NCBI GenBank assembly: GCA_963594125.1 | Contig: CAVBCV010000001.1 | Coordinates: 746 to 64,745, forward strand | DNA length: 64,000 bases | DNA from: Lachnospiraceae bacterium | GTDB taxonomy: Bacteria > Pseudomonadota > Alphaproteobacteria > RF32 > CAG-239 | Direction of reading: 5' to 3' | In this document: positions 1-64,000 of the stretch, piece after piece | Position numbering within the stretch: the first letter of the stretch is position 1 | Layout of the letters: every line of letters starts with the position of its first letter | The notes under the pieces: generated by a model | The model's input: the letters and a program-made list of their open reading frames with translations, nothing else | Told to the model about the DNA's origin: nothing | The model's database searches: none | Position numbers and translations under genes: made by a program

Positions 1-9
1 TATGCACAA

Positions 10-55
10 TTCCCATCCTGAGGAGGGGGGACGGCGATATCCGACGGGGTGGTGA
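10..55 (-). repeat. Dispersed GC-hairpin motif (CCCCTCC..GGGG / GGATGGGAA followed by TTTT) in reverse-complement orientation. Related copies lie at 283-310, 383-410, 483-540 and 53661-53710.
   Basis: By eye the reverse complement of 17-55 matches 53661-53708: caccccgtcgg..cc.cccctcc.c.ggatgggaa. Confidence 0.5.
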
Positions 56-97
56 AAATGCATAAAAATATACTTATTAGAATTGAAAGTGGTGTTT

Positions 98-190
98 CCC
101 CTTTCTGTCACACTCCGATCCGAAGGGAGTGTCCAGGTAAGGTAAATTAGTTAATTTGTGGTACCTGGATTATCGGGTCAAGCCCGATAA
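98..190 (+). repeat. Copy 1 of a structured element of about 93 nt, a candidate small RNA or palindromic repeat element. A diverged second copy lies at 53861-53954 on the minus strand.
   Basis: Aligns to the reverse complement of 53861-53954: cccctttctgtcacactccga, ggagtgtccaggt, aaattag, aatttgt and tcgggtcaagcccga are shared. Two hairpins are conserved with compensatory substitutions: cactcc/ggagtg against cactccga/tcggagtg, and ttatcggg-tcaag-cccgataa against tattcggg-tcaag-cccgaata. Confidence 0.55.
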
Positions 191-265
191 TGACGGCATA
201 CAGGCGAACTTTAGTTTCACGTCAGATGATTACTACACAGAAGTGAACGCATAATGCGATTAAAT

Positions 266-540
266 GACCACCCCGCCTTTCGGCACCCCTCCATAGTGGG
301 GAATTTTATATTTCAGGTTTTATAATAGAAAAACAACCACTTAACGCATTGTTAGATAGGTTTGTGACCACCCCGCCTTTCGGCACCCCTCCACAGAGGG
401 GAATTTTATATTTCAGGTTTTATAATATAAAAACAACCGCTTAACGCGTTGTCAGATTGGTTTGTGACCACCCTGCCTTCGCCACCCCTCCATAGAGGGG
501 AATTTATATAGCGGCGGCGTCATAGAGGGGAATTTTTAAT
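266..540 (+). repeat. Tandem direct repeat with a period of exactly 100 bp in about 2.75 copies. Each unit starts with the GC hairpin cccctcc-N3/4-gagggg plus aatttt and continues with an AT-rich tail.
   Basis: The string gaccaccccgcctttcggcacccctcca begins at 266, 366 and 466. Units 1 and 2 are nearly identical; unit 3 is truncated and rearranged. Confidence 0.85.
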
Positions 541-545
541 GGTGA

Positions 546-1076
546 TTAGCCGAACACCTGTTTAACCAAGCGGTTATATTCAGCGTATTCGGCGGTATTT
601 TTTAACTCATCAAAGCAAGCCGCCAAACCGCGATAATACCAGCCTTGCAGATTTTTATCTTTAACGTTAAATCTTTCCCAAACCTTATTGCCGAAAGCGG
701 CATAGTCATGCGCCATAGAACGCATATTAGATAGCTTATCGCCCATAGCGATAATTTTAACATCTCTCGGCTCATTTTTAAGCGTGTTAATAGTATGCGA
801 TTTGCGTTCTAACCATGTTTTGGTTTTATCCTCGCTCTCATGATTGACTAAATCAGCAATTCGGGCGCCAAATTCACGCTTTATATCATCATAAGTAACG
901 TCGGTATCTTCAATGGTATCATGCAAAATTGCCGCAATCATTAAATCTTGGTCGTTGCTTAGGCGCGCCACTATCGCCGCCGCTTCTAACGGGTGCAAAA
1001 TAAACGGAATGTCTGAGCCTTTGCGAGTGGCTCCGGCGTGCGCTTCCGCCGCAAATTTTATGGCTTTATTTATCAT
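546..1076 (-). CDS. SpoT/RelA-type HD-domain protein of 176 aa, a small alarmone hydrolase-like (p)ppGpp pyrophosphohydrolase similar to Mesh1.
   Basis: Contains the HD motif HPLEAAAIVA...AAILHDTIEDT, the typical size of a single-domain HD protein, and the SpoT-like FG..VA.LV segment. Confidence 0.7.
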   Translation of the reverse strand: MINKAIKFAAEAHAGATRKGSDIPFILHPLEAAAIVARLSNDQDLMIAAILHDTIEDTDVTYDDIKREFGARIADLVNHESEDKTKTWLERKSHTINTLKNEPRDVKIIAMGDKLSNMRSMAHDYAAFGNKVWERFNVKDKNLQGWYYRGLAACFDELKNTAEYAEYNRLVKQVFG

Positions 1077-1098
1077 TTAGTCCTCCATGCTTTTATCA

Positions 1099-1728
1099 CT
1101 ATAATTGTTTTACAAACGCTGACAGCGCGTTAATTTGTGCTTCAAACTCTTTACGGGTGAATACCGTTTCAGCTTCATCAGAGTTGCCGATTGAGTGCAA
1201 AATATATTTGTTCACTTTTTTAAGCGCCTGCCTATAAAGCGGATTTTGAATAGCGGAAATATAGAGCTCGTCAACTAAATCAGCATATTCCGGAGCGTGG
1301 CGGTTTACGGGCGTTCCCTGCCAATATAAAACGCCGGCTTTTCGCCAATCATAATCGCTTGCCTGCCGCACATGGTAAGCATCGGTGCCGCTGTATGTAA
1401 AGATTAAGCGTTGAACATCAGGGTCAGGAAACTTCAGCCCCTGAAAAAACGCCTCAATGCTATAAAGTTCGTGCCCCTTAAACCAAAACCGGTACGGAAA
1501 CAGGTTTGAGAGCACTTTAGAAGCGGACGATTTAACTTTATAACCCACATTTAACCATTCATCACATTCGGGAATAGTTTTGCCTTCAGCATCAATTAGC
1601 GGCTTACCTTTACAATATAAAACCCCGTCTGTTTCCGTTAAATCGGCAAATTCAAAGCGGTAGTTTTGCTTAAATTTCTTAAATTCCGCCAGCTCTTGGC
1701 TGATTTTATTTTGCAACTCGTCCATCAT
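1099..1728 (-). CDS. NADAR (YbiA-like, DUF1768) domain protein of 209 aa, a predicted N-glycosidase or ADP-ribose-related hydrolase.
   Basis: The motif LSNLFPYRFWFKGHELYSIEAFFQGLKF parallels the E. coli YbiA core FSNF...W.TSEHYFQAQKF, and AGVLYWQG parallels AYWGDG. It sits 22 bp upstream of the HD gene in an operon-like arrangement. Confidence 0.6.
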   Translation of the reverse strand: MMDELQNKISQELAEFKKFKQNYRFEFADLTETDGVLYCKGKPLIDAEGKTIPECDEWLNVGYKVKSSASKVLSNLFPYRFWFKGHELYSIEAFFQGLKFPDPDVQRLIFTYSGTDAYHVRQASDYDWRKAGVLYWQGTPVNRHAPEYADLVDELYISAIQNPLYRQALKKVNKYILHSIGNSDEAETVFTRKEFEAQINALSAFVKQL

Positions 1729-1872
1729 TAGCCTTTCATATTAAAAAACAAAAATACCGTACCATAATTTTTTGATAAAATAAAGCCAGAAAACAAAAAT
1801 ATACTTGAAATGCAAATTTTATCTTGTAGTATATTATAATAAAAAAATACACTCTATATAACAGGAAATAAA

Positions 1873-3174
1873 ATGGAACCAACGGACGTAAAAAATAATC
1901 AAATTGATTTAGCAAAAAGTTCAACAAATAAGCTTTCTTTTAATGTTTGGGCCTTTCTGCTTTCGCCTCTTTATTATTTTTATAAAGGATTGGCCGGATA
2001 TTTTATTTTGTTTACATTTTTGCCAGTTATTCTCTTAATTCCTTTTTTATTTTTCCACGCTATTGAAGTTGCAGATACCAGAAAATTAATTATTGCAACA
2101 TGTTTCTTGGTTTCACACATTTTTGCCGGCTTTGTAGCAAATCCGGCTAATAAAAAATATCAAGAGAATTATATTAAAAAACATGGCGCCATAAATATAG
2201 ATAAAGAGGTTGAGTATTTTGCAATATCAGTACCGCGTTTGGTAATATGCACAATTTTAACCAGCGGATTATATACTGTTTATTGGGGTTTTAAAAACTG
2301 GAACAATTATCAAAAAACCACCAATGACGATGTAAATCCTTATCTGCGCGCTTGGTTTTTTGATTGGACAGCTGTCAGCTTGTTTTCAAATATAAAACGC
2401 ACCGTAAAAGATAATAAACCTTACGTATTTTATGGACTGATGTGTCTTTTGATATTTTTAGCTAATTTACTAACATCAGAAATTGTCTCTAAAAATTTAT
2501 TAAGTAATCAAAATGCCTTTATAATTTTGTTAGTTTCGCTTGTGCTTATGTTTATATATCCATTTTGTATTGTTCCGGTACAAAAGTCCATCAATAAATA
2601 TACAACCGAAATATTAAAAAAGCCGCTTGATAATCATTTTTACCCTTGGGAAAAAGTTATTATTACTTTGGGCATTGCCGTAAATATCATTAGCTTTTGT
2701 TCTGGTTTTATTGATGGAAGCAATGCGTTTATCAGCCAAGAAGAGGCCAGAAAAATTATGTCTTCCACAGCCTTTATATATAAACATACCAAAGCATATC
2801 CTGCGTTTTGTAAACAAGAAAATTATATTTTGCTGCAATATCCTAAAGACTTTAACTCTTTCTTTTCAGAAGAAATAAACAACTTTACTTCTTTTCTTAA
2901 CAGCAAAGGATATTCTTTAGAAATGGCAGAAAGCGAAATAATTACGCCTCAAATACAAAACGAGTTGAACAAATATGTATATGAGGATTTAGAGTCATTA
3001 AGAAAAATTTTAATTGCTGAAAAATACGATATACCTGAAGAAAATATAAAATCAGGAAGCGAATATGATTCAGCCCTTACATTAAGAGATACCTGCGAAT
3101 TTATAGATAAATATGGAGCAGATATTTTACAAAACACTCAAATAAGATACTTTTTTAAGAACAATACTTTATAA
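1873..3174 (+). CDS. Multi-pass membrane protein of 433 aa. The N-terminal region resembles DUF2628-type repeats (FNVWAFLLSPLYYFYKG and YTVYWGFKNW).
   Basis: Long ORF with the RBS aggaaa 7 nt upstream of the ATG and a TTGAAA-N16-TAGTAT promoter-like sequence at about 1805-1833. Several hydrophobic helices are visible. Confidence 0.55.
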   Translation: MEPTDVKNNQIDLAKSSTNKLSFNVWAFLLSPLYYFYKGLAGYFILFTFLPVILLIPFLFFHAIEVADTRKLIIATCFLVSHIFAGFVANPANKKYQENYIKKHGAINIDKEVEYFAISVPRLVICTILTSGLYTVYWGFKNWNNYQKTTNDDVNPYLRAWFFDWTAVSLFSNIKRTVKDNKPYVFYGLMCLLIFLANLLTSEIVSKNLLSNQNAFIILLVSLVLMFIYPFCIVPVQKSINKYTTEILKKPLDNHFYPWEKVIITLGIAVNIISFCSGFIDGSNAFISQEEARKIMSSTAFIYKHTKAYPAFCKQENYILLQYPKDFNSFFSEEINNFTSFLNSKGYSLEMAESEIITPQIQNELNKYVYEDLESLRKILIAEKYDIPEENIKSGSEYDSALTLRDTCEFIDKYGADILQNTQIRYFFKNNTL

Positions 3175-4536
3175 TCAGTATCCGACAATTTGTTCCATTT
3201 TTTTAATGCCGGTCGGGGCAACCATGGCAATTACAATATCGCCATCATTAATTTGTTCAGCGGTTGGGGCAAAAACAACTTTTTCATCTTGTATCAGGGC
3301 GGCGATTTTGCAACGTTCCGGCAAAATAAAGTCAGAAACTCGGCGGCCGGCAAGCGGGCTGTTTTCATTTACTTTAAGTTCCCAAACCTCACTGAAGCCC
3401 CGCCCCAAAGAATAAGCGTTATACAAGTTGGCTTTGCGGATATCCTGCAAAATTTTTGAAATGGTGACGGTGGAGCGGTCAACGATTATGTTATCGCCGA
3501 TGTTGTCAATTAAATCGTCATACGCGCGCGAATTTACCAACGACACCGTGGCGCAAATGTGATTATGCTTAGCAAGTAATGAAGCCAACAAATTGTCTTT
3601 ATCCTGCGGGGTTACGGCAATGGTCATATCGGCGGAATCAATACCGGCATCGCGCAAAATAACATCGCTCATCATCTCGCCCTGAATCACCACGGTTTTT
3701 TCAAGCGTACCGGCTATTTTTTGGGCATTGGCGGCATCTGCGGTAATAATTTTACAGCTCAAAATGTTGTCATCGTCTTCAAGCGTTTGCGCAATGTCAT
3801 AAGCAATGGCGTTGCTGCCGAAAATTACAATATTTTCATTGTTTTTTTGCCCGACGCCAAAGCCTGCTATTAAACTTTCAATATCTTCAGTTGCCGCCAA
3901 AACATAAATTTCATCGCCTGATTTAAATTCTTCATCGGCTTTAGGATAAAAATTTACATTATCGCGCACAATCTGCGCAATTAAAAAATTAATCTCGCGG
4001 AAGTTTTCATAAATTTCAGCAATTTTAAAGCCAAACAGCGGGCAAGCGCCGGAGCACTTAAAGCTAACCAATGTAAGCCTTTTATCCGCTAACGGGTATA
4101 CCTCGCGGCTGCCGGAAAGTTTTATCAGCCGCAAAATAGTTTCGGCAATTTCCATATCGGGCGAAATAGCCAAGTCCACCGGCATATTTTTTTCATTAAA
4201 CAGCGTGTTCCAGAGCGGACTTAAAAAATATTCCGAATCAATGCGGGCAATTTTTTTAGGAATGTTAAACAGCGAGTAACCAACCTGACAAGCCACCATA
4301 TTAACCTCGTCATTGTTGGTGGCGGCAATTAAAATATCTGCCTTTTCCGCGCCGATTTTTTCTTGCACTTCAGGGTGCGAAATGGAACCTAAAACCGGCT
4401 GAATATCAAACTCGCGCGAAATTTCATTGAGGCGGTCTTGATTTATATCAACCACCACAATGTCATTGTTGCCGCGGCTTAAATAATCAACAATACTGCG
4501 TCCGACGCTGCCGGCGCCGCCAACAATAATTTTCAT
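3175..4536 (-). CDS. trkA: Trk potassium uptake system NAD-binding protein TrkA, 453 aa.
   Basis: N-terminal Rossmann motif MKIIVGGAGSVGRS, a two-lobed length of about 450 aa, and a second NAD-binding repeat (IVIFGSNAIAYDIA). Confidence 0.85.
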   Translation of the reverse strand: MKIIVGGAGSVGRSIVDYLSRGNNDIVVVDINQDRLNEISREFDIQPVLGSISHPEVQEKIGAEKADILIAATNNDEVNMVACQVGYSLFNIPKKIARIDSEYFLSPLWNTLFNEKNMPVDLAISPDMEIAETILRLIKLSGSREVYPLADKRLTLVSFKCSGACPLFGFKIAEIYENFREINFLIAQIVRDNVNFYPKADEEFKSGDEIYVLAATEDIESLIAGFGVGQKNNENIVIFGSNAIAYDIAQTLEDDDNILSCKIITADAANAQKIAGTLEKTVVIQGEMMSDVILRDAGIDSADMTIAVTPQDKDNLLASLLAKHNHICATVSLVNSRAYDDLIDNIGDNIIVDRSTVTISKILQDIRKANLYNAYSLGRGFSEVWELKVNENSPLAGRRVSDFILPERCKIAALIQDEKVVFAPTAEQINDGDIVIAMVAPTGIKKMEQIVGY

Positions 4537-5507
4537 TACTCTTCCTCCCCGTTTTGATCAAAATAGGCATTAATTTCAGCAACTGCGGTTTGATAATCAT
4601 TTATCTTCATATAATTTTCGCGGAAACGTTTGGCATCGCGAAAGTTTTTAGAATACCAACACACATATTTGCGTGAGAGCGCCAACGCTAATTTTTCGCC
4701 GTAATATGCGGTTAAAAGCGATATATGCTCTAATAAGGTGTTTTTAACCTCTTGCGCAGGCTGTTTTTGCGGCAGCGCACCGGTTTTTAAATATTTTGCA
4801 ATCTCGCCGGTAAGCCACGGAGCGCCCAATGCCGCGCGCCCTATCATCACCCCATCGCAGCCGGTTTGTTTTATCATTGCCTCAGCCGATTGCGGAGAGG
4901 TTACGTCGCCATTGCCAACCACCGGAATTTTTACCGCCGACTTTACCTCTTTAATAATATTCCAATCGGCAGTGCCGGAATATCCTTGCGCGCGGGTTCT
5001 GCCATGCACGGTAATAAAATCAGCGCCGCTCGCCTCGCACATTTTAGCAAAATCTGCCGCATTAACGCTGCTATTGTCCCAACCTTTGCGAAATTTTACG
5101 CTAACCGGCAATTTTACGACGTTTTTTACGGTTTTGATAATTTTAGCGGCCTGCTCCGGATTTTTCATTAATGCCGAACCGGCGCCGCCGGTAATAATTT
5201 TGCGCACCGGACAACCCATATTTATATCTATTCCGGACGCGCCTAATTCCGCCGCCAGTTGCGCCGCATCGGCAAAGAGCGCCTCATCGGCGCCAACAAG
5301 CTGCACAATTACCGGATACGGCTCATCACGAACATCGGCAATGCGGTAAGTCTTGGCATTTTTACGCGAAAGAGCGTTAATCGCCACCATTTCTGAAATC
5401 AGCGCAACATCATTACCGCTTTTAGCGTGCACCATGCGGCGCATCGGCTTATCGGTAATTCCCGCCATCGGGGCTAAAAAAACTTGTTTGGGCAACGAAC
5501 CAGTCAT
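4536..5507 (-). CDS. dusB: tRNA-dihydrouridine synthase B, Dus/NifR3 family, 323 aa.
   Basis: The start FLAPMAGITDKPMRR and the segments VIVQLVG and NMGCP are typical of the Dus family. Confidence 0.85.
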   Translation of the reverse strand: MTGSLPKQVFLAPMAGITDKPMRRMVHAKSGNDVALISEMVAINALSRKNAKTYRIADVRDEPYPVIVQLVGADEALFADAAQLAAELGASGIDINMGCPVRKIITGGAGSALMKNPEQAAKIIKTVKNVVKLPVSVKFRKGWDNSSVNAADFAKMCEASGADFITVHGRTRAQGYSGTADWNIIKEVKSAVKIPVVGNGDVTSPQSAEAMIKQTGCDGVMIGRAALGAPWLTGEIAKYLKTGALPQKQPAQEVKNTLLEHISLLTAYYGEKLALALSRKYVCWYSKNFRDAKRFRENYMKINDYQTAVAEINAYFDQNGEEE

Positions 5508-5517
5508 TAAAGTTTGC

Positions 5518-7611
5518 CTAATTTATCCGGTCTAACGCGCGGGCGATAACGTAATATATCTTGCCGACATCGGTGTTAGAAAGCATTGCCAGCAGCAACT
5601 CAGGCTTTTCAGCATTGCGCGCCGCCGTCATTAAAGATTCAAAATCACTGATGTAACTATCGGCAATTTTGCGAAAATCGGTGTTTTTTTCGTATTCATC
5701 GCGAATTTTAACAATCTGCTTGCGGCTTAAATTTTTAACCACATAACGGGCAAAAACGCCATGATCGCCGTCATAAAACTTTTTCCAGAGTTCGTCTTCA
5801 TCTTTGTTGAACAGCTTGTTAATATCTATGGAAATATTTTCCAAGTTCTGAATTAAACCGGAAGAACGTTCCAGAAAATTATCGGTGCTTAAATCTTCAT
5901 ATTTCTGTCTGATAGCGGAAAGTTCTTGCTCAGAGTGGGCGCGGCTTTCATTTAACAACTCAACCTGCTTGTTTACCAGACTGCCAAAATCGTCTATCTG
6001 ATTTTTATAAGCGGCAAAAACAGCGGCAGAATTTTCAGCCGTGGCATTTAAGGACTTGCTGATTTGCGCAATTCTGGTTTTAACCTCTTCAATGGTGTTC
6101 AAGGCCTGAGTGATGTGCGCGCTTTGGGTTTCAAGCGTTAAAGCTCCTTCCTTGCCCTTAGCCACAATCACATTAGCGCTTTCAGTCAGCTGCGCCGTGT
6201 TTTTATTAACCTCGCCGCTCACCGCGTTAAACTTATCTATTGCCTCAACCGAACGTAATTTAAGGTCATCAACGTTTTTACCTAAATCAGCGCTAATGCC
6301 GGCAATTTTATGGGTGATTTTTTCCGCAACCGCCTGAATTTCAGTATTTTTATTTTCGGTCTTTTTGATAAAATCATTAAGCTTAGCAAGCTCTGACTCA
6401 AGATTGGTCATAATCTTGGCAATGTTTTTAACCGCTTTATCTGATTTTTGCTCCAAGCTGTTGGTGGCGCCGTCTAAAATGCGGTCAACACCGGCGCGAG
6501 CCTCATTTAAGGCGGTAAGCTGCGCTTTAACGTTGTTTTCAAGGGTTGAGGAGCGGTTAATCATCGCCTCAACTTCCAAACTGATTAAGCGACCATATTC
6601 GCCAAGCCTGCTATCAAGATATGACGAGTTTTTATCAATCAATGCCGACTGTTCAGCCGCCAGCTCTTTATGGGTTTTAAGGCTGTTTTCAATGTGCGAA
6701 ATTCCGCTGTCCAAGCGTTTGTAAATTTCTTCACACCCGTCGGCGGTCTGCAAAAAGGCTTTTTCAAGATTTTTGCCATTGCTTTCAAAAACAGTCGCCA
6801 TATCCTCAATATGCTTACGACCGGCAGCGGCAAAATTTTCAAGTTCAGCATTCGCCTCTGAAATATAGTTTTTATCTTCTTGCAAGGTGTTTTTAAGATA
6901 TTCGGCGGTTGAAACCGTTTCATTAATCAAGGGATTTAGTTCATCAGTTAAGGCGGCGGCATTAGCCTTAAGCTGCTCAGAACTTGCCGCAAAGCGTTCG
7001 GATGACTGTTCGGCAACGGCAGCAACGTTTTGGCAGGCGGCAACCAGTCCGTTTGCGGTTGCGCTTAATTTATCAAGATTGTTACCGGCAAACGCGCTGA
7101 CAGCCTCATTGATTTTAGCAAATTCTTCCGCTTTAACGTAAAGCGCAGATTTTAGCTGCTTGGTTTGTTCCGACATTTCAGCCGCGGCGGCGGTTAATGA
7201 TTTAATTTGTTTTTGCATGGCTTGCGTAATAACATCTGCAAGCATATTGTTGTTTTGCGAGCTCAAAATCTTTTTAAGGCTCTGCTCAACCAGCGAGGCT
7301 TGACTTGCCGCCAACGATGAGCGCTGCAGCCAAACCACCAGCGATACCAAAACGCCCCATGATAAAAACGCGCCAGCCAAGAAGGTTACAAATTCTGTCG
7401 GCAGCAAGGCGGTGATTCCGCTCCAACCTAAAGCAAACTGAATGTATAAAAACAACAACCCAAACCAAACCGCGGTTACAATCAAGAGCGGCTTGCGGGA
7501 ATAATGGTGTTCAGTTTGTTCCGGCTTAGCAAAGGGAATCACGTTAGAAACAGTCGGTTCTTTTTGCAAAAACTCAGGTATATCTTTATTTTCAGTGGGC
7601 ACAATATTCAT
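5518..7611 (-). CDS. Membrane-anchored long coiled-coil protein of 697 aa. It has two N-terminal TM helices followed by an apolipoprotein-like alpha-helical repeat region. Function unknown.
   Basis: Hydrophobic segments LLIVTAVWFGLLFLYIQFALGW and FLAGAFLSWGVLVSLVVWL are followed by about 500 aa rich in A/E/K/L/Q/N heptad-like sequence. Confidence 0.55.
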   Translation of the reverse strand: MNIVPTENKDIPEFLQKEPTVSNVIPFAKPEQTEHHYSRKPLLIVTAVWFGLLFLYIQFALGWSGITALLPTEFVTFLAGAFLSWGVLVSLVVWLQRSSLAASQASLVEQSLKKILSSQNNNMLADVITQAMQKQIKSLTAAAAEMSEQTKQLKSALYVKAEEFAKINEAVSAFAGNNLDKLSATANGLVAACQNVAAVAEQSSERFAASSEQLKANAAALTDELNPLINETVSTAEYLKNTLQEDKNYISEANAELENFAAAGRKHIEDMATVFESNGKNLEKAFLQTADGCEEIYKRLDSGISHIENSLKTHKELAAEQSALIDKNSSYLDSRLGEYGRLISLEVEAMINRSSTLENNVKAQLTALNEARAGVDRILDGATNSLEQKSDKAVKNIAKIMTNLESELAKLNDFIKKTENKNTEIQAVAEKITHKIAGISADLGKNVDDLKLRSVEAIDKFNAVSGEVNKNTAQLTESANVIVAKGKEGALTLETQSAHITQALNTIEEVKTRIAQISKSLNATAENSAAVFAAYKNQIDDFGSLVNKQVELLNESRAHSEQELSAIRQKYEDLSTDNFLERSSGLIQNLENISIDINKLFNKDEDELWKKFYDGDHGVFARYVVKNLSRKQIVKIRDEYEKNTDFRKIADSYISDFESLMTAARNAEKPELLLAMLSNTDVGKIYYVIARALDRIN

Positions 7612-7799
7612 ATTTTCAGACCTTAAAATTAACTATTGGCGTTTACATTATATGCTGTTTTGTTTTAATTTAAACATCAAAATAACTATCCACAGCCTTT
7701 ATATAGCAGGAAAAATAAAAAAATGCAAAAAATACAAAAAAAGTGTTGATTTTTAAAAAATGATTAGGTATGTTACTTTTCGCATGATGAATTAAACAT

Positions 7800-7874
7800 G
7801 CCGCTGTAGCTCAGTGGTAGAGCACGTCATTGGTAATGACGGGGTCGCAAGTCCGATTCTTGCCAGCGGCACCA
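7800..7874 (+). tRNA. tRNA-Thr with anticodon GGU.
   Basis: The sequence folds by hand into a cloverleaf. The acceptor arm is gccgctg/cagcggc, the D arm gctc-agtggta-gagc, the anticodon arm cgtca-ttGGTaa-tgacg, and the T arm gcaag-tccgatt-cttgc, followed by the discriminator a and an encoded CCA. Confidence 0.9.
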
Positions 7875-8906
7875 TTTATCAGTTTCAGCCGTTTTGATGA
7901 GTTCGTCAAACGGCTTATTTATTGAAAAACATAGATTTTTTCCTTCAATTTTGCAGTCCGATAAAATCAATCTCAAAATCTCTTTTTTCGTGCCAAGAAT
8001 CGGACTTTCTAGAAAAACACCAATATTTGCCGCCACTTCCGCAATATTTGCCAATATTTCATCGGTTTCCGTATCAATCTCAAGATACTTGTCCATATCT
8101 TTTTGCAGCTTTTCTTTTTCAAGCTCAATTTCAGCTTTCAGTTCATTATACATCTTTTCATCACATTTGCCTTGAATATAGCCGCGGAATAAGGCTTTTG
8201 CTTGTTCATCAAGTTCATTTATCTTGATTGTGACATTTCGTTTCAGAGCCGTTGTGTTGTTATTTTCATCTTTGAGCTGTCTTTTAACTTCAGACTTGAT
8301 ATTTCTTAACATATCGTCGCTGATGTTGATAGGTAAACAAAGCTCTTTTTCAAGTTGGGCAAGAATTTTGGCTTCATTAACCGGTTTTTGACTACATTTT
8401 GAACGGAGTTTATTACATTTAAGATAATTATAAAAATGGTTTTCATCTTTTACCTTGGTTTCACAAGTCATTAAACTTCCGCAACAGCCGCATCTCACCA
8501 TTCCGCTAAATAAATATTGCTTATCACCATAATACAATTTGCTTGGCGCGCGTTTTCGCCCTTCCATGGTCTCTTGCACAATGCGGAACAGATTTTCATC
8601 AATCAAACGCGGATAGTTATGTTTATAGGTTTTGCCTTTATTGATAAAGTATCCTATATAAAACGGATTTTTTAAGATATTTTGCACTTGCGCTCGGCTG
8701 ATGGTCTTATTAACCGTGCACATTTTGGAAGACAAGCCCAAAGTCCTTGCTAAATTTGTAATATCCTGCAAAGTGCGTCCGCCTTTGGCATATTCTTCAA
8801 AAAGTCTTATAACCTTAGGCGCTCTATCCGGATCAATCACAATATCAGCCGGCGTTGTTTTGGTTTTGGGTATATTCAGATACCCAACAGGTGATGTTTC
8901 GTGCAA
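7827..8906 (-). pseudogene. Remnant of a large serine recombinase. The recombinase domain, the zinc beta-ribbon (CGCCGSLMTCE) and the coiled-coil are present, but the N-terminal resolvase catalytic domain is missing. The 3' end reads into tRNA-Thr.
   Basis: The ORF starts at PVGY of the recombinase domain with no YxRVSTxxQ catalytic region upstream; only about 130 bp separate it from the SMR promoter. The last 16 codons (WCRWQESDLRPRHYQ) are the reverse complement of the tRNA 3' half, which is the typical att arrangement. Confidence 0.7.
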
Positions 8907-8919
8907 ATTTTAAACATTG

Positions 8920-8947
8920 TTGACACAGGATAAATACTCGCTATAAT
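8920..8947 (+). promoter_or_regulatory. Near-consensus sigma70-like promoter (TTGACA-N16-TATAAT) upstream of the SMR gene, leaving a 5' UTR of about 120 nt.
   Basis: ttgaca at 8920-8925 and tataat at 8942-8947. Confidence 0.6.
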
Positions 8948-9073
8948 GGATATTATTTTGCCGCCGGGTAAAGAGTTTGACACTATGTTTTTCTGTCATT
9001 AGGCCTTAGAAGACAGAAAGATTATAGTGTTTTTTGTTTTTAAAACCATACAAATTGAAAGAGGATTAAAATT

Positions 9074-9391
9074 ATGGCATGGATACATTTGTTAATTGCT
9101 GCAATGTTTGAAGTTGGTTGGCCGGTCGGCTTGAAAATGGCAGAAAGCTCCCCGTTTAAGCTGATGTGGCTTGGTTTTGCGGCCATTGCTATGATTTTTA
9201 GCGGTTTATTTTTGTATATGGCGCAAAAAACTATTCCCATCGGCACGGCTTATGCTGTTTGGACCGGTATCGGTGCAACCTGCACTTTTGTTGTCGGAAT
9301 ACTTTTCTTCAATGATACAGTTTCTTTAATTCGTTGTTTAGGAATTATATTTATTATTTTTGGTGTCGCCTGCTTAAAATATGGGCACTAA
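9074..9391 (+). CDS. sugE: Small multidrug resistance (SMR) family transporter, SugE/Gdx-like, 105 aa.
   Basis: The start MAWIHLLIAAMFEVGWPVGLK contains the conserved Glu in TM1, and the protein has four TM helices at the usual SMR size. Confidence 0.8.
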   Translation: MAWIHLLIAAMFEVGWPVGLKMAESSPFKLMWLGFAAIAMIFSGLFLYMAQKTIPIGTAYAVWTGIGATCTFVVGILFFNDTVSLIRCLGIIFIIFGVACLKYGH

Positions 9392-10256
9392 TCATTTATG
9401 ATTAATTTTTAAAGTTGGTATAACTAAATAAATTTGCAGATTTTTTAATTATTTTTATATAGCAAAAAAACAAATCATAAGAAAGGATTATTATCGCTTT
9501 AGGCAGTCAAAGCTCATAGTTGTGATACATCATTATAGAATTGCTTTTTTGCGGTGAAGTTGCTCGGAAATTTTCTAAATAGTGTATTTTTATTTGCAAA
9601 TTGACTTAACCTCTTGTCCTTAAGGGCGAGAAGTTGTAAATAAAAAACATATACACCAAAGGCGAACACCTATTATCTTGATTAAGTGTCATTGATGTCA
9701 CTTAATTGAATAACCTTTAACATGCCGCTGTCAAAGGTTAGGAGAAACACCTACTGAATAAGCAAGAACCTCTTTAACTCCTCGCACGTAAAGGCCTTGC
9801 TGAAATTTGAGGCGTTTTTGATTGATTGGGGCTGGAATTGGCTAAAGTGGTTAGGTCGGCGGCAATGGACTTTATACCGACTGCCGCAGTGCCTGCCGAT
9901 ATAGGACAGCTCTCATGGATAACAGGTTGAAATTTTTACTTTCGTAAAGAAAAGTGTATACTGATTCCGCTAATCAGTTGATTGCTCTGCACCTTTTGAT
10001 TTTATTCTTTTCTGCATAGACTCTGGCGTATATTTACTCAGTGCCCATAAACCAATCCAGAACATTTATGCGCTCAATACCTTTATTCTCTCCACGTCCA
10101 TAATCCAAAGTAAACTTATTTGTTAATTGTATTTAACAAAATTGAAGTTTTGCCATTTTTGTAAAATGAAGTTCAATGTATCAAATCCTATTTCAAACTA
10201 TCCTCAAACAACTTAATTTTCTGCTTAATCGCTTAAAGTATTATAATCTTGCAGGG

Positions 10257-10871
10257 TTACAATAGTTTGTGAATATCATATTCATCATAGCCTTCGTAAT
10301 AATAGCTTACATCAATGCCTTTCATAAAAACTTCGCGTTCATCAATTTTATCAGTTAGAGCATTTTTTAAAAGATGCTTTATTTCAATATCTTTAACAGG
10401 GCTTCTTTCCATTGCTGACAGATAATCATCTTTATCAATTTTATTCCAATCAACAACCCGCTGCAGCTCTTTTTTGAATATTAAATCCAGCCAAATTCTG
10501 GTAGCGCGTCCGTTTCCTTCTCGGAAAGGATGAGCGATATTCATTTCAACATATTTTTCAACAATTTCATCAAAAGTTGATTGCGGCATTTTATCAATAT
10601 GCTTTAAGGATTGCGCCAAAAACATTACCGGAGCAAATCTGAAACTGCCTTTGGATATGTTGACATCGCGCATTTTTCCGGCAAAATCATAAATATCTTC
10701 AAACAAATACTTATGAATCTGTTTTAATCCGGCAAAAGTGCCTACTTTTATTTGATTGATTTTACCACTGTCATAAAGTTTTATCGCTTTTCCTTTGCTT
10801 AGTTTTTCCTCAATCTTATTGAGCTCAATTTGACTAGTGATATTAAATTTGTTTTTTAAGACCATTTTCAA
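10257..10871 (-). CDS. fic: Fic/Doc family protein, a putative AMPylator toxin-like protein, 204 aa.
   Basis: Canonical FIC motif [12 protein letters not shown], with an upstream [21 protein letters not shown] region similar to FicT/VbhT-type Fic proteins. Confidence 0.85.
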
Positions 10872-10891
10872 TCCTTTTATCCGGTATTCTA

Positions 10892-10913
10892 AGCCTCCTT
10901 CACGGAGGCTTTT
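10892..10913. other. GC hairpin (gcctcc-ttcac-ggaggc) immediately downstream of the 547-aa ORF stop codon and 40 nt upstream of the Fic start codon. It is flanked by T5 on the + strand, so it may be an intercistronic processing or attenuation element.
   Basis: Inverted repeat seen directly in the sequence. Confidence 0.4.
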
Positions 10914-10918
10914 TAGGC

Positions 10919-12562
10919 TTATCTGCCATTCTGGCGGCGGAGGAGCATTAATTCCATACTGTTTTTGTTATCTCTCATTTGGCTAAACGATGGAGAAATT
11001 CTCGCTATCGTGTCCTGCTGTGGTCGTCCGGACAAAGATCTCAGATATGCGGCTTTGTCCATGTTGGTCTTTTCAGCGGCAGCATTTTGAGTTGCGGGCG
11101 CCGGAGTTTCAGCAACTGAATCGTTCTGAGCAGGCGACGGAGCGGCGGTTTCTGTGTTCGTGTTTTTAGAAGATGTTGACTGAGAACGCTGAGCCCCCGG
11201 TATACCGGTAATTACCGGCTTGTCTAAATCAAGAATTTCTTCATATTGAATTTCTGAAACACGTTCATTTTTTGACCATTTCGGGTAATTGTTCAAATAA
11301 TCTTTCGGCTCTTTTGGTTCGGGAGTTTTTTCCTTTTGGTTTTTTAACAAGTTAGCCATTTTATCCACACACCTTTTAGACAAACTTTTTTCTTCAAATT
11401 CCTTAACTTCTTCCGTCTTTTCAATAGGCATTTTTTCTTGCGGGTTAATCTTTAACAAAGAGTAATAATCAACCCCATTAATATTGTAAATTTGTTTTAA
11501 AGCTGCTTGATAATTTTTTTCATTTTCATTTGGTAGTAATACTCGCTCACCAGGATTTCCTAGAGCTTTATTGAGTTGTAAATTTATAGGCTTTTCTACT
11601 CGCCAATCTCGTTCTGATAGTTTGTCTTTTTGAAGCTCCATTACCTCTTTCAAATCATTAAAATATCTTTTTCGTTGTCCATCGTCCAAATCTTCTATTT
11701 TTTTTGCCTTATAATAACTAAGCGCAAAATCTGCCTGTTTTTTCATTCCATCGGCAATGTATAAGTGTTGCAATAAATTATTATATTGCTCAAAACTCAT
11801 GTTATCTTTAAATGGAAAAGCCTCTAGTTTTTCCATATGTTTAACAATAATGTCTACGTCATTTATTCTCCAATCATCCGGTACTTTCACATCTTCTTTC
11901 ATATATTGTTTAAAATTGACACCGCCGATTGTATAGGCAATGTTTAATTGTTTTTGATATTCCGCCTCATTATCCTTAAAATTTCCTTTACCATATCTCA
12001 AATAATTCTCTGTCATGTCAATATGATTCTTGAAATACCTATCGGCCCATCTATCCATCCACATTTTTTGTGTGCCGTTCATAATCAAGGACATATCTTT
12101 TTCAAAATCTTTGGGGTCAGAACTTAAGGGATTGACCTCGCCTTGTTGCACCGCCTCTTTATAAAAAGAAAACCCATGTGATCTATCAAAAACATTGACA
12201 TCGCCTGTTTTAATATATTCTTCTCTTAAATAAACCAGTTCTGCCATCTTGGCGGAGATTTCATCAGCCATACATAATTTATAATATTGTTCCGAGGAAA
12301 CACTAATGTTTTTAGACTTAAATCCTTTATTAGCATTACTACGATGCTTTTGTTCATGATAGAGGATGCAATCATGGCTATTTTTTTCAAAAAGCCACAT
12401 AAATACATCATCATCATGATAATTCATTGTTATTGTATTTGTAATAGGCGAAAAAAAACCTCCGCTATGATTTCCATACCCTGCAATCGTATCAACTTGA
12501 TAGTCAATTTTTTTCGTCCGAAAGTCGTTCGTTTGCTTTTTAAGGTCATCTGCCAAAGACAT
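10919..12562 (-). CDS. Hypothetical soluble protein of 547 aa with a single HExxH (HEQKH) motif and a low-complexity C-terminal tail rich in S/T/P/A/Q and ending in basic residues. It could be a zincin-like effector.
   Basis: Long ORF whose RBS aggagaag lies in the 22-bp gap after the upstream TerB-like gene. The sequence is YHEQKH at about residue 70, no TM segments, and a C-terminus of ...LLRRQNGR. Confidence 0.55.
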
Positions 12563-12584
12563 CTTGCTTCTCCTCTATCAAAAA

Positions 12585-13010
12585 CTATGCGCTTTCCATC
12601 ACTACCGCCGATTTTACCAACCAGGCTTTTCTTTCAAGCACCAATTCATTGATTTGCAAAACTTTTTCAGGTTCAATATTTAATTTTGCGGCAACTTTTT
12701 CAATAAAATTGACTTCTGCATCGCCTAATTCATCATCAACATGCGCCATTGTTAACAACTCACGTATCAGCGCAAGAGCTTTATGGCGGACTTTAATGAT
12801 ATTTGCAATTTCAGGAAGTAAAATATCTTCACCCATGGGAGCATTAATTTCCGCAACTTTGTTTTTGATGTTATAAATATTGACAATTTCATGGATGCAT
12901 TCGCGCTCGCGGTCATCAACACGTCCATCTGATTTTATTAAAAAAATCAGCGCGCGGACAAATGTTACTTTTTCAGACTCGCTTAATTGTTGTATATAAT
13001 CGTCTGCCAT
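12585..13010 (-). CDS. TerB-like (tellurite-resistance TerB family) domain protein, 141 aa.
   Basis: The segment KVTFVRALIFLIKSDGRVDDRERECIHEI and the overall helical composition resemble TerB or the DjlA N-terminal fold. It is the first gene of a three-gene minus-strand operon. Confidence 0.45.
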   Translation of the reverse strand: MADDYIQQLSESEKVTFVRALIFLIKSDGRVDDRERECIHEIVNIYNIKNKVAEINAPMGEDILLPEIANIIKVRHKALALIRELLTMAHVDDELGDAEVNFIEKVAAKLNIEPEKVLQINELVLERKAWLVKSAVVMESA

Positions 13011-13342
13011 TGCTATGCTCCTTTCTGATTAATATATCATAAAATTAGCATTAGTTATGTTAATATAATATTAAATTTTTATACAGCCACGCTTAGCTAT
13101 AAGCTCAATTTTCTGATTCAACAGCTTAAAATCATTAAAATTAGTCCGATAATTGCACAATAAAAGCGCACCATAAAAAGTTAAATTTACCCGCCTATCT
13201 TTAACTTTCTCAAAAAGAAAGTTAAAGATAAACCTATTACATTGAAAATTTTATTTATTGTGGTATAATGGTATTATCGTTTTAATAAGGCGGGTAATAT
13301 GGTTAAAGATAATTTTTTTATTATATAAAACAGGAAGCGAAA

Positions 13343-13948
13343 ATGTTTACAAAAGAAGAAATTCAAGAAGAACTTGATAAACAAAACTGGGAAAAACCTG
13401 AGCTGTTCTGGCAAAACCGCAAGTCTTCTGACGGCAAATATCTGTTATTCAGAGGACATGATGTTATTGATGATGCCTCCACCCAGCGCTACCAAAATGG
13501 AAACGGCAACGAGATTTCACTCATTCATGCTTCTCCCATATTTAAGGCGGTTGTTTCTCCGTGGAAATTTAAGGCAAGTAAGAATTATCAAAATTTTCCG
13601 GCTAATTTAGCTTTTGTTTCTGTTTATACCGGCGGCGCTAATAATAAATTTTATCCTGATGAAACACTGGAGTTTGTTTTAGCAGGCAAAGAAAAAGATA
13701 ACGGGGAAAGAATTGACAACATTACCAACTTTGATGAAAATAAACATTTTGAAACCGCCCTCACAAAAGAAAATAAAAAAATTGCAACATATCTGTACAA
13801 ATTTACTCAGGGCATGAACAAAGACAGCGTTATGATTGCCAAACTTGAAGATGGCTCCAAGCTCATGCGAATGCTGAAAGAAAACCAGAAACAAAAAAGC
13901 AATGCCATGTTTATGTCTATGATTCAAAACAACCAAAAAACATTATGA
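13343..13948 (+). CDS. Hypothetical protein of 201 aa, the first gene of a two-gene operon with the Rcl/metallophosphoesterase fusion.
   Basis: RBS aggaag upstream of the ATG, and a promoter-like TTGAAA-N16-TGgTATAAT at about 13242-13275. I found no recognisable motif; FRGHD and SLIHAS are too weak to call an ADP-ribosyltransferase. Confidence 0.5.
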   Translation: MFTKEEIQEELDKQNWEKPELFWQNRKSSDGKYLLFRGHDVIDDASTQRYQNGNGNEISLIHASPIFKAVVSPWKFKASKNYQNFPANLAFVSVYTGGANNKFYPDETLEFVLAGKEKDNGERIDNITNFDENKHFETALTKENKKIATYLYKFTQGMNKDSVMIAKLEDGSKLMRMLKENQKQKSNAMFMSMIQNNQKTL

Positions 13949-14004
13949 AAATCAATAATTTTGCATTAAAATTTGCTGACAGATAAAACATTATAGGAGT
14001 GTCT

Positions 14005-14979
14005 ATGATTACTTCGCCTCAAAATCTAAAAATAAAGAAAAAATCAATATATGTATTTTGCGCGGGACCGATTCAGGGCGCGCCTAATTGGCAAGTCGCA
14101 ATGCCAAACTGGCCTGATGTTACTTTTATCAATCCACGCCGCGAAAAAATCAGCGCTGATTTTGACTGGAACGAACAGGTTAAATGGGAAACAACAGGCT
14201 TACGCCTCAGTGATTTTATATTGTTTTGGATTCCGGCGGAAATTACTTCTATCGCCGGACGAGATTATGCGCAAACAACCAAAATTGAACTTATGGAAAA
14301 CTTGGTCAGAGGCAAAAACATTGTGCTTGGCATTGATCCTAAAGTACATACGCGGCATTATTTGACTTATAAATATCAGCAATATACCGGCGGACAACCG
14401 GTTTTTGATAATCTGCCGGATTGTTTGTCCGAGTTAAAAAAGCGCATTGATGCTAAAAACAAACGGCATAAAATATTTTTTACCTCAGACACGCATTTTT
14501 CATCTGAACGAGCATTTAGCCTTAGCCGTCGTCCTTTCTTTAGCGTTGAAGAAATGGACTGGTCTATGGTTGAACGATGGAATACCGCTGTTGGAATTAA
14601 TGACGATGTATACCATTTGGGCGATTTCGGTAATATTGAATTTGCGCAGTATTTAAATGGTAAAATTCATTTATTGTTAGGTAACTATGAACGCGATAAA
14701 AAATCATTAATCCCTGAAAATGTTGCGGAAATTATCAGCGATGATATTTATAAACTTAATTATCAAGACTATGAATTTTTATTAGCTCATGAGCCGGTAA
14801 AATTAAGAGAAAAAACCGAGTTTGGCTTATTCGGGCATATTCACAGCCGTCAGCCGGTTAAAAAATACGGATTAGATGTAGGGGTTGACGCTCATTATTT
14901 TACGCCCATTGATATGGAAACGGTTTTGTGGTACAAAAACGCTATTGAAAACTTTTACGACGACAATGTTTTTACATAG
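14005..14979 (+). CDS. Fusion protein of about 324 aa. The N-terminal domain resembles nucleoside 2-deoxyribosyltransferase / Rcl (DNPH1), a dNMP N-glycosidase fold. The C-terminal domain is a calcineurin-like metallophosphoesterase.
   Basis: The N-terminus IYVFCAGPIQGA parallels the Rcl motif VYFCGSIRGG. The C-terminal half carries the metallophosphoesterase motifs DTHFS, HLGDFGN, LLGNYERD and GHIH. I prefer the ATG at 14005 with RBS taggagtg over the GTG at 13999 given by the ORF track. Confidence 0.6.
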   Translation: MITSPQNLKIKKKSIYVFCAGPIQGAPNWQVAMPNWPDVTFINPRREKISADFDWNEQVKWETTGLRLSDFILFWIPAEITSIAGRDYAQTTKIELMENLVRGKNIVLGIDPKVHTRHYLTYKYQQYTGGQPVFDNLPDCLSELKKRIDAKNKRHKIFFTSDTHFSSERAFSLSRRPFFSVEEMDWSMVERWNTAVGINDDVYHLGDFGNIEFAQYLNGKIHLLLGNYERDKKSLIPENVAEIISDDIYKLNYQDYEFLLAHEPVKLREKTEFGLFGHIHSRQPVKKYGLDVGVDAHYFTPIDMETVLWYKNAIENFYDDNVFT

Positions 14980-15340
14980 TGCCACCGGATTGAACAATCT
15001 CATAATCGGCAATTTTGCCCGATTTATCAAAGCCGATGAACAAATTTGTTTCCTCAAAAGTGTAACTATCTTGAAACCACGACATAACCCAACCGATAAG
15101 CGGAATCATCCAATGGTACCTGCCCGCGCCGGATATTTTGCGATATTCATAATATTCTAAGTTGTTTTTCTGAAACACAAGGTTAGGCGTTCCAAATTTT
15201 TCTCTTACTTCAGATTTAGAAGAAACTTCCGTCATTTGGCTTTCAATTCTGACGCGGTTGTCTGCCAATTTGGTATTGCCGATAGTGGTGCTGCAAGAAC
15301 ACAGAATAATCATGGCGGCTATTAATAAAACTTTTTTCAT
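14972..15340 (-). CDS. Predicted lipoprotein of about 122 aa. Function unknown.
   Basis: Signal peptide with lipobox MKKVLLIAAMIILCSCS. The internal ATG at 15340 is preferred over the ORF-track start at 15406. Confidence 0.5.
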   Translation of the reverse strand: MKKVLLIAAMIILCSCSTTIGNTKLADNRVRIESQMTEVSSKSEVREKFGTPNLVFQKNNLEYYEYRKISGAGRYHWMIPLIGWVMSWFQDSYTFEETNLFIGFDKSGKIADYEIVQSGGTM

Positions 15341-15351
15341 ACTAACTGCTC

Positions 15352-15981
15352 CTATTGAACTTTGGCTAATCTGACAACAAAATCTTGCCCAAATTGTTTG
15401 TACCAATCATTTCTCTGATTGCCGGAAATTTCCGCCGATTTATCAATTATGCTGAAAGAATTGGCCTTAACATGCCCGTCTGCCGTTACTTCATTATCGG
15501 TTTTATTGAGCGCAAAGTGCCCGATATAAGTAATTTCTTGCGGACGTACCGTAAAGCGGATTTTGCTGTCGCCCTCATAATGCTCATCGGTTTCTACCAC
15601 GGTACGGGTCACTTGCGTGTTGCCATAGTATTCGGTTGTTGTATAAATGTATTGCAAATAAAGATTGGTTACCTCGTATGTGCCTATCGGCAACATAGCC
15701 GTATCATATTTATTGCCGCCTAAAATGGTGCTCATATAAAAAACTTCATTAGTTTTAACGTTTTTGAAAGCGATAATATCATTATAATTTACACCAAAAA
15801 AGCCATCGTCAGAAACGTTATCAGATAATGAGGTAATAACCACGCCGCGAGCGCCGCTGTTAAACAAAGCCGGACGAAATTGGCGGCTGGCGCGCAACAA
15901 ATCACTCTCATTCGGGGTTTGCGGAAAAGCGCACCCGACAACAGTCAAACAAACAATTAGCATTAAAAACAATTTACGCAT
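15352..15981 (-). CDS. Predicted lipoprotein of 209 aa. Function unknown.
   Basis: Signal peptide MRKLFLMLIVCLTVVGCAF with a lipobox Cys. Confidence 0.5.
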   Translation of the reverse strand: MRKLFLMLIVCLTVVGCAFPQTPNESDLLRASRQFRPALFNSGARGVVITSLSDNVSDDGFFGVNYNDIIAFKNVKTNEVFYMSTILGGNKYDTAMLPIGTYEVTNLYLQYIYTTTEYYGNTQVTRTVVETDEHYEGDSKIRFTVRPQEITYIGHFALNKTDNEVTADGHVKANSFSIIDKSAEISGNQRNDWYKQFGQDFVVRLAKVQ

Positions 15982-16135
15982 TGCCCACTCCTGATAAATA
16001 TCGGCATTTAAATTATTATCAAAACTCTTTATTTTAGCATATACTATAAAAACAAAATGTTATTTTCAACTACAATTTAGTATTTACCACAAATATAAAA
16101 TATATTTTTCTTGCCATATTAAGCATTTAAAAAGT

Positions 16136-17905
16136 TTATTTATTTTGTATTTGCCAGAGGTGTTGAAATTCGCCGGAAGAGGCAAGTAAATCTTTAATAG
16201 CGCCTTGCTCTGCTATTTTACCTTTATCCAAAACAATAATGCGATCCATTTCTTTCAAGGTGGAAAGTCGGTGAGCAATAGCAATGACTGTTTTATTTTT
16301 CATTAAGTTTTTCATACCTTTTTGAATATATTTTTCAGCTTGACTATCTAAAGCTGAGGTTGCCTCGTCTAAAATTAATATCGGCGAATTTTTTAAAATC
16401 GCGCGCGCAATAGCCACACGCTGCCGCTGCCCGCCGGAAAGTTTAACGCCCTTTTCTCCGACTTTGGTTTGGTATCCTTTAGGTAATTGTTTAATAAAAT
16501 CATCGGCATAGGATTTTTGCGCCGCCTTTTCAATATCAGATTGTTTGGCTTGCAATCGTCCATACGCTATATTTTGGCTCACACTGCGATGAAACAGTGA
16601 TGTATCTTGCGGAATAACGGCAATTGCCTCATGCAGGCTGTTTTGTTTGATTTTGGCTATATCTTGTCCGTCTATTAAAATTTGACCGGACTGAATATCA
16701 TACGCGCGTTGCAACAGATTAATGAGCGTGCTTTTACCACTGCCGGAAACACCGACAATCCCGACCTTTTCACCGGCATTTATGGTAAATGACAATTTGT
16801 TAAACACTTTCTTTTTTCCATAGCTGAACTTAACATTTTTAAATTCTATTTTGCCACCCTTTATTTTAAGTTTTTTGGCGTTTTTAACATCAACAACTTC
16901 ATGCTTTAGCACAAATGGCGACATAGCCGCTTGCAGAGCGCCATAGTTGGTATTTAATTCACAGATATTAACTAAAATGCCTGAAAAAGTATTCATAATT
17001 GCATCCATCAGCATTAACACTAATGTTACATCGCCAACGCTGATTTGATTTTGATACCACATCTTGATTAGCAGCAATATACTTCCAGACTCAAATAAAC
17101 ATAGCATAGCTCGTTGAATACGCAGCCCGTTATGAAACGTATTTGTAGCGGACAAACGCGCGTTTGTGCATTTATCAAATATTCTTTTTACAAAGGAAAT
17201 TTCATAATCTTCACTACCGCCTGCTTTTATGTTCAAAGAATTACTTATACTATCGGCCACCACGCCGTTAAAATCATCAAGCATATCATTAGCGTTTTTA
17301 TGTAAAGCGCGCAGTTTAAAGCTGATTTTATAAGAGGCAACAGCGGATATTGAGCCAAAAACAAAAACTAAAAGCAAAAACCACAGGCTGACCCGTCCGA
17401 TAAAATAAAAATTAAGCAAAACAAAGAAAAAGGCGCTGTAAAACCGCGAAATATTTCTATGCAATTCCGTAGTTTTGTTTGAGCAGTTAAGTGTTTTTTG
17501 TGAAAGTTGTCCGGATTTTTGCGATGAAAAATAATTTTCAGAGTGTTTGGCTAAATAATCTACCGCAAACAACTTTATTTTAGCATCCATAAAATTCCGC
17601 ACATTGTTTTCTTCAATCAGCTCGCGCACCATTCTGAAAACAGACTGCCCGACATACGCAAAAAATATCGCTATTAAAAACCACCCTGTTTTACGCCAAG
17701 AAAGCTCCTGCGGCGTAATTAAAGCAAAATACTCTATCATCTTTGAGAAAAATACCGGAACATAAACTTTAGAAATCTGCAAAGCAAACGCTAATACCAC
17801 ACCGGCAACCGCCCATTTGCGGGCACCGTATAACGCCTCCCACATAAACAACAGCGGATTTTTTGATATTTTGCGCATATTCGGGATTTTTTCAAAAGAC
17901 TTCAT
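16136..17905 (-). CDS. ABC exporter with fused permease and ATPase, MsbA/ABCB-type half transporter, 589 aa.
   Basis: Six-helix N-terminal transmembrane domain, then a nucleotide-binding domain with Walker A GVSGSGKST, the signature LSGGQRQRVAIARA and Walker B ILILDEATSALD. Confidence 0.85.
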   Translation of the reverse strand: MKSFEKIPNMRKISKNPLLFMWEALYGARKWAVAGVVLAFALQISKVYVPVFFSKMIEYFALITPQELSWRKTGWFLIAIFFAYVGQSVFRMVRELIEENNVRNFMDAKIKLFAVDYLAKHSENYFSSQKSGQLSQKTLNCSNKTTELHRNISRFYSAFFFVLLNFYFIGRVSLWFLLLVFVFGSISAVASYKISFKLRALHKNANDMLDDFNGVVADSISNSLNIKAGGSEDYEISFVKRIFDKCTNARLSATNTFHNGLRIQRAMLCLFESGSILLLIKMWYQNQISVGDVTLVLMLMDAIMNTFSGILVNICELNTNYGALQAAMSPFVLKHEVVDVKNAKKLKIKGGKIEFKNVKFSYGKKKVFNKLSFTINAGEKVGIVGVSGSGKSTLINLLQRAYDIQSGQILIDGQDIAKIKQNSLHEAIAVIPQDTSLFHRSVSQNIAYGRLQAKQSDIEKAAQKSYADDFIKQLPKGYQTKVGEKGVKLSGGQRQRVAIARAILKNSPILILDEATSALDSQAEKYIQKGMKNLMKNKTVIAIAHRLSTLKEMDRIIVLDKGKIAEQGAIKDLLASSGEFQHLWQIQNK

Positions 17906-17908
17906 AAC

Positions 17909-19672
17909 TTACCCCTCTTTTTCCAGCTGTTGCATTTTCCATAACTTAGCAAATTTACCGTTTTTCATGGCGGCAAGTTCATCAAAAGTACCGGTTTCCA
18001 TGATTTTTCCTTGTTCAATATAAATAATCCGGTCCATTTTCTTTAAAGTTGAAAGCCGGTGAGCAATAGCCATTACGGTTTGTACGCCTAACAGATTATT
18101 AATTGCCGCGGCAACCTCGCTTTCAGATTGGCTGTCAAGCGAGGAAGTCGCCTCGTCTAAAATTAAGATGGGACTATTACGCAAAACCGCGCGAGCAATG
18201 GCAATACGTTGTCTTTCACCCCCTGAAAGTTTGCAACCGCGTTCCCCGACCATTGAGTTATAGCCTTCCGGCAATTTTTTAATAAACTCATCAGCGCAAG
18301 CAGTCTGCGCGGCTTGTTTTATTTTTCGGTCAGTCGCTTTAATGCCATAAGCAATATTTTCTTTTATACTGCGCTGAAACAAAACCGTCTCTTGCGGAAT
18401 AATGGCTAAATTTCGGTGCAAACTGCTTTGCGTTACGTTTTTAATATCCTGCCCGTCTATTAAAATTTGACCGGACTGAATATCATACGCGCGTTGCAAC
18501 AAGTTAATGAGCGTGCTTTTACCGCTGCCGGAAACCCCGACAATCCCAACCTTTTCACCGCTCTTGATTTTCAGATTAAAGCCGTCAAAAATTCTGTTTT
18601 GTTCCGGATAGGCAAAACAAATGTTTTTAAATTCTATTTCAGCTTTTTTAACTTTAAGCGGTTTGGCGTTCGGGTTATCGGTAATTTCATGCGGGGTTGT
18701 AAACGGCTCTAATCCGGCTTGAACATAAGACAAACTGTTGGCGAGCCTGCGAAAATCTATACACAGTTCCATCAGCCACATAAAACCGCCGCTCAATGTT
18801 AATAAAACAAACACAATATCGCCGACCGTAATTAATGATTCACTCCATAAATAAATGGCATAAATCAACATAAACAGAGAGCACAAATATATAAAACAAC
18901 ACATGCCGGTAAAAGATGAAAACCATGCCAACATGGTCTTGGCTTTAATTTTTATGTATTGTTGCAGTAATGTTGATAAACGCTTTTTTTCATGCTCTAA
19001 ACGATTAAATTGCTTAACCAAGCGGATATTGGCAATAACATCAACCAGCCAACCGGTATATAAAGCCTCTGATTTGCTCTGCATTTTATTTAAGTGGTTA
19101 CTGGTTTGATTGGCGTAATAATTAACTAAAGTTACTACGGCAACGCATATTACAAACAATAATCCTAAGCGAGGATTGATGATTGTTAATAAAATTATTT
19201 TTACGCCGATATCGCAAAAAATTCCCCAAAACTGCGCAATAATTACGGAAAATATCGGCTGAAGAGAATTAATCTGATTGGTTTTAGTCAGTAAAGTTCC
19301 GGTTTGTTTGTTGACAATATAATTAACCGAATGCCCGAAAATATATGAAAGAGCGCGACCGTAAATACGCCTTTGCAGCGGAAAATAAAAATGTTTTTGC
19401 CGATATATATTATTTTGTTTAGGCAAAAAGATGTTAATAACATTGCAAATAAAAATGGCGGCGAAAATCCATAAAAGATTATGCAAATTTTCAGGCGTTG
19501 CCCCTTGTTTAACCCCCTCAACCATTTTGGCAAACAACCAATCTAATAAGTTGAAGACGGAAATTTCCGCAAGCACAAACAGCAAACAAATTAAAAATGT
19601 CCATTTATAAGGTATCAGACATTCATTTATGATATATTTTATTGCCGTTTTCGGAAATGGCTGCGCCTGCAT
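17909..19672 (-). CDS. ABC exporter with fused permease and ATPase, paralogous to the adjacent gene, 587 aa. The two probably form a heterodimeric exporter.
   Basis: Same architecture, with Walker A GVSGSGKST, signature LSGGERQRIAIARA and Walker B ILILDEATSSLD. It is adjacent and co-directional with the paralog. Confidence 0.85.
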   Translation of the reverse strand: MQAQPFPKTAIKYIINECLIPYKWTFLICLLFVLAEISVFNLLDWLFAKMVEGVKQGATPENLHNLLWIFAAIFICNVINIFLPKQNNIYRQKHFYFPLQRRIYGRALSYIFGHSVNYIVNKQTGTLLTKTNQINSLQPIFSVIIAQFWGIFCDIGVKIILLTIINPRLGLLFVICVAVVTLVNYYANQTSNHLNKMQSKSEALYTGWLVDVIANIRLVKQFNRLEHEKKRLSTLLQQYIKIKAKTMLAWFSSFTGMCCFIYLCSLFMLIYAIYLWSESLITVGDIVFVLLTLSGGFMWLMELCIDFRRLANSLSYVQAGLEPFTTPHEITDNPNAKPLKVKKAEIEFKNICFAYPEQNRIFDGFNLKIKSGEKVGIVGVSGSGKSTLINLLQRAYDIQSGQILIDGQDIKNVTQSSLHRNLAIIPQETVLFQRSIKENIAYGIKATDRKIKQAAQTACADEFIKKLPEGYNSMVGERGCKLSGGERQRIAIARAVLRNSPILILDEATSSLDSQSESEVAAAINNLLGVQTVMAIAHRLSTLKKMDRIIYIEQGKIMETGTFDELAAMKNGKFAKLWKMQQLEKEG

Positions 19673-19755
19673 AAGCTTTAGTTCCTTAAATAAACTTAAT
19701 AACAGTAAAGTTATAGCATAAAAAATAGCAGTTTTATATTAAAAAATTATAAAGC

Positions 19756-20067
19756 TCAGCACTCCCAGCGGCAGAGTTTTAAGTCAACATGGGTTTCGTC
19801 TTTTAAGGTGACGCCCTCTTGCATTAAAAGAACTTTTTGTTCAGGCCAGCCTAAGACAAGGCGTCCGCTATGATTAACTATACGGTGGCACGGATAATTG
19901 CCGTAAAGCTCCGCATTGCGCAGCACCCAACCTACCAAACGGGCGTTTTTGCTTCTACCGATTAAACGGGCGATTTGCCCGTAAGTGGCAACTTTACCTT
20001 CGGGAACTTCTTCCACCACCGATAAAATTTCATATACTAAAGAATCGTCTAAGACCCGCTTGCTCAT
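19756..20067 (-). CDS. MGMT-family protein, the methylated-DNA-protein-cysteine methyltransferase DNA-binding domain (YbaZ/Atl-like), about 103 aa.
   Basis: PCHRIV active-site-type motif and YGQIARLIG helix-turn-helix. The start MSKRVLDD at 20067 is preferred. Confidence 0.7.
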   Translation of the reverse strand: MSKRVLDDSLVYEILSVVEEVPEGKVATYGQIARLIGRSKNARLVGWVLRNAELYGNYPCHRIVNHSGRLVLGWPEQKVLLMQEGVTLKDETHVDLKLCRWEC

Positions 20068-20068
20068 G

Positions 20069-20851
20069 TTATTCTTTCGGTTCAAGATAAGCACTGCTGC
20101 CAGCAAGCAATTTGTTAAAATTGCGGATATATTCAGCTTTGGTTAAGCAGTTGGCTTTGAGCTTTTCTTCAGATGTTTTATAAAGTTCTTTCCAATCGTC
20201 TTTGCTCATTTTATATTCGTCCGCATTATTAGCATTTTGCGTATAAATAAACATATAATCAGCATATTCACTTTCAGTGACGCAGCCGTCTTTGTTTTTA
20301 TCCATTTGAAAATAGTTTTGGCTTGCTAAATTGTCAGAAGCGGCGGCGAACATTTTATTGGCAACATCATTTGACGGCATCGCTTTTAACTTTTCAGCCT
20401 CAATACGGGCTTTTGCTATATCTTGCGTCATTTCTTCAGGCGATTTTGTTGCCATAACTTTGGCTTTTTCAAACATTGATAAGGTTTCTTGCTCAACTTC
20501 ATGATACATAAAATACGCATATTCGGTTTTATTTAACCGGCGGTCAGAATCTTTATCTTCTTGCTTAAATTTTTGTTGCCAACGAGCTTTTTTGGCGGCT
20601 TTATCCGCCGCAGAGGTTAGTGGTTCAGTGCTGATGCTTTTTAACATCAGAGCAAATTCATTTTCAGAGATAAAACCATCTTTGTTTACATCGGCGGCAT
20701 TAAAAGTGTCTAACAGTATTTTTTGATTTTGCGGCGAATTAAATTCATCTTTTATCGCCTGCCGCAGCTGCGCGGGCGATAATTCTTGCGCCACCGCGTT
20801 AAACGATAAAACAACCGCGCTTAAAACAATGCTTAAATTAAAAACTTTCAT
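20069..20851 (-). CDS. Secreted EF-hand calcium-binding protein, 260 aa.
   Basis: Signal peptide MKVFNLSIVLSAVVLSFNAVAQ and EF-hand loops DVNKDGFISENEF and DKNKDGCVTESEY. Confidence 0.6.
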   Translation of the reverse strand: MKVFNLSIVLSAVVLSFNAVAQELSPAQLRQAIKDEFNSPQNQKILLDTFNAADVNKDGFISENEFALMLKSISTEPLTSAADKAAKKARWQQKFKQEDKDSDRRLNKTEYAYFMYHEVEQETLSMFEKAKVMATKSPEEMTQDIAKARIEAEKLKAMPSNDVANKMFAAASDNLASQNYFQMDKNKDGCVTESEYADYMFIYTQNANNADEYKMSKDDWKELYKTSEEKLKANCLTKAEYIRNFNKLLAGSSAYLEPKE

Positions 20852-20952
20852 AAAATTTTCTCCTCAAAACATAGCGCGCATTTTACCGTGAAGATGTTAA
20901 ATTAGCAACAAAAAAGCGTCCTTTGTGGAGGACGCTTGTAAAAAAAATAATC

Positions 20953-21963
20953 TCATTTCAAAAAATCAGAAGAAACAGTCCTGCCGCACTTTTTAATATT
21001 ATTGATAATATTATTCAGTCCGGCGGAGATAATTCCGGTGTTCTCCTTATTTTCAAACAGTTGGTAGTTTTTACGAACATTATCATTCGTAATATTTACC
21101 ATAATCATGTTTGCTCCGGCAGAAAAACCTAAGGCTTGCCCGTTAGGAGCCAATGCTTCCAAAGCCGTTGTTGTGACCATATCCGCTGTTGGATTTAAGA
21201 TGCGGCAAACAGCAATAGCCTTCAACACCAATGACAAGCTGCCTTTGTTAACTACGCTAAGCGGGGTTTGCGGATGCGGAATGAAAGGGCTTATGCCGAT
21301 AAAATCGGAATGCACTTTTTTGAAATACACAATGTCTTCCGCGATAGAGCGCACTGTTTGCCCAGGCAATCCGATAATATTTCCGGTTCCGGTGTAATAG
21401 TGTAGCGCAGAAAGCAAATTAAGCGTATTATTCCGCAGCATCCAACTTTGATGCGGATGATGGCGCTTGTACAAACGCTCGTCCGAAGTTTCAATCTTCA
21501 GCAAATAGCCAAACGCACCGGCATTATGAAAATCCCGCAAATCGCGACCATCAAGTTCACCACAGCTTAAAATTACTCTGAGACCTAAGCCATTTATCAT
21601 TTTGATAAAAGCTATAAAGTCCTCTCTAGAGTACTCTTCACTTTCACCGGATTGCAGAACAATGTACTTAAAACCAAGTTGTTTGGCTAATTCGGCGTGT
21701 TCAGCAATTCCGTTGAAAGATAACGTATATCGCCTCAGCTCTATGTTCTCTTGACGTAACCCGCAATAGTGGCAGTGATTGTGGCAAACGTTTGAAAATT
21801 CAAGTAATGCCGCCATTTTTACCGTGTCACCACAGTATTTCTTTCTGACTTCATCGGCTTTGGCAAACAAGACATCATCATACTCTGATGTTGTTAAAAT
21901 TGTTTCAATTTGTTCAACACTTAAATCTTGTGCGTTGATTGCGTTTTTAATAATACTATTCAT
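20953..21963 (-). CDS. hydE: Radical SAM protein of the HydE/BioB/PylB family, [FeFe]-hydrogenase maturase HydE-like, about 336 aa.
   Basis: CHNHCHYC (the CX3CX2C cluster motif) sits about 60 aa from the preferred start MNSIIKNAINAQ at 21963, and the length is typical of HydE. It is clustered with a HydG-like gene and a TM1266-like regulator. Confidence 0.6.
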   Translation of the reverse strand: MNSIIKNAINAQDLSVEQIETILTTSEYDDVLFAKADEVRKKYCGDTVKMAALLEFSNVCHNHCHYCGLRQENIELRRYTLSFNGIAEHAELAKQLGFKYIVLQSGESEEYSREDFIAFIKMINGLGLRVILSCGELDGRDLRDFHNAGAFGYLLKIETSDERLYKRHHPHQSWMLRNNTLNLLSALHYYTGTGNIIGLPGQTVRSIAEDIVYFKKVHSDFIGISPFIPHPQTPLSVVNKGSLSLVLKAIAVCRILNPTADMVTTTALEALAPNGQALGFSAGANMIMVNITNDNVRKNYQLFENKENTGIISAGLNNIINNIKKCGRTVSSDFLK

Positions 21964-22154
21964 ACATAATTTTTTATTAGTTACACAAAAATTCAAATTC
22001 AGGGGTATTATAAAGTGTAATACCATCAAAGTCAAATTATTTTGTCCAAAAAAGACAAATTTTATATAAATGTGCATGGGTGATAAAAAATATTTGCTTT
22101 TAAGAGATATTGTATTCTTATTTAGGCATAAGTTAATATTTTAAGGAAAAAATC

Positions 22155-22820
22155 ATGAAAAAATTATCGTTATTAGGCGTTTTGTGTTTAATGCTTTCAG
22201 CTTGCGAAATGGAGCTAGACATACCGGTTAAAATCAGCGAATTGTTATCGGCTGAAACGCAAAATGTTAGCGGCGTGCTTTCAGTTGAAGTTTCTGCCTG
22301 CTCAAGTTATGAAGACTCGCGGATTCCATCCGAATCATTAATTGAAGTGCAGAAAAAAATTAAAACCATAATTCCCTCTGCCGAATATGTGCAGTGCTAT
22401 AAAAAAGAAATGACCTCTTACGCTGAGTTTAATTTTAAGGTTAATGTTAAACACGATGTTGAAACGCCTTCCGACGGTATTTCATTGTTAAGCAACAACT
22501 CCGGCGCGCTTGGCATGCATATTCCGAACGATGTTACCGAACAAATTAAAGAAGCTTTATATGGCGATAGCAACATATCAATCATTTACAACGTTACTAA
22601 CGATACGGATAAACCGATGAAATTTACGGTAGTTTCTTCATATTTGAACGATCAGCCGTTCCCGCTCGGTAACAGTTTTGTATTAGAGCCAAACTATTCA
22701 GTAAATATTCGCTTATCTGATGTTGCTAAAGATTATATCCTGCAAGGAAACAACTTTATTATCCTGATACCGGATAATGATGAACCTGAAGCAAGCGAAA
22801 GCTCTGAGCAAGCCGAATAA
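22155..22820 (+). CDS. Predicted lipoprotein of 221 aa. Function unknown.
   Basis: Signal peptide with lipobox MKKLSLLGVLCLMLSAC and an acidic C-terminus. Confidence 0.5.
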   Translation: MKKLSLLGVLCLMLSACEMELDIPVKISELLSAETQNVSGVLSVEVSACSSYEDSRIPSESLIEVQKKIKTIIPSAEYVQCYKKEMTSYAEFNFKVNVKHDVETPSDGISLLSNNSGALGMHIPNDVTEQIKEALYGDSNISIIYNVTNDTDKPMKFTVVSSYLNDQPFPLGNSFVLEPNYSVNIRLSDVAKDYILQGNNFIILIPDNDEPEASESSEQAE

Positions 22821-22825
22821 AAGCA

Positions 22826-22863
22826 AAAGCCCGACAGCAATTTTGTTATCGGGCTTTTATTTT
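22826..22863. terminator. Bidirectional intrinsic terminator hairpin (aaagcccg...cgggcttt, followed by tatttt) between convergent genes.
   Basis: An 8-bp GC-rich stem with a T-run on the + strand and an A-run/T-run on the opposite strand. It lies between the stop codons at 22820 (+) and 22866 (-). Confidence 0.55.
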
Positions 22864-22865
22864 GC

Positions 22866-24281
22866 TTAAAATCTGAAATCGCGTTCGCCTTGTTTGATTT
22901 TAGCGAGATTTGCTATTGTAATTTGCCGAACTTTATCACTTTTTATGTTGGCAAGTTCTTTATTGATTATCTCCTCGCCCAATTTTTTAGTTTCGGCAGA
23001 GGCATAATCTTGCAAAAACTCCTGTAAAGTCATTAAGGCGTTAGGGTGGCAGCAATTAAGTATCTGCATTTTTTTACACAATTCCATAAAGCGGTCGCCG
23101 GTGCGTCCTTCGCGATAACATGCGGTGCAAAAACTCGGGATATAACCCATGCTCAAAAGCCAACGCACAACCTCATCTAAGGTGCGCTGGTCCGAAACGT
23201 CAAATTGTTCGGTATCGTGCTCGCGGGTTATATTGGTATACCCGCCTACGCTGGTGCGAGATGCGCCGGAAATTTGCGAAATTCCGTAATGAATAACGCG
23301 GCTGCGGCAGGCTTCGCTCTCACGGGTGGAAATAATCATGCCGGTATAAGGGGTAGAAACGCGCACACAAGCAATAATCTTGGCAAAAATATCATCATCA
23401 ATGCCGTTGTCAAAAGCATTGGGGTCAATATCATCGGCATGCTTAATGCGCGGAAATGAAATTGTGTGCGGACCAACGCCGTGAACCGCCTCTAAGTGCT
23501 CAGCGTGCATTAAAAGCGCGGCAAATTCATATTTATAGCCCTCAAGCCCAAACAATACGCCAAGCCCGACATCATCAATACCGCCTTCCATGGCTCTATC
23601 CATAGCCTCAGTATGATAGGCGTAATTGTGCTTAGGTCCGGTCGGGTGCAGTTTTTCATACGACTCTTTATTATATGTTTCTTGAAACAGAATATATGTT
23701 CCGATACCGGCTTCTTTCAGTTTGCGATAGTTTTCAACGGTAGTGGCGGCAATATTAACATTAACGCGGCGAATTGAGCCGTTTTTGTGCTTTACCGAAT
23801 AAATGGTTTTAATGCAGTCTAAAATATATTCAATCGGGTTGTTAATCGGGTCTTCACCGGCTTCAATCGCCAAGCGCTTGTGCCCCATATCCTGCAAGGC
23901 AATAACTTCGGCTTTAATTTCTTCCTGCGTTAGTTTTTTGCGCATAATATGCTTGTTTTTGGCATGATACGGGCAATAAGTGCAGCCGTTGACGCAATAA
24001 TTGGAAAGATAAAGCGGGGCAAACAGCACAATACGGTTGCCATAAAAGTCTTTTTTAAATTGCTCGGCAAGGGCAAAAATTTCAGCGTTTTGCTCAGGTA
24101 AATCACAGGCGAGCAAAATGGAAGCCTCGCGGTGGGTTAAACCTTTGCGCAATTTAGCTTTGGCAATTATCTGATTAATCAATTCCTGATTATGCTTGTT
24201 AGCCTCGGCATAAGCCAATGTTGCGAGCACTTCATCATGGCAGATAAACTCTTCTGCCTTGAGCGATTTGGGATTATACAT
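22866..24281 (-). CDS. hydG: Radical SAM protein of the HydG/ThiH family, [FeFe]-hydrogenase maturase HydG-like (tyrosine lyase), 471 aa.
   Basis: N-terminal CVNGCTYC (CX3CX2C) at about residue 96, and a C-terminal Cys cluster CTACYREGRTGDRFMELCKKMQILNCC approximating the HydG auxiliary CX2CX22C motif. The length of 471 aa fits HydG and is too long for ThiH. Confidence 0.6.
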   Translation of the reverse strand: MYNPKSLKAEEFICHDEVLATLAYAEANKHNQELINQIIAKAKLRKGLTHREASILLACDLPEQNAEIFALAEQFKKDFYGNRIVLFAPLYLSNYCVNGCTYCPYHAKNKHIMRKKLTQEEIKAEVIALQDMGHKRLAIEAGEDPINNPIEYILDCIKTIYSVKHKNGSIRRVNVNIAATTVENYRKLKEAGIGTYILFQETYNKESYEKLHPTGPKHNYAYHTEAMDRAMEGGIDDVGLGVLFGLEGYKYEFAALLMHAEHLEAVHGVGPHTISFPRIKHADDIDPNAFDNGIDDDIFAKIIACVRVSTPYTGMIISTRESEACRSRVIHYGISQISGASRTSVGGYTNITREHDTEQFDVSDQRTLDEVVRWLLSMGYIPSFCTACYREGRTGDRFMELCKKMQILNCCHPNALMTLQEFLQDYASAETKKLGEEIINKELANIKSDKVRQITIANLAKIKQGERDFRF

Positions 24282-24376
24282 AAAATTTCCTTTCTTATGG
24301 GTCAGAAAAACCTTCCCCGTCAGTTAAAACTGATGTGAACATAAAGCCTTTATTGGCATTTGGCAAGTTTTTTATT

Positions 24377-24616
24377 TTAAGCAAAAACCGTTTTGCTGCT
24401 AACGCCTTCCAGAGCGCCGATTTTACCTGACAAAGCGGAAATAATATCTTGCGGAGCGTCAAGCGCTATACTGATAATCGCAACTTGTTTGGCTTTATAC
24501 GGGATTCCCATACGACCGACAATATAGGCGCGGTATTCATGCAACAAGGCATTAAGTTTTTCAACACTATCCTGATTTTTTACCAAAATGGCAAGTAAAG
24601 CTATGCGTGTTTCCAT
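24377..24616 (-). CDS. Small ACT/NikR-C-like protein resembling the TM1266-type putative iron-only hydrogenase system regulator, 79 aa.
   Basis: Size, composition and position directly downstream of the HydG-like gene match that family as I remember it. There is no stronger evidence. Confidence 0.4.
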   Translation of the reverse strand: METRIALLAILVKNQDSVEKLNALLHEYRAYIVGRMGIPYKAKQVAIISIALDAPQDIISALSGKIGALEGVSSKTVFA

Positions 24617-24618
24617 GA

Positions 24619-25038
24619 TTATTCTCCTTTATAGGTCAGCGGGTATTTAACCACAATATTATAAACAACTTTTGAAGCATAATTTTCGCTCATACTCTCC
24701 CACGGGCGATAATAATAACCGGTGATAACAACTCTTCCGGGGTGGGTGGCGCGGAATGAATAGGTTTTAACGCCGCCAACTCCGACCATACTGTCACTGG
24801 CATTATCCTGACGATAACTCTCGGTGATGTTGGTGATAATGTTTTGCGGCTCCGGAGTTGTGAAAAATGCCCAAGAATATCCGGTGGTGGGGTTTTCAGG
24901 TAATTCAATATTAACAGAATCGCCCAAAGAGAGTTCCAGAGTTTGCCCGTTGTTATTATATTTAAGCTTGTAAGTTTCAGTGCTTGCGCATCCGCCAAAC
25001 ATTAAAACCGCAAACAAAGCATAAAGAACTTTTTTCAT
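24619..25038 (-). CDS. Chagasin-family (I42) peptidase inhibitor lipoprotein, 139 aa.
   Basis: Lipobox MFGGCAS and the chagasin signature NPTTGYSW, plus YYRPWES. Confidence 0.65.
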   Translation of the reverse strand: MKKVLYALFAVLMFGGCASTETYKLKYNNNGQTLELSLGDSVNIELPENPTTGYSWAFFTTPEPQNIITNITESYRQDNASDSMVGVGGVKTYSFRATHPGRVVITGYYYRPWESMSENYASKVVYNIVVKYPLTYKGE

Positions 25039-25051
25039 GTTTCCTCCTGTT

Positions 25052-26047
25052 TTACTGCACAGTTGCGTCCATGGGGTTAAAACGTACTAATATTGATTTC
25101 CATTTGTCATATTTATCAGGGTATTTTTCAGCAAAAACTTTATAAATATTTACGCCGTTTTTGTTTTGGCACGACCAAATTGCGCGGCGGGCACTTTCAG
25201 CAATGGCTCTAAAATGCGGATCAGTGCTCATACGTGATGAGTTTACAACCTGAGCATCGCGAACCGTGCCGTCTTTGTTTAAGGTGGCCCTGACTTCAAT
25301 TATCATACCCTCAATGCCTTGCGCTCCGGGGTCAAGATTCCAACATTCGCGCAAATAGCCGCCGATGGCGTCAGTTTCAGTAATGGTAAGCTCGCTGAAA
25401 TATGAGCCTCCGGTGCCGCCCTCTATACCCATATTGGCAACGGCAGTGCCTTCTTTGATTACCGCCGGTGACGCGGTCTCGCCGATTTCTTTTTCCATGC
25501 TGTTAACCGAATCCATCAAGCTCTTTAACGGATTGGCAATTGTTTTGTTTTGAGCCGGTTGTTTAGCGTTAGGTTTTGCTGCCTGTTTGGGCGCCGACGG
25601 AGTTTTATCGGCAGGTTTAGGAGCCGGTTTCGGCTTAGGCTGCGGCTTAGGCGCCGGTTTGGGCGCTGGCTTAGGTTTAGGCTTGGTATCCGGTTTCGGA
25701 GCCGGTTTTTCAGGCTCGGGCGGAGTAGTATCTAAAAAGTCTTTTTTAGGTTGTTCCGTTTTAGTTTCTTCCGGCAAAGGCGGTAATTCCGGCGCTTTTG
25801 CCTCTTCATGAGTCCAATTAGGCGCAGGCTTTTTTTCCGGCGCGGTGGCTTTTTTATCTTCTTTACCAAAAACAGCTTTAGGCGGCAAGTTGGTCATCTC
25901 GGCAAGTTTAACGTCTTTTAAGTCAACAATAATCGGAGCTTGTCCGGTTTCTATCTTAGCACGCCCGAAAAACGGCAAATCCAGCACTAAAAGCAGAAAA
26001 ACCGTTATATGTAAAGCTATTGACATGTAAAGATAGCGTTTATTCAT
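25052..26047 (-). CDS. tolA: TolA/TonB-family energy-transducer protein, 331 aa, with an N-terminal TM anchor, a Pro/Lys-rich (KPXP)n spacer and a C-terminal globular domain.
   Basis: TM helix MSIALHITVFLLLVL followed by repeats PKPKPAPKPAPKPQPKPKPAPKP. It is the third gene after tolQ and tolR. Confidence 0.6.
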   Translation of the reverse strand: MNKRYLYMSIALHITVFLLLVLDLPFFGRAKIETGQAPIIVDLKDVKLAEMTNLPPKAVFGKEDKKATAPEKKPAPNWTHEEAKAPELPPLPEETKTEQPKKDFLDTTPPEPEKPAPKPDTKPKPKPAPKPAPKPQPKPKPAPKPADKTPSAPKQAAKPNAKQPAQNKTIANPLKSLMDSVNSMEKEIGETASPAVIKEGTAVANMGIEGGTGGSYFSELTITETDAIGGYLRECWNLDPGAQGIEGMIIEVRATLNKDGTVRDAQVVNSSRMSTDPHFRAIAESARRAIWSCQNKNGVNIYKVFAEKYPDKYDKWKSILVRFNPMDATVQ

Positions 26048-26056
26048 AGCTTACGC

Positions 26057-26494
26057 CTATTTCTCCTTAACAAGCGGACGAGCCTCGGTTTTAAGACCGA
26101 CTTTATCTATCCCCGCCTCTTTTAACAGCGCCATCAGGTTAATAACTCTGCCGTATTCCGACATGGTATCGCCGGAAATGGTAACAGTAGCGTCGGCATT
26201 CTCGCCGCGAATCGCCTTAACTTTTGCCACAACTTTATCAGCCGGAATTTCGGTTTTACCGATGTAATAGTAGCCGTCTTTATCAACGCTGATGTTGATT
26301 GAGGTTTCTTTGCCTTCTAACGCCTTTCCGCCGACTTTAGGCAAATCAAGCGCAATGCCGGAGGTCATGAGCGGAGCGGCAACCATAAACACCACCAACA
26401 AAACCATCATGACATCCATTAAATTGGTAATGTTAATATCGGCGTTGCGGCGGCTCGGGCGGCGTCCTGATGAAAAACGAGAATTGTACATCAT
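26057..26494 (-). CDS. tolR: TolR/ExbD biopolymer transport protein, 145 aa.
   Basis: The start NITNLMDVMMVLLVVFMV (ExbD/TolR TM with conserved Asp), the size, and its position after tolQ. Confidence 0.8.
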   Translation of the reverse strand: MMYNSRFSSGRRPSRRNADINITNLMDVMMVLLVVFMVAAPLMTSGIALDLPKVGGKALEGKETSINISVDKDGYYYIGKTEIPADKVVAKVKAIRGENADATVTISGDTMSEYGRVINLMALLKEAGIDKVGLKTEARPLVKEK

Positions 26495-26508
26495 GTTTTG
26501 TTCTCCGT

Positions 26509-27258
26509 TTATTCGCCTGCCATTTCAGCTTTTAAGGTGCTGTCATCAATTTCACGCGATAAAATGGTTGAAAATTCAGCAATAAAGTTTTCAAGCCGTT
26601 TAGCATAGCGGTCAACATCGGTAGTAATCATGTTGTAGGTAACCACCGCCGGAATTGCGGCGATTAAGCCGAAAGCAGTGGTAAACAAAGCTTCGGCAAT
26701 ACCGGGAGCCATAGCGGAAAGCGAGTTGCTTTGGGTGGCGGCAATGGCGTTAAAGCTGTTAATAATGCCCCAAACCGTGCCGAACAAGCCGACAAGCGGA
26801 GCAACGGAACCGGTTGAAGCCAAAAAGCCCAAGCGATTGTCCATATCGTCAAGCTCTTTATCCATTGCCACCATCATGGCTTTTTCAACACGCTGTTGAA
26901 GCGATGCGCCGCGCAAGCCGCGGTCAGTTTTAGACTTCATGATATTGGAGCGGCGCCATTCCTTCATGGCAGCCATAAACATTGCCGACATCGGGTCGCG
27001 CGGGTGGTTGCCGATGGCGTCATACAAGCGGTCAAGCGAGCCGCCCGACCAAAAAGCCTCTTCAAACTTCTTAGTATTGCGTTTTACCTGCCGCAAAGTG
27101 GCAAATTTTTCAAAAATGATTGTCCACGACCAAACTGAGGCGGCAATTAAGCCAATCATCACAACTTTGGTAACCGTGTCGGAAGCCCACACCAAATCCC
27201 ACATAGACATTTGATTCGCCGCGGTGTTGACGGCATCAGAAAGCGCTTGTGTTTCCAT
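26509..27258 (-). CDS. tolQ: TolQ/ExbB (MotA/TolQ/ExbB proton-channel family), 249 aa.
   Basis: Three TM helices and the conserved LGLFGTVWGII and AIAATQS regions. Confidence 0.8.
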   Translation of the reverse strand: METQALSDAVNTAANQMSMWDLVWASDTVTKVVMIGLIAASVWSWTIIFEKFATLRQVKRNTKKFEEAFWSGGSLDRLYDAIGNHPRDPMSAMFMAAMKEWRRSNIMKSKTDRGLRGASLQQRVEKAMMVAMDKELDDMDNRLGFLASTGSVAPLVGLFGTVWGIINSFNAIAATQSNSLSAMAPGIAEALFTTAFGLIAAIPAVVTYNMITTDVDRYAKRLENFIAEFSTILSREIDDSTLKAEMAGE

Positions 27259-27340
27259 TTTTTAACCCTTTTATTGATTTAAATGACATAATTGTGATTG
27301 TTATTACCACAAAATGTTAAATTTTCAATTAATTATCGGG

Positions 27341-27383
27341 CTAAAAAAAAGCACCGTGCCGTTTATAAATAAACAAACACGGT
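27341..27383 (-). terminator. Intrinsic terminator for the minus-strand small membrane protein gene. The hairpin gcaccgtg...cacggtgc is followed by T8 on the minus strand.
   Basis: On the + strand the sequence reads ctaaaaaaaagcaccgtgccg...acacggtgc. The reverse complement gives an 8-bp stem followed by tttttttt directly after the stop codon at 27392. Confidence 0.6.
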
Positions 27384-27391
27384 GCAATCTC

Positions 27392-27676
27392 TTACCTTCT
27401 TGTGATAAAATTCTTAATACTAAGAACTATCTCACAAGCTGTCCCTATCATAAGACCGAGTATAAAACTGTGAATCCCAAAGATTTTTACATCTTGAAAA
27501 TTCCCAATCATATACCCGAATCCCATAATGAGGAACAATATTAGACCAAGGGCGACTCCGGGGATTATAAAACTCAATAGCCATGCTAAAAAGTTTTCAA
27601 TACCTCCCCAGAGTTTGCTGATTAAAGCTCCCAACATGCCAACGATGGCAGCAATCAGCAGAAAATTCAGTACCAT
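27392..27676 (-). CDS. Small hydrophobic membrane protein of 94 aa. Function unknown.
   Basis: Three predicted TM helices and a terminator directly downstream. Confidence 0.4.
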   Translation of the reverse strand: MVLNFLLIAAIVGMLGALISKLWGGIENFLAWLLSFIIPGVALGLILFLIMGFGYMIGNFQDVKIFGIHSFILGLMIGTACEIVLSIKNFITRR

Positions 27677-27822
27677 ATTCCCAATTTTATTGATTTCAGT
27701 TCAGAAAAGGAAAAATTTTTATCAGAGGTAAGGACCAACAAAACAAAAACCCACGCACAATTCCCTACAAAAAAATATTTTTCCATACTCTTAATGTAGC
27801 ATTACACATTGGTTTTGTAAAG

Positions 27823-28509
27823 TTATTTCATCCATTGAATAGCGTCAGCGCATTGGCGTTGACTCATGCCTTTAATACGGCAGCGGTTAACAATAATGTT
27901 GGGCGCGGTATCCATGCTGTAACAGCCGTTGCCGATTAAGGAATAGTCAAAATAGGTGGCAACATTGGGCATTACATCATCAAACGCAAGCGCCGTTTCC
28001 ATTTTAGGCCACTTGAGCCGGAAACTTAAATTGGTTAACTTTTCTGACGCGGTAGAACGCACGTAAAAACGCATTGAACAGTTGGTTTTGCCGGTCAAAG
28101 TGCGTGAAATTTTGAAGTTACGCATGTAAATTAAGATTTTAGGCTTATCGTCTATTACAACATCATTACCAACGAACCTGATTTGCACCACGCTTTTATC
28201 CTGATTCCAATCAGCCGGCTGCTGGTCATCAGTTTCATCATCATCGTCATCTTCATCAACAACAGGGGATAAAATGTTGTTTACTGACGGAAGCGGAGCC
28301 GCAGCGCTTGGCTGCTGCCCGCGAATCGCCGGACTTGGCTGTGTTGCCGGTCGCGCAGGGGCGGCAAGCGGATTATTTTGCTGACTGTTTCCGCCGGAGC
28401 CGAAAATTTGCGCTTCAGCCGCGGCGGCAAAAAGGCTTGCAAGCCCGACAACCGCGAATCCGTATAAGACCGCGGATTTTATTTTTTTAGCAAAATATTT
28501 GTCAGGCAT
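27823..28509 (-). CDS. Secreted hypothetical protein of 228 aa, paralogous to the adjacent gene.
   Basis: Signal peptide AVLYGFAVVGLASLFAAAAEA. The C-terminal domain (..KTNCSMRFYVRST..LSFRLKWPKME) resembles that of the neighbour (..TNCDFLVTFYNRTT..AKIEMGWTD). Confidence 0.5.
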   Translation of the reverse strand: MPDKYFAKKIKSAVLYGFAVVGLASLFAAAAEAQIFGSGGNSQQNNPLAAPARPATQPSPAIRGQQPSAAAPLPSVNNILSPVVDEDDDDDETDDQQPADWNQDKSVVQIRFVGNDVVIDDKPKILIYMRNFKISRTLTGKTNCSMRFYVRSTASEKLTNLSFRLKWPKMETALAFDDVMPNVATYFDYSLIGNGCYSMDTAPNIIVNRCRIKGMSQRQCADAIQWMK

Positions 28510-28521
28510 TGCGCTTTCCTT

Positions 28522-29283
28522 TTATTTAATTTCAGCAATCAGGCTGTTAACTTTTTCAAAATTCTTGACGATTTTATCATAAGATTCTTCCATCTCGGTA
28601 ATATCTTGAGCTTTTTCATTGGCAAGCAAGCGTTCTTGCTCAGAGTATGAAATGTTTTTGAACTCATTGTAATATTCCGGATTTTTAGAATCTACGTACT
28701 GGAACAAGTTGGCGCATTCACCGGTGCTGCGGCTTGAAGCCACTCTGTTACGGCGAGCATCGGCAGAGTTGTTATCACCTTTACCGATAATGCTGCATGA
28801 GGTTACATTGTAATTAAGGCTGTCAAGCAACATAAAGCATTTTTCGGTTTTTACTGAGCCTCTGACAGTTGCCTGCTTGTGCGAACCAAGCGCCGGCATT
28901 TCAACAGTGGTGGTAACAGCGCCTAAGCTTTGCTGCGCATTGCGGGAATCGCGAACCGAGCGAGCCGGAGTTTTTTCATCAGCGGGCTTGGCATCTTCGC
29001 CGATAGCGTAACGCTCACTGATTTTATCGGTCCAACCCATTTCAATTTTGGCTTGACGCATACTGTCAGTAGTGCGGTTATAAAAAGTTACCAAAAAATC
29101 ACAGTTGGTAATGTCGCCTTCGGTATTTTCAACCGGTTTAATTTCATGAATCTTAAACAAAACGGCTCTGGGTTTGGTGGTTTCTTCTGCCGGAACATTG
29201 TTTTCAGGAGCTGCGGCGGCAAAAGCGGAGGCGCAAACACCCATACTTAACGCGGAAAAGAAAATATTTTTGAACATGTTCAT
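28522..29283 (-). CDS. Secreted hypothetical protein of 253 aa, paralogous to the adjacent gene.
   Basis: Signal peptide MNMFKNIFFSALSMGVCASAFAAAA and the shared domain noted for the neighbouring gene. Confidence 0.5.
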   Translation of the reverse strand: MNMFKNIFFSALSMGVCASAFAAAAPENNVPAEETTKPRAVLFKIHEIKPVENTEGDITNCDFLVTFYNRTTDSMRQAKIEMGWTDKISERYAIGEDAKPADEKTPARSVRDSRNAQQSLGAVTTTVEMPALGSHKQATVRGSVKTEKCFMLLDSLNYNVTSCSIIGKGDNNSADARRNRVASSRSTGECANLFQYVDSKNPEYYNEFKNISYSEQERLLANEKAQDITEMEESYDKIVKNFEKVNSLIAEIK

Positions 29284-29336
29284 TATGTATCCCCTTAAAT
29301 ATATTTAGTTTTGTTGTCACTATATGCTGATTTTAT

Positions 29337-30158
29337 TTAATTTTCCTTTAATTTTTTTAATATACGCAAAAAATCAGCCCACGCTTTTGCTTTTTGCGCG
29401 GAATTACGCAGCAAAAACGCCGGATGGAAGCTGGCTAAAGCCTGCACAACAGTTTTATCAGGCAATTTATATTCATACCATTTGCCCCGCATTTTTGAAA
29501 TAGGCTCGGCATTGTCCAAAACCGCATTAGCCGCACTGCCGCCAAGCAACAACAACACTTGCGGTTTAATTAATTCTATTTGTCTTTTCAAAAACGGCAG
29601 GCAAACGGCAACTTCGCCATCGGTCGGGGTACGGTTCCCGGGCGGACGCCATGGCAATATGTTAGTAATGTAAACGCTTTCACGGTTAACGCCGATGGCG
29701 GCAAGCATTTTATCAAGCAAATGCCCGCTGCGACCTACAAACGGAAGCCCTAACCTATCTTCATCAGCGCCGGGGGCTTCACCGACAATTAAAATTTCAG
29801 CCTGAGGATTGCCGCTGCCGAAAACCGTTGACTTGGCATTAAATTTAAGCGCACAGCCCTCAAAATTGTTTACCAACTGTTTTAACTCATCCAATGAGGT
29901 TGCTTTTTCACACAATTCGCGGGCATTTTTGCAAGCGGCAACAGAAGTTTGCGCCAATGCGCTGATAGCAGGGCGAGCCGGAGCCGCGCTCGGCGCCACT
30001 GCGGCAACAGCCGCCGGTTGCGGTTTGCTCATAAGCGATGGTTCAGCGCCGCAACTTTCCGTTACGCCGCAATCAGTATACCAATTAAGCACGCTTGTTA
30101 TGTCAAAATTTTGTTCCATGGCATAAATTATATTGCGCAAATACTTTTTTTGCAACAT
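29337..30158 (-). CDS. udg: Uracil-DNA glycosylase family 4 protein with an N-terminal extension of about 100 aa, 273 aa.
   Basis: The motif [30 protein letters not shown] (GEAPG, FVGRSG) and a C-terminal HPA/HPS region. Confidence 0.75.
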
Positions 30159-30244
30159 AAAGCAATTATTTACACATATAAATATATAATTTTCATTGAA
30201 CGCTGCGGCGTTTTCGGTATAAAATGCAAGAAAAACTTTAAAAG

Positions 30245-32038
30245 ATGTTACATGTAATGAAATTTGGATATATTGCAGCCCTTGTTATCAGCGTGGGCGT
30301 TTTTAATTCCTGCTCAGGGGCTTTTATGAATAAAAAAGCTCCGGAACAGCCCGTGGTTTATTCGGTTCCGCATTTAAAAACCGCTTACGGAGCCTATCTG
30401 GCGGCGCGGGTAGCGCATTTGCGGCAAGATTTAAATGTGGCGGCTGATTATTACATAAAATCAGTGCAGCTCGGCGCAGACAAACCGGAAATTATCGGGC
30501 AAACTTATGTTTTACTCACCTCAGAAGGCAGAATCGGCGAGGCGGCGCAATATGCCAAAGAATCGCTCAAAAAAGGCGATAAGAGCAACTTTATTTATTT
30601 TGTAATTATGACTGACGAATTGCAAAAAAATAATTACGAGCAAGCTTTAGCCGCCTTAAACAATATTCATGATAAAGTTTACAAAAAATCAATAATTCCG
30701 CTGTTTTCAGCTTGGATTTATGCGGCAGAAGACAATAAAGAGCAAGCTCTTAAAGAGTTAACAACCTTAAAAAAAGATAAATCGCTGCTCTCATTATATT
30801 ATATGCACAGCGGCATGATTAACGATTATTTTAATGACGTTCCGGCGGCAGAGGCTGCGTTCGGCACCGTGGTGCAAGATGAAGATTTAGAACTTTCATA
30901 CCGCTCAATGCAAATTATCAGTAATTTTTACATTCGCGCCGATAAAAAAGATGAAGCCGTTGCGCTGGTTAAAAAATATTATGATAAAAATCCGCAGGCT
31001 AAAATGATGGAATCGCTTTATCAGCAGGTAATATCGGCCGATAAAGACAGCATTGCAAAAATCATGGACACTCCGCAAAAAGGCGAAGCAGAAGCTATTT
31101 TTAATGTCGGCACGGTGTTTAGAGGCTATCAGGCTGATATTTCGCAAGTATTTACCGCATTGGCGCTGTATCTTAACCCGCAACATGACGTGGCGTTGGT
31201 TTCAATGGCCGATTTATTGGAACGCAATCAGCGTTTTGGCGAGGCAATTAAAAAATATGAGCAAATCAATCCACATTCGCCTATTTATTTTATGGGGCAG
31301 CTGAAAATTGCCGGAATTTATATGGATAGGCAGCTTCATGAACAGGCTCTGAGCAAGTTACAGTCTTTACAAAAACAATATCCCGATAATTATCAGGTTT
31401 TGTTCAATTTAGCGGAGCTTTACCGCATTACCGGACAACAAGAAAAAGCGATTGAGCTTTATAAAAAAGCGCTGAAAAACAAACCGCAATCGGCTGAAAA
31501 CGACTGGACTGTTTATTATGCGCTAGGTATGGCGTATCAGCAAAACGGCGAGTTGAATAACGCCGAAGAAGCTTTGCAAACCGCTTTAAAAATCAGCCAT
31601 CGCCATCCGTTTGTGCTTAATTACTTGGGATACAGCTGGCTTGAGCATAACAAAAATATTAACGAGGCGTTGTTCATGATTTTTGAGGCGTATCGCCAAA
31701 GCCCTGAAGACGGGCATATTATGGACAGCTTAGGTTGGGCGCTGTACCGCATGGGTAAATATGACGACAGCGTAAAAATTTTGGAACGCGCCGCTGAATA
31801 TTTACCGGCCAATGCCATTATTTGCGACCATTTAGGCGATGCGTATTGGCAGGTCGGGCGCAAAGCGGAAGCTAAATTTCAGTGGAAACACGCTTTAAGC
31901 TTAAAAGAAGATTCTGAAAACTTAAACAAAGACGCCATTAAAACTAAAATCAGCGATGGAGTTTCTGCTCCGGTTATGCTTAACTTTAATGAGCCGTTGT
32001 TGGTGGAGCGTATTAAAACTTTAAATCTGACGGATTAG
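30245..32038 (+). CDS. Secreted or lipoprotein tetratricopeptide-repeat protein, 597 aa.
   Basis: N-terminal signal VISVGVFNSCSG and multiple TPR-like repeats such as ALGMAYQQNGELNNAEEALQTALKI. Confidence 0.65.
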   Translation: MLHVMKFGYIAALVISVGVFNSCSGAFMNKKAPEQPVVYSVPHLKTAYGAYLAARVAHLRQDLNVAADYYIKSVQLGADKPEIIGQTYVLLTSEGRIGEAAQYAKESLKKGDKSNFIYFVIMTDELQKNNYEQALAALNNIHDKVYKKSIIPLFSAWIYAAEDNKEQALKELTTLKKDKSLLSLYYMHSGMINDYFNDVPAAEAAFGTVVQDEDLELSYRSMQIISNFYIRADKKDEAVALVKKYYDKNPQAKMMESLYQQVISADKDSIAKIMDTPQKGEAEAIFNVGTVFRGYQADISQVFTALALYLNPQHDVALVSMADLLERNQRFGEAIKKYEQINPHSPIYFMGQLKIAGIYMDRQLHEQALSKLQSLQKQYPDNYQVLFNLAELYRITGQQEKAIELYKKALKNKPQSAENDWTVYYALGMAYQQNGELNNAEEALQTALKISHRHPFVLNYLGYSWLEHNKNINEALFMIFEAYRQSPEDGHIMDSLGWALYRMGKYDDSVKILERAAEYLPANAIICDHLGDAYWQVGRKAEAKFQWKHALSLKEDSENLNKDAIKTKISDGVSAPVMLNFNEPLLVERIKTLNLTD

Positions 32039-32086
32039 GTATATTTTCGGGACAAACCCCGCAATGTTATAATTGCGGGGTTCTTT

Positions 32087-32836
32087 TTATTCGGCAGGTT
32101 CAGAATCTTCAACATTTTCAATTAAAGTGTCTAGGGTGTCGGCTTCATTTTCTTTGTAGCCTTTAAAATCTTCCGTCTGTTCTTTTACGGCATCAGTTGT
32201 TTTTTCAATTTGCGGCTGAGCAAGCTTTTGGAATAAGGCATCAATTTCTTTTTGCGAATCTTCTTCCTCTTTGGCGGCTTTTTCATCTTTTTCTTTCTTT
32301 TTATCCTTTTCGCCAAGACCGACTTCTGAGCCTTTGTCACGAATTAAGTCTTTAGTTGATTCAGGAATTAAGCTTTCAAGCGGCTCGGCAAACTTGCCGG
32401 CTAAAGTAAAATAGCGCGACTCCTTAAACATACCGCTTTTAGATTCTTCGGGCAGCATCCAAGTGATAATAATATTAAATAAAATCACCAACAGGCAGGC
32501 TCTGAGCACACCAAAAAGCAAACCCAACACTCTATCAAGCGAGCTTAATTTGCTGGAGCGCACTTTGCCTATCATTTTATCAGTGCTCAACAGCCAGATA
32601 ATGTAAAAAATTATTAAAATCAGCAATGCGGTAACAATGCCCGCCATCATGGAACTGGCTATATAATATTTGGCAACCGGAGTTAATATCGGCAGCAGAT
32701 AAAACACCACTATCGCCGCCAAAATCCAGCCGATAATGGAGAGTACCTCTTTAACCAATCCGCGATACAAGGCTATTAATGCAGATACTGCGGTGATGAT
32801 TAAAATTACAACGTCTAAATTATTTAACTGCTGCAT
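32087..32836 (-). CDS. cvpA: CvpA-family (colicin V production) membrane protein with a charged C-terminal tail, 249 aa.
   Basis: Four N-terminal TM helices with the CvpA-like start DVVILIITAVSALIALYRG, and a K/E-rich C-terminus. Confidence 0.55.
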   Translation of the reverse strand: MQQLNNLDVVILIITAVSALIALYRGLVKEVLSIIGWILAAIVVFYLLPILTPVAKYYIASSMMAGIVTALLILIIFYIIWLLSTDKMIGKVRSSKLSSLDRVLGLLFGVLRACLLVILFNIIITWMLPEESKSGMFKESRYFTLAGKFAEPLESLIPESTKDLIRDKGSEVGLGEKDKKKEKDEKAAKEEEDSQKEIDALFQKLAQPQIEKTTDAVKEQTEDFKGYKENEADTLDTLIENVEDSEPAE

Positions 32837-32845
32837 ATTAAATCC

Positions 32846-34213
32846 TTAATTAAACCAATTTATAAGCCGATGAACATTGCCGATTTCATAACAAGACATA
32901 TCGGTATTTTTCTTTTCTTTGCCGTAGCTAGGTGGCACAATGGCATTATTAAAACCAAGTTTGCAGGCTTCTTTTAAGCGCAAATTAGGCTGACTTACTG
33001 CTCTGATTTCTCCGGAGAGTCCGATTTCGCCGAAAATTACCATATCAGACGGCAGCGGTTTATTGGTTAAAGATGAAATTACCGCCATTGCCACTGCTAA
33101 ATCAGCCGCCGGTTCAGATATTTTTAAGCCGCCCGCGATATTTAAATAAACATCTTGAGCGCTAAAGTTCATACCGCAACGAGCTTCCAAAACCGCTAGA
33201 ATCATTGCCAAACGGTTTGAGTCCCAACCGACCACCGCTCGTTTGGGGCTTGAATAGCCGCTCGGGCTGACCAAAGCCTGAATTTCAACCAAAACCGGAC
33301 GCGAACCTTCAATACCGGCAAAAACGCAAGAGCCTGAAACATTACCCTGACGCTCTGCCAAAAACAGCGCCGACGGGTTTTCAACTTCAACCAAGCCTTT
33401 ATCCTGCATTTCAAAAACGCCGATTTCATCAGTGGCGCCGTAACGATTTTTAACTGCGCGCAAAATGCGGAAATGATGCCCGCGCTCGCCTTCAAAATAA
33501 AGCACTGTGTCAACCATGTGTTCCAAAACACGCGGACCGGCAATGGCGCCTTGTTTGGTGACATGCCCGACTAAAAACAGCACAAATCCTTTGCGCTTGG
33601 CAAGCTTAATCAGTTCATAAGCGCAAGCCCTTACCTGCGCAACGCTTCCGGGGGTTGATTCCACATTTTCAAGATACATGGTTTGAATAGAATCAATAAT
33701 TACAACTGACGGATTGGCTTTATCTAAGGTTGCCACAATATCTTTTACTTCCGTTGTGCTGGCAAGCTTTACCGGTGATGAGGCTAGCCCCAAACGTTGC
33801 GCTCTGATACGAACCTGATCAATCGCCTCCTCACCCGAGATATAAAAACACTCATATTCAGGCGATAAATTGGCAACTCCGGCGCATACTTGCAACAGCA
33901 AAGTTGATTTGCCAATTCCGGGGTCGCCGCCAACTAAAATAGCGGAACCGGGGACAAGCCCACCGCCGGTTACGCGGTCAATTTCTTTGATGTTGGTAGC
34001 CAAACGTTTAAAAGTTTGAGCAGAGCCGCTTAACGGAACAAATTCAATCATTTCACCTTTTTTTTGAGGCGGCAAAATTGAAAAACCTCCGCCCTGAACT
34101 TTTTCCTCTTCAATGGTGTTCCATTCGCCGCAGGCATCACATTTTCCCTGCCACTTGGGATAAACGGCGCCGCAATTTTGACAAACATATTCGGTTACGC
34201 TCTTTTTTGCCAT
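32846..34213 (-). CDS. radA: DNA repair protein RadA (Sms), 455 aa.
   Basis: N-terminal C4 zinc finger CQNCG...CDACG, RecA-like Walker A GDPGIGKST, the KNRYG motif, and a C-terminal Lon-protease-like domain. Confidence 0.9.
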   Translation of the reverse strand: MAKKSVTEYVCQNCGAVYPKWQGKCDACGEWNTIEEEKVQGGGFSILPPQKKGEMIEFVPLSGSAQTFKRLATNIKEIDRVTGGGLVPGSAILVGGDPGIGKSTLLLQVCAGVANLSPEYECFYISGEEAIDQVRIRAQRLGLASSPVKLASTTEVKDIVATLDKANPSVVIIDSIQTMYLENVESTPGSVAQVRACAYELIKLAKRKGFVLFLVGHVTKQGAIAGPRVLEHMVDTVLYFEGERGHHFRILRAVKNRYGATDEIGVFEMQDKGLVEVENPSALFLAERQGNVSGSCVFAGIEGSRPVLVEIQALVSPSGYSSPKRAVVGWDSNRLAMILAVLEARCGMNFSAQDVYLNIAGGLKISEPAADLAVAMAVISSLTNKPLPSDMVIFGEIGLSGEIRAVSQPNLRLKEACKLGFNNAIVPPSYGKEKKNTDMSCYEIGNVHRLINWFN

Positions 34214-34215
34214 GG

Positions 34216-34980
34216 CTATATTTCCACTTTTATCGGACCTTGCGAACAGCCGTTAATAAACTGCTGAACGTACGGGTCTTCAGTTTTATCCATTTCTTTA
34301 ACCGTACCCTGCCAAATAATTTTGCCTTTATAAAGCATGGCGACACGGTCGGCAATTTTACGAACCGATGCCATATCGTGGGTAATGGTTAAAGTTGTTG
34401 CGCCCAATCCTTTGGCAGATTCAACAATCAAGTCATTAATTACATCGGCCATAATCGGGTCTAAGCCGGTTGTCGGCTCATCAAAAAATATTATCTCCGG
34501 ATTGGTGATAATGGCGCGCGCCAAACCAACGCGTTTTTGCATACCACCGGAAAGTTCTGAGGGTGATAAATCAGCCACATCAGGAGCAAGACCAACCTGC
34601 CGCAGCACTCTTATAGCCTCAACTTTGGCTTTTTCACGGTTGACTTTTTGGTTTTCAAGCAATGAAAACGCAACATTTTCCCAAACCAACAGACTGTCAA
34701 ACAAAGCACCGCCTTGAAAAAGCATGCCCATCTTGCTATGAAAATTGCGTTGCTCAGAGCCGCGGGCACCAACCACCTCAGTGCCGTTAATTTTAATTGA
34801 ACCGGTATCAGGCGTTAAAAGCCCCTGAATACATTTAATTAAAACCGATTTGCCGGTACCTGAACCGCCGATAACCACTAAGGATTCTCCGGCATAAACA
34901 TCTAAGTCAACACCGGATAAAACTTGTTTTTTACCGAATGACTTTCGCAAATTACGAATTGAGATTTTAACTTTTTCCAT
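34216..34980 (-). CDS. mlaF: ABC transporter ATP-binding protein of the Mla (phospholipid transport) type, 254 aa.
   Basis: Walker A GGSGTGKS, signature LSGGMQKRVGLARA and Walker B IIFFDEPTTGLD. It is adjacent to an MlaE-like permease. Confidence 0.8.
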   Translation of the reverse strand: MEKVKISIRNLRKSFGKKQVLSGVDLDVYAGESLVVIGGSGTGKSVLIKCIQGLLTPDTGSIKINGTEVVGARGSEQRNFHSKMGMLFQGGALFDSLLVWENVAFSLLENQKVNREKAKVEAIRVLRQVGLAPDVADLSPSELSGGMQKRVGLARAIITNPEIIFFDEPTTGLDPIMADVINDLIVESAKGLGATTLTITHDMASVRKIADRVAMLYKGKIIWQGTVKEMDKTEDPYVQQFINGCSQGPIKVEI

Positions 34981-34990
34981 TTTACGCCTC

Positions 34991-35782
34991 TTATTTTGAG
35001 AAGAACACTTCGGTTAAAACATAGTTGAAAATTAAGATTAAAATTGAGGCCGAAACCACTGCATTGGTTGTTGCCTGACCAACTCCCTGCGCGCCGCCTT
35101 TAGAACGATAGCCGTTATAGCAGCCCATTAAAGCAACAATAAAACCAAACACTCCGGCTTTAACCAAACCGGAAATAATATCTATCGCCTCCATATTCTG
35201 CAAAGTGGAGTTAATATAGTTGGCAGGGTTAAAGCCAAGTTTGTAAACACCGACCACGTATCCGCCGAAAATACCGATAACATCACCGATTAAGACCAAA
35301 ATAGGCAGAACAATTACGCCTGACCACAAGCGCGGCGCAACCAAATATTTAAATGGGTTGGTGGAAAGAGTAACCAGCGCGTCAATCTGCTCTGTTACCC
35401 GCATTGTGCCGATTTCTGCCGCCATCGCCGCTCCGATACGTCCGGCAACCATTAAAGCTGACAGCACCGGCGCCAACTCGCGGGTTACGGAAATTAAAAC
35501 CACAGAGGCAACCGCGCTTTCAGCCCCAAAGCGGGCAAAGCCGGAATAACTTTGCAAAGCGATTACCATACCGGCAAAAATAGTGGTAAGACCAACCACC
35601 GGCAACGAATAAAAACCCATATCCATTAACTGCCGCATAAAGTTTTTGGGATAAAACGGCGGCGTAAAGCAATGATATAACGATTTTATAATAAACAGCG
35701 AGAGTTCGCCCAAGCCGATAATAAATTTAACCAACGGCTTTCCAAGCGTTCTTAAAAATCTTTCTACTTGTTTTCTTTTCAT
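34991..35782 (-). CDS. mlaE: ABC transporter permease MlaE (YrbE family), 263 aa.
   Basis: Five TM helices with the MlaE-like conserved GAESAVASVVLISVTRELAPVLSALM region. Confidence 0.8.
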   Translation of the reverse strand: MKRKQVERFLRTLGKPLVKFIIGLGELSLFIIKSLYHCFTPPFYPKNFMRQLMDMGFYSLPVVGLTTIFAGMVIALQSYSGFARFGAESAVASVVLISVTRELAPVLSALMVAGRIGAAMAAEIGTMRVTEQIDALVTLSTNPFKYLVAPRLWSGVIVLPILVLIGDVIGIFGGYVVGVYKLGFNPANYINSTLQNMEAIDIISGLVKAGVFGFIVALMGCYNGYRSKGGAQGVGQATTNAVVSASILILIFNYVLTEVFFSK

Positions 35783-35824
35783 GGCGTATCCTTAAATAAC
35801 TGCATTTATTTTAAGTTTTTTTCA

Positions 35825-36265
35825 TCAAAAAGCAACAACCGCGTTTAACTTTATAACAACCTTGTCAGCCGCGGAAGCTTCAAACGGATAAAGTTTTAAC
35901 AGCGGAACAGTGTGATTTAAAATTTGATATTGAAAATTTTCGGGCATGCGCTCCACCTCATTTGCATTTGCAACTAATTCCACCGCTAATTTTAGCTCAG
36001 CATTTTCAGCAAACGGCATTTTTACAATTCCAACGCCTCTGACCTCAAGCAACCCTCTGATATTTTCAGGCGCAGAAGCGTATATTTTGCCATTTTTTTC
36101 TAAAACATCGGCGCGGTCATCAGCAACTAACATTGCGCCTTTATTCATAATCAGCCTTAGCGCTAAATCAGATTTTCCGCTGCCGGAAGCGCCGAGCAAT
36201 AAAACTCCGGCATTATTTAAGCTTACGCAGGTTGCGTGTATGTTAGTTGTCGTTAAGCTGTTCAT
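35825..36265 (-). CDS. hprK: Truncated HPr kinase/phosphorylase homolog with only the C-terminal kinase domain (the alphaproteobacterial type), about 146 aa.
   Basis: The region IHATCVSLNNAGVLLLGASGSGKSDLALRLI carries the HprK P-loop. The preferred start MNSLTTT at 36265 overlaps the end of tsaE by 23 nt. Confidence 0.6.
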   Translation of the reverse strand: MNSLTTTNIHATCVSLNNAGVLLLGASGSGKSDLALRLIMNKGAMLVADDRADVLEKNGKIYASAPENIRGLLEVRGVGIVKMPFAENAELKLAVELVANANEVERMPENFQYQILNHTVPLLKLYPFEASAADKVVIKLNAVVAF

Positions 36266-36731
36266 CGGCGCGTCTTTCCATAGCTTGCAAGCGCTCGCTT
36301 TTATCTTTTGAATTAACCGTGATGGCAATTTTTCGCCCGCCGTCAGGCATAGCCGCAATATTTACCTTAAAAATATTTTTAGGAAGATACGCTCCCATTT
36401 TTTCAGGCCATTCAATTAAGCAAACGCCGGTATAAACCGCCTCTTCAATGTTAAGTTCCCAAATTTCTTCCGGCGACTTTAAGCGATATAAATCGTAATG
36501 ATAAATTTCAAACTCCGGTGCCGAATAGGTTTGCACCAAAGTAAACGTAGGGCTCGGAACTTCAGAGGCGGCGGTTAATTTTTTAACAAAAGCGCGGGAA
36601 AGCACGCTTTTACCCATACCCAAAGTGCCAAATAACGCCCAAACATCGCCAACGCGTGAAATTTCAGCTAAAGAACGAGCTAAATTTTCAGTATCTGGTT
36701 CGGTTTTGCAATTATAAACAAAAGTGGTCAT
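36243..36731 (-). CDS. tsaE: tRNA threonylcarbamoyladenosine biosynthesis protein TsaE (YjeE), 162 aa.
   Basis: P-loop GTLGMGKSVLSRAF and the conserved YHYDLYRL motif. Confidence 0.8.
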   Translation of the reverse strand: MTTFVYNCKTEPDTENLARSLAEISRVGDVWALFGTLGMGKSVLSRAFVKKLTAASEVPSPTFTLVQTYSAPEFEIYHYDLYRLKSPEEIWELNIEEAVYTGVCLIEWPEKMGAYLPKNIFKVNIAAMPDGGRKIAITVNSKDKSERLQAMERRADEQLNDN

Positions 36732-36732
36732 T

Positions 36733-37761
36733 TTATCCGAAAATTCCTTGATGGCGGGTTTTAGGGCGAATCACTTTGATAGTAGGCTTGCGCTGTTGCA
36801 ATTTTTTCCAATCCCACGGTTTATAAAACGTGCCTTGCCATAAACCGCGGCGATGTTGCTGCGCTTGAATTTCATACGGATAATAAACATCGGTATATTT
36901 GGTATAAGCCACTGCCCAACCGGAATTTACTAACGCAGCGCCTAAATCATAAGGACCATACGAGCAGGTGCCTATCATATTGCCTTTGGTATCTTGCTGA
37001 ATAACACGGCACTCAAGTTCAGCGTCTTCAATCCAGCTTTTGAGCCATGCGGCGGCTTCACGCCCACAGTTATAAGCCCTGCCCTGCCCGTTGGCGCAAG
37101 TTTGGTTAACCGCCGGAGCAGCTACGCCGAAAAGCTGAAAAACATGTCCGTACATTTCTAACGTATCACCGCTGATAACCCTTACCGAACCGTAAATAAC
37201 CGGATAATTGGACGGATTAAATGCTTTGGGTTGTTGCTTTTCAGAAGAGCCCATAATTGAGGAAATCATTTTTTCGGCAATACCCGGTTTGGGTTTTTCT
37301 TGGGCTTTCGGAGCTGCAGAACCGAATAACTGCGGGCTTGCCATGTCTTCAGCTTTAACCGGTTTAACATCTTCCTCAGGGATTGGAGTAATTTCTAGTT
37401 CTTCTTCATCTTCTGCTTGTTCATTATCATTATTATTTTCAGCTGACAAATCAGGCTCCGCATCGCTCTCATAGCCGATAAATTTGGTAACCGCGTCTGA
37501 AACACCCCCAAGACCATTGTTAAACATACCAAGCGCATACATCATAAACACGACCACCGCCATAATAAGTAAAAATGACGGAAAACAGCCCAAGCCTTTC
37601 CACATCATGCGCCCGAACACATACAAAACAACCAAAGCAATGATTAACCCGAAAAAGCCCATACCCTGCATAATCAGGCTGCTGCTTTGCGTTCCGGAGC
37701 CTCCGGCATAAATTAGGGTTAAAATTCCAAAAATCCACAGCGCTTTTTTAAAAAAGAACAT
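36733..37761 (-). CDS. Membrane-anchored protein of 342 aa with a C-terminal staphylococcal-nuclease-like (SNase/thermonuclease) domain, an acidic linker and N-terminal TM helices.
   Basis: N-terminal hydrophobic helices, an E/D-rich spacer, and a C-terminal domain with SNase-like features (VISGDTLEMYGHVFQLFGVAAP and CRVIQQDTKGNMIGTC). Confidence 0.6.
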   Translation of the reverse strand: MFFFKKALWIFGILTLIYAGGSGTQSSSLIMQGMGFFGLIIALVVLYVFGRMMWKGLGCFPSFLLIMAVVVFMMYALGMFNNGLGGVSDAVTKFIGYESDAEPDLSAENNNDNEQAEDEEELEITPIPEEDVKPVKAEDMASPQLFGSAAPKAQEKPKPGIAEKMISSIMGSSEKQQPKAFNPSNYPVIYGSVRVISGDTLEMYGHVFQLFGVAAPAVNQTCANGQGRAYNCGREAAAWLKSWIEDAELECRVIQQDTKGNMIGTCSYGPYDLGAALVNSGWAVAYTKYTDVYYPYEIQAQQHRRGLWQGTFYKPWDWKKLQQRKPTIKVIRPKTRHQGIFG

Positions 37762-37825
37762 TGCTTTGCTTCCTTTGTTTATAATTTAGGCTTATTAGAG
37801 CACATAAAATTTTATAATGCAATAA

Positions 37826-39535
37826 TTATTCATAAAGCGGAGGCAAAGTGTTACTTTTTGATTTTTGCCGTTTTTTCTGCTTGATAACCCGTTTTAAGGC
37901 TACGGTAAAGTCTTTCGGGTTCCACAAACTTTCGTCATGAGGATTATAAAGTTTGGCTAAAATAACATCTATGGCGGAGCTAAACTCAGAATCGGCGGCA
38001 GCATTAGCAACATCTTTTAAGTTGTTTATCGGTTTTTCAGGATAAAAACCGGTCGCCCATGAAATTAAACCGTCACGCAAGCCCCTGAAATCAGCCGCAT
38101 AGGCTTTTTTAATTAAAAAATCAGGATAAGCGCGAGTTTCACACTGCGGTTTTACAACGCGGGTAAACCGGCATTTAAACAGCACAAAGCCCAATATTAA
38201 ACCACCGGCAAAAGCGATCATGATATAAACATATAAAGGCACCTGCTGAGGTTCCGGTACAGAAGGCAAAGACACCTCAGCTTGAGCAGGTTTTGTAACA
38301 ACCGGCGCTTTGGTTCCATCAGGGGCAACCGTAATCTCTTCAGCCGGAATAGTAGCTTTTTCAATACGTCCGGTGGCGGTATTGTACCAATCAACAGCTA
38401 TTTCAGGCAAAATCAGCTTTCCGGATTTGTCCGGCACATAAACGTTAACCACCGTCTGTTCGGCAACCGGCGTACCGGCAACAAGTTTACCTTGCCGTGA
38501 AGGCTGCTCTGGATATTGTTTAATTCCTTCCGCGGATTTAAAATTTATTTCCGGCAACTGATTTTCAGTTACTCCGCTTGCTTTTAAGGTAATTAAACGG
38601 CTGACTGCCTCACCAACCTTAAACTCCGGTTTTTCACCAATCCAATCAGCCGAAAGCTCAACTTTTTGCGCCGGAAGCCACCATTTTCCGGAATAATCAG
38701 CCGGAACCGGCAAAATATTTATTTCTTGCGAATCGGCTTTGAGGCTGACCGGCGTTTCAAGTCCGAATAATGACGGAGCGCTTACTGCTAATTTAAAAAT
38801 ATCCTGATTAAGCAATTCATTTAATGAATTTCCTTTACCTTGCGCATAGCCGTCAAACCAAACTGCCGGTATACGTAAATTACCGCTTTTTTGCGGGAAA
38901 AGCGCATATTTGAAAGTTACCTCGCGCGCCATTTGTCCGTTTTTAGCTTTAACCGTGCTGATTTGCGGATTGCCTAAACTTACAATAATCCAGTCTGAAT
39001 TTGTATCGGCAAATTGCGGATTGCCACTCATTATGCTACCGTCATCAGTTAAAACAACCTCATAATTAATTTGCTGTTGAACATAATACGGTTTTTCAGG
39101 GTCAATTACTTCCGCCTGTAATTTATACCCCCCCTCTTGTTGCAGGGGTGCTTTTTGGGGAGTAGAATCCTCAACCACGCCGTCAGTTACGGTAATTTTA
39201 AGCGGTGAGGAACTTTCATTGCCGACTTGAATAGCCGGAATTTCCTGCTCACCGGCAGTTAAGGCGATTAAGCCGATTTGCCAAACCGTTGTTGCGCTTG
39301 ATTTACCATTTATTATATAACTTTGACGGGATACGGAGGTGGAATAAACTTTAAAATTTTGATTAAGCACGCTTAAATCAGGCGAGGAAGAAACGTTTTC
39401 ATCGGCGGTTAAAGTTAATATAAAAGCTTGACCTAAAGGCTGAGTATCACCGGAAACTTCTGCCGTAATTGCCGCGACGGCGCTTTTAAGCGTTATGAAT
39501 AATGCAAGCAGTACCACAAACACATATTTTTTCAT
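37826..39535 (-). CDS. batD: BatD-like protein of the aerotolerance operon, with a signal peptide and a C-terminal TM helix, about 570 aa.
   Basis: Signal VFVVLLALFITLKSAVAA, a long beta-rich periplasmic region, and a C-terminal TM YVYIMIAFAGGLILGFVLF. It follows BatA- and BatB-like genes. The start at 39535 has a GGAGG RBS. Confidence 0.5.
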   Translation of the reverse strand: MKKYVFVVLLALFITLKSAVAAITAEVSGDTQPLGQAFILTLTADENVSSSPDLSVLNQNFKVYSTSVSRQSYIINGKSSATTVWQIGLIALTAGEQEIPAIQVGNESSSPLKITVTDGVVEDSTPQKAPLQQEGGYKLQAEVIDPEKPYYVQQQINYEVVLTDDGSIMSGNPQFADTNSDWIIVSLGNPQISTVKAKNGQMAREVTFKYALFPQKSGNLRIPAVWFDGYAQGKGNSLNELLNQDIFKLAVSAPSLFGLETPVSLKADSQEINILPVPADYSGKWWLPAQKVELSADWIGEKPEFKVGEAVSRLITLKASGVTENQLPEINFKSAEGIKQYPEQPSRQGKLVAGTPVAEQTVVNVYVPDKSGKLILPEIAVDWYNTATGRIEKATIPAEEITVAPDGTKAPVVTKPAQAEVSLPSVPEPQQVPLYVYIMIAFAGGLILGFVLFKCRFTRVVKPQCETRAYPDFLIKKAYAADFRGLRDGLISWATGFYPEKPINNLKDVANAAADSEFSSAIDVILAKLYNPHDESLWNPKDFTVALKRVIKQKKRQKSKSNTLPPLYE

Positions 39536-39536
39536 A

Positions 39537-41258
39537 TCAGCCTCCATATCTGTTTTTGTTATATTCTTTATAAATAAACGCGCGCAACAAACCGCCTTTA
39601 TCCTCGGGAATATCCCTCATTCGTTGCTCGCGAGCCTGAATTTGCTCATCATATTTATCGTCTTTATCGCCCTCTTTTACCGGAGCCGACGGAACCTGCT
39701 GTTTTTCAGCGCTTTGTTCGGTTTTAGCGTTATTATTCTGCTCTTGCGGCGATGAAGAGTTTTCATCTGTTTTTTGCTGCTCGTCATTTAATTTTTCATC
39801 TGACGAGGAGTTTTGTTGCTCACTATTTGCCTCTTGTTCAGCACCGGAATCGGCTGTTTCGCTTTGTTGTTCGTTTTGCTCATTATCTTGATTGTTTTGA
39901 TTTTGCTCGGTGAAATTTTGTTGTTGCTGTTGCTTATTTTGCTCCTGTTGCTGCTCGTTTTGAATATTCTGTTGTTGATTTTGCTGTTGTTTTAAATATT
40001 CCAAATTAAACTTAGCGTCTTCGTGGTTAGGATTTTGCTCTAAAACCTGCTCATATTTTTTAATTGCCTCATTTATTTGCCCGCTTTTAGCCAAGGCATT
40101 GCCCAAATTATATACCGATTCAGCATCAGATTGCTTGGCATAAAGTTCGGCGGCACGCTCATAATCACCGGCTTTATAAAGCGCGGCGCCGCGCCAATTT
40201 TCATTTTGAAAGCCTTTGGCCGCCTGCTCATAATTGCTTTGCTTAAAATTTTGCATTGCCTCATAATTATCAGTAAACCAAAAGCCCGCCCATGCCGAAT
40301 TGCTTATGGCGCAAAGCAAAATTATTACCAAAAGTCCACGCCGGAAAAAATATAAACAGCAGATAAGCGGCACAATCAAAAGATAATAACCGTAATCTTG
40401 CCATTGCCCGATTTTATTTGCGGTTTCTTGCCATTGCTGTTGGTGTTTGGCGGTAATTTTATCTAAAAATTCTTGCGGATTAAAAGCAGTAACTTCAGCA
40501 TACACGCCCCCACCCGCTTTAGCAATTTGCTCAAGTTGAGAACTGTTTTCTTTTGCAATGTTTACCGCATTAACGTAAATATTTTGCGCCGCAGCTTTTT
40601 TAGCCGCCGTTAAAGCCTGATTAAAATTAATGCCGCCGCCGGCGCTGAAAATAACAATATCTCCTTGAGAATATTTAGCGGCTTTAATTTTTTCAACCGC
40701 TAAATTTATTGTTCTGTCAATCCTATCGCCGTTTACCGGCATTATATCAAAATCTATTGCCGATAATAAATTAACCACAAGCTCAGAATCGGAGGAAAGC
40801 GGCGAGATTAAAAACGGCTCGTCTGTATAAACGATTAGCCCCGTGTCCGCGTTTTGCGGTAGGTTTAACATATCTTTTATTGCCATTTCAGCATGCGCCA
40901 AACGATTGGGAGTAACATCGGATTGCTTCATCTCTGATGATAAATTAAGCGCTATCATCAGCGGGGTATTATAATTTAAGGCAGGCATCGCCTCTTTTTG
41001 CCAGCTTGGACCAGCCGCAGCAATTATGGCAAGAACCAACCCCATATACATGAAAAAGGCGCTGATTCTGCGGCGTGAGCTGTTGCCTTTTATGAGCAAA
41101 AAATCAAGAAGAGGCTTATCGCACACTTTTTCCCAACTGCTTAGATGTTTATAATTTTTAAATATCGTAAAATAAAAAAACAGCGGGATTAAAAGCAGCA
41201 ACAATATCCACGGGCGCAAAAAATGAAAATTATTGATAAAATCAGTCATTTTACTCAC
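39537..41258 (-). CDS. BatB/BatC-like fusion of 573 aa, with TM helices, a von Willebrand factor A domain, TPR repeats and a C-terminal Q/N-rich low-complexity region.
   Basis: The vWA region LMIALNLSSEM...DRIDRTINLAVEKIKA, TPR-like segments WRGAALYKAGDYERAAELYAKQ and GNALAKSGQINEAIKKYEQVLE, and a (QQQN)n-type tract over roughly 39780-40000. Confidence 0.55.
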   Translation of the reverse strand: MSKMTDFINNFHFLRPWILLLLLIPLFFYFTIFKNYKHLSSWEKVCDKPLLDFLLIKGNSSRRRISAFFMYMGLVLAIIAAAGPSWQKEAMPALNYNTPLMIALNLSSEMKQSDVTPNRLAHAEMAIKDMLNLPQNADTGLIVYTDEPFLISPLSSDSELVVNLLSAIDFDIMPVNGDRIDRTINLAVEKIKAAKYSQGDIVIFSAGGGINFNQALTAAKKAAAQNIYVNAVNIAKENSSQLEQIAKAGGGVYAEVTAFNPQEFLDKITAKHQQQWQETANKIGQWQDYGYYLLIVPLICCLYFFRRGLLVIILLCAISNSAWAGFWFTDNYEAMQNFKQSNYEQAAKGFQNENWRGAALYKAGDYERAAELYAKQSDAESVYNLGNALAKSGQINEAIKKYEQVLEQNPNHEDAKFNLEYLKQQQNQQQNIQNEQQQEQNKQQQQQNFTEQNQNNQDNEQNEQQSETADSGAEQEANSEQQNSSSDEKLNDEQQKTDENSSSPQEQNNNAKTEQSAEKQQVPSAPVKEGDKDDKYDEQIQAREQRMRDIPEDKGGLLRAFIYKEYNKNRYGG

Positions 41259-42252
41259 CCTTTCTTTGATAAGCGTACATCATGGCGACCGCCAGCAATA
41301 CCGCCAATAATAACGGCATATAATATAAATCGCGCCGCGGATATACAAAATTTTCATCTGAAGATTCCGGCTCAAGCAAATCTATAGCTTTATACACGTT
41401 CACCAAACCATTAACGTCATCCGCCCGAAAATAGCGACCTTCCGTTTCAGCGGCAAGCTGTTTTAAGCTTTTTTCATCAAGCGAGGTATTGCCGCCACCA
41501 AAAAAGGCATTGATAAGCGATTGCCTGCCGCCGCCGACTCCGATTGTATAAATTTTTACCCCTTCCGCAGCAGCCATCGCGGTTGCTTCCGGCAGGCTTA
41601 GTCTGCCATCATTATTTTCGCCGTCGGTCAGTAAAATTATCACTTTGCGGTTAAGCTCGCCGCCTTTATCTTTAAGATTTTTCAGCGCCAAGCCTAAGGC
41701 ATCACCGATAGCGGTGGAGTTGCCCGCCATACCGGCGTCAACTGAGTTTAAAATTTCAAGCACAGATTGGCGGTCATAAGTCAGCGGCGCCTGTAAATAA
41801 GCTTGCGTACCGAATAAAATTAAGCCGATACGGTCGTCTTGCCGTTTTTTTACAAATTCTGAAACCACAGCTTTTACGGCATTCAAGCGGCTAAGACGAA
41901 AGTTTCGGGTTGAAAAATCTTCTTCAAGCATAGAGGTTGAAATATCGGTAACCATTAAAATGTCCCGCCCCTCTTGGTTTATGCGTACGGGTTCACCCAT
42001 TTGCACCGGACGCATCGCCGCCAACACCAACAGCGAGTATATTAAAAAGCACGCCCAAAAGGAGCGGGTTAAACCGGCTTGCGCCAATGAAGAACCTTTA
42101 GCTTTGTTTTGCGCGGATATATCAGCAAAATCAACTACAAACGGAACCGATAAAGCCTCGCCGTACAAACCTTTAACCGCGGGTAAAATCAGCCTTGCAA
42201 TAAATGGCAATAATATGAGCCAGGCAAAATCAGGATATAAGAAAGTTATCAT
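41251..42252 (-). CDS. batA: BatA-like von Willebrand factor A domain membrane protein, 333 aa.
   Basis: N-terminal TM helices and a MIDAS motif DISTSM (DxSxS) within a vWA domain. Confidence 0.65.
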   Translation of the reverse strand: MITFLYPDFAWLILLPFIARLILPAVKGLYGEALSVPFVVDFADISAQNKAKGSSLAQAGLTRSFWACFLIYSLLVLAAMRPVQMGEPVRINQEGRDILMVTDISTSMLEEDFSTRNFRLSRLNAVKAVVSEFVKKRQDDRIGLILFGTQAYLQAPLTYDRQSVLEILNSVDAGMAGNSTAIGDALGLALKNLKDKGGELNRKVIILLTDGENNDGRLSLPEATAMAAAEGVKIYTIGVGGGRQSLINAFFGGGNTSLDEKSLKQLAAETEGRYFRADDVNGLVNVYKAIDLLEPESSDENFVYPRRDLYYMPLLLAVLLAVAMMYAYQRKGE

Positions 42253-42692
42253 AAGTTTTCTCCTATCCAGTTTTTAGCAAATTCTCGCAAAGCGCGGTAA
42301 ACTTCGGGCGGATATTTTTTATTTTGCGCCATATAAGGAGCATAAAGCAGTAATTGCGCCGCCGAATCGGGCAAAGGTTTTCGGGAGTGATTGTTTAAAA
42401 ACAGAATCCAATCAGTACCGTAATAAGCAGCGGCGTTTTTATAGCGATAAAGGCATATTCGGCGCAAAATTTCAGAAATCCGGCACACAGAATCCAAATT
42501 ATCGGCGGAAGCACGCTTTAATAACATAAGAGCATAACGTTTTTTGCTTTTTTGATATAAAAACTTAGCCAAACGATAGAAGATATAGAGCAAAATCAGC
42601 GCCGCAAGCACTATTAACCAACCATACCCCAGCGGAAAAAACATTGTTTCCGGCGGTAAATGTATATCTCTTAATTGCGGCAAATTATCCAT
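42249..42692 (-). CDS. Small membrane protein of 147 aa, the first gene of the Bat-like cluster. Function unknown.
   Basis: A single TM helix GYGWLIVLAALILLYIFY. It overlaps the downstream batA start in an operon arrangement. Confidence 0.45.
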   Translation of the reverse strand: MDNLPQLRDIHLPPETMFFPLGYGWLIVLAALILLYIFYRLAKFLYQKSKKRYALMLLKRASADNLDSVCRISEILRRICLYRYKNAAAYYGTDWILFLNNHSRKPLPDSAAQLLLYAPYMAQNKKYPPEVYRALREFAKNWIGENL

Positions 42693-42830
42693 AATTACTC
42701 CTTTGCTCCCGATATTTGAATTTAAGGCGCTTTAATTTAAATATCAAGGTTGGATTATATAACTGAGTAAAAAATTTAAACACTTGTAAATAGCATAAAA
42801 TTAGTTATGATAATTTATAAAGGAGAAAGC

Positions 42831-43265
42831 ATGAAAAAATATTTAATTATATTATGTATGGCGTTATCGGGCTGTTGTTCTTTGACTAACCAATGTTTTA
42901 TTGACAAACGGTTTAATCTTAAACTTGAAGCACTTTCAAAAACTGTTCGTGATTCTTATTTAACTCCCACCAAAATTGTTACCAATTATGGCAAAGATTA
43001 TATTGCTTTTTATTATGAATGTAAAATTGTAGAAAACAGAATAGGTTTTGTTAAATTTATTTGCAATGGAATGCAATCTTATACGCCTTTTCCTTATATA
43101 TCTAATAAAAAAGCTATGGTTTCATATAAAATTGCGCCGGAAAAAGATAAAACATTTGAACAATATGTAGTAGAAGAACTTACATATGAGCAATATCCTC
43201 ATAATAAAGAATGGCACCGTTCAGGCGGTGGATATTACTTATTGCAGGAAGAAAATAATAATTAA
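42831..43265 (+). CDS. Lipoprotein of about 144 aa, a tandem paralog of the next gene.
   Basis: Lipobox MKKYLIILCMALSGC and RBS aaggagaaagc. Its N-terminal 40 aa and its C-terminal EQYVVEELTYEQYPH..EWH.SGGGYYLLQEEN are almost identical to the neighbour. Confidence 0.6.
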   Translation: MKKYLIILCMALSGCCSLTNQCFIDKRFNLKLEALSKTVRDSYLTPTKIVTNYGKDYIAFYYECKIVENRIGFVKFICNGMQSYTPFPYISNKKAMVSYKIAPEKDKTFEQYVVEELTYEQYPHNKEWHRSGGGYYLLQEENNN

Positions 43266-43274
43266 GGAGAAAGC

Positions 43275-43700
43275 ATGAAAAAATATTTAATTATATTGTG
43301 TTTGGCGCTATCGGGCTGTTGTTCTTTGACTAACCAATGTTTTGTTGACAGGCGCTTTAATCTTAAACTTGAAGCACTTTCAAAAACTGTTACCGACACA
43401 TATTTAACTCCTACCAAAATAATGTTTAAATCAGGGCAAGAATATTCATCGTTTTATTTTGGCTGTAAATTAAAAGAGAATCGTATGAATTTTGTTAAGT
43501 TTATATGTGACGGCACCCATTGGGCGGATAATGATATTAATAATGAACAAATTGTTATAACCTATGAAATTAATTCTGAAAAAGATAAAATATTTGAACA
43601 ATATGTGGTAGAGGAACTTACCTATGAACAATATCCTCACGACAAAGAATGGCACAGCTCTGGAGGCGGATATTACCTATTGCAAGAAGAAAATATATAA
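43275..43700 (+). CDS. Lipoprotein of 141 aa, a tandem paralog of the previous gene.
   Basis: Same lipobox and RBS. It is identical to the neighbour at both ends and diverges in the middle. Confidence 0.6.
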   Translation: MKKYLIILCLALSGCCSLTNQCFVDRRFNLKLEALSKTVTDTYLTPTKIMFKSGQEYSSFYFGCKLKENRMNFVKFICDGTHWADNDINNEQIVITYEINSEKDKIFEQYVVEELTYEQYPHDKEWHSSGGGYYLLQEENI

Positions 43701-43796
43701 TATATGAAAATATATTAATTCAAATATTGACAAATGCAAAAATTCATATTATATATAACTTGTATTTAATTAATTTTAATAGAAAGGATATACAAA

Positions 43797-44446
43797 TGAA
43801 TACAAAAATTTATGATTATGATGAATATTATAACCAATTGGATGACTATTCTAAAAATCAATGGGATCAGCTGCATGCTGCGCTTTCTGATTTTGAAGGT
43901 CAGAGCTATAATTTTCCATATCTTGACACTGCAGGTTTAATTACCGATTGTAAAGCCAGAAATGTTGATGACAAAGATACTTTTTACGCTCAACCATATT
44001 TTAACATTAACACCAATCAACTGGCAACTTTAGCGGAAAAAATCCTTTACCGAAATGATTTAAAAAAATCTTTTGCCGATGGAGTGCATGTAGCAAGCTG
44101 GTATAAAAAATTAACGCCTTTGCGATTGCCGGCAGGATATTGTGACAATGCTTATAAAACAGATATTGCTAAATTTTATAATCAGTTACAAGACCGCATA
44201 CCTAACTATGGAAAGATGCCGCTCCCTACCCAATTGAGTATGCTGGAACCACATTACAACACCGGTTCGCTAAATAATGAAGACCGTTGGCCAAAACTGT
44301 ATAAATTTTCCAGAGCAATGAATCAACAACAAATTTGCAAAAATATCCATCGTAAACTATATGATAAAAACAACAACTTTATCAGTAACATGCCGAAGCG
44401 CAATGACTGGGCGTATAGAAAATGTATGGAGGTGCCGTTTAACTAA
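43797..44446 (+). CDS. Hypothetical protein of about 216 aa.
   Basis: ORF starting MNTKIYDYDEYYNQ and followed by a strong terminator. No motifs recognised. Confidence 0.45.
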
Positions 44447-44507
44447 TTATTATGTATCTCAAAGGTTTCTTGGGGAAAGATGATTTATACAACTCCTTTT
44501 TAAAAAG

Positions 44508-44549
44508 CCGGAGATGAAATGTGCTCGTATTTCATCTCCGGTATTTTTA
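44508..44549. terminator. Bidirectional intrinsic terminator (13-bp stem ccggagatgaaat / atttcatctccgg) between convergent genes.
   Basis: A perfect 13-bp inverted repeat with an 8-nt loop. It is followed by tattttt on the + strand and preceded by aaaaag, which gives a T-run on the minus strand. It lies between the stops at 44446 (+) and 44564 (-). Confidence 0.7.
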
Positions 44550-44563
44550 TTAAGTTGCTGTAA

Positions 44564-45823
44564 TTAAGCTTTAAGCAAGCCGTGTTTCTTTTTACCTTGC
44601 GAAAGCTTTACTTTACCATCAACTAAATCAGCGGTGGTAATTTTGTAGTTTTCATCGGTTACCGGCTTGTCATTAATCTTTAATCCGGCTTGTTTGATTA
44701 AGCGGCGAGCCTCGCCCTTGCTTTCAACAAAGCCGATTTGCAAAAAGGCGTCAAGCACGCTGATACCGTTATTTAAGTCGGCGCTGATTTCCGGCAGTTC
44801 ACCACCGGCAATACCTTGCTCAAAAGTTTTAACGGCGGTTTCCTCGGCAGCTAAAGCTTCAGCCTCGCCGCGGCACATTTTAGCGGCATTGAACGCCAAA
44901 ATCTTTTTAGCCTCGTTAATTTCTTTATCTTGTAAAGCTTCTAAGCGCTTAACTTCATCCATCGGCAAATCAGTAAAAATGCGCAAACATTTGCCGACTT
45001 CGGCATCGCCGATATTACGGAAGTATTGATAATAATCGTATGTGCTTAATTTTTCTTCATTAATCCAAACCGCATTACCTTCGGATTTGCCCATTTTTTT
45101 ACCTGACGAATCGGTTAAAATAGGGCTGGTAAAACCAAAAAGCTCGGTATCATAACGACGGCGGCCAAGCTCTGTGCCGGAAGTGATATTACCCCATTGG
45201 TCAGCACCGGCAATTTGCGCGCGGCAGCCGTATTTTTGGTACAATACGCAAAAATCATAACCTTGCAAAAGCTGATAGTTAAACTCTAAAAACGACATCG
45301 GCTGTTCGCGCTCCAAACGGCTTTTAACGCTTTCCATCGTAAGCATACGATTAACCGAATAGCAAGTGCCGATGTCGCGCAAAAACTCAAGGTAATTAAT
45401 GTTTTTAAACCAATCCCAGTTATCAACCATTTCCGCTTTGTTGGCTCCGTCTGAAAAGTTCAAAAAGCGGCGGAAAGATTTTTTTAATCCCTCAACGTTG
45501 TGAGCTAAAGTTTCTTCACTCAAAAACGGGCGCAATTTGTCTTTACCGGAAGGGTCGCCGATACGAGCGGTTGCTCCGCCAACCAGAGTTAACGGCTTGT
45601 GTCCGCATTTTTGGAACCAACGCAGCATCATAACCGGCACAATATGCCCAACGTGCAAACTGTCGGCTGTTGGGTCTGAACCTAAATAACCGACCGCTGG
45701 CACGCCTTTATGTTCGCATTCGGCCAAATAAGCGTCAAAGCCAACATCATTGGTGCATTGATTGTAAAAGCCGCGTTCCAGCATTATGTTAAAAAATTCA
45801 GACTTGTATTTGCTCATTTTCAT
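44564..45823 (-). CDS. tyrS: Tyrosine--tRNA ligase, 419 aa.
   Basis: HIGH-type motif in PTADSLHVGH, KMSKS motif in KKMGKSEGN, and a C-terminal S4 domain. Confidence 0.9.
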   Translation of the reverse strand: MKMSKYKSEFFNIMLERGFYNQCTNDVGFDAYLAECEHKGVPAVGYLGSDPTADSLHVGHIVPVMMLRWFQKCGHKPLTLVGGATARIGDPSGKDKLRPFLSEETLAHNVEGLKKSFRRFLNFSDGANKAEMVDNWDWFKNINYLEFLRDIGTCYSVNRMLTMESVKSRLEREQPMSFLEFNYQLLQGYDFCVLYQKYGCRAQIAGADQWGNITSGTELGRRRYDTELFGFTSPILTDSSGKKMGKSEGNAVWINEEKLSTYDYYQYFRNIGDAEVGKCLRIFTDLPMDEVKRLEALQDKEINEAKKILAFNAAKMCRGEAEALAAEETAVKTFEQGIAGGELPEISADLNNGISVLDAFLQIGFVESKGEARRLIKQAGLKINDKPVTDENYKITTADLVDGKVKLSQGKKKHGLLKA

Positions 45824-45903
45824 TTATCCTTTATAACTAAATTTTAACGCATATTAGCATATATTTAGCACATTGCAAGAATATGAGGTAAAAATTTTTA
45901 ACA

Positions 45904-47016
45904 ATGATAATAAAACCGCTGAATATTTTGGGTCTGATGGGCGGAACCGCGCTTGACGGCATTAAAATCGCGTTGATAAACACCGACGGAATTGATGTTT
46001 ATAACGTTGAGTTTGCCCGCAAAATTTTGTATCCAGATTCATTGCGGCAAAAAATTCGCGCTATAATCGGCAAAAAAACAACCTCGCCGGAAGATGCTGA
46101 ATTAATTGAGCAAACTGACGCCGAATTTACTGATTTTTTGTATGAAACCATTACCGAAACTCTAAACGAATGTGAAATTTGTCCTGATTACATCGGCTTA
46201 GAAGGACCGACTATTTGTCACGACGCGCAAAATTGTTATACTTATCAGCTTGGCAAAGGCAAAATTTTAGCCGAAAAAACCGGAATTAAAGTGGTTACTC
46301 ATTTTCATAACGCCGATATTTTAAATGGCGGACAAGGCTCGCCGGTAATGGCGACTTATTACAGCTCTTTGGCGCAAACTTTAGAAAAACCGGCGGCGTT
46401 TATTAATATCGGCGGCATAACAAGCTTAATTTGGACCGGTCACTTGGGCGAAATTACCGCTTTTGACTGCGGTCCCGGCAACGCTTTAATTGACGATTGG
46501 GTTTTTAAGCACGCCAATATGATGATGGATTACAATGGTAAGCTCGCCGCCACCGGAACCGTGCATGAAAAAATTGTGGCGCAAATGATGAAACAAGATT
46601 TTTTTGCCAAATATCCGCCCAAATCAGCCGACCGCAACTCTTTTAATGATAAAATTGAACATTTGGAAGGGCTGTCGCTGGAAGACGGAGCCGCCACCGC
46701 CACAGCGTTTATTTGCGAGGCAGTGGCTTATTCTTTGGCTTTATATCTGCCGGAAGTTCCTAAACGCGCGGTTATTTGCGGCGGCGGAGCGCAAAACCCG
46801 ACTTTAGTTCGGTTTATGCGCAACAAACTTAAAGAAATGAATATTGAAACCGCACTTGCTGATATTTTTGAACATAAAATCGGCGATGCGCAGGCGGCTG
46901 CGTTTTTGGCGGCGCGGCGGGTTTATTCGCTGCCGATTACGTTTCCGACCACCACCGGAGTTGCGGCGCCGATTACCGGAGGTGTGATTTATGAAAAGGA
47001 AAATGCTGATGTCTGA
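45904..47016 (+). CDS. anmK: Anhydro-N-acetylmuramic acid kinase, 370 aa.
   Basis: The start LGLMGGTALDGIKIALINTDG parallels the AnmK motif GxMSGTSxDGxD, and the length and sugar-kinase fold features fit. Confidence 0.8.
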   Translation: MIIKPLNILGLMGGTALDGIKIALINTDGIDVYNVEFARKILYPDSLRQKIRAIIGKKTTSPEDAELIEQTDAEFTDFLYETITETLNECEICPDYIGLEGPTICHDAQNCYTYQLGKGKILAEKTGIKVVTHFHNADILNGGQGSPVMATYYSSLAQTLEKPAAFINIGGITSLIWTGHLGEITAFDCGPGNALIDDWVFKHANMMMDYNGKLAATGTVHEKIVAQMMKQDFFAKYPPKSADRNSFNDKIEHLEGLSLEDGAATATAFICEAVAYSLALYLPEVPKRAVICGGGAQNPTLVRFMRNKLKEMNIETALADIFEHKIGDAQAAAFLAARRVYSLPITFPTTTGVAAPITGGVIYEKENADV

Positions 47017-47725
47017 TGCTATTAAAACGGAAAACTTAAACAAAATTTACGGTAAAATTAAAGCTTGCGATAATTTTAATTTTGCGGCTAAAAAAGGCGA
47101 AATTATTGCCTTGCTTGGTCCGAACGGAGCCGGAAAATCTACTTTAATGAATATGATTGCCGGATTTTTAGCCCCGACTTCAGGAAAAATTGAAGTTGAA
47201 GGCTTGGACATTTCAGAACACCCGCAAGAAGCAAAAACCAAAATCGGCTTTTTACCGGAAGGCTCGCCGCTGTATCCGGACATGAGCGTTAAAATGTTTT
47301 TGCAATATATGGCCGATTTACGGCAAGTTAAAAAGACAGAAATTGAAAAAGCAATTAAACTTGCCAACATTGAAAATGTTTTAGAGCAAAAAATTGAAAC
47401 TCTTTCCAAGGGGTACTTGCGCCGCGTCGGGTTTGCGCAAAGCATTTTAAGCAATCCTGATATTTTGCTGCTTGACGAGCCGACCGACGGACTTGACCCT
47501 AACCAAAAAGAGCACATGCGCAAATTGATTATGCAAATGGGCAAAGATAAAACCATTTTAATTTCAACCCATTTGTTGGAAGAGGCGGAAAATATATGTA
47601 CCCGCATTATTTTAATCAACAAAGGCAAAATTATGGCGGACGGCACTTATGATGAAGTTTTAGCCATTGCTAAAGCCAAAAATTTGGCAACAGCATTTAA
47701 AAAATTAACTCAGAGTGAAGAATAA
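46991..47725 (+). CDS. ABC transporter ATP-binding protein, GldA-like, 244 aa.
   Basis: Walker A GPNGAGKST, signature LSKGYLRRVGFAQS and Walker B LLLDEPTDGLD. It is adjacent to a GldF/GldG-like fused permease. Confidence 0.8.
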   Translation: MKRKMLMSDAIKTENLNKIYGKIKACDNFNFAAKKGEIIALLGPNGAGKSTLMNMIAGFLAPTSGKIEVEGLDISEHPQEAKTKIGFLPEGSPLYPDMSVKMFLQYMADLRQVKKTEIEKAIKLANIENVLEQKIETLSKGYLRRVGFAQSILSNPDILLLDEPTDGLDPNQKEHMRKLIMQMGKDKTILISTHLLEEAENICTRIILINKGKIMADGTYDEVLAIAKAKNLATAFKKLTQSEE

Positions 47726-47746
47726 CTCCGGCACGAGGATAGTAAC

Positions 47747-50700
47747 ATGAAAAAACTTTGGACAGTTACAAAAAATGAATTGCTGCGGTACTTTATTTCA
47801 CCGCTTGCATATGTTTATTTAGTAGCGTTTTTAATCTTAAATGCCGCGGCGGCTTTTTACTTTGGGCATTTTTTTGAGCGCGGGCAAGCATCACTGGAAG
47901 TTATGTTCTGGTATCAGCCATGGCTGTATTTACTGTTTGTTTCCGGTATTTCCATGCGGCTGTGGGCAGAAGAATTTCGCAACAAAACCGTTGTGCAAAT
48001 TATGACTATGCCGGTTTCGGCGGAAGTTTTGGTATGGGGCAAATTTTTAGCTTCATGGCTGTTTTGCGCCATTGCTTTAGTTTTAACCTTTCCGTTTTGG
48101 ATTACGGTTAATGTTTTGGGCGCGCCGGATAATACCGTTATTTTAATCAGTTATTTAGGCAGCTTAACCTTAGCCGGTTGCATGCTTGCCATATCGCAAA
48201 CCATGTCGGCGCTTACTAAAAACCAAGTAATTGCTTTGGTTTTGGCAGTTGCGGCTAACTTGATGTTCTTTTGGAGCGGAATTGAGTTTGTTTTATCATT
48301 TTTCCGGCTATTTTTGCCTGATTATATGATAGACACCATCGCCTCATTTAGTTTTTTAACCCATTTCAGCAGTATAACACAAGGTCTGGTGGAATTGCGC
48401 GATATTTTATTTTTTGCTTCAGTAATTTTGTTGTTTAATTTCACCACGGTTTTAATTGTCAGTTTTAAAACTTCAGGGACTTCCGCCTGGCTCAAATCAA
48501 CCAGCCGCACATATTATATTACGGCATGGTTTATGCTGCTTTTGGGCTTTATGGGGTTCAATTTGCTTGCCAATAACCTAACCCGCGGAACCCAAATTGA
48601 TTTTAGCGAGGATAAACTTTTTACCCTTGATAAAAACACTGTGGAAATTTTGCAAAATTTACCGGAACCGGTTACCGCCAAACTTTATTATTCCTCAATT
48701 TTGGAGCAGCGCAATCCGACTATGCGGCAAATGTTTGATAAAATCAGAATGCTGCTTAATCAATACAAAAACAGCTCCAACGGGCGCTTTGATTACCGCA
48801 TTTATCACCCGCAAAGCTTGGATAACACTGAAGACCGCGCCATCGCCGATGGTGTTCAGCCGATACCGCTGATTGATATTAATCAAAACGCTTTGTTCGG
48901 CTTAACGGTTAGCGATAGTTTAACCAACAAAAAAGTTATTCCGTATTTTTCAACCGCGCGTATGCCGTTTTTGGAGCAGGATTTAACCTCTATTATTTAT
49001 GAGCTTTCACATCGTAAAAAAACAGCGGCGATTATTACCTCGCTGCCGATTAACGGCGGCGGAACCGATAATATGATTGCGCAGCCATGGGAAATCAGCC
49101 GTAAAATCAGTGAGTTTTACAATATTTCTTATGTGCAAAAACCGGAAGATTTACAAAAACATCCCGATGTGCTGATTATGATTAATCCGCAGCAGCTTTC
49201 CGATGAAATGACGGCGGCAATTAAAGAATATTCGGAAAATTACGGCAATATTTTGTTGTTGCTTGACAGCGCCGCGGAAGCAACCAGACTTTACTCCAGC
49301 GTTAATTATCCGTTTGTGCCGCCGGTCTTAAACGGGCTTGATGAATTTTGGGGATTTAGATTTTATAATGAATATGTAGTAGCAGACTTAGACAACTCAA
49401 TAACAGTTGACGCCACCAGCAACTATAAAAACAATCCGGCATTTACGCAAGATGTGATTCAATTTAAGCTAAAAGACGGAAGCTTTAACCACAATCACCC
49501 GATAACTAAGCGTTTGCAAACTTTGCTGATGTCATCAGCCTCGGTTATTTTGCCGACAGAAGACAGTAATACTGATTTTATCCCGCTGCTGCAAGCGAGC
49601 AAAAACTCTGCATTAATGCCGATAAGCGTGGTATATGACGGCTTAAACCCGCGGCAGATTTTAAGCAATTTTAAGCCGGATGAAAATCCGAAAGTTTTGG
49701 CGGCGGCTATTCACGGCAAAAACCCTGATAATCAGTTTAATTTGGTGGTAGTCGGCGATACTGATTTTATTTATGATAATTTTTGGGCGACTTCTCAAAC
49801 ATTTTTAGAGCAAACATATTTCTTTCCGCTGTTTAACAACGCCGATTTTATCTTAAATGCGCTTGATTACTTAACCAATAATGACGACTTGCTTAATCTG
49901 CGCGGTAAATCAGCGCGAAGCCGCGAATTTTCAGATATTGAAAAATTGCGCAAGCTCAATATTTTTGAATATAAAATTAAAGAAGAGCAGATTTTTAAAC
50001 AAATTGATGAGGTTAAACAACAACTGAGCGAGATTTGGGGCAAGCGAAATTTTGAAGAGCGGCAAACTTTTACCGCCGATGAATTAGCTTTAATCAGCGG
50101 AATCCGCAAACAGCTTGATAATTTGCGCAAAGATTTAAGCAATGTGCGTATTTTGGCAGGGCAAAACATCAACCGAATTGCCATGGCGGTTAAATTTGCA
50201 AACATATTTGCCGTGCCGTTATTGTTAAGCCTTATCTTGCTGCTTTACGGACTTAAAAAACGTTCTAAAAAAACATTGGCGGTTAAATTTAAGCTTAATT
50301 CAGAGCTGATTAAACTATCATCAATCGGAGTGTTAATTTTATTAATGGGTATTGCTTCGGTATTTTTGTTTAATCGTTCGGATATTCAAAAATATGAAAA
50401 CAAGCCGCTGTTTCCGGATTTGCCGGATAAAATAAACGAGGTTCAAACCATCAGTATTAAAACGCATAATGAGCAGCTTACTTTTGAGTTAAAAGACAAT
50501 GTTTGGAGCTTAAAAGAGCATGCTGATTTTCCGGTACTGCAAGAGCGAATCCGGAGCTTTTTAAGCGCAATAATGGAAGCTCGTTTTTATGAAAAAAAAG
50601 CAAGCAAAGCCGAGCAACTAGCGGTCTTTGGGCTTCAGCCGATTGAAGCGGAAAATTCACCGAACACCCGCATTGAACTTTTGGATAAAAACAACAAATC

Positions 50701-51193
50701 GGTGCAAGCATTTGAGGTCGGAAAATATAATATTGAGCTTGGGCGAGGTTCATCAGCGGCTTATATTAAGTTTGACGGACAATTTCAGGTATGGCTTGCA
50801 GAGGTTGATTTTATTGATTTATCCGCCGATTGGCATGCTTGGACTTATAGCAATTTATGGGATTTGCGGTTCGGCAGGCTTGAAAGCTTTAACCAAAACA
50901 GCGACGCAACTCAAATTGCCGAATTAATGAAGCATGCTTTAAATACACCGTTCATAAGCACAACCGATAAGCTTGAAAAAGCCAAAGAATTAAGCAAATT
51001 AAATATTAAAGCTGAAGATGGCAATGAGGTTGCGCTGCAATTTTATGAAAGCGAAAATAAAATTTGGGTAAAATATAACTTTGTTAAAGAGCCTTATGGC
51101 ACGCATTTTGCCTTTTTTGCCCCTTACGCCAAAGATAAATATTTTGAAATTGCCACTGAAAAATGGGAGCCGATAAAAGATGCAATTAAATAA
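47747..51193 (+). CDS. Large fused protein of 1148 aa. It combines an N-terminal ABC-2 type permease (GldF-like, six TM helices), a GldG-like uncharacterized-transport-system domain, and a C-terminal DUF4340-like region behind an extra TM anchor.
   Basis: Six N-terminal TM helices, an extracytoplasmic region of about 500 aa, a TM segment IFAVPLLLSLILLLYGL, and a second TM before the C-terminal domain. The assignment to GldF/GldG/DUF4340 is recalled from architecture, not from a search. Confidence 0.6.
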   Translation: MKKLWTVTKNELLRYFISPLAYVYLVAFLILNAAAAFYFGHFFERGQASLEVMFWYQPWLYLLFVSGISMRLWAEEFRNKTVVQIMTMPVSAEVLVWGKFLASWLFCAIALVLTFPFWITVNVLGAPDNTVILISYLGSLTLAGCMLAISQTMSALTKNQVIALVLAVAANLMFFWSGIEFVLSFFRLFLPDYMIDTIASFSFLTHFSSITQGLVELRDILFFASVILLFNFTTVLIVSFKTSGTSAWLKSTSRTYYITAWFMLLLGFMGFNLLANNLTRGTQIDFSEDKLFTLDKNTVEILQNLPEPVTAKLYYSSILEQRNPTMRQMFDKIRMLLNQYKNSSNGRFDYRIYHPQSLDNTEDRAIADGVQPIPLIDINQNALFGLTVSDSLTNKKVIPYFSTARMPFLEQDLTSIIYELSHRKKTAAIITSLPINGGGTDNMIAQPWEISRKISEFYNISYVQKPEDLQKHPDVLIMINPQQLSDEMTAAIKEYSENYGNILLLLDSAAEATRLYSSVNYPFVPPVLNGLDEFWGFRFYNEYVVADLDNSITVDATSNYKNNPAFTQDVIQFKLKDGSFNHNHPITKRLQTLLMSSASVILPTEDSNTDFIPLLQASKNSALMPISVVYDGLNPRQILSNFKPDENPKVLAAAIHGKNPDNQFNLVVVGDTDFIYDNFWATSQTFLEQTYFFPLFNNADFILNALDYLTNNDDLLNLRGKSARSREFSDIEKLRKLNIFEYKIKEEQIFKQIDEVKQQLSEIWGKRNFEERQTFTADELALISGIRKQLDNLRKDLSNVRILAGQNINRIAMAVKFANIFAVPLLLSLILLLYGLKKRSKKTLAVKFKLNSELIKLSSIGVLILLMGIASVFLFNRSDIQKYENKPLFPDLPDKINEVQTISIKTHNEQLTFELKDNVWSLKEHADFPVLQERIRSFLSAIMEARFYEKKASKAEQLAVFGLQPIEAENSPNTRIELLDKNNKSVQAFEVGKYNIELGRGSSAAYIKFDGQFQVWLAEVDFIDLSADWHAWTYSNLWDLRFGRLESFNQNSDATQIAELMKHALNTPFISTTDKLEKAKELSKLNIKAEDGNEVALQFYESENKIWVKYNFVKEPYGTHFAFFAPYAKDKYFEIATEKWEPIKDAIK

Positions 51194-52097
51194 CAATAAA
51201 TTAAAACGTCTTGCCGCCGCAATGAGCGTTTCATTAGCGCTAATGCTGTGCCTTATTAAAACTCTCGGCGCGCTATACACCGGTTCACTTGCCATTTTAT
51301 CGTCATTAATTGACAGTCTTGCCGATGTTTTTGCCTCTTCGGTCTCATTTGTAGCAATAAAATTTTCAACCAAGCCGGCGAATCTTAAACATCGTTACGG
51401 ATACGGACGCGCCGAATCAGTCAGCGCGTTAGCGCAATCGGCGTTTATTGCCGGTTCCGGATTATTTGTAATGTATGACGGAGTAAACCGCATAATTAAC
51501 CCCGCCCCGCTTGAAAAAACCGGTTTAGGTATTGTGATTATGGTTATAAGCTTACTCGCAACCTGCGGATTGATTTTGTTTCAGCGTTATGTGGCAAAAA
51601 AGACAGATTCTCCGGCAATAAAAGCCGATAGCGCGCATTATACAGTTGATGTTTTAACCAATGGCGCAATTATTGCATCATTACTTGCCGTTAAATTTTT
51701 TAAGATAAATTGGTTTGATATTGTTACCGCATTTGTAATTGCCGCTTATTTAATTTATAACGCTTACAAAATTGCGGCGGAAGCAGTCAGCGCCTTAACC
51801 GACCGCGAACTTAGCGATGAAATCAGACAGCAGGTAATTGATATTATTATCAACAGCGAAGGTATAGAAGGGTTTCATGACTTTAGAACCCGCGACCTGG
51901 GCGGAATTTATATGTTTGAAATCCATCTTGAGCTGGACGGCGATTTATCACTAAACAAAACTCATGAATTGAGCGATATGGTTGAAGATAAGATTAAAGT
52001 AGTGTTTCCAAATTCGCAAGTTATTATTCATCAAGACCCTTACGGTTTACATGAAAATCGCCTTGATTATGATATTAACGGTAGCTGCGAAATTTAA
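51180..52097 (+). CDS. fieF: Cation diffusion facilitator family transporter, FieF/CzcD-like, 305 aa.
   Basis: Six TM helices with the CDF motif SLAILSSLIDSLAD and a C-terminal cytoplasmic domain. Confidence 0.8.
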   Translation: MQLNNNKLKRLAAAMSVSLALMLCLIKTLGALYTGSLAILSSLIDSLADVFASSVSFVAIKFSTKPANLKHRYGYGRAESVSALAQSAFIAGSGLFVMYDGVNRIINPAPLEKTGLGIVIMVISLLATCGLILFQRYVAKKTDSPAIKADSAHYTVDVLTNGAIIASLLAVKFFKINWFDIVTAFVIAAYLIYNAYKIAAEAVSALTDRELSDEIRQQVIDIIINSEGIEGFHDFRTRDLGGIYMFEIHLELDGDLSLNKTHELSDMVEDKIKVVFPNSQVIIHQDPYGLHENRLDYDINGSCEI

Positions 52098-52172
52098 ATA
52101 CAGCGTTCATTTAAATTTACTATTTCTCATCGGATAATAAGGATTGGGTGTGGTTTGGACGCCAATCATAAT

Positions 52173-52198
52173 CGGTGGTAACGTTTATGTTACCACCG
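52173..52198 (+). terminator. Terminator-like hairpin (cggtggtaac-gtttat-gttaccaccg) downstream of the CDF gene, followed by AT-rich sequence.
   Basis: A perfect 10-bp inverted repeat. It lacks a clean T-run, so it is only tentatively a terminator. Confidence 0.3.
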
Positions 52199-52430
52199 AT
52201 TAATATATTTAAAATCCCCGTAACCTTTGCGGTCGGGGCTGTCAAAATTTAAGTTGTGTTTTATTGCGGTTGAAAATGCGGCATGCTTATCTGCTTAAAT
52301 CCGGCAGACTATTTTATGCGCCATATTCAACCTGTGTTTTAATTATAAATTTTTTAATCACTCTCCTTTCATATTTATATAACAAAACCGCCTGCGAAAA
52401 CATCGCAGGCGGGGTTAATTTGCAATACGA

Positions 52431-52757
52431 TTATTCAAAAGTGCAACGACCTGTTTTAGGATTTATACGTTTACTGTATTTCATGCATAATTCTTCAGAA
52501 TATATCTTTGCAAGTTCTACGTCACAGCGTTTTCTATCCCTACGACAATCTTTCATAACTTTCACATGTTCTGGTGTCATTTGAACGCATCCGTATTTGT
52601 TATTCCAAAGCAAGCAATCGTCGCGGCAGCGATCTTCATAATAATCCCAAACATCACCGCCATCACGACACGTTTCCTCCAGCAAAGCAGAATCTATTCC
52701 ACCTAATATCCATAACAATATCAAGCTTACTGTCGTTATAATTATTGCTCTTTTCAT
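52431..52757 (-). CDS. Small secreted cysteine-rich protein, 108 aa with 8 Cys.
   Basis: Signal peptide IITTVSLILLWILGG and a mature region rich in Cys and Asp/Arg. Confidence 0.45.
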   Translation of the reverse strand: MKRAIIITTVSLILLWILGGIDSALLEETCRDGGDVWDYYEDRCRDDCLLWNNKYGCVQMTPEHVKVMKDCRRDRKRCDVELAKIYSEELCMKYSKRINPKTGRCTFE

Positions 52758-52862
52758 TTTGCATAACCTCTTTATTTTTTATCGTCCGGTAATTTGGCGG
52801 GGATGTATTTATCCCAACCACGCGCTTTTAGCTCTGTTTGATGGCACTTTAAGAAAATTTCC

Positions 52863-53270
52863 TTATTCACCTAAGCAAAATGGTATTCTGGCAATAAAAC
52901 CGTGCTCTATATTAGTTCCATCATAATCATATTCTTTAACCAAATAGTCACACCCCAAATATTTATCAGCTTTAGTTATCTTAAATTCTTTAATATCTTT
53001 AAGCGTTTTATCTGCTGTATCTTTTTCCTCTGCCAAATAAATATAACTACACAGGTACTGTAAATAACCGATTTCATTTTTTAATAATTTACAGTCATTG
53101 TAATATTTATATTCATCATCTGTATAAATTTGATTTTCTGATAATTTAACAATATATGGATCTTTACCATTATACATCAGTTTATGATTAAAACGTTTAT
53201 CTACAAATTCAGCTTTACACACATTGCTAAAAATCATTAACATTGCAAAAATTAAAATAAATTTTTTCAT
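52863..53270 (-). CDS. Secreted hypothetical protein of about 135 aa.
   Basis: Signal peptide MKKFILIFAMLMIFSNVCKA. The start at 53270 is preferred. Confidence 0.45.
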   Translation of the reverse strand: MKKFILIFAMLMIFSNVCKAEFVDKRFNHKLMYNGKDPYIVKLSENQIYTDDEYKYYNDCKLLKNEIGYLQYLCSYIYLAEEKDTADKTLKDIKEFKITKADKYLGCDYLVKEYDYDGTNIEHGFIARIPFCLGE

Positions 53271-53660
53271 TCTCTTTGCTCTCTTAATAAAAAACATAAC
53301 ATAATAATAACAACCATAATGATATTTGCAACACTTATTTGTGATGTTACATACTGTTTGTAAACAATATATAGGTATTATAAATACTTATCAAAACAGC
53401 CTTGACAATAGAATTTACTGCTTTTAGATTAAATATTGCTCCTCACCAATAGGAACGAAACGTTTGATCGCCTATTTGGTATCTGTATGCGGTAGGCTGA
53501 CCGGTACAGGATTGGGGAGCACTTTTTAATCTATTTTATACATTGACACAATCATATAACCATCATCCCTGCCATAGCCATTACCTAGTAATGGATTTTG
53601 CTTTAATATATTATACGATTGTTTTATTTTGCGCACAATTTGTGATTTTTTTTGATAAAC

Positions 53661-53710
53661 CACCCCGTCGGCGTTCCGCCGCCACCCCTCCACGGGATGG
53701 GAATTTTAAA
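53661..53710 (+). repeat. Copy of the dispersed GC-hairpin motif (caccccgtcgg...ccacccctccacgggatgggaatttt).
   Basis: Matches the reverse complement of 10-55 and the first part of the 100-bp tandem unit. Confidence 0.5.
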
Positions 53711-53760
53711 GTGCAGATTTAAATACAACTTATGCACAGCATGGACTCGTAAATATTGCA

Positions 53761-53817
53761 AAAAAAAAAACGCGAGCTAAAATCCTCTCAAAATTAACTT
53801 TTTGAGAGGATTTTAGC
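53761..53817 (-). terminator. Strong intrinsic terminator on the minus strand, an 18-bp perfect stem (gctaaaatcctctcaaaa / ttttgagaggattttagc) followed by T10.
   Basis: The + strand shows A10 then the inverted repeat, so on the minus strand this is a hairpin followed by ten T residues. It lies directly downstream of structured element copy 2 on the minus strand. Confidence 0.75.
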
Positions 53818-53860
53818 TCATGAATACATATTTTAGCCGCTTTTTACACCACACTCTGTT

Positions 53861-53954
53861 ATATTCGGGCTTGACCCGAATATCTAGATGGAACAAATTT
53901 GCTAATTTGGTTGACCTGGACACTCCGATCAAGTCGGAGTGTGACAGAAAGGGG
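53861..53954 (-). repeat. Copy 2 of the structured element of about 93 nt on the minus strand, a candidate small RNA that would terminate at 53761-53817.
   Basis: See copy 1 at 98-190. The two copies are about 70% identical and carry compensatory changes in two helices. Confidence 0.55.
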
Positions 53955-53987
53955 AAGGACGCATCGCTCAAGCCCAAAGGTGACAGC

Positions 53988-54593
53988 TTGTGTGCAGGGC
54001 GCAGCATGGTAGAGATGCTTGGTGTGCTTGCGATTATCGGGGTACTTTCTGTTGGCGCTATCAGCGGTTACTCCAAAGCGATGATGAAATATCGGCTCAA
54101 CAAGCAAGCGGAACAAATTAATCAGATAGTTAATGCAGTTTCACAATATCATGACCAGATTAAATCGGACACACCTATTTCTTTGGTACCGATATTTAAG
54201 AAAATAAATTTAATTCCGGTGGAAATGATAAAAGATGACTCATACAATATTTATGATATTTTTGGAAATAAAATTAGAATAACATCATATAACTATCATG
54301 GGCTTTATGTGGCTAATCTTAGTTACAATATTGATTTAACTAATTTAAACAACATGGAAGTTTGCCGCAACATTATTAATACCATTAAAGAAAACAGCCA
54401 AAGTATTTACTACCTTGAAAGCATTGCTGATTGGGATACCGAAAACGCAAAACAAAAAATATTATATGGCGACGCCTACTGTAATAAATACAGAGGGTGT
54501 CTTAACAGCGTTTCTGTTAATGATATGGATAATATTTGCCGCGGATATGAAAAAAATGAAGATGCTAATATGATTGTTTGGTGGCACAGTTAA
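53988..54593 (+). CDS. Prepilin-type N-terminal domain protein, a type IV pilin- or pseudopilin-like protein of about 201 aa.
   Basis: The segment G|RSMVEMLGVLAIIGVLSVGAISG resembles the class III signal G|FTLIELMIVVAIIGIL, with Glu at +5. The candidate start is the TTG at 53988 with an aaggtg RBS; the alternative is the ATG at 54006. The ORF-track extension back to 53820 overlaps the antisense element and is probably not translated. Confidence 0.45.
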   Translation: MCAGRSMVEMLGVLAIIGVLSVGAISGYSKAMMKYRLNKQAEQINQIVNAVSQYHDQIKSDTPISLVPIFKKINLIPVEMIKDDSYNIYDIFGNKIRITSYNYHGLYVANLSYNIDLTNLNNMEVCRNIINTIKENSQSIYYLESIADWDTENAKQKILYGDAYCNKYRGCLNSVSVNDMDNICRGYEKNEDANMIVWWHS

Positions 54594-55667
54594 TCAGGCT
54601 TGTTCGGCATCTTTTTTAGATTTTAGCTGACCGCAAGCGGCTAAAATATCTTGTCCGCGGGCAATCCTTACCGGCGCGGCGAATCCCGCTTTTTCAAGCG
54701 CGGCGGCAAAAGCCTTTACTTTTTCAGGTTTGCTTGGCTTAAAAATACAATTCGGCCACGGGTTAAACGGTATTAAATTAAAAGAAGCGCGCAAACGGTA
54801 TTTTTTCATTAGAGCTATCAGTTCCGCCGCGCATTTCGCCGAATCATTTATGCCGTCAAGCAGCAAGTATTCAAAGGTTATATAACGACTGCCGTCTTCA
54901 GCCTGATACTCCTGACAAGCTTTTAATATTTGCTCTATCGGGAACTTATCGTTTATCGGCATAATCTGCGAGCGGATTTTATTGTTAGGAGCGTGCAACG
55001 ATATTGCCAAACGCACACCGGTTGCCTGCAAAGTCGGCACAATTTTAGGCGTGATTCCTGAAGTTGACATTGTAACGCGGCGGCGCGAAATGGCTATACC
55101 ATCGCCGTCAGTTAAAATATTTAAGGCCTTAATTACATTTTCTTGATTATGCAGCGGCTCGCCCATGCCCATAACCACAATATTGGATAAATAACGCGTT
55201 TCATTGGTCGGGCTCGGCCATTCGCCATATGTATCGCGAGCAACCATAAACTGGCTGACAATTTCACCCGCAGTTAAATTACGGGTTAATTTTTGGCTTC
55301 CGGTATGGCAAAAGCGGCAACCTACCGCACACCCCACCTGAGTTGAAATACAAACCGCGCCGCGGTCTTCTTCCGGAATATAAACCATTTCAACCCGCTC
55401 GCCATCTTTAAATTCAAGCAGCCATTTACGAGTTTTATCTTTTGAAACCTGTTCCGCCACAATTTTGGGACGGGTAATGGTAAAATTATCAGCTAATTTT
55501 TGCCGCAAGTCTTTAGAAAAACTGCTCATCTTAGCAAAATCGTTTTCGCCGTGAAAATATAACCACTGCCAAAGCTGTTTGGCACGAAACGGCTTTTCGC
55601 CTAAACCGGCGATTAACGCCTCAATTTCAGCTTTGCTTAATCCGATGAGTTCTTGTTTTTCAGCCAT
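54594..55667 (-). CDS. rlmN: 23S rRNA / tRNA (adenine-C2)-methyltransferase RlmN, a radical SAM enzyme, about 357 aa.
   Basis: Radical SAM motif CAVGCRFC, a conserved C-terminal Cys (ILAACGQL) and the RlmN-typical N-terminus. Confidence 0.85.
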   Translation of the reverse strand: MAEKQELIGLSKAEIEALIAGLGEKPFRAKQLWQWLYFHGENDFAKMSSFSKDLRQKLADNFTITRPKIVAEQVSKDKTRKWLLEFKDGERVEMVYIPEEDRGAVCISTQVGCAVGCRFCHTGSQKLTRNLTAGEIVSQFMVARDTYGEWPSPTNETRYLSNIVVMGMGEPLHNQENVIKALNILTDGDGIAISRRRVTMSTSGITPKIVPTLQATGVRLAISLHAPNNKIRSQIMPINDKFPIEQILKACQEYQAEDGSRYITFEYLLLDGINDSAKCAAELIALMKKYRLRASFNLIPFNPWPNCIFKPSKPEKVKAFAAALEKAGFAAPVRIARGQDILAACGQLKSKKDAEQA

Positions 55668-55675
55668 ATCAACCT

Positions 55676-56197
55676 CTATTTTTTGCCGCATTTAGCACTG
55701 ATTGTTTTATAAGCGCGAGCGAATCCGTTTAATGAATATGTGTCTTTGGTAGCGGTGCCTTTGCTTGAAACACCATCAACAATCATTCTTTGTCCGCGCC
55801 GCATGGCGGCAACCAGAGCTTTATCGTCTTTATCGGTTAATGTCCAAGCCTTATCAGCATCAGTAAAAAAGTTAGTAAACGTTTCTTTGCCGATTTTTAC
55901 CACTACTTTAGAATCTTTTTTATAGGTATAACCGGCAACAAAATTAACCACATCAAAGCTTTTGTCGGCCGGTCGGTGCGTTACCACCACATAAATATCG
56001 CCGCGGCGGGTATAATTACCCTCGTCGCGTTTGGGCGTTGACGCCATATAACAAACGTTTTTATTGCCCTCTTTATAGGTATACGCCGCCCAATCATTAT
56101 ATTCGCCAAGCAGGCGCGGAGCACCGGCGGCGTGCGCGGTGTTAATACCAAATAACAATACCAAAAACAAATATTTAAACATATTTAAAATACCCAC
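55676..56197 (-). CDS. ialB: Invasion-associated locus B (IalB) family protein, secreted, 173 aa.
   Basis: Signal peptide LFLVLLFGINTAHAAG and the IalB-like region GEYNDWAAYTYKEG...CYMAS. Confidence 0.65.
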   Translation of the reverse strand: MGILNMFKYLFLVLLFGINTAHAAGAPRLLGEYNDWAAYTYKEGNKNVCYMASTPKRDEGNYTRRGDIYVVVTHRPADKSFDVVNFVAGYTYKKDSKVVVKIGKETFTNFFTDADKAWTLTDKDDKALVAAMRRGQRMIVDGVSSKGTATKDTYSLNGFARAYKTISAKCGKK

Positions 56198-56286
56198 TTA
56201 TCTGCAAAATTCCAAAATATTGGTTGCATTATAAATTTAAACTGTTAAAAGAAAGCAAATATTTAATTTTTTCGGAGGCTTTTTTA

Positions 56287-57516
56287 ATGATCCGGACTGA
56301 ATTTTTAGATGTTAATAAACTTATTACCGATAAAGCAATTTTAAAATTGTTTAAAACCGTGAGCGACCACGGCGGAGTTTTACGTTTTGTCGGCGGCGCC
56401 GTGCGCGATGTGTTGGCCGGTCTAAAAGGTTTTGATGTTGATTTAGCAACCGACTTAACACCTGACGAACTGGTTGAGGCTTGCCAAGACGCCGGATTAA
56501 AAACCGTTCCTATCGGAATTAAATTTGCCACCACCGGCGTGATTATCAACAATAAAGTTATTGCGGTTTCATCACTTTATAAAGAGCGCAACGGCTATAA
56601 ACTTAATTCTGATTTTGCTTTTACTGATGACTGGAACGCCGATGCAGCTAAGCGCGACTTAACCATTAACGCGGTTTACGCCGATGAACACGGCAATGTG
56701 TTTGACTATTATAACGGAATTTCAGACCTTGAAAACGGCATTATACGCTTTATCGGCAATGCTGAACAGCAAATTAAAGAACAACCGATACGCATTATGC
56801 GCTTTTTCAGGTTTTATTCAATTTTCGGCAAGGGCAATCCTGACTTAAAATCATTAAAAGCCTGCGTTGAAAACCGCGATTTGCTGAAAACAGTTGCGAT
56901 TGAGCAGGTCCGCAATGAACTTGCCAAGATTTTGCTTACCCCCAATGTGGTAAACACGCTTAACATTATGTTTGAAAACGATATTTTAAGTTACATTTTG
57001 CCGGTTTCAAAAAATTTAAGCACTTTGCAAAACTTATCGGATCTGATTGTTAAAAACAATTTGGAGCCGAGCGCTTTGCGGCGTTTGTACGTGATGTATT
57101 TTCCTGATGAAACGTTGGCTGAAAATTTGGCTATGCGTTTGCACACATCAAAAGAAAATAAAACTCGTTTGGTTAATTGGGCAAAATTTAATATTAACGG
57201 CGATTTATTATCTGAGGATAATTATCTTAAAAAAATTATTTATCTACATGGTAAAGAATTTTGCAAAGATAAAGTTTTGTTTTATGCCGCTAAAAACAAT
57301 TTACCTGACTTTCCGATAAATGATATTTTTGCTAAAATAGAAGTATCCGCAACTCCGAAATTTCCGGTAACCGGTACTGATTTAATTAATTTGGGGATTC
57401 AGGATAACGCCAAAATCGGAGCAACGCTTAATCTATTAAAACAAAAATGGATTCAAAGCGACTTTAGCTTAACCGAAAATGAATTAACTACTATGGCTAA
57501 AAAACTTGCTTGTTAA
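56287..57516 (+). CDS. cca: CCA tRNA nucleotidyltransferase / poly(A) polymerase family protein, about 409 aa.
   Basis: Class II nucleotidyltransferase head LRFVGGAVRDVL...DVDLAT (GG.VRD...D.D) and RIMRFFRF in the neck region. Confidence 0.75.
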   Translation: MIRTEFLDVNKLITDKAILKLFKTVSDHGGVLRFVGGAVRDVLAGLKGFDVDLATDLTPDELVEACQDAGLKTVPIGIKFATTGVIINNKVIAVSSLYKERNGYKLNSDFAFTDDWNADAAKRDLTINAVYADEHGNVFDYYNGISDLENGIIRFIGNAEQQIKEQPIRIMRFFRFYSIFGKGNPDLKSLKACVENRDLLKTVAIEQVRNELAKILLTPNVVNTLNIMFENDILSYILPVSKNLSTLQNLSDLIVKNNLEPSALRRLYVMYFPDETLAENLAMRLHTSKENKTRLVNWAKFNINGDLLSEDNYLKKIIYLHGKEFCKDKVLFYAAKNNLPDFPINDIFAKIEVSATPKFPVTGTDLINLGIQDNAKIGATLNLLKQKWIQSDFSLTENELTTMAKKLAC

Positions 57517-57517
57517 T

Positions 57518-57560
57518 AAAAAATCCTCTTTAAGAAAATTCTTAAAGAGGATTTTTATTA
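57518..57560. terminator. Bidirectional intrinsic terminator between the convergent cca and parB genes.
   Basis: aaaaatcctctttaag-aaaatt-cttaaagaggattttt is a 16-bp stem with A/T runs on both sides. Confidence 0.7.
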
Positions 57561-57568
57561 CATGTGAA

Positions 57569-58459
57569 TTAGCCTTCAAATTTTTCCAATAACGATTCAA
57601 GCTCTGAAAGATTGTTATATGAAAGAACAATTTTACCTTTACCGTTTTTGGAATTATTGATTTGAACTTTAACTCCAAAGCGAGAACTTAACCCTTTTTC
57701 AATTTCAATCAGCTCAGAATCTTTAACTTTTGGGGCTTTTTTATTTAAAGGCACTTTTTTTGCCTCTAGAGAAGAATCCTTTAGTTTTGCGACTAATTCC
57801 TCAACTTGACGCACATTTAAGCCCTCAGCGACGATTTTTTGAGCAAGTTCTTCAGCCATATCTAACCCAACCAATGCGCGAGCATGTCCGGCTGTTAATT
57901 TTCCGTTATTTAACAACGACTTAACGCCATCAGGAAGCGATAAAAGACGTAAAGTGTTGGCAATATAGCTGCGTGATTTGCCGATTACAGTGGAAAGTTT
58001 TTCCTGAGTATAGTTAAAATCCTCAATAAGCTTATCAAAACCGGCGGCTTCTTCAAGAGCGGTTAAATTTTGACGAACAATATTTTCAACCAACGCAACT
58101 TCAAGAACTTCATTGTCGGCCAGATTTTTTTCAATTACCGGAACTTCCGTTAAGCCTGCTTTTTGAGCGGCGCGGAAACGTCTTTCACCGGCGATAATTT
58201 CATACTTATCACCTTTTTGGCGCACTAAAATCGGTTGCAACACGCCCTTTTCTTTTACGGACTGTGTTAAGGCGTTAATCGCATCGTCATCAAAATTACG
58301 GCGCGGCTGAAACTGTCCGGCAACAAGCTTGCTGAGCGGCAGCGTTTTGATAGCTTGTTTTTGTTCATCGGTAAAATCATCAATATTTAAATCAAGCGAA
58401 TCATCGCCCAACAAAGCGCCTAATCCGCGGCCTAATCCGTGCTTATTGTTTACTGCCAT
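57569..58459 (-). CDS. parB: Chromosome partitioning protein ParB, 296 aa.
   Basis: ParB box region GERRFRAA and helix-turn-helix, adjacent to parA. Confidence 0.9.
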   Translation of the reverse strand: MAVNNKHGLGRGLGALLGDDSLDLNIDDFTDEQKQAIKTLPLSKLVAGQFQPRRNFDDDAINALTQSVKEKGVLQPILVRQKGDKYEIIAGERRFRAAQKAGLTEVPVIEKNLADNEVLEVALVENIVRQNLTALEEAAGFDKLIEDFNYTQEKLSTVIGKSRSYIANTLRLLSLPDGVKSLLNNGKLTAGHARALVGLDMAEELAQKIVAEGLNVRQVEELVAKLKDSSLEAKKVPLNKKAPKVKDSELIEIEKGLSSRFGVKVQINNSKNGKGKIVLSYNNLSELESLLEKFEG

Positions 58460-58461
58460 GT

Positions 58462-59229
58462 TTATATCTCCTTTTCACGCTTCAAAACTTCTTTGGCTAA
58501 ATTGATATACGCTTGCGCGCCTACGCTCTTAAAATCATAAATAAGAATCGGCTTGCCGTGCGACGGCGCCTCAGATATACGCACACTTCTCGGGATAACA
58601 GTTTGATATACCAACTCGCCGAAATACTGGCGAACATCTTTTTCAACCATTGAACTTAAATTGTTACGGCGGTCATACATGGTTAAAATTATGCCTTGTA
58701 CTTTAAGTCCGGGATTAAATACCTTTTTTATCTGATTGATATTTTTAATTAAATCAGTTAAGCCTTCAAGCGCCAAAAATTCGCATTGCAGAGGAATAAT
58801 TACGGAGTTGGCGGCAACCAAAGCATTAATAGTGATTAAGTTTAATGACGGCGGACAGTCAATTAAAACATAATCATATTTGCCGTTTATCGTCATTAAC
58901 GCCCGACGCAAAACAAATTCGCGTTTTTCAACGTCTATGAGTTCAATTTCAGCGCCAGCAAGCTCAGGCTTTGACGGTAAAATGTAAAAATCAGGTATTT
59001 CACATGATTTAATCGCAAGTTCCGGATCGGTATTATTGATTAATACATCATAAGACGAATACTCACATTTACGCTTATCAACACCCATAGAGGTGGTAGC
59101 GTTTCCTTGCGGGTCAAGATCAAGCACCAAAACTTTTTTACCAATAGCCGCCATTGCCGTGGCTATGTTAATTGCCGTGGTGGTTTTACCGACACCGCCT
59201 TTTCGGTTTGCAACCGCAATTACTTTCAT
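58462..59229 (-). CDS. parA: Chromosome partitioning ATPase ParA (Soj), 255 aa.
   Basis: Deviant Walker A KGGVGKTT, and the motifs DLDPQGN and LIDCPPS. Confidence 0.9.
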   Translation of the reverse strand: MKVIAVANRKGGVGKTTTAINIATAMAAIGKKVLVLDLDPQGNATTSMGVDKRKCEYSSYDVLINNTDPELAIKSCEIPDFYILPSKPELAGAEIELIDVEKREFVLRRALMTINGKYDYVLIDCPPSLNLITINALVAANSVIIPLQCEFLALEGLTDLIKNINQIKKVFNPGLKVQGIILTMYDRRNNLSSMVEKDVRQYFGELVYQTVIPRSVRISEAPSHGKPILIYDFKSVGAQAYINLAKEVLKREKEI

Positions 59230-59876
59230 TTTGACTTTCTCCTTAAATTTTCAAGCAACAAAACAACTCCGTCTTCTGAAGTTTCATTTTTACAGACGCT
59301 TAACTTAAAATTCCACATTTTACCGGCACCCTCAAGTTCTTCACGGTAACTTTTACCTTTAGGAAAAATAAGTTTGGTTTGACGGGTTGTAAACTTAAAC
59401 ACGTACCCCAAAAGCTTATCTAATGAGGCAACTGCCCGCGCTGTTATAACATCAGCCGGAGGCAAAGTTAAATCTTCGGTTCTTTGATTGAGTATTGTTA
59501 CATTATTTAAATTGAGCGCTGTTTTAACCGCATTTAAATACAGTGTTTTCTTAGTTACACTTTCAATTAATGTAAATTTCATGTCAGGATATTGCTCTTG
59601 CGCCATAATAGCAAGCACCAGAGCCGGAAATCCGGCACCGCTTCCAACATCATAAACAGAATCAACTTGGTTGTTTAAATATTTGAAAAGCTGAGCAGAA
59701 TCCGCGATATGACGCTGCCAAACATCAGGCAACGAGTTATTACTAACCAGATTAAACTTAGCTTGCCACTCATTTAACAAAGCAACAAGTTGTTCAAGTT
59801 TTTGATATGTTTCACGTGAAACAGTGTATATTTTCTTAAAATCATTCATGGATTTTTTATATAACGACAACAACAA
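59226..59876 (-). CDS. rsmG: 16S rRNA (guanine527-N7)-methyltransferase RsmG (GidB), 216 aa.
   Basis: SAM-binding motif DVGSGAGFPAL and its position within the mnmG-parA cluster. Confidence 0.85.
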   Translation of the reverse strand: MLLSLYKKSMNDFKKIYTVSRETYQKLEQLVALLNEWQAKFNLVSNNSLPDVWQRHIADSAQLFKYLNNQVDSVYDVGSGAGFPALVLAIMAQEQYPDMKFTLIESVTKKTLYLNAVKTALNLNNVTILNQRTEDLTLPPADVITARAVASLDKLLGYVFKFTTRQTKLIFPKGKSYREELEGAGKMWNFKLSVCKNETSEDGVVLLLENLRRKSK

Positions 59877-59907
59877 GAGATAAACCTAAATTGTAAGTTA
59901 TAAACAT

Positions 59908-60750
59908 CTATTTTAAATGAAAGCGATTATGATAATTTAAGTCAGAAAGAGTGTTTTCCGCTTTATCAAACATATAACCAACTTCAGAGCAACGATGAGC
60001 ATCATCACTAATTACAAGCGGAATATTTTTAGCAATTATTTTATTTAAAAGGTCACAACAAGGGAAAAAATCATCAGATTTACGCAAACCTTTGGTGCTT
60101 AATTCAGTTGCCATATTGTTTTTAGCAAGAGCGGTGATAATTGCATCATAATCAGCATTGCATAAATTTTGATTATAGCCTTTTACTTTGCGAACATAAT
60201 CAATATGAGCCAAAAAATTAAACAACCCGCTATTAACTGCACGTTTTACAGTTTGCAGATGACGATGAACATACACTTCCATCAGTTCAGGTTTTTCATT
60301 TTCCGGCAATGAATTATAACAACTTATATCAAGCAAATACTCGCCGTCTTCACTCAAGAAAAAATGATTACCGGTCAACATATAATCATAATCAAGCTGT
60401 TTACAAAAATTTTCAAACTCAGTTTGCCAACCGCTATAAGTAAAATAATCAACCTCATAGCCGACACGGACTTTTATTGAAGGATATTTACGGGATACCA
60501 AACGAACTTCTTTAGCATGCTCATTAAACTTTATCAGAGCCTCGTCAAAATCATCATAAGCAATATTGGTCTGATTATGAGTTTTTAAGAAATTATAGTA
60601 TGGAACTTTTTTGATATTTTTATGTATAATCATATGGTCTGAAATACCAATTTCAGTCCAGCCAAGTTTAACCGCTTGACCAAGCATTTCATCAACATTG
60701 TTTGCGCCATCTGAAAATATTGTATGAGTATGATAACTAAATTTTTGCAT
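59908..60750 (-). CDS. PHP-domain (polymerase and histidinol phosphatase family) phosphoesterase, HisK-like, 280 aa.
   Basis: N-terminal YHTHTIFSDG and ISDHMI His/Asp metal-binding motifs typical of the PHP fold. Confidence 0.6.
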   Translation of the reverse strand: MQKFSYHTHTIFSDGANNVDEMLGQAVKLGWTEIGISDHMIIHKNIKKVPYYNFLKTHNQTNIAYDDFDEALIKFNEHAKEVRLVSRKYPSIKVRVGYEVDYFTYSGWQTEFENFCKQLDYDYMLTGNHFFLSEDGEYLLDISCYNSLPENEKPELMEVYVHRHLQTVKRAVNSGLFNFLAHIDYVRKVKGYNQNLCNADYDAIITALAKNNMATELSTKGLRKSDDFFPCCDLLNKIIAKNIPLVISDDAHRCSEVGYMFDKAENTLSDLNYHNRFHLK

Positions 60751-62607
60751 TTATTTACTCTTTAAATATCCTAAAATTGCCGTGATTGCCGCCGGAGTCA
60801 CACCGGTAATACGCGATGCCTCGCCAATAGTTGTCGGACGAATTTTACTCAGCCGGTCAGTCATTTCACGCGATAAACCACCGATTTTGTGATAATCAAT
60901 ATCATCACGCAGTTTTAAGTTTTCATCTTTTTTGAAAACTTCAATATCAGCAAGTTGACGCTTTATATATCCGGCATAACGAGATTCAATTTCAACTTGT
61001 TCATAAATTTTAGATTCAAACTTATTGATTTCAGGGAATAATTTTAAAATTGATTCACGTGAAACATCATTATAGCTCATTAAATGATAAGCCGTGCGTT
61101 TGGAACTATCATGATTTACAGCAATACCCGATTCTTCTAATGAGCTATAATCAGTTTTTAAGTTTTGTGATAATTCCCGCAGTTCATCAATCGCTTGCTT
61201 TTTAGCTTTAAATACACCGTATCTGTAATCTGAAACACATCCTATATCATATCCCTTTGCGGTCAAACGCATATCAGCATTATCAGCGCGCAAGTACAAA
61301 CGATATTCAGAACGTGAAGTAAACATACGATAAGGCTCATCAACACCTTTGGTAATTAAATCATCAACCATAACGCCAATATATCCTTCACTGCGGTCAA
61401 TAACAAACTCCCTACCCTTGCCTTCAGCTTTTAAGGCGGCATTAACTCCGGCAAGCAAACCTTGAGCTGCGGCCTCTTCATAACCGGTTGTTCCATTTAT
61501 TTGTCCCGCTAAAAACAAACTTGGGACTTTTTTAACCTGCAAGCAATAATTAAGTTCGCGCGGGTCAACAAAATCATACTCAATAGCATAAGCCGGACGC
61601 AAAATTTCAACATTTTCTAAACCTTCCATGGTATGAATAAATTGTTCCTGAACATCGGCAGGTAACGAAGTTGAAATTCCGTTAGGATAAACAACATCGG
61701 TATTTAATCCTTCCGGCTCCAAAAAAATTTGATGACTGGTACGGTCGGCAAATTTAACCAACTTATCTTCAATACTCGGACAATAACGCGGTCCGACACC
61801 GGTAATCAGACCTGAAAACAATGCGCATTTTGAAAAATTATCTCGGATAATTTTATGTGTACGCTCATTCGTATGAGTAATATAGCATTTAATTTGAGGA
61901 TTGGTAATTTTATCGGTTAGATATGAAAAAGGCTCTGGATTTTCATCGCCGCATTGTTCAGCTAATATACTCCAGTTAATAGTTTTACCGTTTAAACGAG
62001 CCGGAGTTCCTGTTTTTAAGCGACCGGTTTTTAAGCCGAATTGATTTAAATACGGTGTTATACCTTTACAAGATACGTCGTTCACACGACCACCGACCGA
62101 GGTTTGATGACCGATAAACATAATACCGTTTAAAAATGTTCCGGTAGTTAAAACCACTGCTTTTGCCATAATTTCAGAGCCATCAGCAAGCTTAACACCA
62201 TTAATTTCATGATTATCGTTAATCGTAAGCAAGCCTTCAACTGCCGCCTCGCAAATATCTAAATTATCTTGTTGCTGCAATGCGGCAAGCATATATTTTT
62301 TATATAAATCACGGTCAGCTTGCGCGCGAGGTCCTCTCACCGCCGGTCCCTTAGAAGAATTTAACATACGAAACTGAATACCGGCTTTATCAATAACCCT
62401 ACCCATTAAACCGTCAAGAGCATCAACTTCACGCACCAAGTGCCCTTTTCCAAGCCCGCCGATTGCCGGATTGCATGACATTTCACCGATTGTAGAAATT
62501 TTGTGCGTAATCAACAGAGTATCGGCACCGGTACGCGCTGCGGCAGCCGCAGCTTCACAACCGGCATGACCTCCACCGACAACAATAACATCATAAACTT
62601 TTTTCAT
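60751..62607 (-). CDS. mnmG: tRNA uridine 5-carboxymethylaminomethyl modification enzyme MnmG (GidA), about 618 aa.
   Basis: FAD-binding start [16 protein letters not shown] and a characteristic length above 600 aa. The start at 62607 is preferred. Confidence 0.9.
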
Positions 62608-62700
62608 GATAAACTTCCTTTGAAAATTTGTTGCCATAATACGCTAAAATCATGAGATTTCAAGATAAAAAGACACAAATTTATTTATATAAAAGGCAAA

Positions 62701-64000
62701 TTATTTTCCGATACAGAATGAGCCGAAAATTTTATCTAAAATTTCATCAACTTCAAAACGACCGGTGATTTTACCTAATGCTCGCGCCGCAAGCCTTATA
62801 TCCTCAGCCGATAATTCAATTTCTTTATCAAAATTAAAACGGCGTAAATTTTCAACACATTCTTTTAAAGCTTCACGATAACGCGCGCGAGTTATTAAAA
62901 CATTTGAATCTGCAGTAAAATTCTGCGCTATTTTATCACCGATATAACTCATCAGCTCTTCAACCCCTTGATTTTGCTTAACAGACATTAAAAAACAGCC
63001 TTCATTTTTTAACCTTGAACATTGTTCAAATGTTAATTTATCACTTTTATTTGCTATATATAACAGCTTGTTTTTAGACTCTTTTTTGATTTTGTTGAAT
63101 ATGGCGGGAGTATCGGTTGAACCATCAAACAAAGCAATAACTAAATCAGCGTCTTTAATTTTATCTAGAGCAATTTCAATACCTTGCTGTTCAACGATAT
63201 CCGTTGCCTCACGAATACCGGCAGTATCAGTAAAAATAACCGGATATCCTTTAATACTTAAATTAACATCAACAGCATCACGAGTAGTACCGGCTATATC
63301 AGATACAATAGCAGCTTTGCGTTTAACAATAGCATTCAGCAAACTTGATTTTCCGGCATTAGCCGGACCGGCAATAACAATTCTGAAGCCTTCGCGCAGC
63401 CTTTCACCATAATTTGAATTTTGTAAATATTCATCTATTGCTTTAACTAGTTTAAATACAGTGTTCAAATTAGACTCTTTTATGTTTTCAGGAATGTCCT
63501 CATCAGGAAAATCTATATAAGCTTCAAGATAAGCATAAACCTTTAACAATTCAGCACGCCAGCCGTCATATAAATTTTTAAGTCCGCCTTCCATTTGACG
63601 TATAGCGTATTTTTGTTGCTCAGAGGTTTCAGCGTCTATTAAATCAGCCAAACCTTCAGCCTCGGTTAAATCCATTTTATGATTATAAAAAGCGCGGCGA
63701 GAATACTCGCCCGGCTCTGCCAAGCGAAAATCGTCAAGTTGGGATAAAGAAGTTAAAACAGAACTTAATACAGCGCGAGAACCGTGGCACTGAATTTCAA
63801 CTATATCTTCACCGGTGAATGAATGAGGCGCCTTAAAATAAAGCACTAAGGCTTTATCAAGTGTTTCACGTGAAAAAGAATCTTTAATATTAGTAAAATA
63901 GGCATAACGAGGTTTGAGCTCTGACATTTTTACATCAGTCATTAATTTTATAACATCTGTTGCTCTGTCACCAGAAACCCTGATAACCGCCACTCCTGAT
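62701..64000 (-). CDS. mnmE: tRNA modification GTPase MnmE (TrmE), partial. The N-terminus runs off the window edge.
   Basis: G-domain motifs GPANAGKSSLLN and DTAGIRE, and the C-terminal tetrapeptide CIGK. The ORF is open to the end of the window. Confidence 0.85.
   Translation of the reverse strand, partial: SGVAVIRVSGDRATDVIKLMTDVKMSELKPRYAYFTNIKDSFSRETLDKALVLYFKAPHSFTGEDIVEIQCHGSRAVLSSVLTSLSQLDDFRLAEPGEYSRRAFYNHKMDLTEAEGLADLIDAETSEQQKYAIRQMEGGLKNLYDGWRAELLKVYAYLEAYIDFPDEDIPENIKESNLNTVFKLVKAIDEYLQNSNYGERLREGFRIVIAGPANAGKSSLLNAIVKRKAAIVSDIAGTTRDAVDVNLSIKGYPVIFTDTAGIREATDIVEQQGIEIALDKIKDADLVIALFDGSTDTPAIFNKIKKESKNKLLYIANKSDKLTFEQCSRLKNEGCFLMSVKQNQGVEELMSYIGDKIAQNFTADSNVLITRARYREALKECVENLRRFNFDKEIELSAEDIRLAARALGKITGRFEVDEILDKIFGSFCIGK

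Follow-up and report, generated by a model that had tools for sequence, protein, structure and literature searches.

The window, by which we mean the whole 64-kb stretch of DNA analysed here, carries two inverted copies of a short palindromic element. Copy 1 lies near the left edge, before a gene for an HD-domain protein (546-1076), and copy 2 lies within a gene for a 257-aa type IV prepilin-like protein (53820-54593, plus strand). A repeat finder returned them as the longest inverted pair in the window, with ungapped arms of 99 nt (96-194 and 53858-53956) that are 79% complementary. The preliminary description of this DNA had recognised two diverged copies, which are real, but its figure of about 70% identity was somewhat low. 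It had also put the length at about 93 nt, whereas the core of the element measures exactly 88 nt (107-194, minus strand, and 53858-53945, plus strand). The sequence blocks that it listed as shared are confined to these two sites in the window and were never found in shuffled sequences. A covariance model built from 38 relatives and run across the 64 kb with filters off likewise detected two sites only, at 78-99 bits, with the runner-up at 17 bits.

Read in order, the 88-nt core consists of GTCA, a 9-bp stem closed by the loop CTTGA, and TCCAGGT, followed by a 24-nt spacer and then ACCTGGA, a second stem closed by TCAAG, and TGAC. The two hairpins differ between the copies in the compensatory manner first described. 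In hairpin A the stems are CACTCC/GGAGTG in copy 1 and CACTCCGA/TCGGAGTG in copy 2. Hairpin C reads ATTATCGGG-TCAAG-CCCGATAAT in copy 1 and ATATTCGGG-TCAAG-CCCGAATAT in copy 2, with two base pairs flipped.

Copy 1 is an extragenic REP dimer of one intact and one degenerate unit separated by the 24-nt spacer; it aligns without gaps to 37 relatives over 88 columns and scores 87.6 bits with the covariance model. The intact unit (163-195, minus strand) has a CGTC tag (195-192), the 9-bp stem ATTATCGGG/CCCGATAAT, the loop CTTGA and a CCA tail, features that match those defined by Di Nocera, De Gregorio & Rocco 2013 (BMC Genomics 14:522; PMC3733652). The degenerate unit (106-138, plus strand) has a TGTC tag, a 7-bp stem (ACACTCC/GGAGTGT), a loop altered to GATCCGAAG and a CCA tail. 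Stop codons are present in both peptide frames of copy 1. Its surroundings are a mosaic of repeats: a hairpin rich in G+C occupies 8-55, degenerate units flank the dimer on either side, and 3.5 tandem units of 100 nt follow at 265-540. Past the G+C-rich hairpin, towards the left edge of the window, the minus strand resembles the start of the promoter region of the gene cassette described below. Copy 1 is followed by neither a start codon nor a promoter-like region, and a mature pilin part is likewise absent. Two readings of copy 1 are possible: an ordinary extragenic dimer with one decayed unit, or the relic of a lost cassette. Copy 1 aligns with leader modules beyond the core, and it was considered as a decayed leader fragment; we dropped this as the sole reading because the same linkers and degenerate units occur in extragenic REP clusters of other bacteria (locus L062).

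Both copies had been placed in intergenic DNA. This holds for copy 1, but copy 2 sits inside the open reading frame at 53820-54593. Copy 2 (53858-53945, plus strand; 99 bits) is an 88-nt REP heterodimer that lies in frame in the leader-coding part of the gene, over codons 13-42. Its left unit (53858-53889, plus strand) has the stem ATATTCGGG/CCCGAATAT and the sense loop CTTGA, and encodes YSGLTRIS. The right unit (53914-53945, minus strand), with the stem ACACTCCGA/TCGGAGTGT and the sense loop TCAAG, encodes DTPIKSECD and has no mismatch to the unit pattern. A third hairpin unit of the leader is degenerate (GGACGCATCGCTCAAGCCCAAAGGTGAC; 53957-53984, plus strand); it encodes DASLKPKGD and was recognised by alignment to intact third units at two other loci (L032 and L049). 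The leader-coding region runs for 60 codons from the ATG to the G(-1) codon (53820-53999, plus strand), and its frame is open through the REP units. As RNA, the 88-nt core has a predicted folding energy of -34 kcal/mol (z = -5.15); for the 251-nt 5' region z is -6.8. Upstream lie promoter-like hexamers, TTGCAA-N16-TAAAAT (53756-53783, plus strand), with an A11 tract (53760-53770) inside the spacer, and a perfect 20-bp hairpin (53773-53820) that reaches the ATG and, read on the minus strand, scores as an intrinsic terminator.

At residue 60 the product continues as G|RSMVEMLGVLAIIGVLSVGAISGYSK..., which shows the G(-1), the E(+5) and the hydrophobic helix that characterise type IV prepilin-like proteins, and the predicted mature part begins RSMVEMLGVLAIIGVLSVGAI. 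The stretch G60|RSMVE65 and the following MLGVLAIIGVLSVGAI are invariant across 44 homologs. The HMM matches are all to models of prepilin-type N-termini, but those to the N_methyl model PF07963 (12.6-16.8 bits; cut-off 21.2) and to TIGR02532 (10.6-15.1 bits; cut-off 16.3) all fall below the curated cut-offs. In the AF2 model leader residues 1-62 are disordered (pLDDT <50) and are followed by a 50-residue helix (64-113) and a confident globular domain, for which Foldseek and sequence searches of the PDB returned no significant pilin match. Two homologs are named PulG/PilE by JGI. We therefore use the term pilin-like tentatively, on the strength of the G(-1)/E(+5) motif.

Prepilin leaders are usually about 5-30 residues long. 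The leader encoded in the window has 60 residues, and those of related genes with REP units have 30-83, far longer than is usual for prepilins and pseudopilins; paralogues that lack the units have leaders of 5-8 residues.

The element is a dimer of inverted, tail-to-tail REP units of the CGTC-tagged superfamily, and its different stems, separated by the 24-nt spacer, make it a heterodimer. In PMC3733652, CGTC REPs are defined by the tag CGTC (often TGTC or CCTC), an 8-9-bp stem that starts with an A-T pair, a 4-5-nt loop and a CCA tail. Most units form inverted pairs across spacers of 20-100 bp, predominantly heterodimers in the families CGTC-2 and CGTC-3, and the REPs occur mainly in alpha-Proteobacteria. 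In the window the intact unit of copy 1 is tagged CGTC (192-195, minus strand), the right unit of copy 2 TGTC and its left unit TGTT. Across the 38 aligned copies the first pair of the 9-bp stem is always A-T. The second pair of the left unit is T-A in 29 and C-G in 9, so that at this position the published definition of the stem fits one stem type only; the C-G pair of the other is a difference from CGTC-3. The loop CTTGA (TCAAG on the other strand) is invariant in 38/38 left and 37/38 right units, and CCA(GGT) follows the stem in all units except the left unit of copy 2 in the window (CTA) and two others. The preliminary description could match the element to no family; the published CGTC REP family accounts for it, an outcome that the description had itself listed among its grounds for refutation.

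Among the CGTC families the closest appears to be CGTC-3, an indirect assignment that comes by way of peptides in the supplement of PMC3733652. There, CGTC-3 dimers of R. palustris encode VIAGLDPAIH...DARVKPAHD, which back-translates to GTCAT-stem-CTTGA...TCAAG-stem-ATGAC, the same unit as in the window; here the other frames read VIFGLDPNI and DIRVKPEYN. CGTC-3 REPs, such as those of R. palustris and A. tumefaciens, share the tag, the 9-bp stem, the 5-nt loop and the CCA tail, and likewise form inverted heterodimers spaced by some 20-25 nt, in alphaproteobacterial hosts, with occasional in-frame intragenic copies. CGTC-4 shares the lengths of stem and loop.

Units of this kind are widespread. 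A degenerate pattern for one unit matched 148 units at 119 metagenome loci from human gut, marine, freshwater and sediment samples, with GC contents of 0.31-0.74. Their tags are TGTC in 88/148 and CGTC in 53/148, and the stem pair that the pattern leaves free is Watson-Crick in 144/148, with all four pair types represented. Dimers with 19-25 nt spacers account for 55 units, all of them in heterodimers; other units occur in inverted dimers or alternating arrays, and whole dimers were recovered by the covariance model. With respect to genes, 47/148 lie within 150 nt after the 3' end of an ORF, 22 precede a start, 48 are not placeable, and 19/148 lie near a pilin start of the type GRSMVEML.

Relatives of copy 2 itself were traced through the protein and through the hairpins. 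A protein search returned 6922 homologs of the pilin-like protein. Many have an N-terminal extension that is the element translated, in either orientation (for example ...SYSGLTRISRWNKFANLFDLDTPIKSECD... and ...LSDLIGESRSNKVANLSHLDYRVKPDND...), and some have a short leader instead (MNTQSG|RSMVEML). The flank CCTTTCTG is peculiar to the copies in the window: a pattern that included it matched no genome or metagenome contig, whereas patterns for the hairpin unit only did match. The hairpin pattern found 54 loci, confined to four MAGs of uncultured gut Alphaproteobacteria, three with 14-22 matches each and a fourth with two. With four loci from protein look-up (L005-L007) and the window, the matches number 62, and a GRSMVEML start lies at most 200 nt downstream in 58/62. 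The four exceptions are two matches at sequence edges and two truncated cassettes. A structure-based scan of 449 kb returned 131 hairpins, against 3.2 in shuffled sequence: 121 in leaders, eight in decayed, truncated or edge cassettes (including copy 1 of the window) and two that resemble chance matches.

Three related genomes of gut Alphaproteobacteria thus each have the leader arrangement in at least 14-22 paralogous genes, and all of these genes share one conserved 5' cassette made up of promoter-like hexamers, an A-tract, the leader and, reaching the ATG, the 20-bp hairpin. This argues that the copies became numerous as the gene family expanded and its members exchanged 5' ends, rather than by scattering of a free element. 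Where the upstream sequence is complete, every long leader is open from its ATG to G(-1), across one to four hairpin units. Most of them start MKSxFSRFLH; a few have the shorter MIKK or MFIKK. An orthologous gene with a short leader (L001) occupies the same locus in a related sequence, adjoining rlmN, ialB and a poly(A) polymerase-family gene. It shares with the gene in the window the upstream hairpin, the SD and the start ATG AAT ACA, and has 6 nt where the window has an insert of 168 nt.

Taken as a whole, we consider it probable (about 0.72) that the element is a CGTC REP heterodimer lying in frame in a prepilin-like leader, the copies of which have multiplied with the gene family and its 5' cassette. 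That the units are translated is argued by several features in combination. Distances from unit to GRSMVEML vary among 13, 16, 25, 28, 31, 52, 64, 73, 112 and 130 nt, all of them equal to 1 modulo 3; the frames are open; in 34/63 genes the stretch from the last hairpin to G(-1) contains no in-frame start codon; and copy 1, being extragenic, is interrupted by stops.

The main rival to this reading is that the REP dimer is untranslated and belongs to a long structured 5' UTR, with translation beginning farther downstream and control purely post-transcriptional. Di Nocera et al. suggest as much for many REPs at predicted ORF N-termini (PMC3733652). In 29/63 genes an in-frame ATG, GTG or TTG does follow the last hairpin, often a TTG three codons before G(-1); in the window GGAG stands 9 nt before such a TTG (53988), and the short-leader paralogues need just 5-8 leader residues. 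Against this, the remaining 34/63 genes would have no start, and the frame stays open and in phase over at least ten architectures. On each strand, only one of the three frames of the element is stop-free, and copy 1, which lies outside a gene, is interrupted in both peptide frames. The upstream ATG and SD are, moreover, identical in the ortholog that lacks the insert. We regard an untranslated dimer as unlikely.

Translation within the leader, the reading we prefer, would begin at the conserved ATG at 53820 and run through the hairpins, encoding ...YSGLTRISRWNKFANLVDLDTPIKSECD..., and the roughly 55 extra residues would be discarded with the leader on cleavage at G60|R61. The insertion would be tolerated because the residues encoded by the repeat would be removed in this way. 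The leader would then act as a safe harbour for a palindrome that is stop-free in this frame, as it is for any stem type at either position and in both orientations of the spacer. The existence of paralogues with short leaders indicates that the REP insert is dispensable.

Alternatively, the palindrome could be an actively mobile element, of the RPE or MITE type or moved by a tyrosine transposase, that reached these leaders by site-specific insertion; the uniformity of its copies would then reflect recent transposition. The presence/absence polymorphism between the window and L001 is what such an element would produce, and the number and type of units vary among leaders, the units show very low diversity beside a diverged gene body, and the hairpin matches often fall at contig ends, as expected of repeats. 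Yet the junctions between the window and L001 (ACA|TAT...GCA|GGG) show no target-site duplication. The entire 5' cassette is conserved along with the units, from the promoter-like region and the UTR hairpin to the ATG, which fits duplication or gene conversion, and no unrelated gene in the 449 kb carries a copy. Viral contigs gave no match to the element, and no dedicated transposase is known for CGTC REPs (PMC3733652). Active mobility at this site therefore seems improbable to us.

Comparison with known mobile and palindromic repeats bears on the same point. The preliminary description, as one option, had likened the element to Rickettsia palindromic elements, and this was close: according to PMC3733652, CGTC-4 of R. 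conorii is RPE-4 and CGTC-1 is RPE-6, which places both in the same superfamily as the units in the window. RPE-1, RPE-4 and RPE-6 are likewise palindromes that lie in frame and are translated with their host genes. In contrast, RPEs occupy many unrelated genes (44 insertions in R. conorii) and are kept in the mature protein, whereas the units of the gut clade occupy one gene family at a constant position, and the residues that they encode there are predicted to be removed by cleavage. GTAG REPs, BIMEs and REPINs, which are mobilised by RAYTs, also form inverted doublets of short palindromes with compensatory changes in their stems. They carry the tag GTAG rather than the CGTC/TGTC found here, and they fold either as separate hairpins or as one larger hairpin, an extended form that our alignment disfavours. 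MITEs such as Correia and ERIC are likewise small non-coding repeats with inverted symmetry, able to sit in transcripts and to alter expression; the element described here consists of much shorter, modular units and has neither IS-type terminal inverted repeats nor a target-site duplication.

The preliminary description had stressed conservation of pairing over sequence, and this is borne out by a larger alignment (A3) of 38 distinct 88-nt cores. The local hairpins are 98.5% and 99.1% paired, and in each of them five pairs have changes in both partners. Covariation scores 0.247 in the alignment; shuffled versions score 0.106, none of the 500 attaining the observed figure, and slid partners 0.02-0.07. 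TCCAGGT and ACCTGGA form a helix that is 98% paired yet invariant. A single long hairpin, formed by pairing the left half with the right half, scored below shuffles on every measure and was rejected, which means that each unit varies independently of the other. Every combination of stem types is found, and the spacer occurs in both orientations. A strand-asymmetry count of G-U against A-C pairs, intended to tell selection on RNA from selection on DNA, gave 7 versus 0, but the detection threshold biases this figure and locus L013 contradicts it. The covarying changes represent upkeep of stem complementarity, a general trait of CGTC REPs, and do not indicate a dedicated RNA gene.

A small regulatory RNA or riboregulator had been proposed on these grounds, and one could imagine an antisense RNA over the start of the pilin-like mRNA that ends at the minus-strand terminator (53820-53773). 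The strong predicted structure (z = -5.15) and the covariation would suit it, as would the terminator itself, a canonical intrinsic one that lies 40 nt downstream of the element on that strand. But the Rfam search suggested with the proposal found no family for the element: tRNA-Thr was the sole match in the window, and permissive E-values added generic hairpins far below threshold. The minus strand upstream of the element, the strand on which that proposal placed copy 2, has no promoter-like site. The hairpins are mutually inverted copies of one DNA unit, which places the symmetry at the level of DNA, and copy 2 is fixed in frame in a coding region and read through by it. The same units, finally, are ordinary extragenic REPs in many other bacteria. 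We consider a dedicated regulatory RNA very improbable.

Less credible still is the idea that the leader peptide is the functional product, for example as a targeting propeptide, and that the palindromy is incidental. The frame is always open and the start MKSxFSRFLH conserved, as this idea would require; but the peptide varies where the stems covary, and radically so between stem types (TPIKSEC, TPVKPEC, YRVKPDN, IRVKPEY or HRVKPDG in one unit; SDLIGVS or SGLTRIS in the other). Fourfold-degenerate sites are nearly invariant in the core, where their diversity is 0.064; in the adjacent mature N-terminus, a stretch of conserved protein sequence, it is 0.571. Frozen fourfold sites together with a changing peptide argue for constraint or homogenisation of the nucleic acid, not of the peptide. 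Disorder of the leader in the AF2 model and the existence of paralogues and orthologs with short leaders also speak against it. The low synonymous diversity of the core could reflect gene conversion of the 5' cassette instead of selection.

Two further candidates were set aside. The occurrence of the spacer in both orientations raised the idea of a site-specific inversion switch, but 24 nt is too short for looping by a recombinase, and the frame is open whichever way the spacer faces; small inversions of hairpin loops would explain the two orientations more simply. Integron attC sites were dropped, as were shufflons: the element lies at the 5' end of genes with a promoter-like region of their own, and these genes do not form clusters of cassettes.

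The effect of the element in cis would most likely be post-transcriptional, a very stable mRNA structure at codons 13-42 modulating translation or stability of the pilin-like message. More speculatively, the dimers may have been domesticated, that is, become a selected and translated part of the cassette shared by a possibly phase-variable family of pilin-like proteins, giving exceptionally long (30-83 residue), repeat-encoded leaders, with hairpins in the mRNA or DNA that tune expression or promote exchange of 5' ends among paralogues; we hold this to be possible but doubtful. The vlp genes of Mycoplasma hyorhinis are a phase-variable family of surface-protein genes with a poly(A) tract in the promoter spacer. 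Such families resemble the one described here in a near-identical promoter and leader, a diverged mature part and a homopolymer tract that sets the spacing of -35 and -10. They differ in that switching is only a possibility in the pilin-like family, and in that the leader here additionally carries REP hairpins.

The distribution of the units is itself atypical for REPs in being confined to one gene family. According to PMC3733652, CGTC REPs are mostly extragenic and dispersed, often just downstream of unrelated ORFs, and intragenic copies encode 20-82 residues, some of them at N-termini. In the gut clade, by contrast, the units are confined to the leader of a single paralogous family, apart from decayed cassettes and one extragenic dimer. 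A literature search found no description of REPs in prepilin leaders.

These results assign to a published repeat family what had been a candidate for a new structured RNA, and they illustrate that covariation in hairpins is by itself no sign of an RNA gene, since REP palindromes covary too. What is unusual is that CGTC REP dimers are fixed in frame at one position in the leaders of a large pilin-like family of uncultured gut Alphaproteobacteria, and that synonymous sites are nearly frozen in the REP leader while the neighbouring gene body has diverged. This niche of the repeat deserves the attention of those who work on REPs and on pili, and the uncultured hosts are otherwise barely characterised. 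If the reading is true, these bacteria would make prepilins with unusually long leaders, and if the hairpins are translated and then cut off, the family would provide a clean natural example of a cleavable leader that shelters selfish or regulatory DNA.

Upstream of the pilin-like gene (53820-54593), promoter-like TTGCAA and TAAAAT hexamers occupy 53756-53783, and the length of the spacer between them is set by a homopolymeric A-tract (53760-53770). This arrangement holds for the window and for the cassettes of L001-L061, loci from related genomes or metagenomes (about 50 cassettes in all), across which the hexamers are separated by 13-17 nt. The tract is A10 in 41 of these cassettes, A9 in six, and A8, A11, and A12 in one each, the sole A11 tract being that of the window. 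The A-tract region looks like a slipped-strand, phase-variable promoter common to all pilin-like paralogues. A perfect 20-bp hairpin (53773-53820) includes the SD and the -10-like hexamer and extends exactly to the ATG. It is kept in every cassette, with differences that are compensatory. On the minus strand it has the form of a textbook intrinsic terminator, a stem followed by T11.

The family to which this gene belongs (including homologous proteins P0001-P0120) is very large, with 6922 database proteins at E <= 0.001. Four cysteines are conserved; across 44 homologs, two are invariant and the other two occur in 90% or more. The globular domain was modeled confidently (pLDDT above 90), and a Foldseek comparison with the PDB returned no significant match to it. 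We also identified truncated cassettes in two related loci (L035 2928-3185 and L055 4440-4530, the latter on the minus strand). Both keep an intact promoter-like region, the ATG, and the REP-bearing leader, after which they run into unrelated sequence and an early stop; these are decayed members of the pilin-like family.

Pilin-like cassettes are preceded by a hairpin motif rich in G+C, ACCACCCCGCC..GGCACCCCTCC..GGGGAATTTT, which is a repeat family separate from the REP units. It occurs in the window at 8-55, 265-540 (as 3.5 tandem units of 100 nt), and 53657-53710, and elsewhere at L001 2850-2895 and L035 2775-2815. The G-rich strand is the one opposite the gene. A similar hairpin, likewise G+C-rich (about 1115-1175), lies beside the extragenic REP cluster of L062, from another gut bacterium. 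Other features of the window include adjoining minus-strand genes (546-1728) for a small, stand-alone HD-domain protein of 176 aa, a relative of the RelA/SpoT hydrolase domain, and a neighbor with the Gp30.3 domain known from phages (PF08010). Diverged sequences are also duplicated, in tandem or close by, in two sets, at 42817-43695 (247 and 162 nt, 79-81% identity) and 16215-18560 (blocks of 62-144 nt, 76-87% identity, 1785-1788 nt apart); these are probably paralogous genes.

Within the REP dimers, the 24-nt spacer between the two units (53890-53913; columns 33-56 in the alignment of 38 distinct copies) is found among paralogues in two orientations, each the reverse complement of the other. 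Orientation is independent of the flanking stem types on both sides, and the overall pattern suggests recurrent small inversions of a hairpin loop bounded by TCCAGGT/ACCTGGA. The reading frame stays open with either orientation. In GC-rich metagenome contigs, these same REP units alternate in long arrays with a period of about 81 nt (L088 1060-1750; L068 3650-3800 and 10300-10370). These arrays translate as open frames (...SCSDLIGASRCAMDPRVKPEDD...), which are a likely origin of spurious ORF calls.

Follow-up and report, generated by a model that had tools for sequence, protein, structure and literature searches.

A probable decayed cassette array built by a large serine recombinase at a tRNA-Thr gene of gut Alphaproteobacteria

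Background

Among described systems, the closest are the SCC/SCCmec elements of staphylococci and enterococci, in which a large serine recombinase (CcrAB or CcrC) acts at the 3' end of a housekeeping gene, rlmH, and in which tandem units split by short att repeats, recombinase-free units and defence-type cargo are found (PMC11470126; PMC6222049). The tycheposons of Prochlorococcus target tRNA genes and form tandem arrays in which newcomers push older elements outward, leaving degraded integrases and cargo islands behind; their enzymes are tyrosine recombinases in 910 of 937 cases, and partial tRNA copies mark the arrays (10.1101/2020.12.28.424599). Sedentary chromosomal integrons, which have been called defence biobanks, accumulate cassettes of about 1 kb at one fixed insertion point, each cassette having its own site, with a shuffled order and small single-gene, defence-type cargo (10.1101/2024.07.02.601686). 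In phage Mx8, attP lies within the integrase gene intP, and integration swaps the 3' end of that gene (PMC6070905; PMC4383910). Finally, in classical tRNA-gene islands under the Islander definition, one end is a tRNA gene adjoined by a tyrosine integrase, the cargo varies, and a displaced piece of the tRNA forms a direct repeat. According to the Islander authors, no serine recombinase was known to use a tRNA gene as its target (PMC4383910).

Here we describe a locus that resembles each of these systems in part. It lies in a 64-kb window, the whole stretch of DNA that we analyzed, and begins at a tRNA-Thr(GGT) gene. With a probability of roughly 80%, we read 7875 to about 14970 as the decayed end of a cassette array that a large serine recombinase (LSR) built at the last base pairs of this tRNA gene. 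We found no published description of a tRNA-Thr serine-recombinase docking system. The mechanism that we infer from sequence comparisons is accretion of an SCC-like, tycheposon-like or integron-like kind.

The locus also departs from each model. Unlike SCC, the target is a tRNA gene rather than rlmH, the units are much shorter, at a median interval of 1.26 kb, and the recombinase frame crosses the att site, with a tail of about 30 codons in each unit; the recombinase is also only distantly related to Ccr (the best Ccr-annotated match is 29% identical, and the NCBIfam CcrA model gives 45 bits against a cutoff of 700). Set against tycheposons, what the two sides share is limited to a core of 6-8 bp and an 8-mer that is displaced; the host, a gut Alphaproteobacterium, and the unit size differ as well. 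Integrons rely on IntI, a tyrosine recombinase, and on attC sites folded from single-stranded DNA, with a common promoter and one cassette orientation, whereas here the recombinase is a serine enzyme and the sites resemble attP half-sites in double-stranded form; of 100 cassette ORFs, 66 point away from the tRNA, and some cassettes have their own promoters. The Mx8 integrase, for its part, belongs to a complete phage and is of the tyrosine type.

The tRNA-Thr gene and the recombinase remnant

The initial annotation, made from the sequence without database searches, proposed that a tRNA-Thr gene with a decayed serine-recombinase gene at its 3' end marks an accessory island. Both genes were recovered (Table 1). 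The 359-aa ORF matches the Recombinase (PF07508, E 2.6e-12) and Zn_ribbon_recom (PF13408, E 4e-8) families; as had been predicted, it is without the catalytic N-terminal domain, since Pfam finds no resolvase domain (PF00239) in it. Full-length relatives of 526 aa have PF00239, and the ORF aligns only to residues 172-526 of one of them (P0001), at 96% identity. The N-terminal part was not found elsewhere within the 64-kb window, and residues 1-171 are deleted. A sister strain (L011), whose flank is 95% identical in nucleotide sequence over 5.7 kb, carries an intact 526-aa copy, to which the remnant is 96% identical, beside the same tRNA, with different cargo, namely Hachiman and a restriction-modification system.

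Table 1. Features of the tRNA-Thr locus, in window coordinates.
Feature	Position	Strand	Evidence or remark
tRNA-Thr(GGT)	7800-7874	+	ARAGORN; Rfam RF00005, 70.9 bits
Large serine recombinase remnant, 359 aa	7827-8906	-	Pfam matches; alignment to P0001
AGTCCGATT, reverse complement of AATCGGACT	7850-7858	+	candidate zinc-ribbon-domain motif, tRNA side
Common core GCACCATT (AATGGTGC on recombinase strand)	7869-7876		homology breakpoints
Hairpin, then T-rich run	7887-7915	+	directly 3' of tRNA, within recombinase 3' coding region
52-bp accessory element AGTCCGAT-N36-ATCGGACT	7955-8006		inverted pair of one 8-mer
Sigma-70 promoter	8920-8947	+	12/12 consensus; ahead of SMR gene
SMR efflux gene	9074-9391	+	PF00893
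ORF-free tract	9392-10256		no ORFs
Palindrome AACCTCTTGTCCTTAAGGGCGAGAAGTT	9608-9635		inside the 9441-9739 relic
Partial repeat, "tail" half only	10191-10253	-	tblastn and blastn; directly after Fic stop codon
Fic AMP-transferase, class III (NmFic-type)	10257-10871	-	PF02661
547-aa protein, HExxH motif (HEQKH)	10919-12562	-	motif only
TerB-like protein, 141 aa, first gene of three-gene run	12585-13010	-	PF05099, E 5e-9; DUF533
Full far-end repeat (attP-type P arm and tail)	13099-13179	-	nhmmer E 2.9e-12 and 9.8e-12
Long hairpin beside core, inner arm of next unit	13175-13247		homologous to L016-18, there after a tail
Promoter for 201-aa gene	13242-13269		11/12 consensus match
201-aa protein	13343-13948	+	second or third unit
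Nucleoside-2-deoxyribosyltransferase-like (Rcl-like)/metallophosphoesterase fusion	13999-14979	+	PF15891; phrog_547, E 2.8e-35
Two lipoprotein genes	14972-15981	-	80-83% nucleotide, about 87% amino-acid identity in L020-L029, L031

Residues 172-513 of the recombinase are encoded by 8894-7875, the codons for W and C (7874-7869) fall in the core, and 7868-7830 provides 13 further codons before the stop at 7829-7827. Because the frame runs across the join, these last 13 codons are tRNA sequence, and they appear to be host tRNA sequence fused to the recombinase frame by integration. The tRNA-derived C-terminus that had been claimed thus stands in that 15 sense codons and a stop overlap the tRNA (7827-7874), less W and C, which belong to the shared core. 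In the unintegrated form the frame extends for about 30 conserved codons into the far-end repeat of about 95 nt, and full-length proteins with that tail exist (P0012, P0022). As with Mx8 intP, the 3' end would be replaced on integration, altering the C-terminus of the enzyme.

That the DNA to the right of the tRNA is accessory was borne out: in the closest relatives (89-95% nucleotide identity), homology is lost 2 nt past the tRNA and other genes follow, and the left flank carries the core genes dusB and trkA, as stated. Two sets of breakpoints delimit the core. Homology of L001-L004 to the window ends at 7876, and that of the second recombinase 3' end (in L011, L016-18 and L020-23) ends at 7869; on these alignments the crossover would have to fall within GCACCATT.

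The logic of the "classic" tRNA-repeat footprint, invoked for this locus, derives from tyrosine integrases. It did not carry over: both sides have only 6-8 bp in common, which is why a search of 9.4-16.1 kb for a direct repeat of the tRNA 3' end of at least 15 bp came up empty, and the counterpart of the tRNA is an attP-type half-site at 13099-13179. Integration into the tRNA gene is supported all the same. We infer that the T-arm and the 3' strand of the acceptor form a chromosomal attB-type half-site, in which the candidate motif AGTCCGATT lies at nt 11-19 from the end of TGGTGC, the attB-type position.

The 45 nt beside the core fold, family-wide, at -11.2 kcal/mol versus -4.2 for shuffles, and 81% of the family versus 6% of shuffles reach -8 kcal/mol or lower. 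In the window, the hairpin at 7887-7915 is probably a tRNA terminator brought by the inserted unit. The inverted 8-mer pair recurs with a spacing of 45±1 nt at 38 of 117 unique junctions, where chance would give about 0.005 (one 7-mer per 200 nt).

The far-end repeat as a proposed attP-type half-site

The full repeat at 13099-13179, which includes a 22-nt exact match to L011, is the outer end of the tRNA-proximal unit or units. Its core, GCACCA, lies at 13168-13173 on the plus strand; the minus strand reads ATGGTGC, a 17-nt spacer, ATCGGACT and then the tail. Across the repeat family (nhmmer E 1e-12 to 1e-26), 81 of 89 unique repeats have 16 nt between TGGTGC and ATCGGACT, as against 11 nt in the tRNA, placing the motif at nt 16-24 in 81/89 unique sites, 5 bp further from the join than in the tRNA; the window site belongs to a minority class with 17 nt (4/89). 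In serine integrases, zinc-ribbon motifs occupy positions 16-24 in attP and 11-19 in attB, a 5-bp shift rule (PMC3783163) that the offset seen here matches at the sequence level.

The tail is coding. It stays open for at least 25 codons in the recombinase frame at 74 of 94 unique sites, as against 26 and 8 for the other two frames, and the column entropies at the three codon positions are 1.24, 1.01 and 1.47. This partly coding character, together with terminator-like hairpins on the flanks, is what one would expect if the repeats were conserved modules for gene ends or termination, or remains of C-terminal coding sequence, that homologous recombination had spread, with the tRNA as a generic hotspot. 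We consider that very improbable, given that homology breaks exactly at the 6-8 bp core, that repeat and tRNA have two blocks in common with the 5-bp offset typical of attP/attB, that the association with strand and tRNA is strict, and that the recombinase gene is joined to the core in every copy.

Probable fused units in the window

The island is about as large as had been estimated (7.1 kb, 7875 to about 14970), and it is real and variable, but not a single element bounded by a direct repeat of the tRNA. We see in it at least three apparently fused former units, consisting of the recombinase relic with the SMR gene, the TerB-like/HExxH/Fic genes, and the 201-aa gene with the Rcl-phosphoesterase fusion. 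The gene identifications made earlier from the sequence, including the SMR pump on its consensus promoter, held (Table 1).

Insertion of one 7-8 kb element, with its integrase since decayed and its cargo reaching the ABC exporter genes, would account for the lone recombinase remnant directly beside the tRNA and for the low GC content throughout 7.5-16 kb. It is nevertheless improbable. An attP-type site lies inside (13099-13179), as does a partial one (10191-10253), and the genes recur singly in the arrays of other species: Fic alone is a bounded cassette in L016 (92% amino-acid identity), where an SMR homologue (86%) is also found, and in L005 two repeats enclose the 201-aa gene by itself (75%). 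The layout of Fic plus tail only is matched at L016 8680-9391 (85% nucleotide identity; nhmmer E 3.7e-13 there). Also against a single event, the lipoprotein pair, once counted as island cargo, is conserved in other species and stands next to a different, unrelated array at each of more than 10 loci (L020-L029, L031). In L031, a repeat lies directly upstream of the pair and the tRNA-Thr 0.9 kb downstream. We read the pair as an outer flank that is conserved or, possibly, as an old cassette now fixed. The outer repeat of the unit with the 201-aa and Rcl-phosphoesterase genes is missing, and the right-hand limit at 14970 accordingly rests on homology breakpoints, with the homology of 11 loci to the window ending at 14969/14970.

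Within the ORF-free tract, which matched no Rfam family, 9441-9739 derives from the non-coding DNA that precedes intact recombinase genes. This relic is 92% identical over 151 nt to L011 9188-9336, and its orientation is opposite to that of the remnant. Its palindrome AACCTCTTGTCCTTAAGGGCGAGAAGTT also precedes the recombinase gene in L012, L030 and L031.

The suggestion of a defence module holds insofar as some of the cargo resembles anti-phage genes. Fic exceeds the NCBIfam NmFic equivalog cutoff (NF046029; 315.6 bits versus 230) and matches PADLOC PDC-S04 (E 1.6e-105), making it a member of a candidate single-gene defence family. The TerB-like protein has a weak match to BnzA in the PADLOC search. 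The 547-aa protein matched nothing in Pfam, NCBIfam, PADLOC, PHROGs or PDB sequences and has a weak relative in L007 (28% over 159 aa).

Descent from a prophage or phage satellite is the least probable account. PHROGs does place the recombinase in an integrase class (phrog_95, E 7.5e-62), and small faecal contigs labelled "Bacteriophage sp." carry distant relatives at 35% identity. However, structural, packaging and lysis genes are absent from the window island and from the intact L011, L012 and L030, and the sole IMG/VR pattern match failed profile confirmation.

Arrays at related loci

The same docking system occurs in many gut and rumen metagenomes, and the host range of the array-building recombinase family appears to be uncultured gut Alphaproteobacteria. 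About 40% of the metagenome pattern matches were due to chance and were removed with a profile. At least two sites are present at 50 of the 97 site-bearing loci, on one strand in 50/50, with repeat intervals of median 1259 bp (n = 72); many of the contigs are metagenome assemblies, and a few junctions (e.g., L003) could be assembly chimeras. The array ends at tRNA-Thr(GGT) at all 22 metagenome loci that reach a tRNA. Several array cassettes match defence families, and cargo matches include Fic/SoFic, Uzume, PD-T4-3, NERD and PLD. Some species with a HydE of just 66% amino-acid identity have recombinase 3' ends that match the window at 97-99% identity, which suggests transfer across species.

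Whether short cassettes move as units is where the main reading meets its strongest challenge. It could be that all units entered bearing a recombinase, in the tandem style of tycheposons or SCC, that short units are deletion leftovers, and that recombinase-free cassettes never move as units. At least 19 recombinase remnants are cut at many different points, keeping the core-side 3' end with one exception (in L047); deletions have joined the recombinase in frame to cargo genes (P0040, P0058, P0071); inner arms of recombinase-free units retain degenerate pieces of the recombinase 3' end (the inverted 8-mer pair); and unit-fusing deletions are visible in the window itself. Accretion and erosion alone still seem unlikely to us. 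Particular short cassettes turn up again with unchanged boundaries, at other ranks and behind other neighbours, and identical cassettes are shuffled in order between arrays. Spacing is tight around 1.3 kb, the tail frame has been kept even where a unit has no recombinase gene, and L031 has a recombinase-free unit placed between the tRNA and an intact recombinase.

Proposed mechanism

In the array reading that we favour, the T-arm and acceptor end of the tRNA would serve as the attB-type half-site and the repeat as the attP-type half-site, both with ATCGGACT. A circular unit, made up of an inner arm with its hairpin, the core, a P arm with its tail and the cargo, would recombine with the tRNA site; the newest unit would then adjoin the tRNA, give it a terminator hairpin and shift older units outward, and recombinase-free units would be moved by a recombinase encoded elsewhere. 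Canonical serine integrases recombine attP with attB only, so uptake of the next unit at an occupied tRNA site, formally attL, is a step of our own reconstruction and would require interchangeable inner arms. The inner arms have only about 10 nt and a hairpin in common.

In the window, internal sites would have been lost by deletion, fusing units of which none would be mobile on its own. The view that the element is fixed in place agrees with this as far as the window-encoded recombinase goes. A recombinase supplied from outside could still act, since no damage is evident in the tRNA-side site and the far-end one (17-nt spacer, core ATGGTGC) is near-consensus.

One 8.5-kb sequence (L030) is probably a circular element: its ends overlap by 20 nt, and a 335-aa ORF closes across the join. 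The 20-nt overlap on which its circularity is based is followed by a poly-G end.

A central question in the study of bacterial genome plasticity is where defence and other accessory genes build up and by what means they are exchanged. Known engines are integrons, which rely on a tyrosine recombinase, SCC elements, in which a serine recombinase acts at rlmH, and tRNA islands with their tyrosine integrases. The locus at tRNA-Thr(GGT) suggests a further engine, in which a serine recombinase docks at a tRNA gene and stacks very small cassettes, and we find at least 97 loci with one or more of its predicted sites in abundant uncultured Alphaproteobacteria of the gut and rumen. Our sequence comparisons show site-specific joins at the tRNA 3′ end, repeated sites of predicted attP type, modular cassettes and, in relatives, an intact enzyme.

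A recombinase remnant beside tRNA-Thr

The tRNA gene (ARAGORN, Rfam) overlaps a 359-aa ORF on the other strand (Table), which the initial annotation had taken for a decayed serine recombinase without its catalytic N-terminal domain. Domain searches agree: PF07508 (Recombinase, E = 2.6e-12) is followed by PF13408 (zinc beta-ribbon, E = 4.1e-8), both above Pfam cutoffs, and PF00239, the resolvase/invertase catalytic domain with the serine nucleophile, is absent from the ORF. A protein search returned a large family of relatives of 514-548 aa that have the resolvase domain; as the window ORF lacks it and aligns to residues 172-526 of the best relative (database protein P0001, 96% identical), the window gene is a remnant of a member of this family. 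An inversion that carried the N-terminus off is ruled out, since the N-terminal part, searched for in the rest of the 64-kb window, is absent.

The collected loci contain 11 full-length recombinases, three of which adjoin the tRNA, six are joined to a repeat, one lies beside a variant tRNA sequence and one is cut by a contig end. They also contain at least 19 remnants, the window copy among them, with starts ranging from residue 162 to residue 483, and all remnants but one keep the end that bears the core, the short stretch common to the tRNA end and the repeat. In three database proteins (P0040, P0058, P0071), cargo genes are fused in frame to recombinase fragments. Two remnants (L047, ~2050; L051, ~8470) begin at the same codon (~residue 162) with different upstream DNA; this shared start may reflect a breakpoint that recurs where the catalytic domain ends, and the window remnant starts (8894) ten codons later.

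A backbone relic in the ORF-free tract resembles the non-coding DNA upstream of intact recombinase genes (92% match over 151 nt, conserved palindrome included). By comparison with L011, a sister strain's locus, the relic is inverted relative to the remnant, with loss of the 5′ part, and a palindromic site explains part of an apparent orientation conflict with L012. The 28-bp palindrome itself (AACCTnTTGTCCTTAAGGnCnnGAAGTT) is conserved in this non-coding DNA and is probably an operator; the window copy is a relic. Between 7000 and 17000, Rfam (E ≤ 1) returned nothing but the tRNA: the SMR gene is not preceded by a riboswitch, and the ORF-free tract contains no known RNA.

Features of the tRNA-Thr locus (window coordinates unless a compared locus is named)
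Feature	Position	Remark
Membrane protein gene, 433 aa	1747-3173	weak DUF2628 match; GC 0.31
tRNA-Thr(GGT)	7800-7874 (+)	
Recombinase remnant	7827-8906 (-)	
Core	7869-7876	GCACCATT
Variable array	7875 to ~14970	
Hairpin and T-rich run	7887-7915	
Inverted 8-mer pair	7955-8006	
ORF-free tract	9392-10256	
Backbone relic	9441-9739	
Palindrome	9608-9635; L012 8843-8870, 9816-9843; L030 5320-5347; L031 2038-2065	
Tail-only fragment	10191-10253	
Repeat	13099-13179 (-)	
Internal boundary	13168-13173	
ABC exporter pair	16136-19672	
SMR pump		perfect sigma-70 consensus promoter ahead
TerB-like protein		
HExxH protein, 547 aa		no family match, no solved relatives
201-aa protein		no family match, no solved relatives
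Nucleoside-deoxyribosyltransferase-like/metallophosphoesterase fusion		
P arm-tRNA fusion	L003 855-940	
Repeats flanking HydE homologue	L016 5900-11300	
Extra 454-aa gene	L014 5153-6649	missing at window 22858-22864
GC-rich module	L002 2596-2776; L017 5761-5948, 6912-7100; L026/L027 near tRNA	

Joins at the tRNA 3′ end

Four contigs (~89% identical in nucleotides) match the window collinearly between trkA and the tRNA, and all their similarity ends at 7876, 2 bases past the tRNA. L011, which is 95% identical over 5.7 kb of flank and has an intact 526-aa recombinase at exactly the same position, carries at its far end a second copy of the recombinase gene's last 111 nt (99% identical to window 7979-7869). 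In this copy ...AAATGGTGC is followed by GCGATATTGTGCAATTATCGGACT..., with no tRNA, and the frame stays open for 29 codons more (AILCNYRTKNYEEFKQLTRKMALFEDSLE). As homology ends at 7876 in one set of loci and at 7869 in another, the breakpoints confine the crossover to the 8-bp core.

The initial annotation had described the recombinase end as the reverse complement of the tRNA 3′ half. An overlap of 15 codons plus the stop does exist, but only W and C fall in the shared core; the next 13 codons are tRNA sequence, evidently fused to the recombinase frame through integration. Database recombinases come in two forms, one of 526 aa with the tRNA-encoded end RWQESDLRPRHYQ and one of 545-548 aa with the tail end. 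Phage Mx8, which has a tyrosine recombinase, provides a precedent for an attP inside an integrase gene (PMC6070905, PMC4383910). Among the matches listed, the target is tRNA-Thr(GGT), in the expected orientation, in every locus that reaches the end of the array. The direct repeat of the tRNA 3′ end proposed for the island's far side was not found in the island, either as an 18-mer or as a 32-mer, with up to three mismatches; a 15/18 match at 29926-29943 lies within a gene 22 kb away and was treated as chance.

Repeated sites and their anatomy

Using an nhmmer profile made from the first copies of the repeat (a far-end sequence of ~95 nt, comprising a P arm and a tail), we find one copy in the window (E ~1e-11) and two to four in each of several related loci, on a strand that always points toward the tRNA. 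A tail-only fragment directly follows the window Fic gene, an arrangement also seen in L016. Apart from these two and the tRNA junction, a relaxed profile scan of the whole window gave no credible repeat, so the outer site of the unit with the 201-aa gene and the Rcl-phosphoesterase fusion was not found. An 18-base pattern scan of metagenome contigs gave at least 120 matches, of which we used only the 75 of those listed that the profile confirmed; the 45 of 120 listed that it did not confirm are of the same order as the number estimated by chance for an 18-base pattern, with ~1 trillion bases assumed. The same kind of scan of IMG/VR gave one match, unconfirmed by the profile. Two or more sites are present in 50 loci among the matches listed, on one strand in 50 of 50, and the 72 intervals between sites have a median of 1259 bp (interquartile range 921-1778 bp).

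Read on the recombinase strand, a junction consists of the recombinase 3′ end or a short hairpin arm, (A)AATGGTGC, GCG plus 12-13 nt plus TATCGGACT, and a tail of ~60 nt. The tRNA has TGGTGC, 11 nt and ATCGGACT; of 89 unique repeats among the matches listed, 81 have a spacer of 16 nt, and the window copy has one of 17 nt. Counted from the end of TGGTGC, the 9-mer of the tRNA spans positions 11-19 and that of the repeat positions 16-24. In a Listeria serine integrase, the zinc-ribbon-domain motif lies at the same positions of the attP and attB half-sites, with a 5-bp shift toward the centre in attB (PMC3783163). This equality of positions is strong, if indirect, evidence for two predictions about the sites of the recombinase family: the repeat would be its attP-type half-site, and the T-arm of the tRNA its attB-type one. 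The candidate zinc-ribbon motif is found in one arm only of each site.

The inner arm, opposite the P arm, always folds (45 nt, mean -11.2 kcal/mol vs -4.2 for shuffles). The hairpin flanks the core, and the half-site geometry resembles that of double-stranded serine-integrase sites. Beside the tRNA in the window, a hairpin and T-rich run within the recombinase coding sequence would serve as the tRNA terminator. To judge from its frame and substitutions, the tail behaves as coding sequence: the recombinase frame is open for at least 25 codons in 74 of 94 unique sites, vs 26 and 8 sites in the two alternative frames (among the matches listed), third codon positions are the most variable and substitutions are conservative.

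The 8-mer of the predicted att half-sites also forms a 52-bp inverted pair (AGTCCGAT-N36-ATCGGACT) at 38 of 117 junctions among the matches listed, including that of the window. The pair lies 87 nt from the core in recombinase 3′ ends and 63-66 nt from it in arms that lack a recombinase. In size it would suit a symmetric attP-like site, but no joins occur there; we rejected it as the true crossover site because the homology breakpoints lie ~80 nt away, at the core. In L003, the P arm of a repeat and the tRNA are merged at the ATCGGACT they share, the tRNA 3′ end is destroyed and ARAGORN finds no tRNA; this is a genuine microhomology deletion or else an artefact of chimeric assembly. Some arrays are separated from the tRNA by a GC-rich module of ~175 nt, absent from the window, that folds strongly (z ~-4.5) and is preceded by the core joined to a short copy of the tRNA 3′ end (16 nt in L002, CTTGCCAGCGGCACCA); the GC-rich stretch beside the tRNA in L002 has no Rfam match.

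Extent of the array in the window

The initial annotation had outlined an accessory island of 7-8 kb reaching up to the ABC exporter pair. Its accessory content is borne out by the loss of similarity at 7876 in the ~89% relatives and by L011, whose cargo comprises HamA and a helicase (Hachiman), an EcoO109I-type restriction enzyme and methylase, an HNH protein and an HTH/M78 pair; with different genes there in relatives, the locus is not conserved core content. At the other end, a lipoprotein pair is present in eleven loci of other species, and in all of them homology to the window ends at 14969/14970, where the second lipoprotein gene ends; past this point each locus has its own cassettes or recombinase remnants. 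L014, the closest relative with data there, shares HydG through the first ABC exporter gene with the window. Together these breakpoints and this sharing set the limits of the window's variable array (Table), so that the proposed island stands as variable DNA over that range and falls short in its treatment of the lipoprotein pair. Given that L031 has a repeat just upstream of the pair and the tRNA just downstream, the pair may be an old cassette. The window array has one well-defined internal boundary and its last unit has lost its outer site; this copy is a frozen, partly scrambled array, and the practical message for the window itself is modest.

Nearby DNA differs between relatives as well. 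The ABC exporter pair separates an MGMT-like gene from the lipoprotein pair; in L020-L025 these two adjoin each other. The first exporter gene has 93% nucleotide identity in L014 vs 86% for its neighbours, and the exporter pair may be another acquired block. The gene for a 433-aa membrane protein is precisely missing from five related contigs, in which trkA joins a Phage_30_3-like gene directly, and is a separate strain-specific insertion. The extra gene of L014 lies between HydG and a DUF7424 gene.

Cassettes and cargo

Among the matches listed, the array intervals hold 100 ORFs in 58 clusters, and the same cassettes occur at different ranks. A Ham1-like gene of 198 aa adjoins the tRNA in two loci and is second in four (L043, L089, L134 and L063, in the last of which it lies behind a 9.9-kb unit), and a pair of 95-aa and 101-aa genes follows four different proximal units. 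L005 carries the window's 201-aa gene (75% amino-acid identity) between two repeats, as a cassette of one gene, and in L016 the window's Fic gene occurs alone (92% identity) and an SMR homologue is also found (86% identity). Recombinase-bearing units are larger, at 7-11 kb, and contain multi-gene systems. The 8.5-kb contig L030 is probably a circular form: its ends overlap by 20 nt, and joining them completes a 335-aa ORF. Recombinase 3′ ends with 97-99% identity to the window occur in species whose HydE has only 66% amino-acid identity, which indicates recent transfer between species.

Defence-type matches in the cargo include SoFic, PDC-S04, PDC-S13, Uzume, PD-T4-3, NERD nucleases, a PLD nuclease, HNH and GIY-YIG proteins, and non-defence cargo includes Ham1, APH, SMR and YgjV. 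All of the window cargo first listed is present (the SMR pump and its promoter, TerB-like, HExxH, Fic and 201-aa proteins, and the deoxyribosyltransferase-like/phosphoesterase fusion). The window Fic is of class III (NmFic-type; NF046029, 315.6 bits vs a cutoff of 230) and, with a match to the PADLOC candidate PDC-S04 (PDLC04842, E = 1.6e-105 over residues 3-202), is a candidate defence gene. An exact-sequence look-up of the window's HydE-like and 201-aa proteins returned no record for either. In L016, repeats lie on both sides of the HydE homologue, which places a housekeeping-looking gene inside an array.

Models of cassette stacking

In the mechanism we propose, a circular unit would recombine with the tRNA site, land beside the tRNA, supply the tRNA terminator and displace older units outward, and recombinase-free units would rely on a recombinase encoded elsewhere. 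Canonical serine integrases recombine attP with attB only, so stacking would need interchangeable inner arms and a tRNA site that is attB-like after each insertion. In L005 one inner-arm type adjoins the tRNA, and in L007 and L012 it adjoins repeats, which is consistent with interchangeable arms without being proof of them. The main rival explanation is that short units are eroded full elements only.

Cassette stacking may go further, and we give a probability of about 0.4 to the reading that the locus is a counterpart of the integron, in which one resident recombinase of the large serine type captures recombinase-free cassettes of ~1 kb at the tRNA-Thr 3′ end, each with an attP-like site made of an inner arm with its hairpin, the core and the P arm. 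If all inner arms were equivalent, every insertion would leave the tRNA with a renewed attB-type site, backed by an attP-type one, so that cassettes would be both gained and lost through attB x attP reactions, with no need for a directionality factor. Each cassette would donate its C-terminal tail of ~30 codons to the recombinase gene next to which it lands, and the tail could tune the enzyme according to the downstream content. More generally, the tRNA-Thr engine, if confirmed, would offer a route to mine compact defence genes (e.g., the TerB-like/HExxH pair, or the 201-aa gene and the Rcl-phosphoesterase fusion), a naturally occurring serine integrase whose attB and attP sites are short and defined, and a case of an integrase C-terminus rewritten at each insertion.

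Relation to known systems

Integrons combine the tyrosine recombinase IntI with attI and a Pc promoter, whereas the arrays sampled here have the serine-recombinase family only. The likeness lies in ~1-kb cassettes that each end in their own site and are shuffled within one array; the enzyme differs, and the site chemistry probably does too (10.1101/2024.07.02.601686). SCC composite islands also have a serine recombinase, tandem units and defence cargo (PMC11470126), and their tandem units between direct att repeats, recombinase-free ones included, are found here too. The SCC enzyme, however, is of the Ccr family, to which ours is at best distantly related (45 bits vs a cutoff of 700 for the NCBIfam CcrA equivalog), and SCC inserts at the 3′ end of rlmH (orfX) rather than at tRNA-Thr(GGT), the target in every locus here that reaches the array end. 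Tycheposons likewise form tandem arrays at tRNA genes, but nearly all use tyrosine recombinases and their arrays are marked by partial tRNA copies (10.1101/2020.12.28.424599). Islander-type tRNA islands differ in having a tyrosine recombinase and a displaced tRNA fragment that forms a far-end direct repeat, which has no counterpart in the island here at up to three mismatches in 18 nt; the Islander authors state that serine recombinases are not known to target tRNA genes (PMC4383910). In the literature, of which our coverage is incomplete, we found no description of this tRNA-Thr serine-recombinase array system.

A PDB sequence search with the intact recombinase gave spurious RecA matches only. 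The closest recombinases in annotated collections, at 32-35% identity, are on MT837677.1 (6.4 kb) and MT836653.1 (9.3 kb), unannotated "Bacteriophage sp." contigs from human faeces that may be small circular relatives of these elements.

Follow-up and report, generated by a model that had tools for sequence, protein, structure and literature searches.

A single open reading frame in the window, as we call the whole 64,000-nt stretch of DNA analysed here, encodes an N-terminal nucleoside deoxyribosyltransferase (NDT)/DNPH1-like domain fused to a C-terminal metallophosphoesterase (MPE), and belongs to a family that is large, mostly carried by giant phages and uncharacterised. We tentatively read this protein as a phage-type bifunctional nucleotide-degrading enzyme, probably drawn from the jumbo-phage pool by this gut alphaproteobacterial lineage and standing alone in a variable island. 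For the window this is a modest result, an accessory gene of phage derivation within such an island. The fusion itself occurs in hundreds of giant-phage genomes and in at least one lineage of gut bacteria, and we found no functional study of it. The original prediction had placed a glycosidase fold and a metallophosphoesterase in one polypeptide, and both profiles and predicted structure confirmed this architecture.

The fusion gene (13999..14979, + strand) follows, on the same strand and after 50 bp, a gene for an orphan protein of 201 aa (13343..13948, +); both open reading frames were verified at these coordinates. As listed, the fusion frame has 326 aa and starts with GTG. Because an AGGAG Shine-Dalgarno sequence, read from the sequence at 13995..13999 (+), overlaps this annotated GTG, and because fusion orthologs are also 324 aa long, with the N-terminus MITSP, the true start is probably ATG 14005, giving a product of 324 aa.

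The N-terminal domain (14047..14448, +; about residues 17-150) has an NDT-type Rossmann-like α/β fold according to the predicted model and Foldseek. Residues 19-110 match Pfam PF15891 (Nuc_deoxyri_tr2; E 9.4e-9, 36 bits against a cut-off of 30 bits), a family also precomputed for nearly all fusion homologs, and there was no match to PF05014 at E <= 1. The closest solved structure is 4mcj, found with the domain family profile (E 3.8e-6, the alignment being limited to the first half of the domain) and with Foldseek (E 2e-6, TM 0.74); the NDTs 6qai and 2a0k followed at E about 0.1, with a probability of 0.95. The Rcl/NDT-like fold predicted for the second gene is thus supported by profile (PF15891) and structure (4mcj), and the searches did return matches of the NDT/Rcl/SLOG type. 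The 4mcj protein (BDI_0649 of Parabacteroides distasonis, annotated as a putative nucleoside deoxyribosyltransferase, PF15891) has in common with the fusion the motifs FLAG..G..W, PRR and QVxWE, but is a stand-alone structural-genomics protein of 154 aa for which we found no reported function.

Thirteen N-domain residues were invariant (G23, G27, W31, Q60, W63, E64, W77, P79, Y90, Q92, T93, E97 and E100). As in DNPH1/Rcl and the NDTs, the Rossmann-like fold comes with a glycine-rich loop after β1 and an invariant Glu at the nucleophile position. Aligned with hhalign to rat Rcl, whose sequence was checked against PDB 2khz, the domain gave a weak alignment (E 0.033) that pairs IYVFCAGPIQGA with VYFCGSIRGG; the two stretches do correspond, although not as closely as originally claimed. 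In this same weak alignment the invariant E97 falls on the Rcl nucleophile E93, that is, on the position of the catalytic Glu (Rcl E93, NDT E98, DmtZ E103), and the flanks are alike (IELxE..GK.I and YELGR..GKPI, respectively). Conversely, the catalytic Tyr of β1 (Rcl Y13, DmtZ Y6) aligns with F20, a nearly invariant Phe, and Y18 of the window protein varies across the family. For the Asp/Asn on the helix before β3 (Rcl D69, DmtZ N77), hhalign opens a gap within the helix, and the invariant residues Q60 and E64 are both candidates. Since the β1 Tyr is replaced by F20, the chemistry of the domain may differ from that of canonical NDTs, or the domain may solely bind a ligand. The loop that precedes the Glu (GRxYAQTT) is also longer than in DNPH1 and the NDTs, and those enzymes have no fused MPE domain.

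The C-terminal domain is a small calcineurin-like MPE (14467..14976, +; about residues 157-326). Residues 151-323 match the PHROGs family phrog_547, 'phosphoesterase' (E 2.8e-35), and Pfam Metallophos_2 scored 22.4 bits, short of its 27-bit cut-off. The five motifs of the superfamily (DxH, GDxx[DN], GNH[DE], H and GHxH) are all present, with Tyr replacing His in motif III, which reads GNYE. Among 50 homologs, D164-x-H166, G208-D209, G228-N229-Y-E, H264 and G279-H280-x-H282 were invariant and, with them, every metal ligand (D164/H166, D209, N229, H264 and H280/H282). The motifs DxH, GNYE and GHxH named in the original prediction hold, but its 'GDxxxN' does not: the stretch reads GDFGN, hence GDxxN, and the N is variable.

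PDB entry 1xm7 (aq_1665) matched this domain in sequence (E 3.6e-4) and fold (Foldseek E 2e-8, TM 0.69), and the MPE β-sandwich was also recovered through 1s3l, 1su1, Vps29 and LpxH. The solved folds of known function closest to the modelled domain, MJ0936 (1s3l), YfcE (1su1), SapH (3qfm, an Ap4A hydrolase) and LpxH, are small phosphodiesterases and nucleotide pyrophosphatases, and none is a protein phosphatase. Both aq_1665 and the phrog_547 phosphoesterases have the same motifs as the C-domain, which is up to 50% identical to stand-alone phrog_547-type proteins of Enterococcus Schiekvirus, Staphylococcus Kayvirus and rV5-like phages; they differ in lacking the N-domain, and we found no reported function for them. 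In 21 phage loci the MPE is encoded without the N-domain and, therefore, it serves a function that is independent of its partner. Some phages carry two tandem copies of the stand-alone MPE.

The AlphaFold model of the whole fusion had a pLDDT of 94.6 and a pTM of 0.91, the latter indicating one compact, rigidly packed two-domain body in the prediction. The gene is under purifying selection, with a dN/dS of 0.07-0.10 against two related loci, L001, from a close relative, and L002. The architecture had been called unusual, and it is not: database searches returned 944 matches, more than 120 of them full-length and mostly on phage-like contigs of 200-410 kb, and a neighbour-joining tree places the window protein within the sequences from phage contigs. 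A search of genome contigs with a single-protein query, which reaches close relatives only, returned one locus. In 72 loci the two domains are fused, and on three diverged contigs (L080, L102 and L103) each has a gene of its own, one beside the other, an arrangement that supports a functional coupling between them.

No gene accompanies the fusion consistently. Clustering of the four genes on either side in 26 lineages yielded no conserved neighbour, and a Pfam scan of 118 neighbouring proteins found scattered families only. On phage-like contigs the neighbours include genes for ribonucleotide reductase, radical-SAM, IMPDH-like and PRTase proteins. Targeted tblastn searches (RtcB, RNA ligase, NadR, PnuC, NrdD, NADAR, TelA and others) placed each in at most two lineages, a third lineage with NADAR being added by a later look-up. 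With no neighbour conserved, context does not fix the substrate. The fusion, although widespread, is likewise no housekeeping enzyme with conserved core synteny.

We infer the substrate, the order of reactions and the biological role by analogy with the phage pair DutZ-DmtZ. The dinuclear C-terminal MPE would hydrolyse a phosphoanhydride or phosphodiester bond of a nucleotide to leave a 5'-monophosphate, candidate substrates being a (d)NTP or (d)NDP, a dinucleotide (NAD+, Ap4A) or a cyclic nucleotide. The N-domain, through the invariant Glu97, would then cleave the N-glycosidic bond of the monophosphate to yield the free base and (deoxy)ribose 5-phosphate or, alternatively, transfer the sugar phosphate onto another base. 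One class of nucleotide would thereby be irreversibly removed or base-exchanged, and the role in phages would be the editing of the nucleotide pool. A calcineurin-like domain has been described that converts dNDP to dNMP, and NAD+ to NMN and AMP (bioRxiv 10.64898/2026.01.15.699771). A literature search for PF15891/Nuc_deoxyri_tr2 found no paper, and no tested activity was found in the literature for the fusion family, PF15891 or 4mcj.

In Z-genome (2-aminoadenine) phages, DmtZ, of the NDT family, is both a dAMP N-glycosidase and a deoxyribose-5-phosphate transferase, and DutZ hydrolyses dATP and dGTP; some of these phages encode the two as neighbours, others as one fused protein (PMC12884076). 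The likeness, which we take as an analogy only, is threefold: both are phage-encoded pairings of an NDT/DNPH1-fold N-glycosidase with a nucleotide phosphohydrolase, these activities being predicted for the fusion; both are encoded by adjacent genes in certain genomes and by a single fused gene elsewhere; and both would proceed from polyphosphate to monophosphate and on to removal or exchange of the base, a sequence of steps that is conjectural for the fusion. DutZ has a dUTPase fold, whereas the partner domain in the window is an MPE; the catalytic triad of DmtZ is Tyr-Glu-Asn, whereas our N-domain has Phe for Tyr; and the latter belongs to PF15891, with 4mcj and not DNPH1 as best PDB match. 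No PurZ or DpoZ context was seen around the fusion, and no PurZ-type (adenylosuccinate-synthetase-like) family was among the 25 of 42 Pfam families listed for the 118 neighbouring proteins.

If the two-step model holds, the fusion would be a second, independently evolved module of phosphohydrolase plus N-glycosidase in phage nucleotide-pool engineering, besides DutZ-DmtZ, and would provide a first function for PF15891 and for phrog_547, a 'phosphoesterase' that is very common among phages. It could also lead to undescribed DNA modifications or to a counter-defence chemistry of jumbo phages. A bolder version, which we consider improbable as a whole, makes the PF15891-MPE fusion a widespread unrecognised jumbo-phage enzyme that uses a Tyr-less NDT chemistry to selectively destroy or base-exchange one nucleotide, from polyphosphate to monophosphate to base. 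Were it true, it could open a new route to non-canonical phage DNA via phosphodeoxyribosyl transfer (compare DmtZ) or, alternatively, a means to remove modified dNMPs or defence-triggering signalling nucleotides.

The fusion might instead act in counter-defence, destroying a host immune nucleotide signal or a molecule derived from NAD+ or ADP-ribose, such as a cADPR isomer, a cyclic oligonucleotide or ADPr-phosphate; the MPE would open the phosphodiester or pyrophosphate and the NDT-like domain remove the base. We regard this as somewhat unlikely. Three fused lineages (L004, L081 and L101) have NADAR genes only a few genes away from the fusion, one has a PARP-domain gene close to it and another NadR with PnuC; in the bacterium, the fusion is surrounded by Fic, TerB and restriction genes. 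For phage fusions of SLOG, Macro and NADAR domains, Iyer et al. have proposed cleavage of ADPr derivatives at two or more bonds (PMC9503650). These associations are, however, sporadic, each affecting one to three of about 28 lineages, and such genomes cluster auxiliary genes anyway. Moreover, the DrHyd domains that the same authors report from viruses are all of the ARC type, a PF15891-MPE fusion is absent from their account, and purifying selection on an anti-defence enzyme in a bacterial chromosome is harder to explain. Bacterial defence effectors resemble the fusion in that MPE and NDT-like domains each act on nucleotide pools in the conflict between phage and host, but those effectors have sensor partners, whereas the fusion has no conserved partner and is mainly on the phage side. 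It was unmatched at E <= 1 in PADLOC-DB 2.0, a library that may predate Calcineurin-CE. The conflict-style setting of the original prediction is plausible as regards the jumbo-phage-like contigs and the variable island, but not as a dedicated two-gene bacterial unit.

The loss of the canonical Tyr to Phe would also suit an N-domain that is a non-catalytic nucleotide sensor regulating the MPE, as SLOG and PUA domains do elsewhere. The TIR/DrHyd/SLOG class includes inactive, ligand-binding forms (PMC9503650), and PUA-Cal combines a sensor with an MPE in one protein (bioRxiv 10.64898/2026.01.15.699771). Nevertheless, E64, E97, Q60, Y90, Q92, T93 and E100 are invariant in homologs that are just 43-57% identical to the window protein, and E97 occupies the position of the NDT nucleophile, a pattern more typical of an active site; we deem a purely sensory N-domain unlikely.

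Healing of RNA ends appears unlikely too, with the MPE acting as a 2',3'-cyclic phosphodiesterase or 3'-phosphatase that readies broken tRNA or RNA ends for ligation and the N-domain binding or trimming a nucleotide. The phosphatase of Clostridium thermocellum Pnkp is an MPE, which counts in favour of this role. In the rV5-like phage Antha, the gene for a stand-alone MPE homolog comes directly before those for an Rnl1-type RNA ligase and a small ATPase, with DNA ligase, MazG, NAMPT and PRPP synthetase also nearby; RtcB occurs near the fusion in two lineages, an RNA ligase in one and RlaP in one. The rV5-type RNA-repair neighbourhood, besides, sometimes includes a calcineurin-like phosphoesterase (Iyer et al., PMC9503650). 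Such neighbours occur in only a minority of fused lineages, however, MPEs of the lambda-phosphatase or Pnkp type were absent from the best 50 Foldseek matches, and an RNA-healing role would not account for the N-domain's invariant acidic pocket.

The original prediction joined the fusion to the 201-aa protein as a dedicated two-gene bacterial conflict system. Their common strand, the 50-bp spacing, the one strong promoter-like site upstream with no terminator-like site intervening, and the purifying selection on both genes speak for such a unit, but because the two genes do not co-occur we judge it very improbable and, from these comparisons of loci, largely refuted. Of the loci examined, the seven with a 201-aa homolog have no fusion, and the 74 others with the fusion have no 201-aa gene; in L001 the same promoter is followed by an S41-peptidase-like gene (507 aa) in place of the 201-aa gene, and in L002 the slot is empty; and neither protein matches PADLOC. 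The pairing, found in the window alone, is local and no conserved system.

The 201-aa gene is nonetheless a real gene under purifying selection (dN/dS 0.13). Its product has, as originally stated, no recognisable family, with no match in Pfam, NCBIfam or PADLOC at E <= 1; the only PHROGs matches, both weak, were to phrog_21488 (E 0.0018) and phrog_29724 (E 0.12), families without a known function. We found 22 homologs, and an exhaustive HMM search of 1.84 billion proteins gave 20 cluster representatives, ten of which were scanned and contained no Pfam domain. The family profile found nothing in the PDB and the model (pLDDT 81.5) had no significant Foldseek match in the PDB or BFVD; the top TM-scores among the non-significant matches were for pertussis toxin S1 and PARP folds (TM about 0.3, E > 1). 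An assignment as an R-S-E ADP-ribosyltransferase (R37/S93/E110) was dropped for want of significant fold support.

Upstream of the 201-aa gene, the promoter put forward originally (TTGAAA-N16-TG-n-TATAAT) is present as a sigma-70-like site with TTGAAA, 16 nt, TATAAT and an extended -10 TG (13242..13269, +), the top site of the region scan with 11 of 12 matches. The segment 13241-13315 is 88% identical to L001, where it precedes a different gene. A perfect 15-bp inverted repeat, TATCTTTAACTTTCT / AGAAAGTTAAAGATA with a 5-nt gap (13196..13230), lies 12 nt upstream of the -35 hexamer and outside the segment common to the window and L001; from its sequence it is a candidate operator. Between the 201-aa and fusion genes a sequence scan found no terminator-like site, the sole match being inside the fusion frame and probably due to chance.

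Two overlapping small genes for proteins of 144 aa and 209 aa (14972..15981, - strand), without a Pfam family, converge on the fusion and are kept beside it in L001 and L002. The divergent operon (10257..13010, -) encodes an NmFic-type Fic protein (10257-10871), a 547-aa HExxH protein (10919-12562) and a TerB-domain protein (12585-13010) with Pfam, NCBIfam and PADLOC matches. The TerB/HExxH pair is downstream of the fusion in L001 and absent in L002, and the operon behaves as a movable cassette, not as a fixed partner of the fusion. For the salvage role in a reduced symbiont, once entertained, we found no supporting evidence. The supposed tRNA island turned out to hold one tRNA and no tRNA cluster: tRNA-Thr (7800-7874, +) is the sole tRNA of the window and overlaps a truncated large-serine-recombinase frame (7827-8906, -); an Rfam search of 7000-16500 matched nothing but this tRNA. 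Together the tRNA and the recombinase frame mark the left edge of a variable island of low GC content (0.358 for 7875-16100 compared with 0.404 for the rest of the window), and the corresponding island of relatives carries a type IIG restriction enzyme.

Both predicted open reading frames are present in the window, on the same strand and 50 bp apart, the first encoding a 201-aa protein (13343-13948) and the second a 326-aa protein (13999-14979; hereafter the fusion), whose numbering is used here for residues. AGGAG at 13995-13999 overlaps the GTG listed as the start of the second gene, and its orthologs are 324 aa long and begin with MITSP, so that the true start is most likely the ATG at 14005. 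Residues 19-110 of the fusion match Pfam PF15891 (Nuc_deoxyri_tr2; E 9.4e-9, above the curated cut-off), and residues 151-323 match phage family phrog_547, "phosphoesterase" (E 2.8e-35), with only a sub-threshold match to Pfam Metallophos_2. As predicted, the C-terminal domain contains metallophosphoesterase (MPE) motifs (D164xH166, GD209, GN229YE, H264 and GH280xH282), which are invariant across 50 homologs; of the GDxxxN originally proposed, GD209 stands, but the actual sequence reads GDFGN, with a non-conserved Asn. An AlphaFold2 model built from a 50-sequence alignment (mean pLDDT 94.6, pTM 0.91) indicates a single compact body of two domains, which Foldseek comparison with the PDB divides cleanly. 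The best match of the C-terminal domain was Aquifex aq_1665 (1xm7; E 2e-8, TM 0.69), followed by the small phosphodiesterases MJ0936 (1s3l) and YfcE (1su1), Vps29, the Ap4A hydrolase SapH (3qfm) and LpxH. The N-terminal domain matched BDI_0649 (4mcj, "putative nucleoside deoxyribosyltransferase"; E 2e-6, TM 0.74) and, more weakly, Leishmania and Trypanosoma NDTs (6qai, 2a0k), and its profile retrieved only 4mcj from the PDB (E 3.8e-6). The PF15891, phrog_547 and Foldseek (4mcj, 1xm7) matches confirm the proposed fusion of an NDT/Rcl-like domain to a phosphoesterase, and the protein is a member of both PF15891 and the MPE superfamily.

We aligned the N-domain profile to rat Rcl (DNPH1), whose sequence is identical to that of PDB 2khz. 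In this weak alignment (E 0.033), the invariant E97 lies opposite the Rcl nucleophile E93, within the shared context ..ELG..GK.I, and VYFCGSIRGG of Rcl lines up with the glycine-rich β1 loop, a correspondence looser than the close match first reported. The position of the Rcl catalytic Tyr13 is occupied by a nearly invariant Phe (F20), and that of Asp69 is ambiguous, corresponding to either of the invariant residues Q60 and E64. The modelled fold and the aligned Glu fit an N-glycosidase, and the canonical Tyr-Glu-Asp/Asn triad appears to be incomplete.

The analysis establishes the folds, the residue invariance, the coupling of both domains, the distribution and the purifying selection; the substrate, reaction order and biological role of the fusion we infer as follows. 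In a two-step reaction, proposed by analogy with phage DutZ-DmtZ and given slightly less than an even chance, the MPE domain would convert a polyphosphate or phosphodiester into a nucleoside 5'-monophosphate, and the N-domain would then remove or exchange its base via E97. The closest worked example of such a mechanism comes from Z-genome phages, in which DmtZ, of the NDT/DNPH1 fold, converts dAMP to adenine and transfers the deoxyribose-5-phosphate to 2-aminoadenine, and the dATP/dGTP hydrolase DutZ is its neighbour in some phages and its fusion partner in others (PMC12884076). The fusion nevertheless falls outside the DutZ-DmtZ module, because its phosphohydrolase fold differs and its triad is incomplete. 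In retron Ec86, adenine nucleotides are depleted by NDT-like effectors. That the fusion degrades immune or ADPr-derived signals appears unlikely, at roughly half the weight of the two-step reaction. The Tyr-to-Phe change at the catalytic position would favour a non-catalytic sensor role for the N-domain, an explanation that we consider somewhat less probable still.

A protein search with the fusion produced 944 matches; among the 120 listed, nearly all span at least 93% of the query, nearly all carry PF15891, and identity outside the window's own clade is 41-57%. Contigs bearing homologs are repeatedly 200-410 kb long, dense with small unannotated same-strand genes, and also encode RtcB, NrdD with an intein, RNA ligase, a sigma factor, homing-endonuclease domains and a multisubunit RNA polymerase; from their size and gene content, they resemble jumbo phages. 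Related stretches in IMG/VR number at least 564, the fused gene occurs in 72 of the loci fetched (26 lineages at 85% identity), and the GenBank huge phage LR756500 (462 kb) contains a full-length copy (32% identity). The stand-alone MPE domain abounds in large phages, with 1210 GenBank records that include Enterococcus Schiekvirus (50% identity), Staphylococcus and Listeria Herelleviridae, rV5-like coliphages, PaP1-like Pseudomonas phages, Vibrio phages and Lak phages, is annotated throughout as plain "phosphoesterase", and is also found on rhizobial megaplasmids (~30% identity). The main jumbo-phage lineages (L018-L058) contain an extra stand-alone MPE paralog (~2430-3110) some 2 kb ahead of the fused gene, and Enterococcus phages (L065, L067 and L099) contain two MPE paralogs in tandem.

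Close relatives of the window fusion occur at two bacterial loci, L001, from a human-gut MAG labelled "uncultured Alphaproteobacteria" (95% aa identity), and L002 (83%), and its 90%-identity cluster comprises 28 member sequences, one of them on 43 contigs. In a neighbour-joining tree, without bootstrap support, the bacterial clade nests among phage-contig sequences, for which the simplest reading is that bacteria acquired the fusion from the phage pool. PADLOC defence models did not match the fusion, and the PF15891-MPE architecture is undescribed in the surveys by the Aravind group that cover jumbo phages and the NAD/ADPr systems of viruses, which report, in viruses, DrHyd domains of the ARC type only; a literature search under the Pfam name of PF15891 found no paper. 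The family is thus large and uncharacterised, and its main value is that it offers a lead on nucleotide metabolism in phages that can be tested.

Across the 26 lineages, the fusion has no conserved neighbour. The Pfam families recognised among 118 neighbour proteins were scattered, including radical SAM/NrdG-like (4), endonuclease V (2), IMPDH-like, PhoH, PnuC, NadR-like, PARP, PRTase, TelA, TerD and RlaP, and targeted searches together with individual look-ups located NADAR in three fused lineages, RtcB in two, NrdD in two and RNA ligase in one. In Enterococcus phage EfsSzw-1, the stand-alone MPE gene has thymidylate synthase and NrdG nearby, and a second MPE paralog comes after it. Such context is loosely suggestive of nucleotide, NAD and RNA-end metabolism without discriminating between them, and we judge it improbable, marginally more so than a sensor role, that the fusion is an RNA end-healing enzyme. 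The strongest contextual signal is fusion and fission within the gene itself: at three loci (L080, L102 and L103), the two domains, fused elsewhere, are encoded by separate adjacent genes (N-domain proteins 52-62% identical), which argues that their predicted activities work together.

Escherichia phage Antha (rV5-like; L098, 408-10669) contains a stand-alone MPE directly before an Rnl1-type RNA ligase and a small ATPase, in a block with DNA ligase, MazG, NAMPT and PRPP synthetase, a putative RNA-repair and NAD-reconstitution neighbourhood. The nearest phage-like relative of the window fusion (L004, 1-4790 and 12397-12882) has a GATase/amidoligase pair, TelA and NADAR as neighbours; this setting, the TerB in the window and TerD in another locus hint at a loose link to Ter-type modules.

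The fusion and the 201-aa gene are both under purifying selection (dN/dS 0.07-0.10 and 0.13, respectively). As predicted, TTGAAA-16-TG-n-TATAAT (13242-13269) is the top-scoring promoter-like site in the region scanned, the scan found no terminator-like site between the two genes, and their co-transcription in the window is plausible. However, that they form a two-gene system, as originally envisaged, is very improbable: the fusion gene was absent from all seven examined loci with 201-aa homologs, some on short contigs, and no other fused locus contained a 201-aa homolog. The pairing thus reflects local history, not a conserved system. Homologs of the 201-aa protein numbered 22 in a word-indexed search and 20 cluster representatives in an exhaustive search of 1.84 billion proteins; its sufficiently confident model (pLDDT 81.5) had no significant fold match, and the protein remains a true orphan. 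In the divergent intergenic region, 12 nt ahead of the -35 hexamer, lies a perfect inverted repeat (15 bp, 5-nt gap; 13196-13230), a candidate operator that falls outside the segment common to the window and L001.

In the window, Fic, HExxH and TerB genes are divergent from the 201-aa gene and the fusion. In L001, HD, a 507-aa S41-peptidase-like gene and the fusion are convergent with HExxH and TerB, and in L002 a type IIG restriction enzyme and Fic are divergent from the fusion, with nothing in between. The segment with the promoter-like site is 88% identical between L001 and the window, and downstream of it in L001 the S41-peptidase-like gene (3497-5020) fills the 201-aa slot, which resembles a site where unrelated cargo genes are exchanged. 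The HExxH/TerB pair precedes the fusion in the window but follows it in L001, and so behaves as a mobile cassette. Since the same pair of small convergent genes comes after the fusion in all three loci, these genes form with it the stable part of the locus, and the flanks on either side are hot spots for insertion. In the window (14972-15981), these genes encode 144-aa and 209-aa proteins with hydrophobic, lipoprotein-like N-termini and no family match; they overlap each other, and the first overlaps the 3' end of the fusion.

The island (7875-16100; GC 0.358 versus 0.404 elsewhere in the window) begins at tRNA-Thr (7800-7874) with a truncated serine recombinase. That tRNA is the only one in the window, which holds no tRNA cluster; the "tRNA island", the "operon" and the idea of nucleotide salvage in a symbiont are ordinary or unsupported features of the window. 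The recombinase, a 359-aa ORF (in 7800-8906) whose 3' end overlaps tRNA-Thr, has Recombinase and Zn-ribbon domains without the N-terminal resolvase catalytic domain, and looks like a decayed large serine recombinase at the island edge. Fic (10257-10871) matches the Neisseria-type NmFic equivalog NF046029 of NCBIfam (E 8e-95) and PADLOC candidate system PDC-S04 (E 1.6e-105), unexpected in an alphaproteobacterium-like genome and suggesting horizontal transfer. The 547-aa HExxH protein (10919-12562; L001, 6161-8107) has a low-complexity C-terminus and no family match, and its gene is operonic with that of the TerB-domain protein, which matches PADLOC BnzA weakly (E 2.3e-5). Two tandem ABC exporter genes (16136-19672; 589 and 587 aa) are paralogs, with ~68-70% nucleotide identity over segments of ~560-680 bp.
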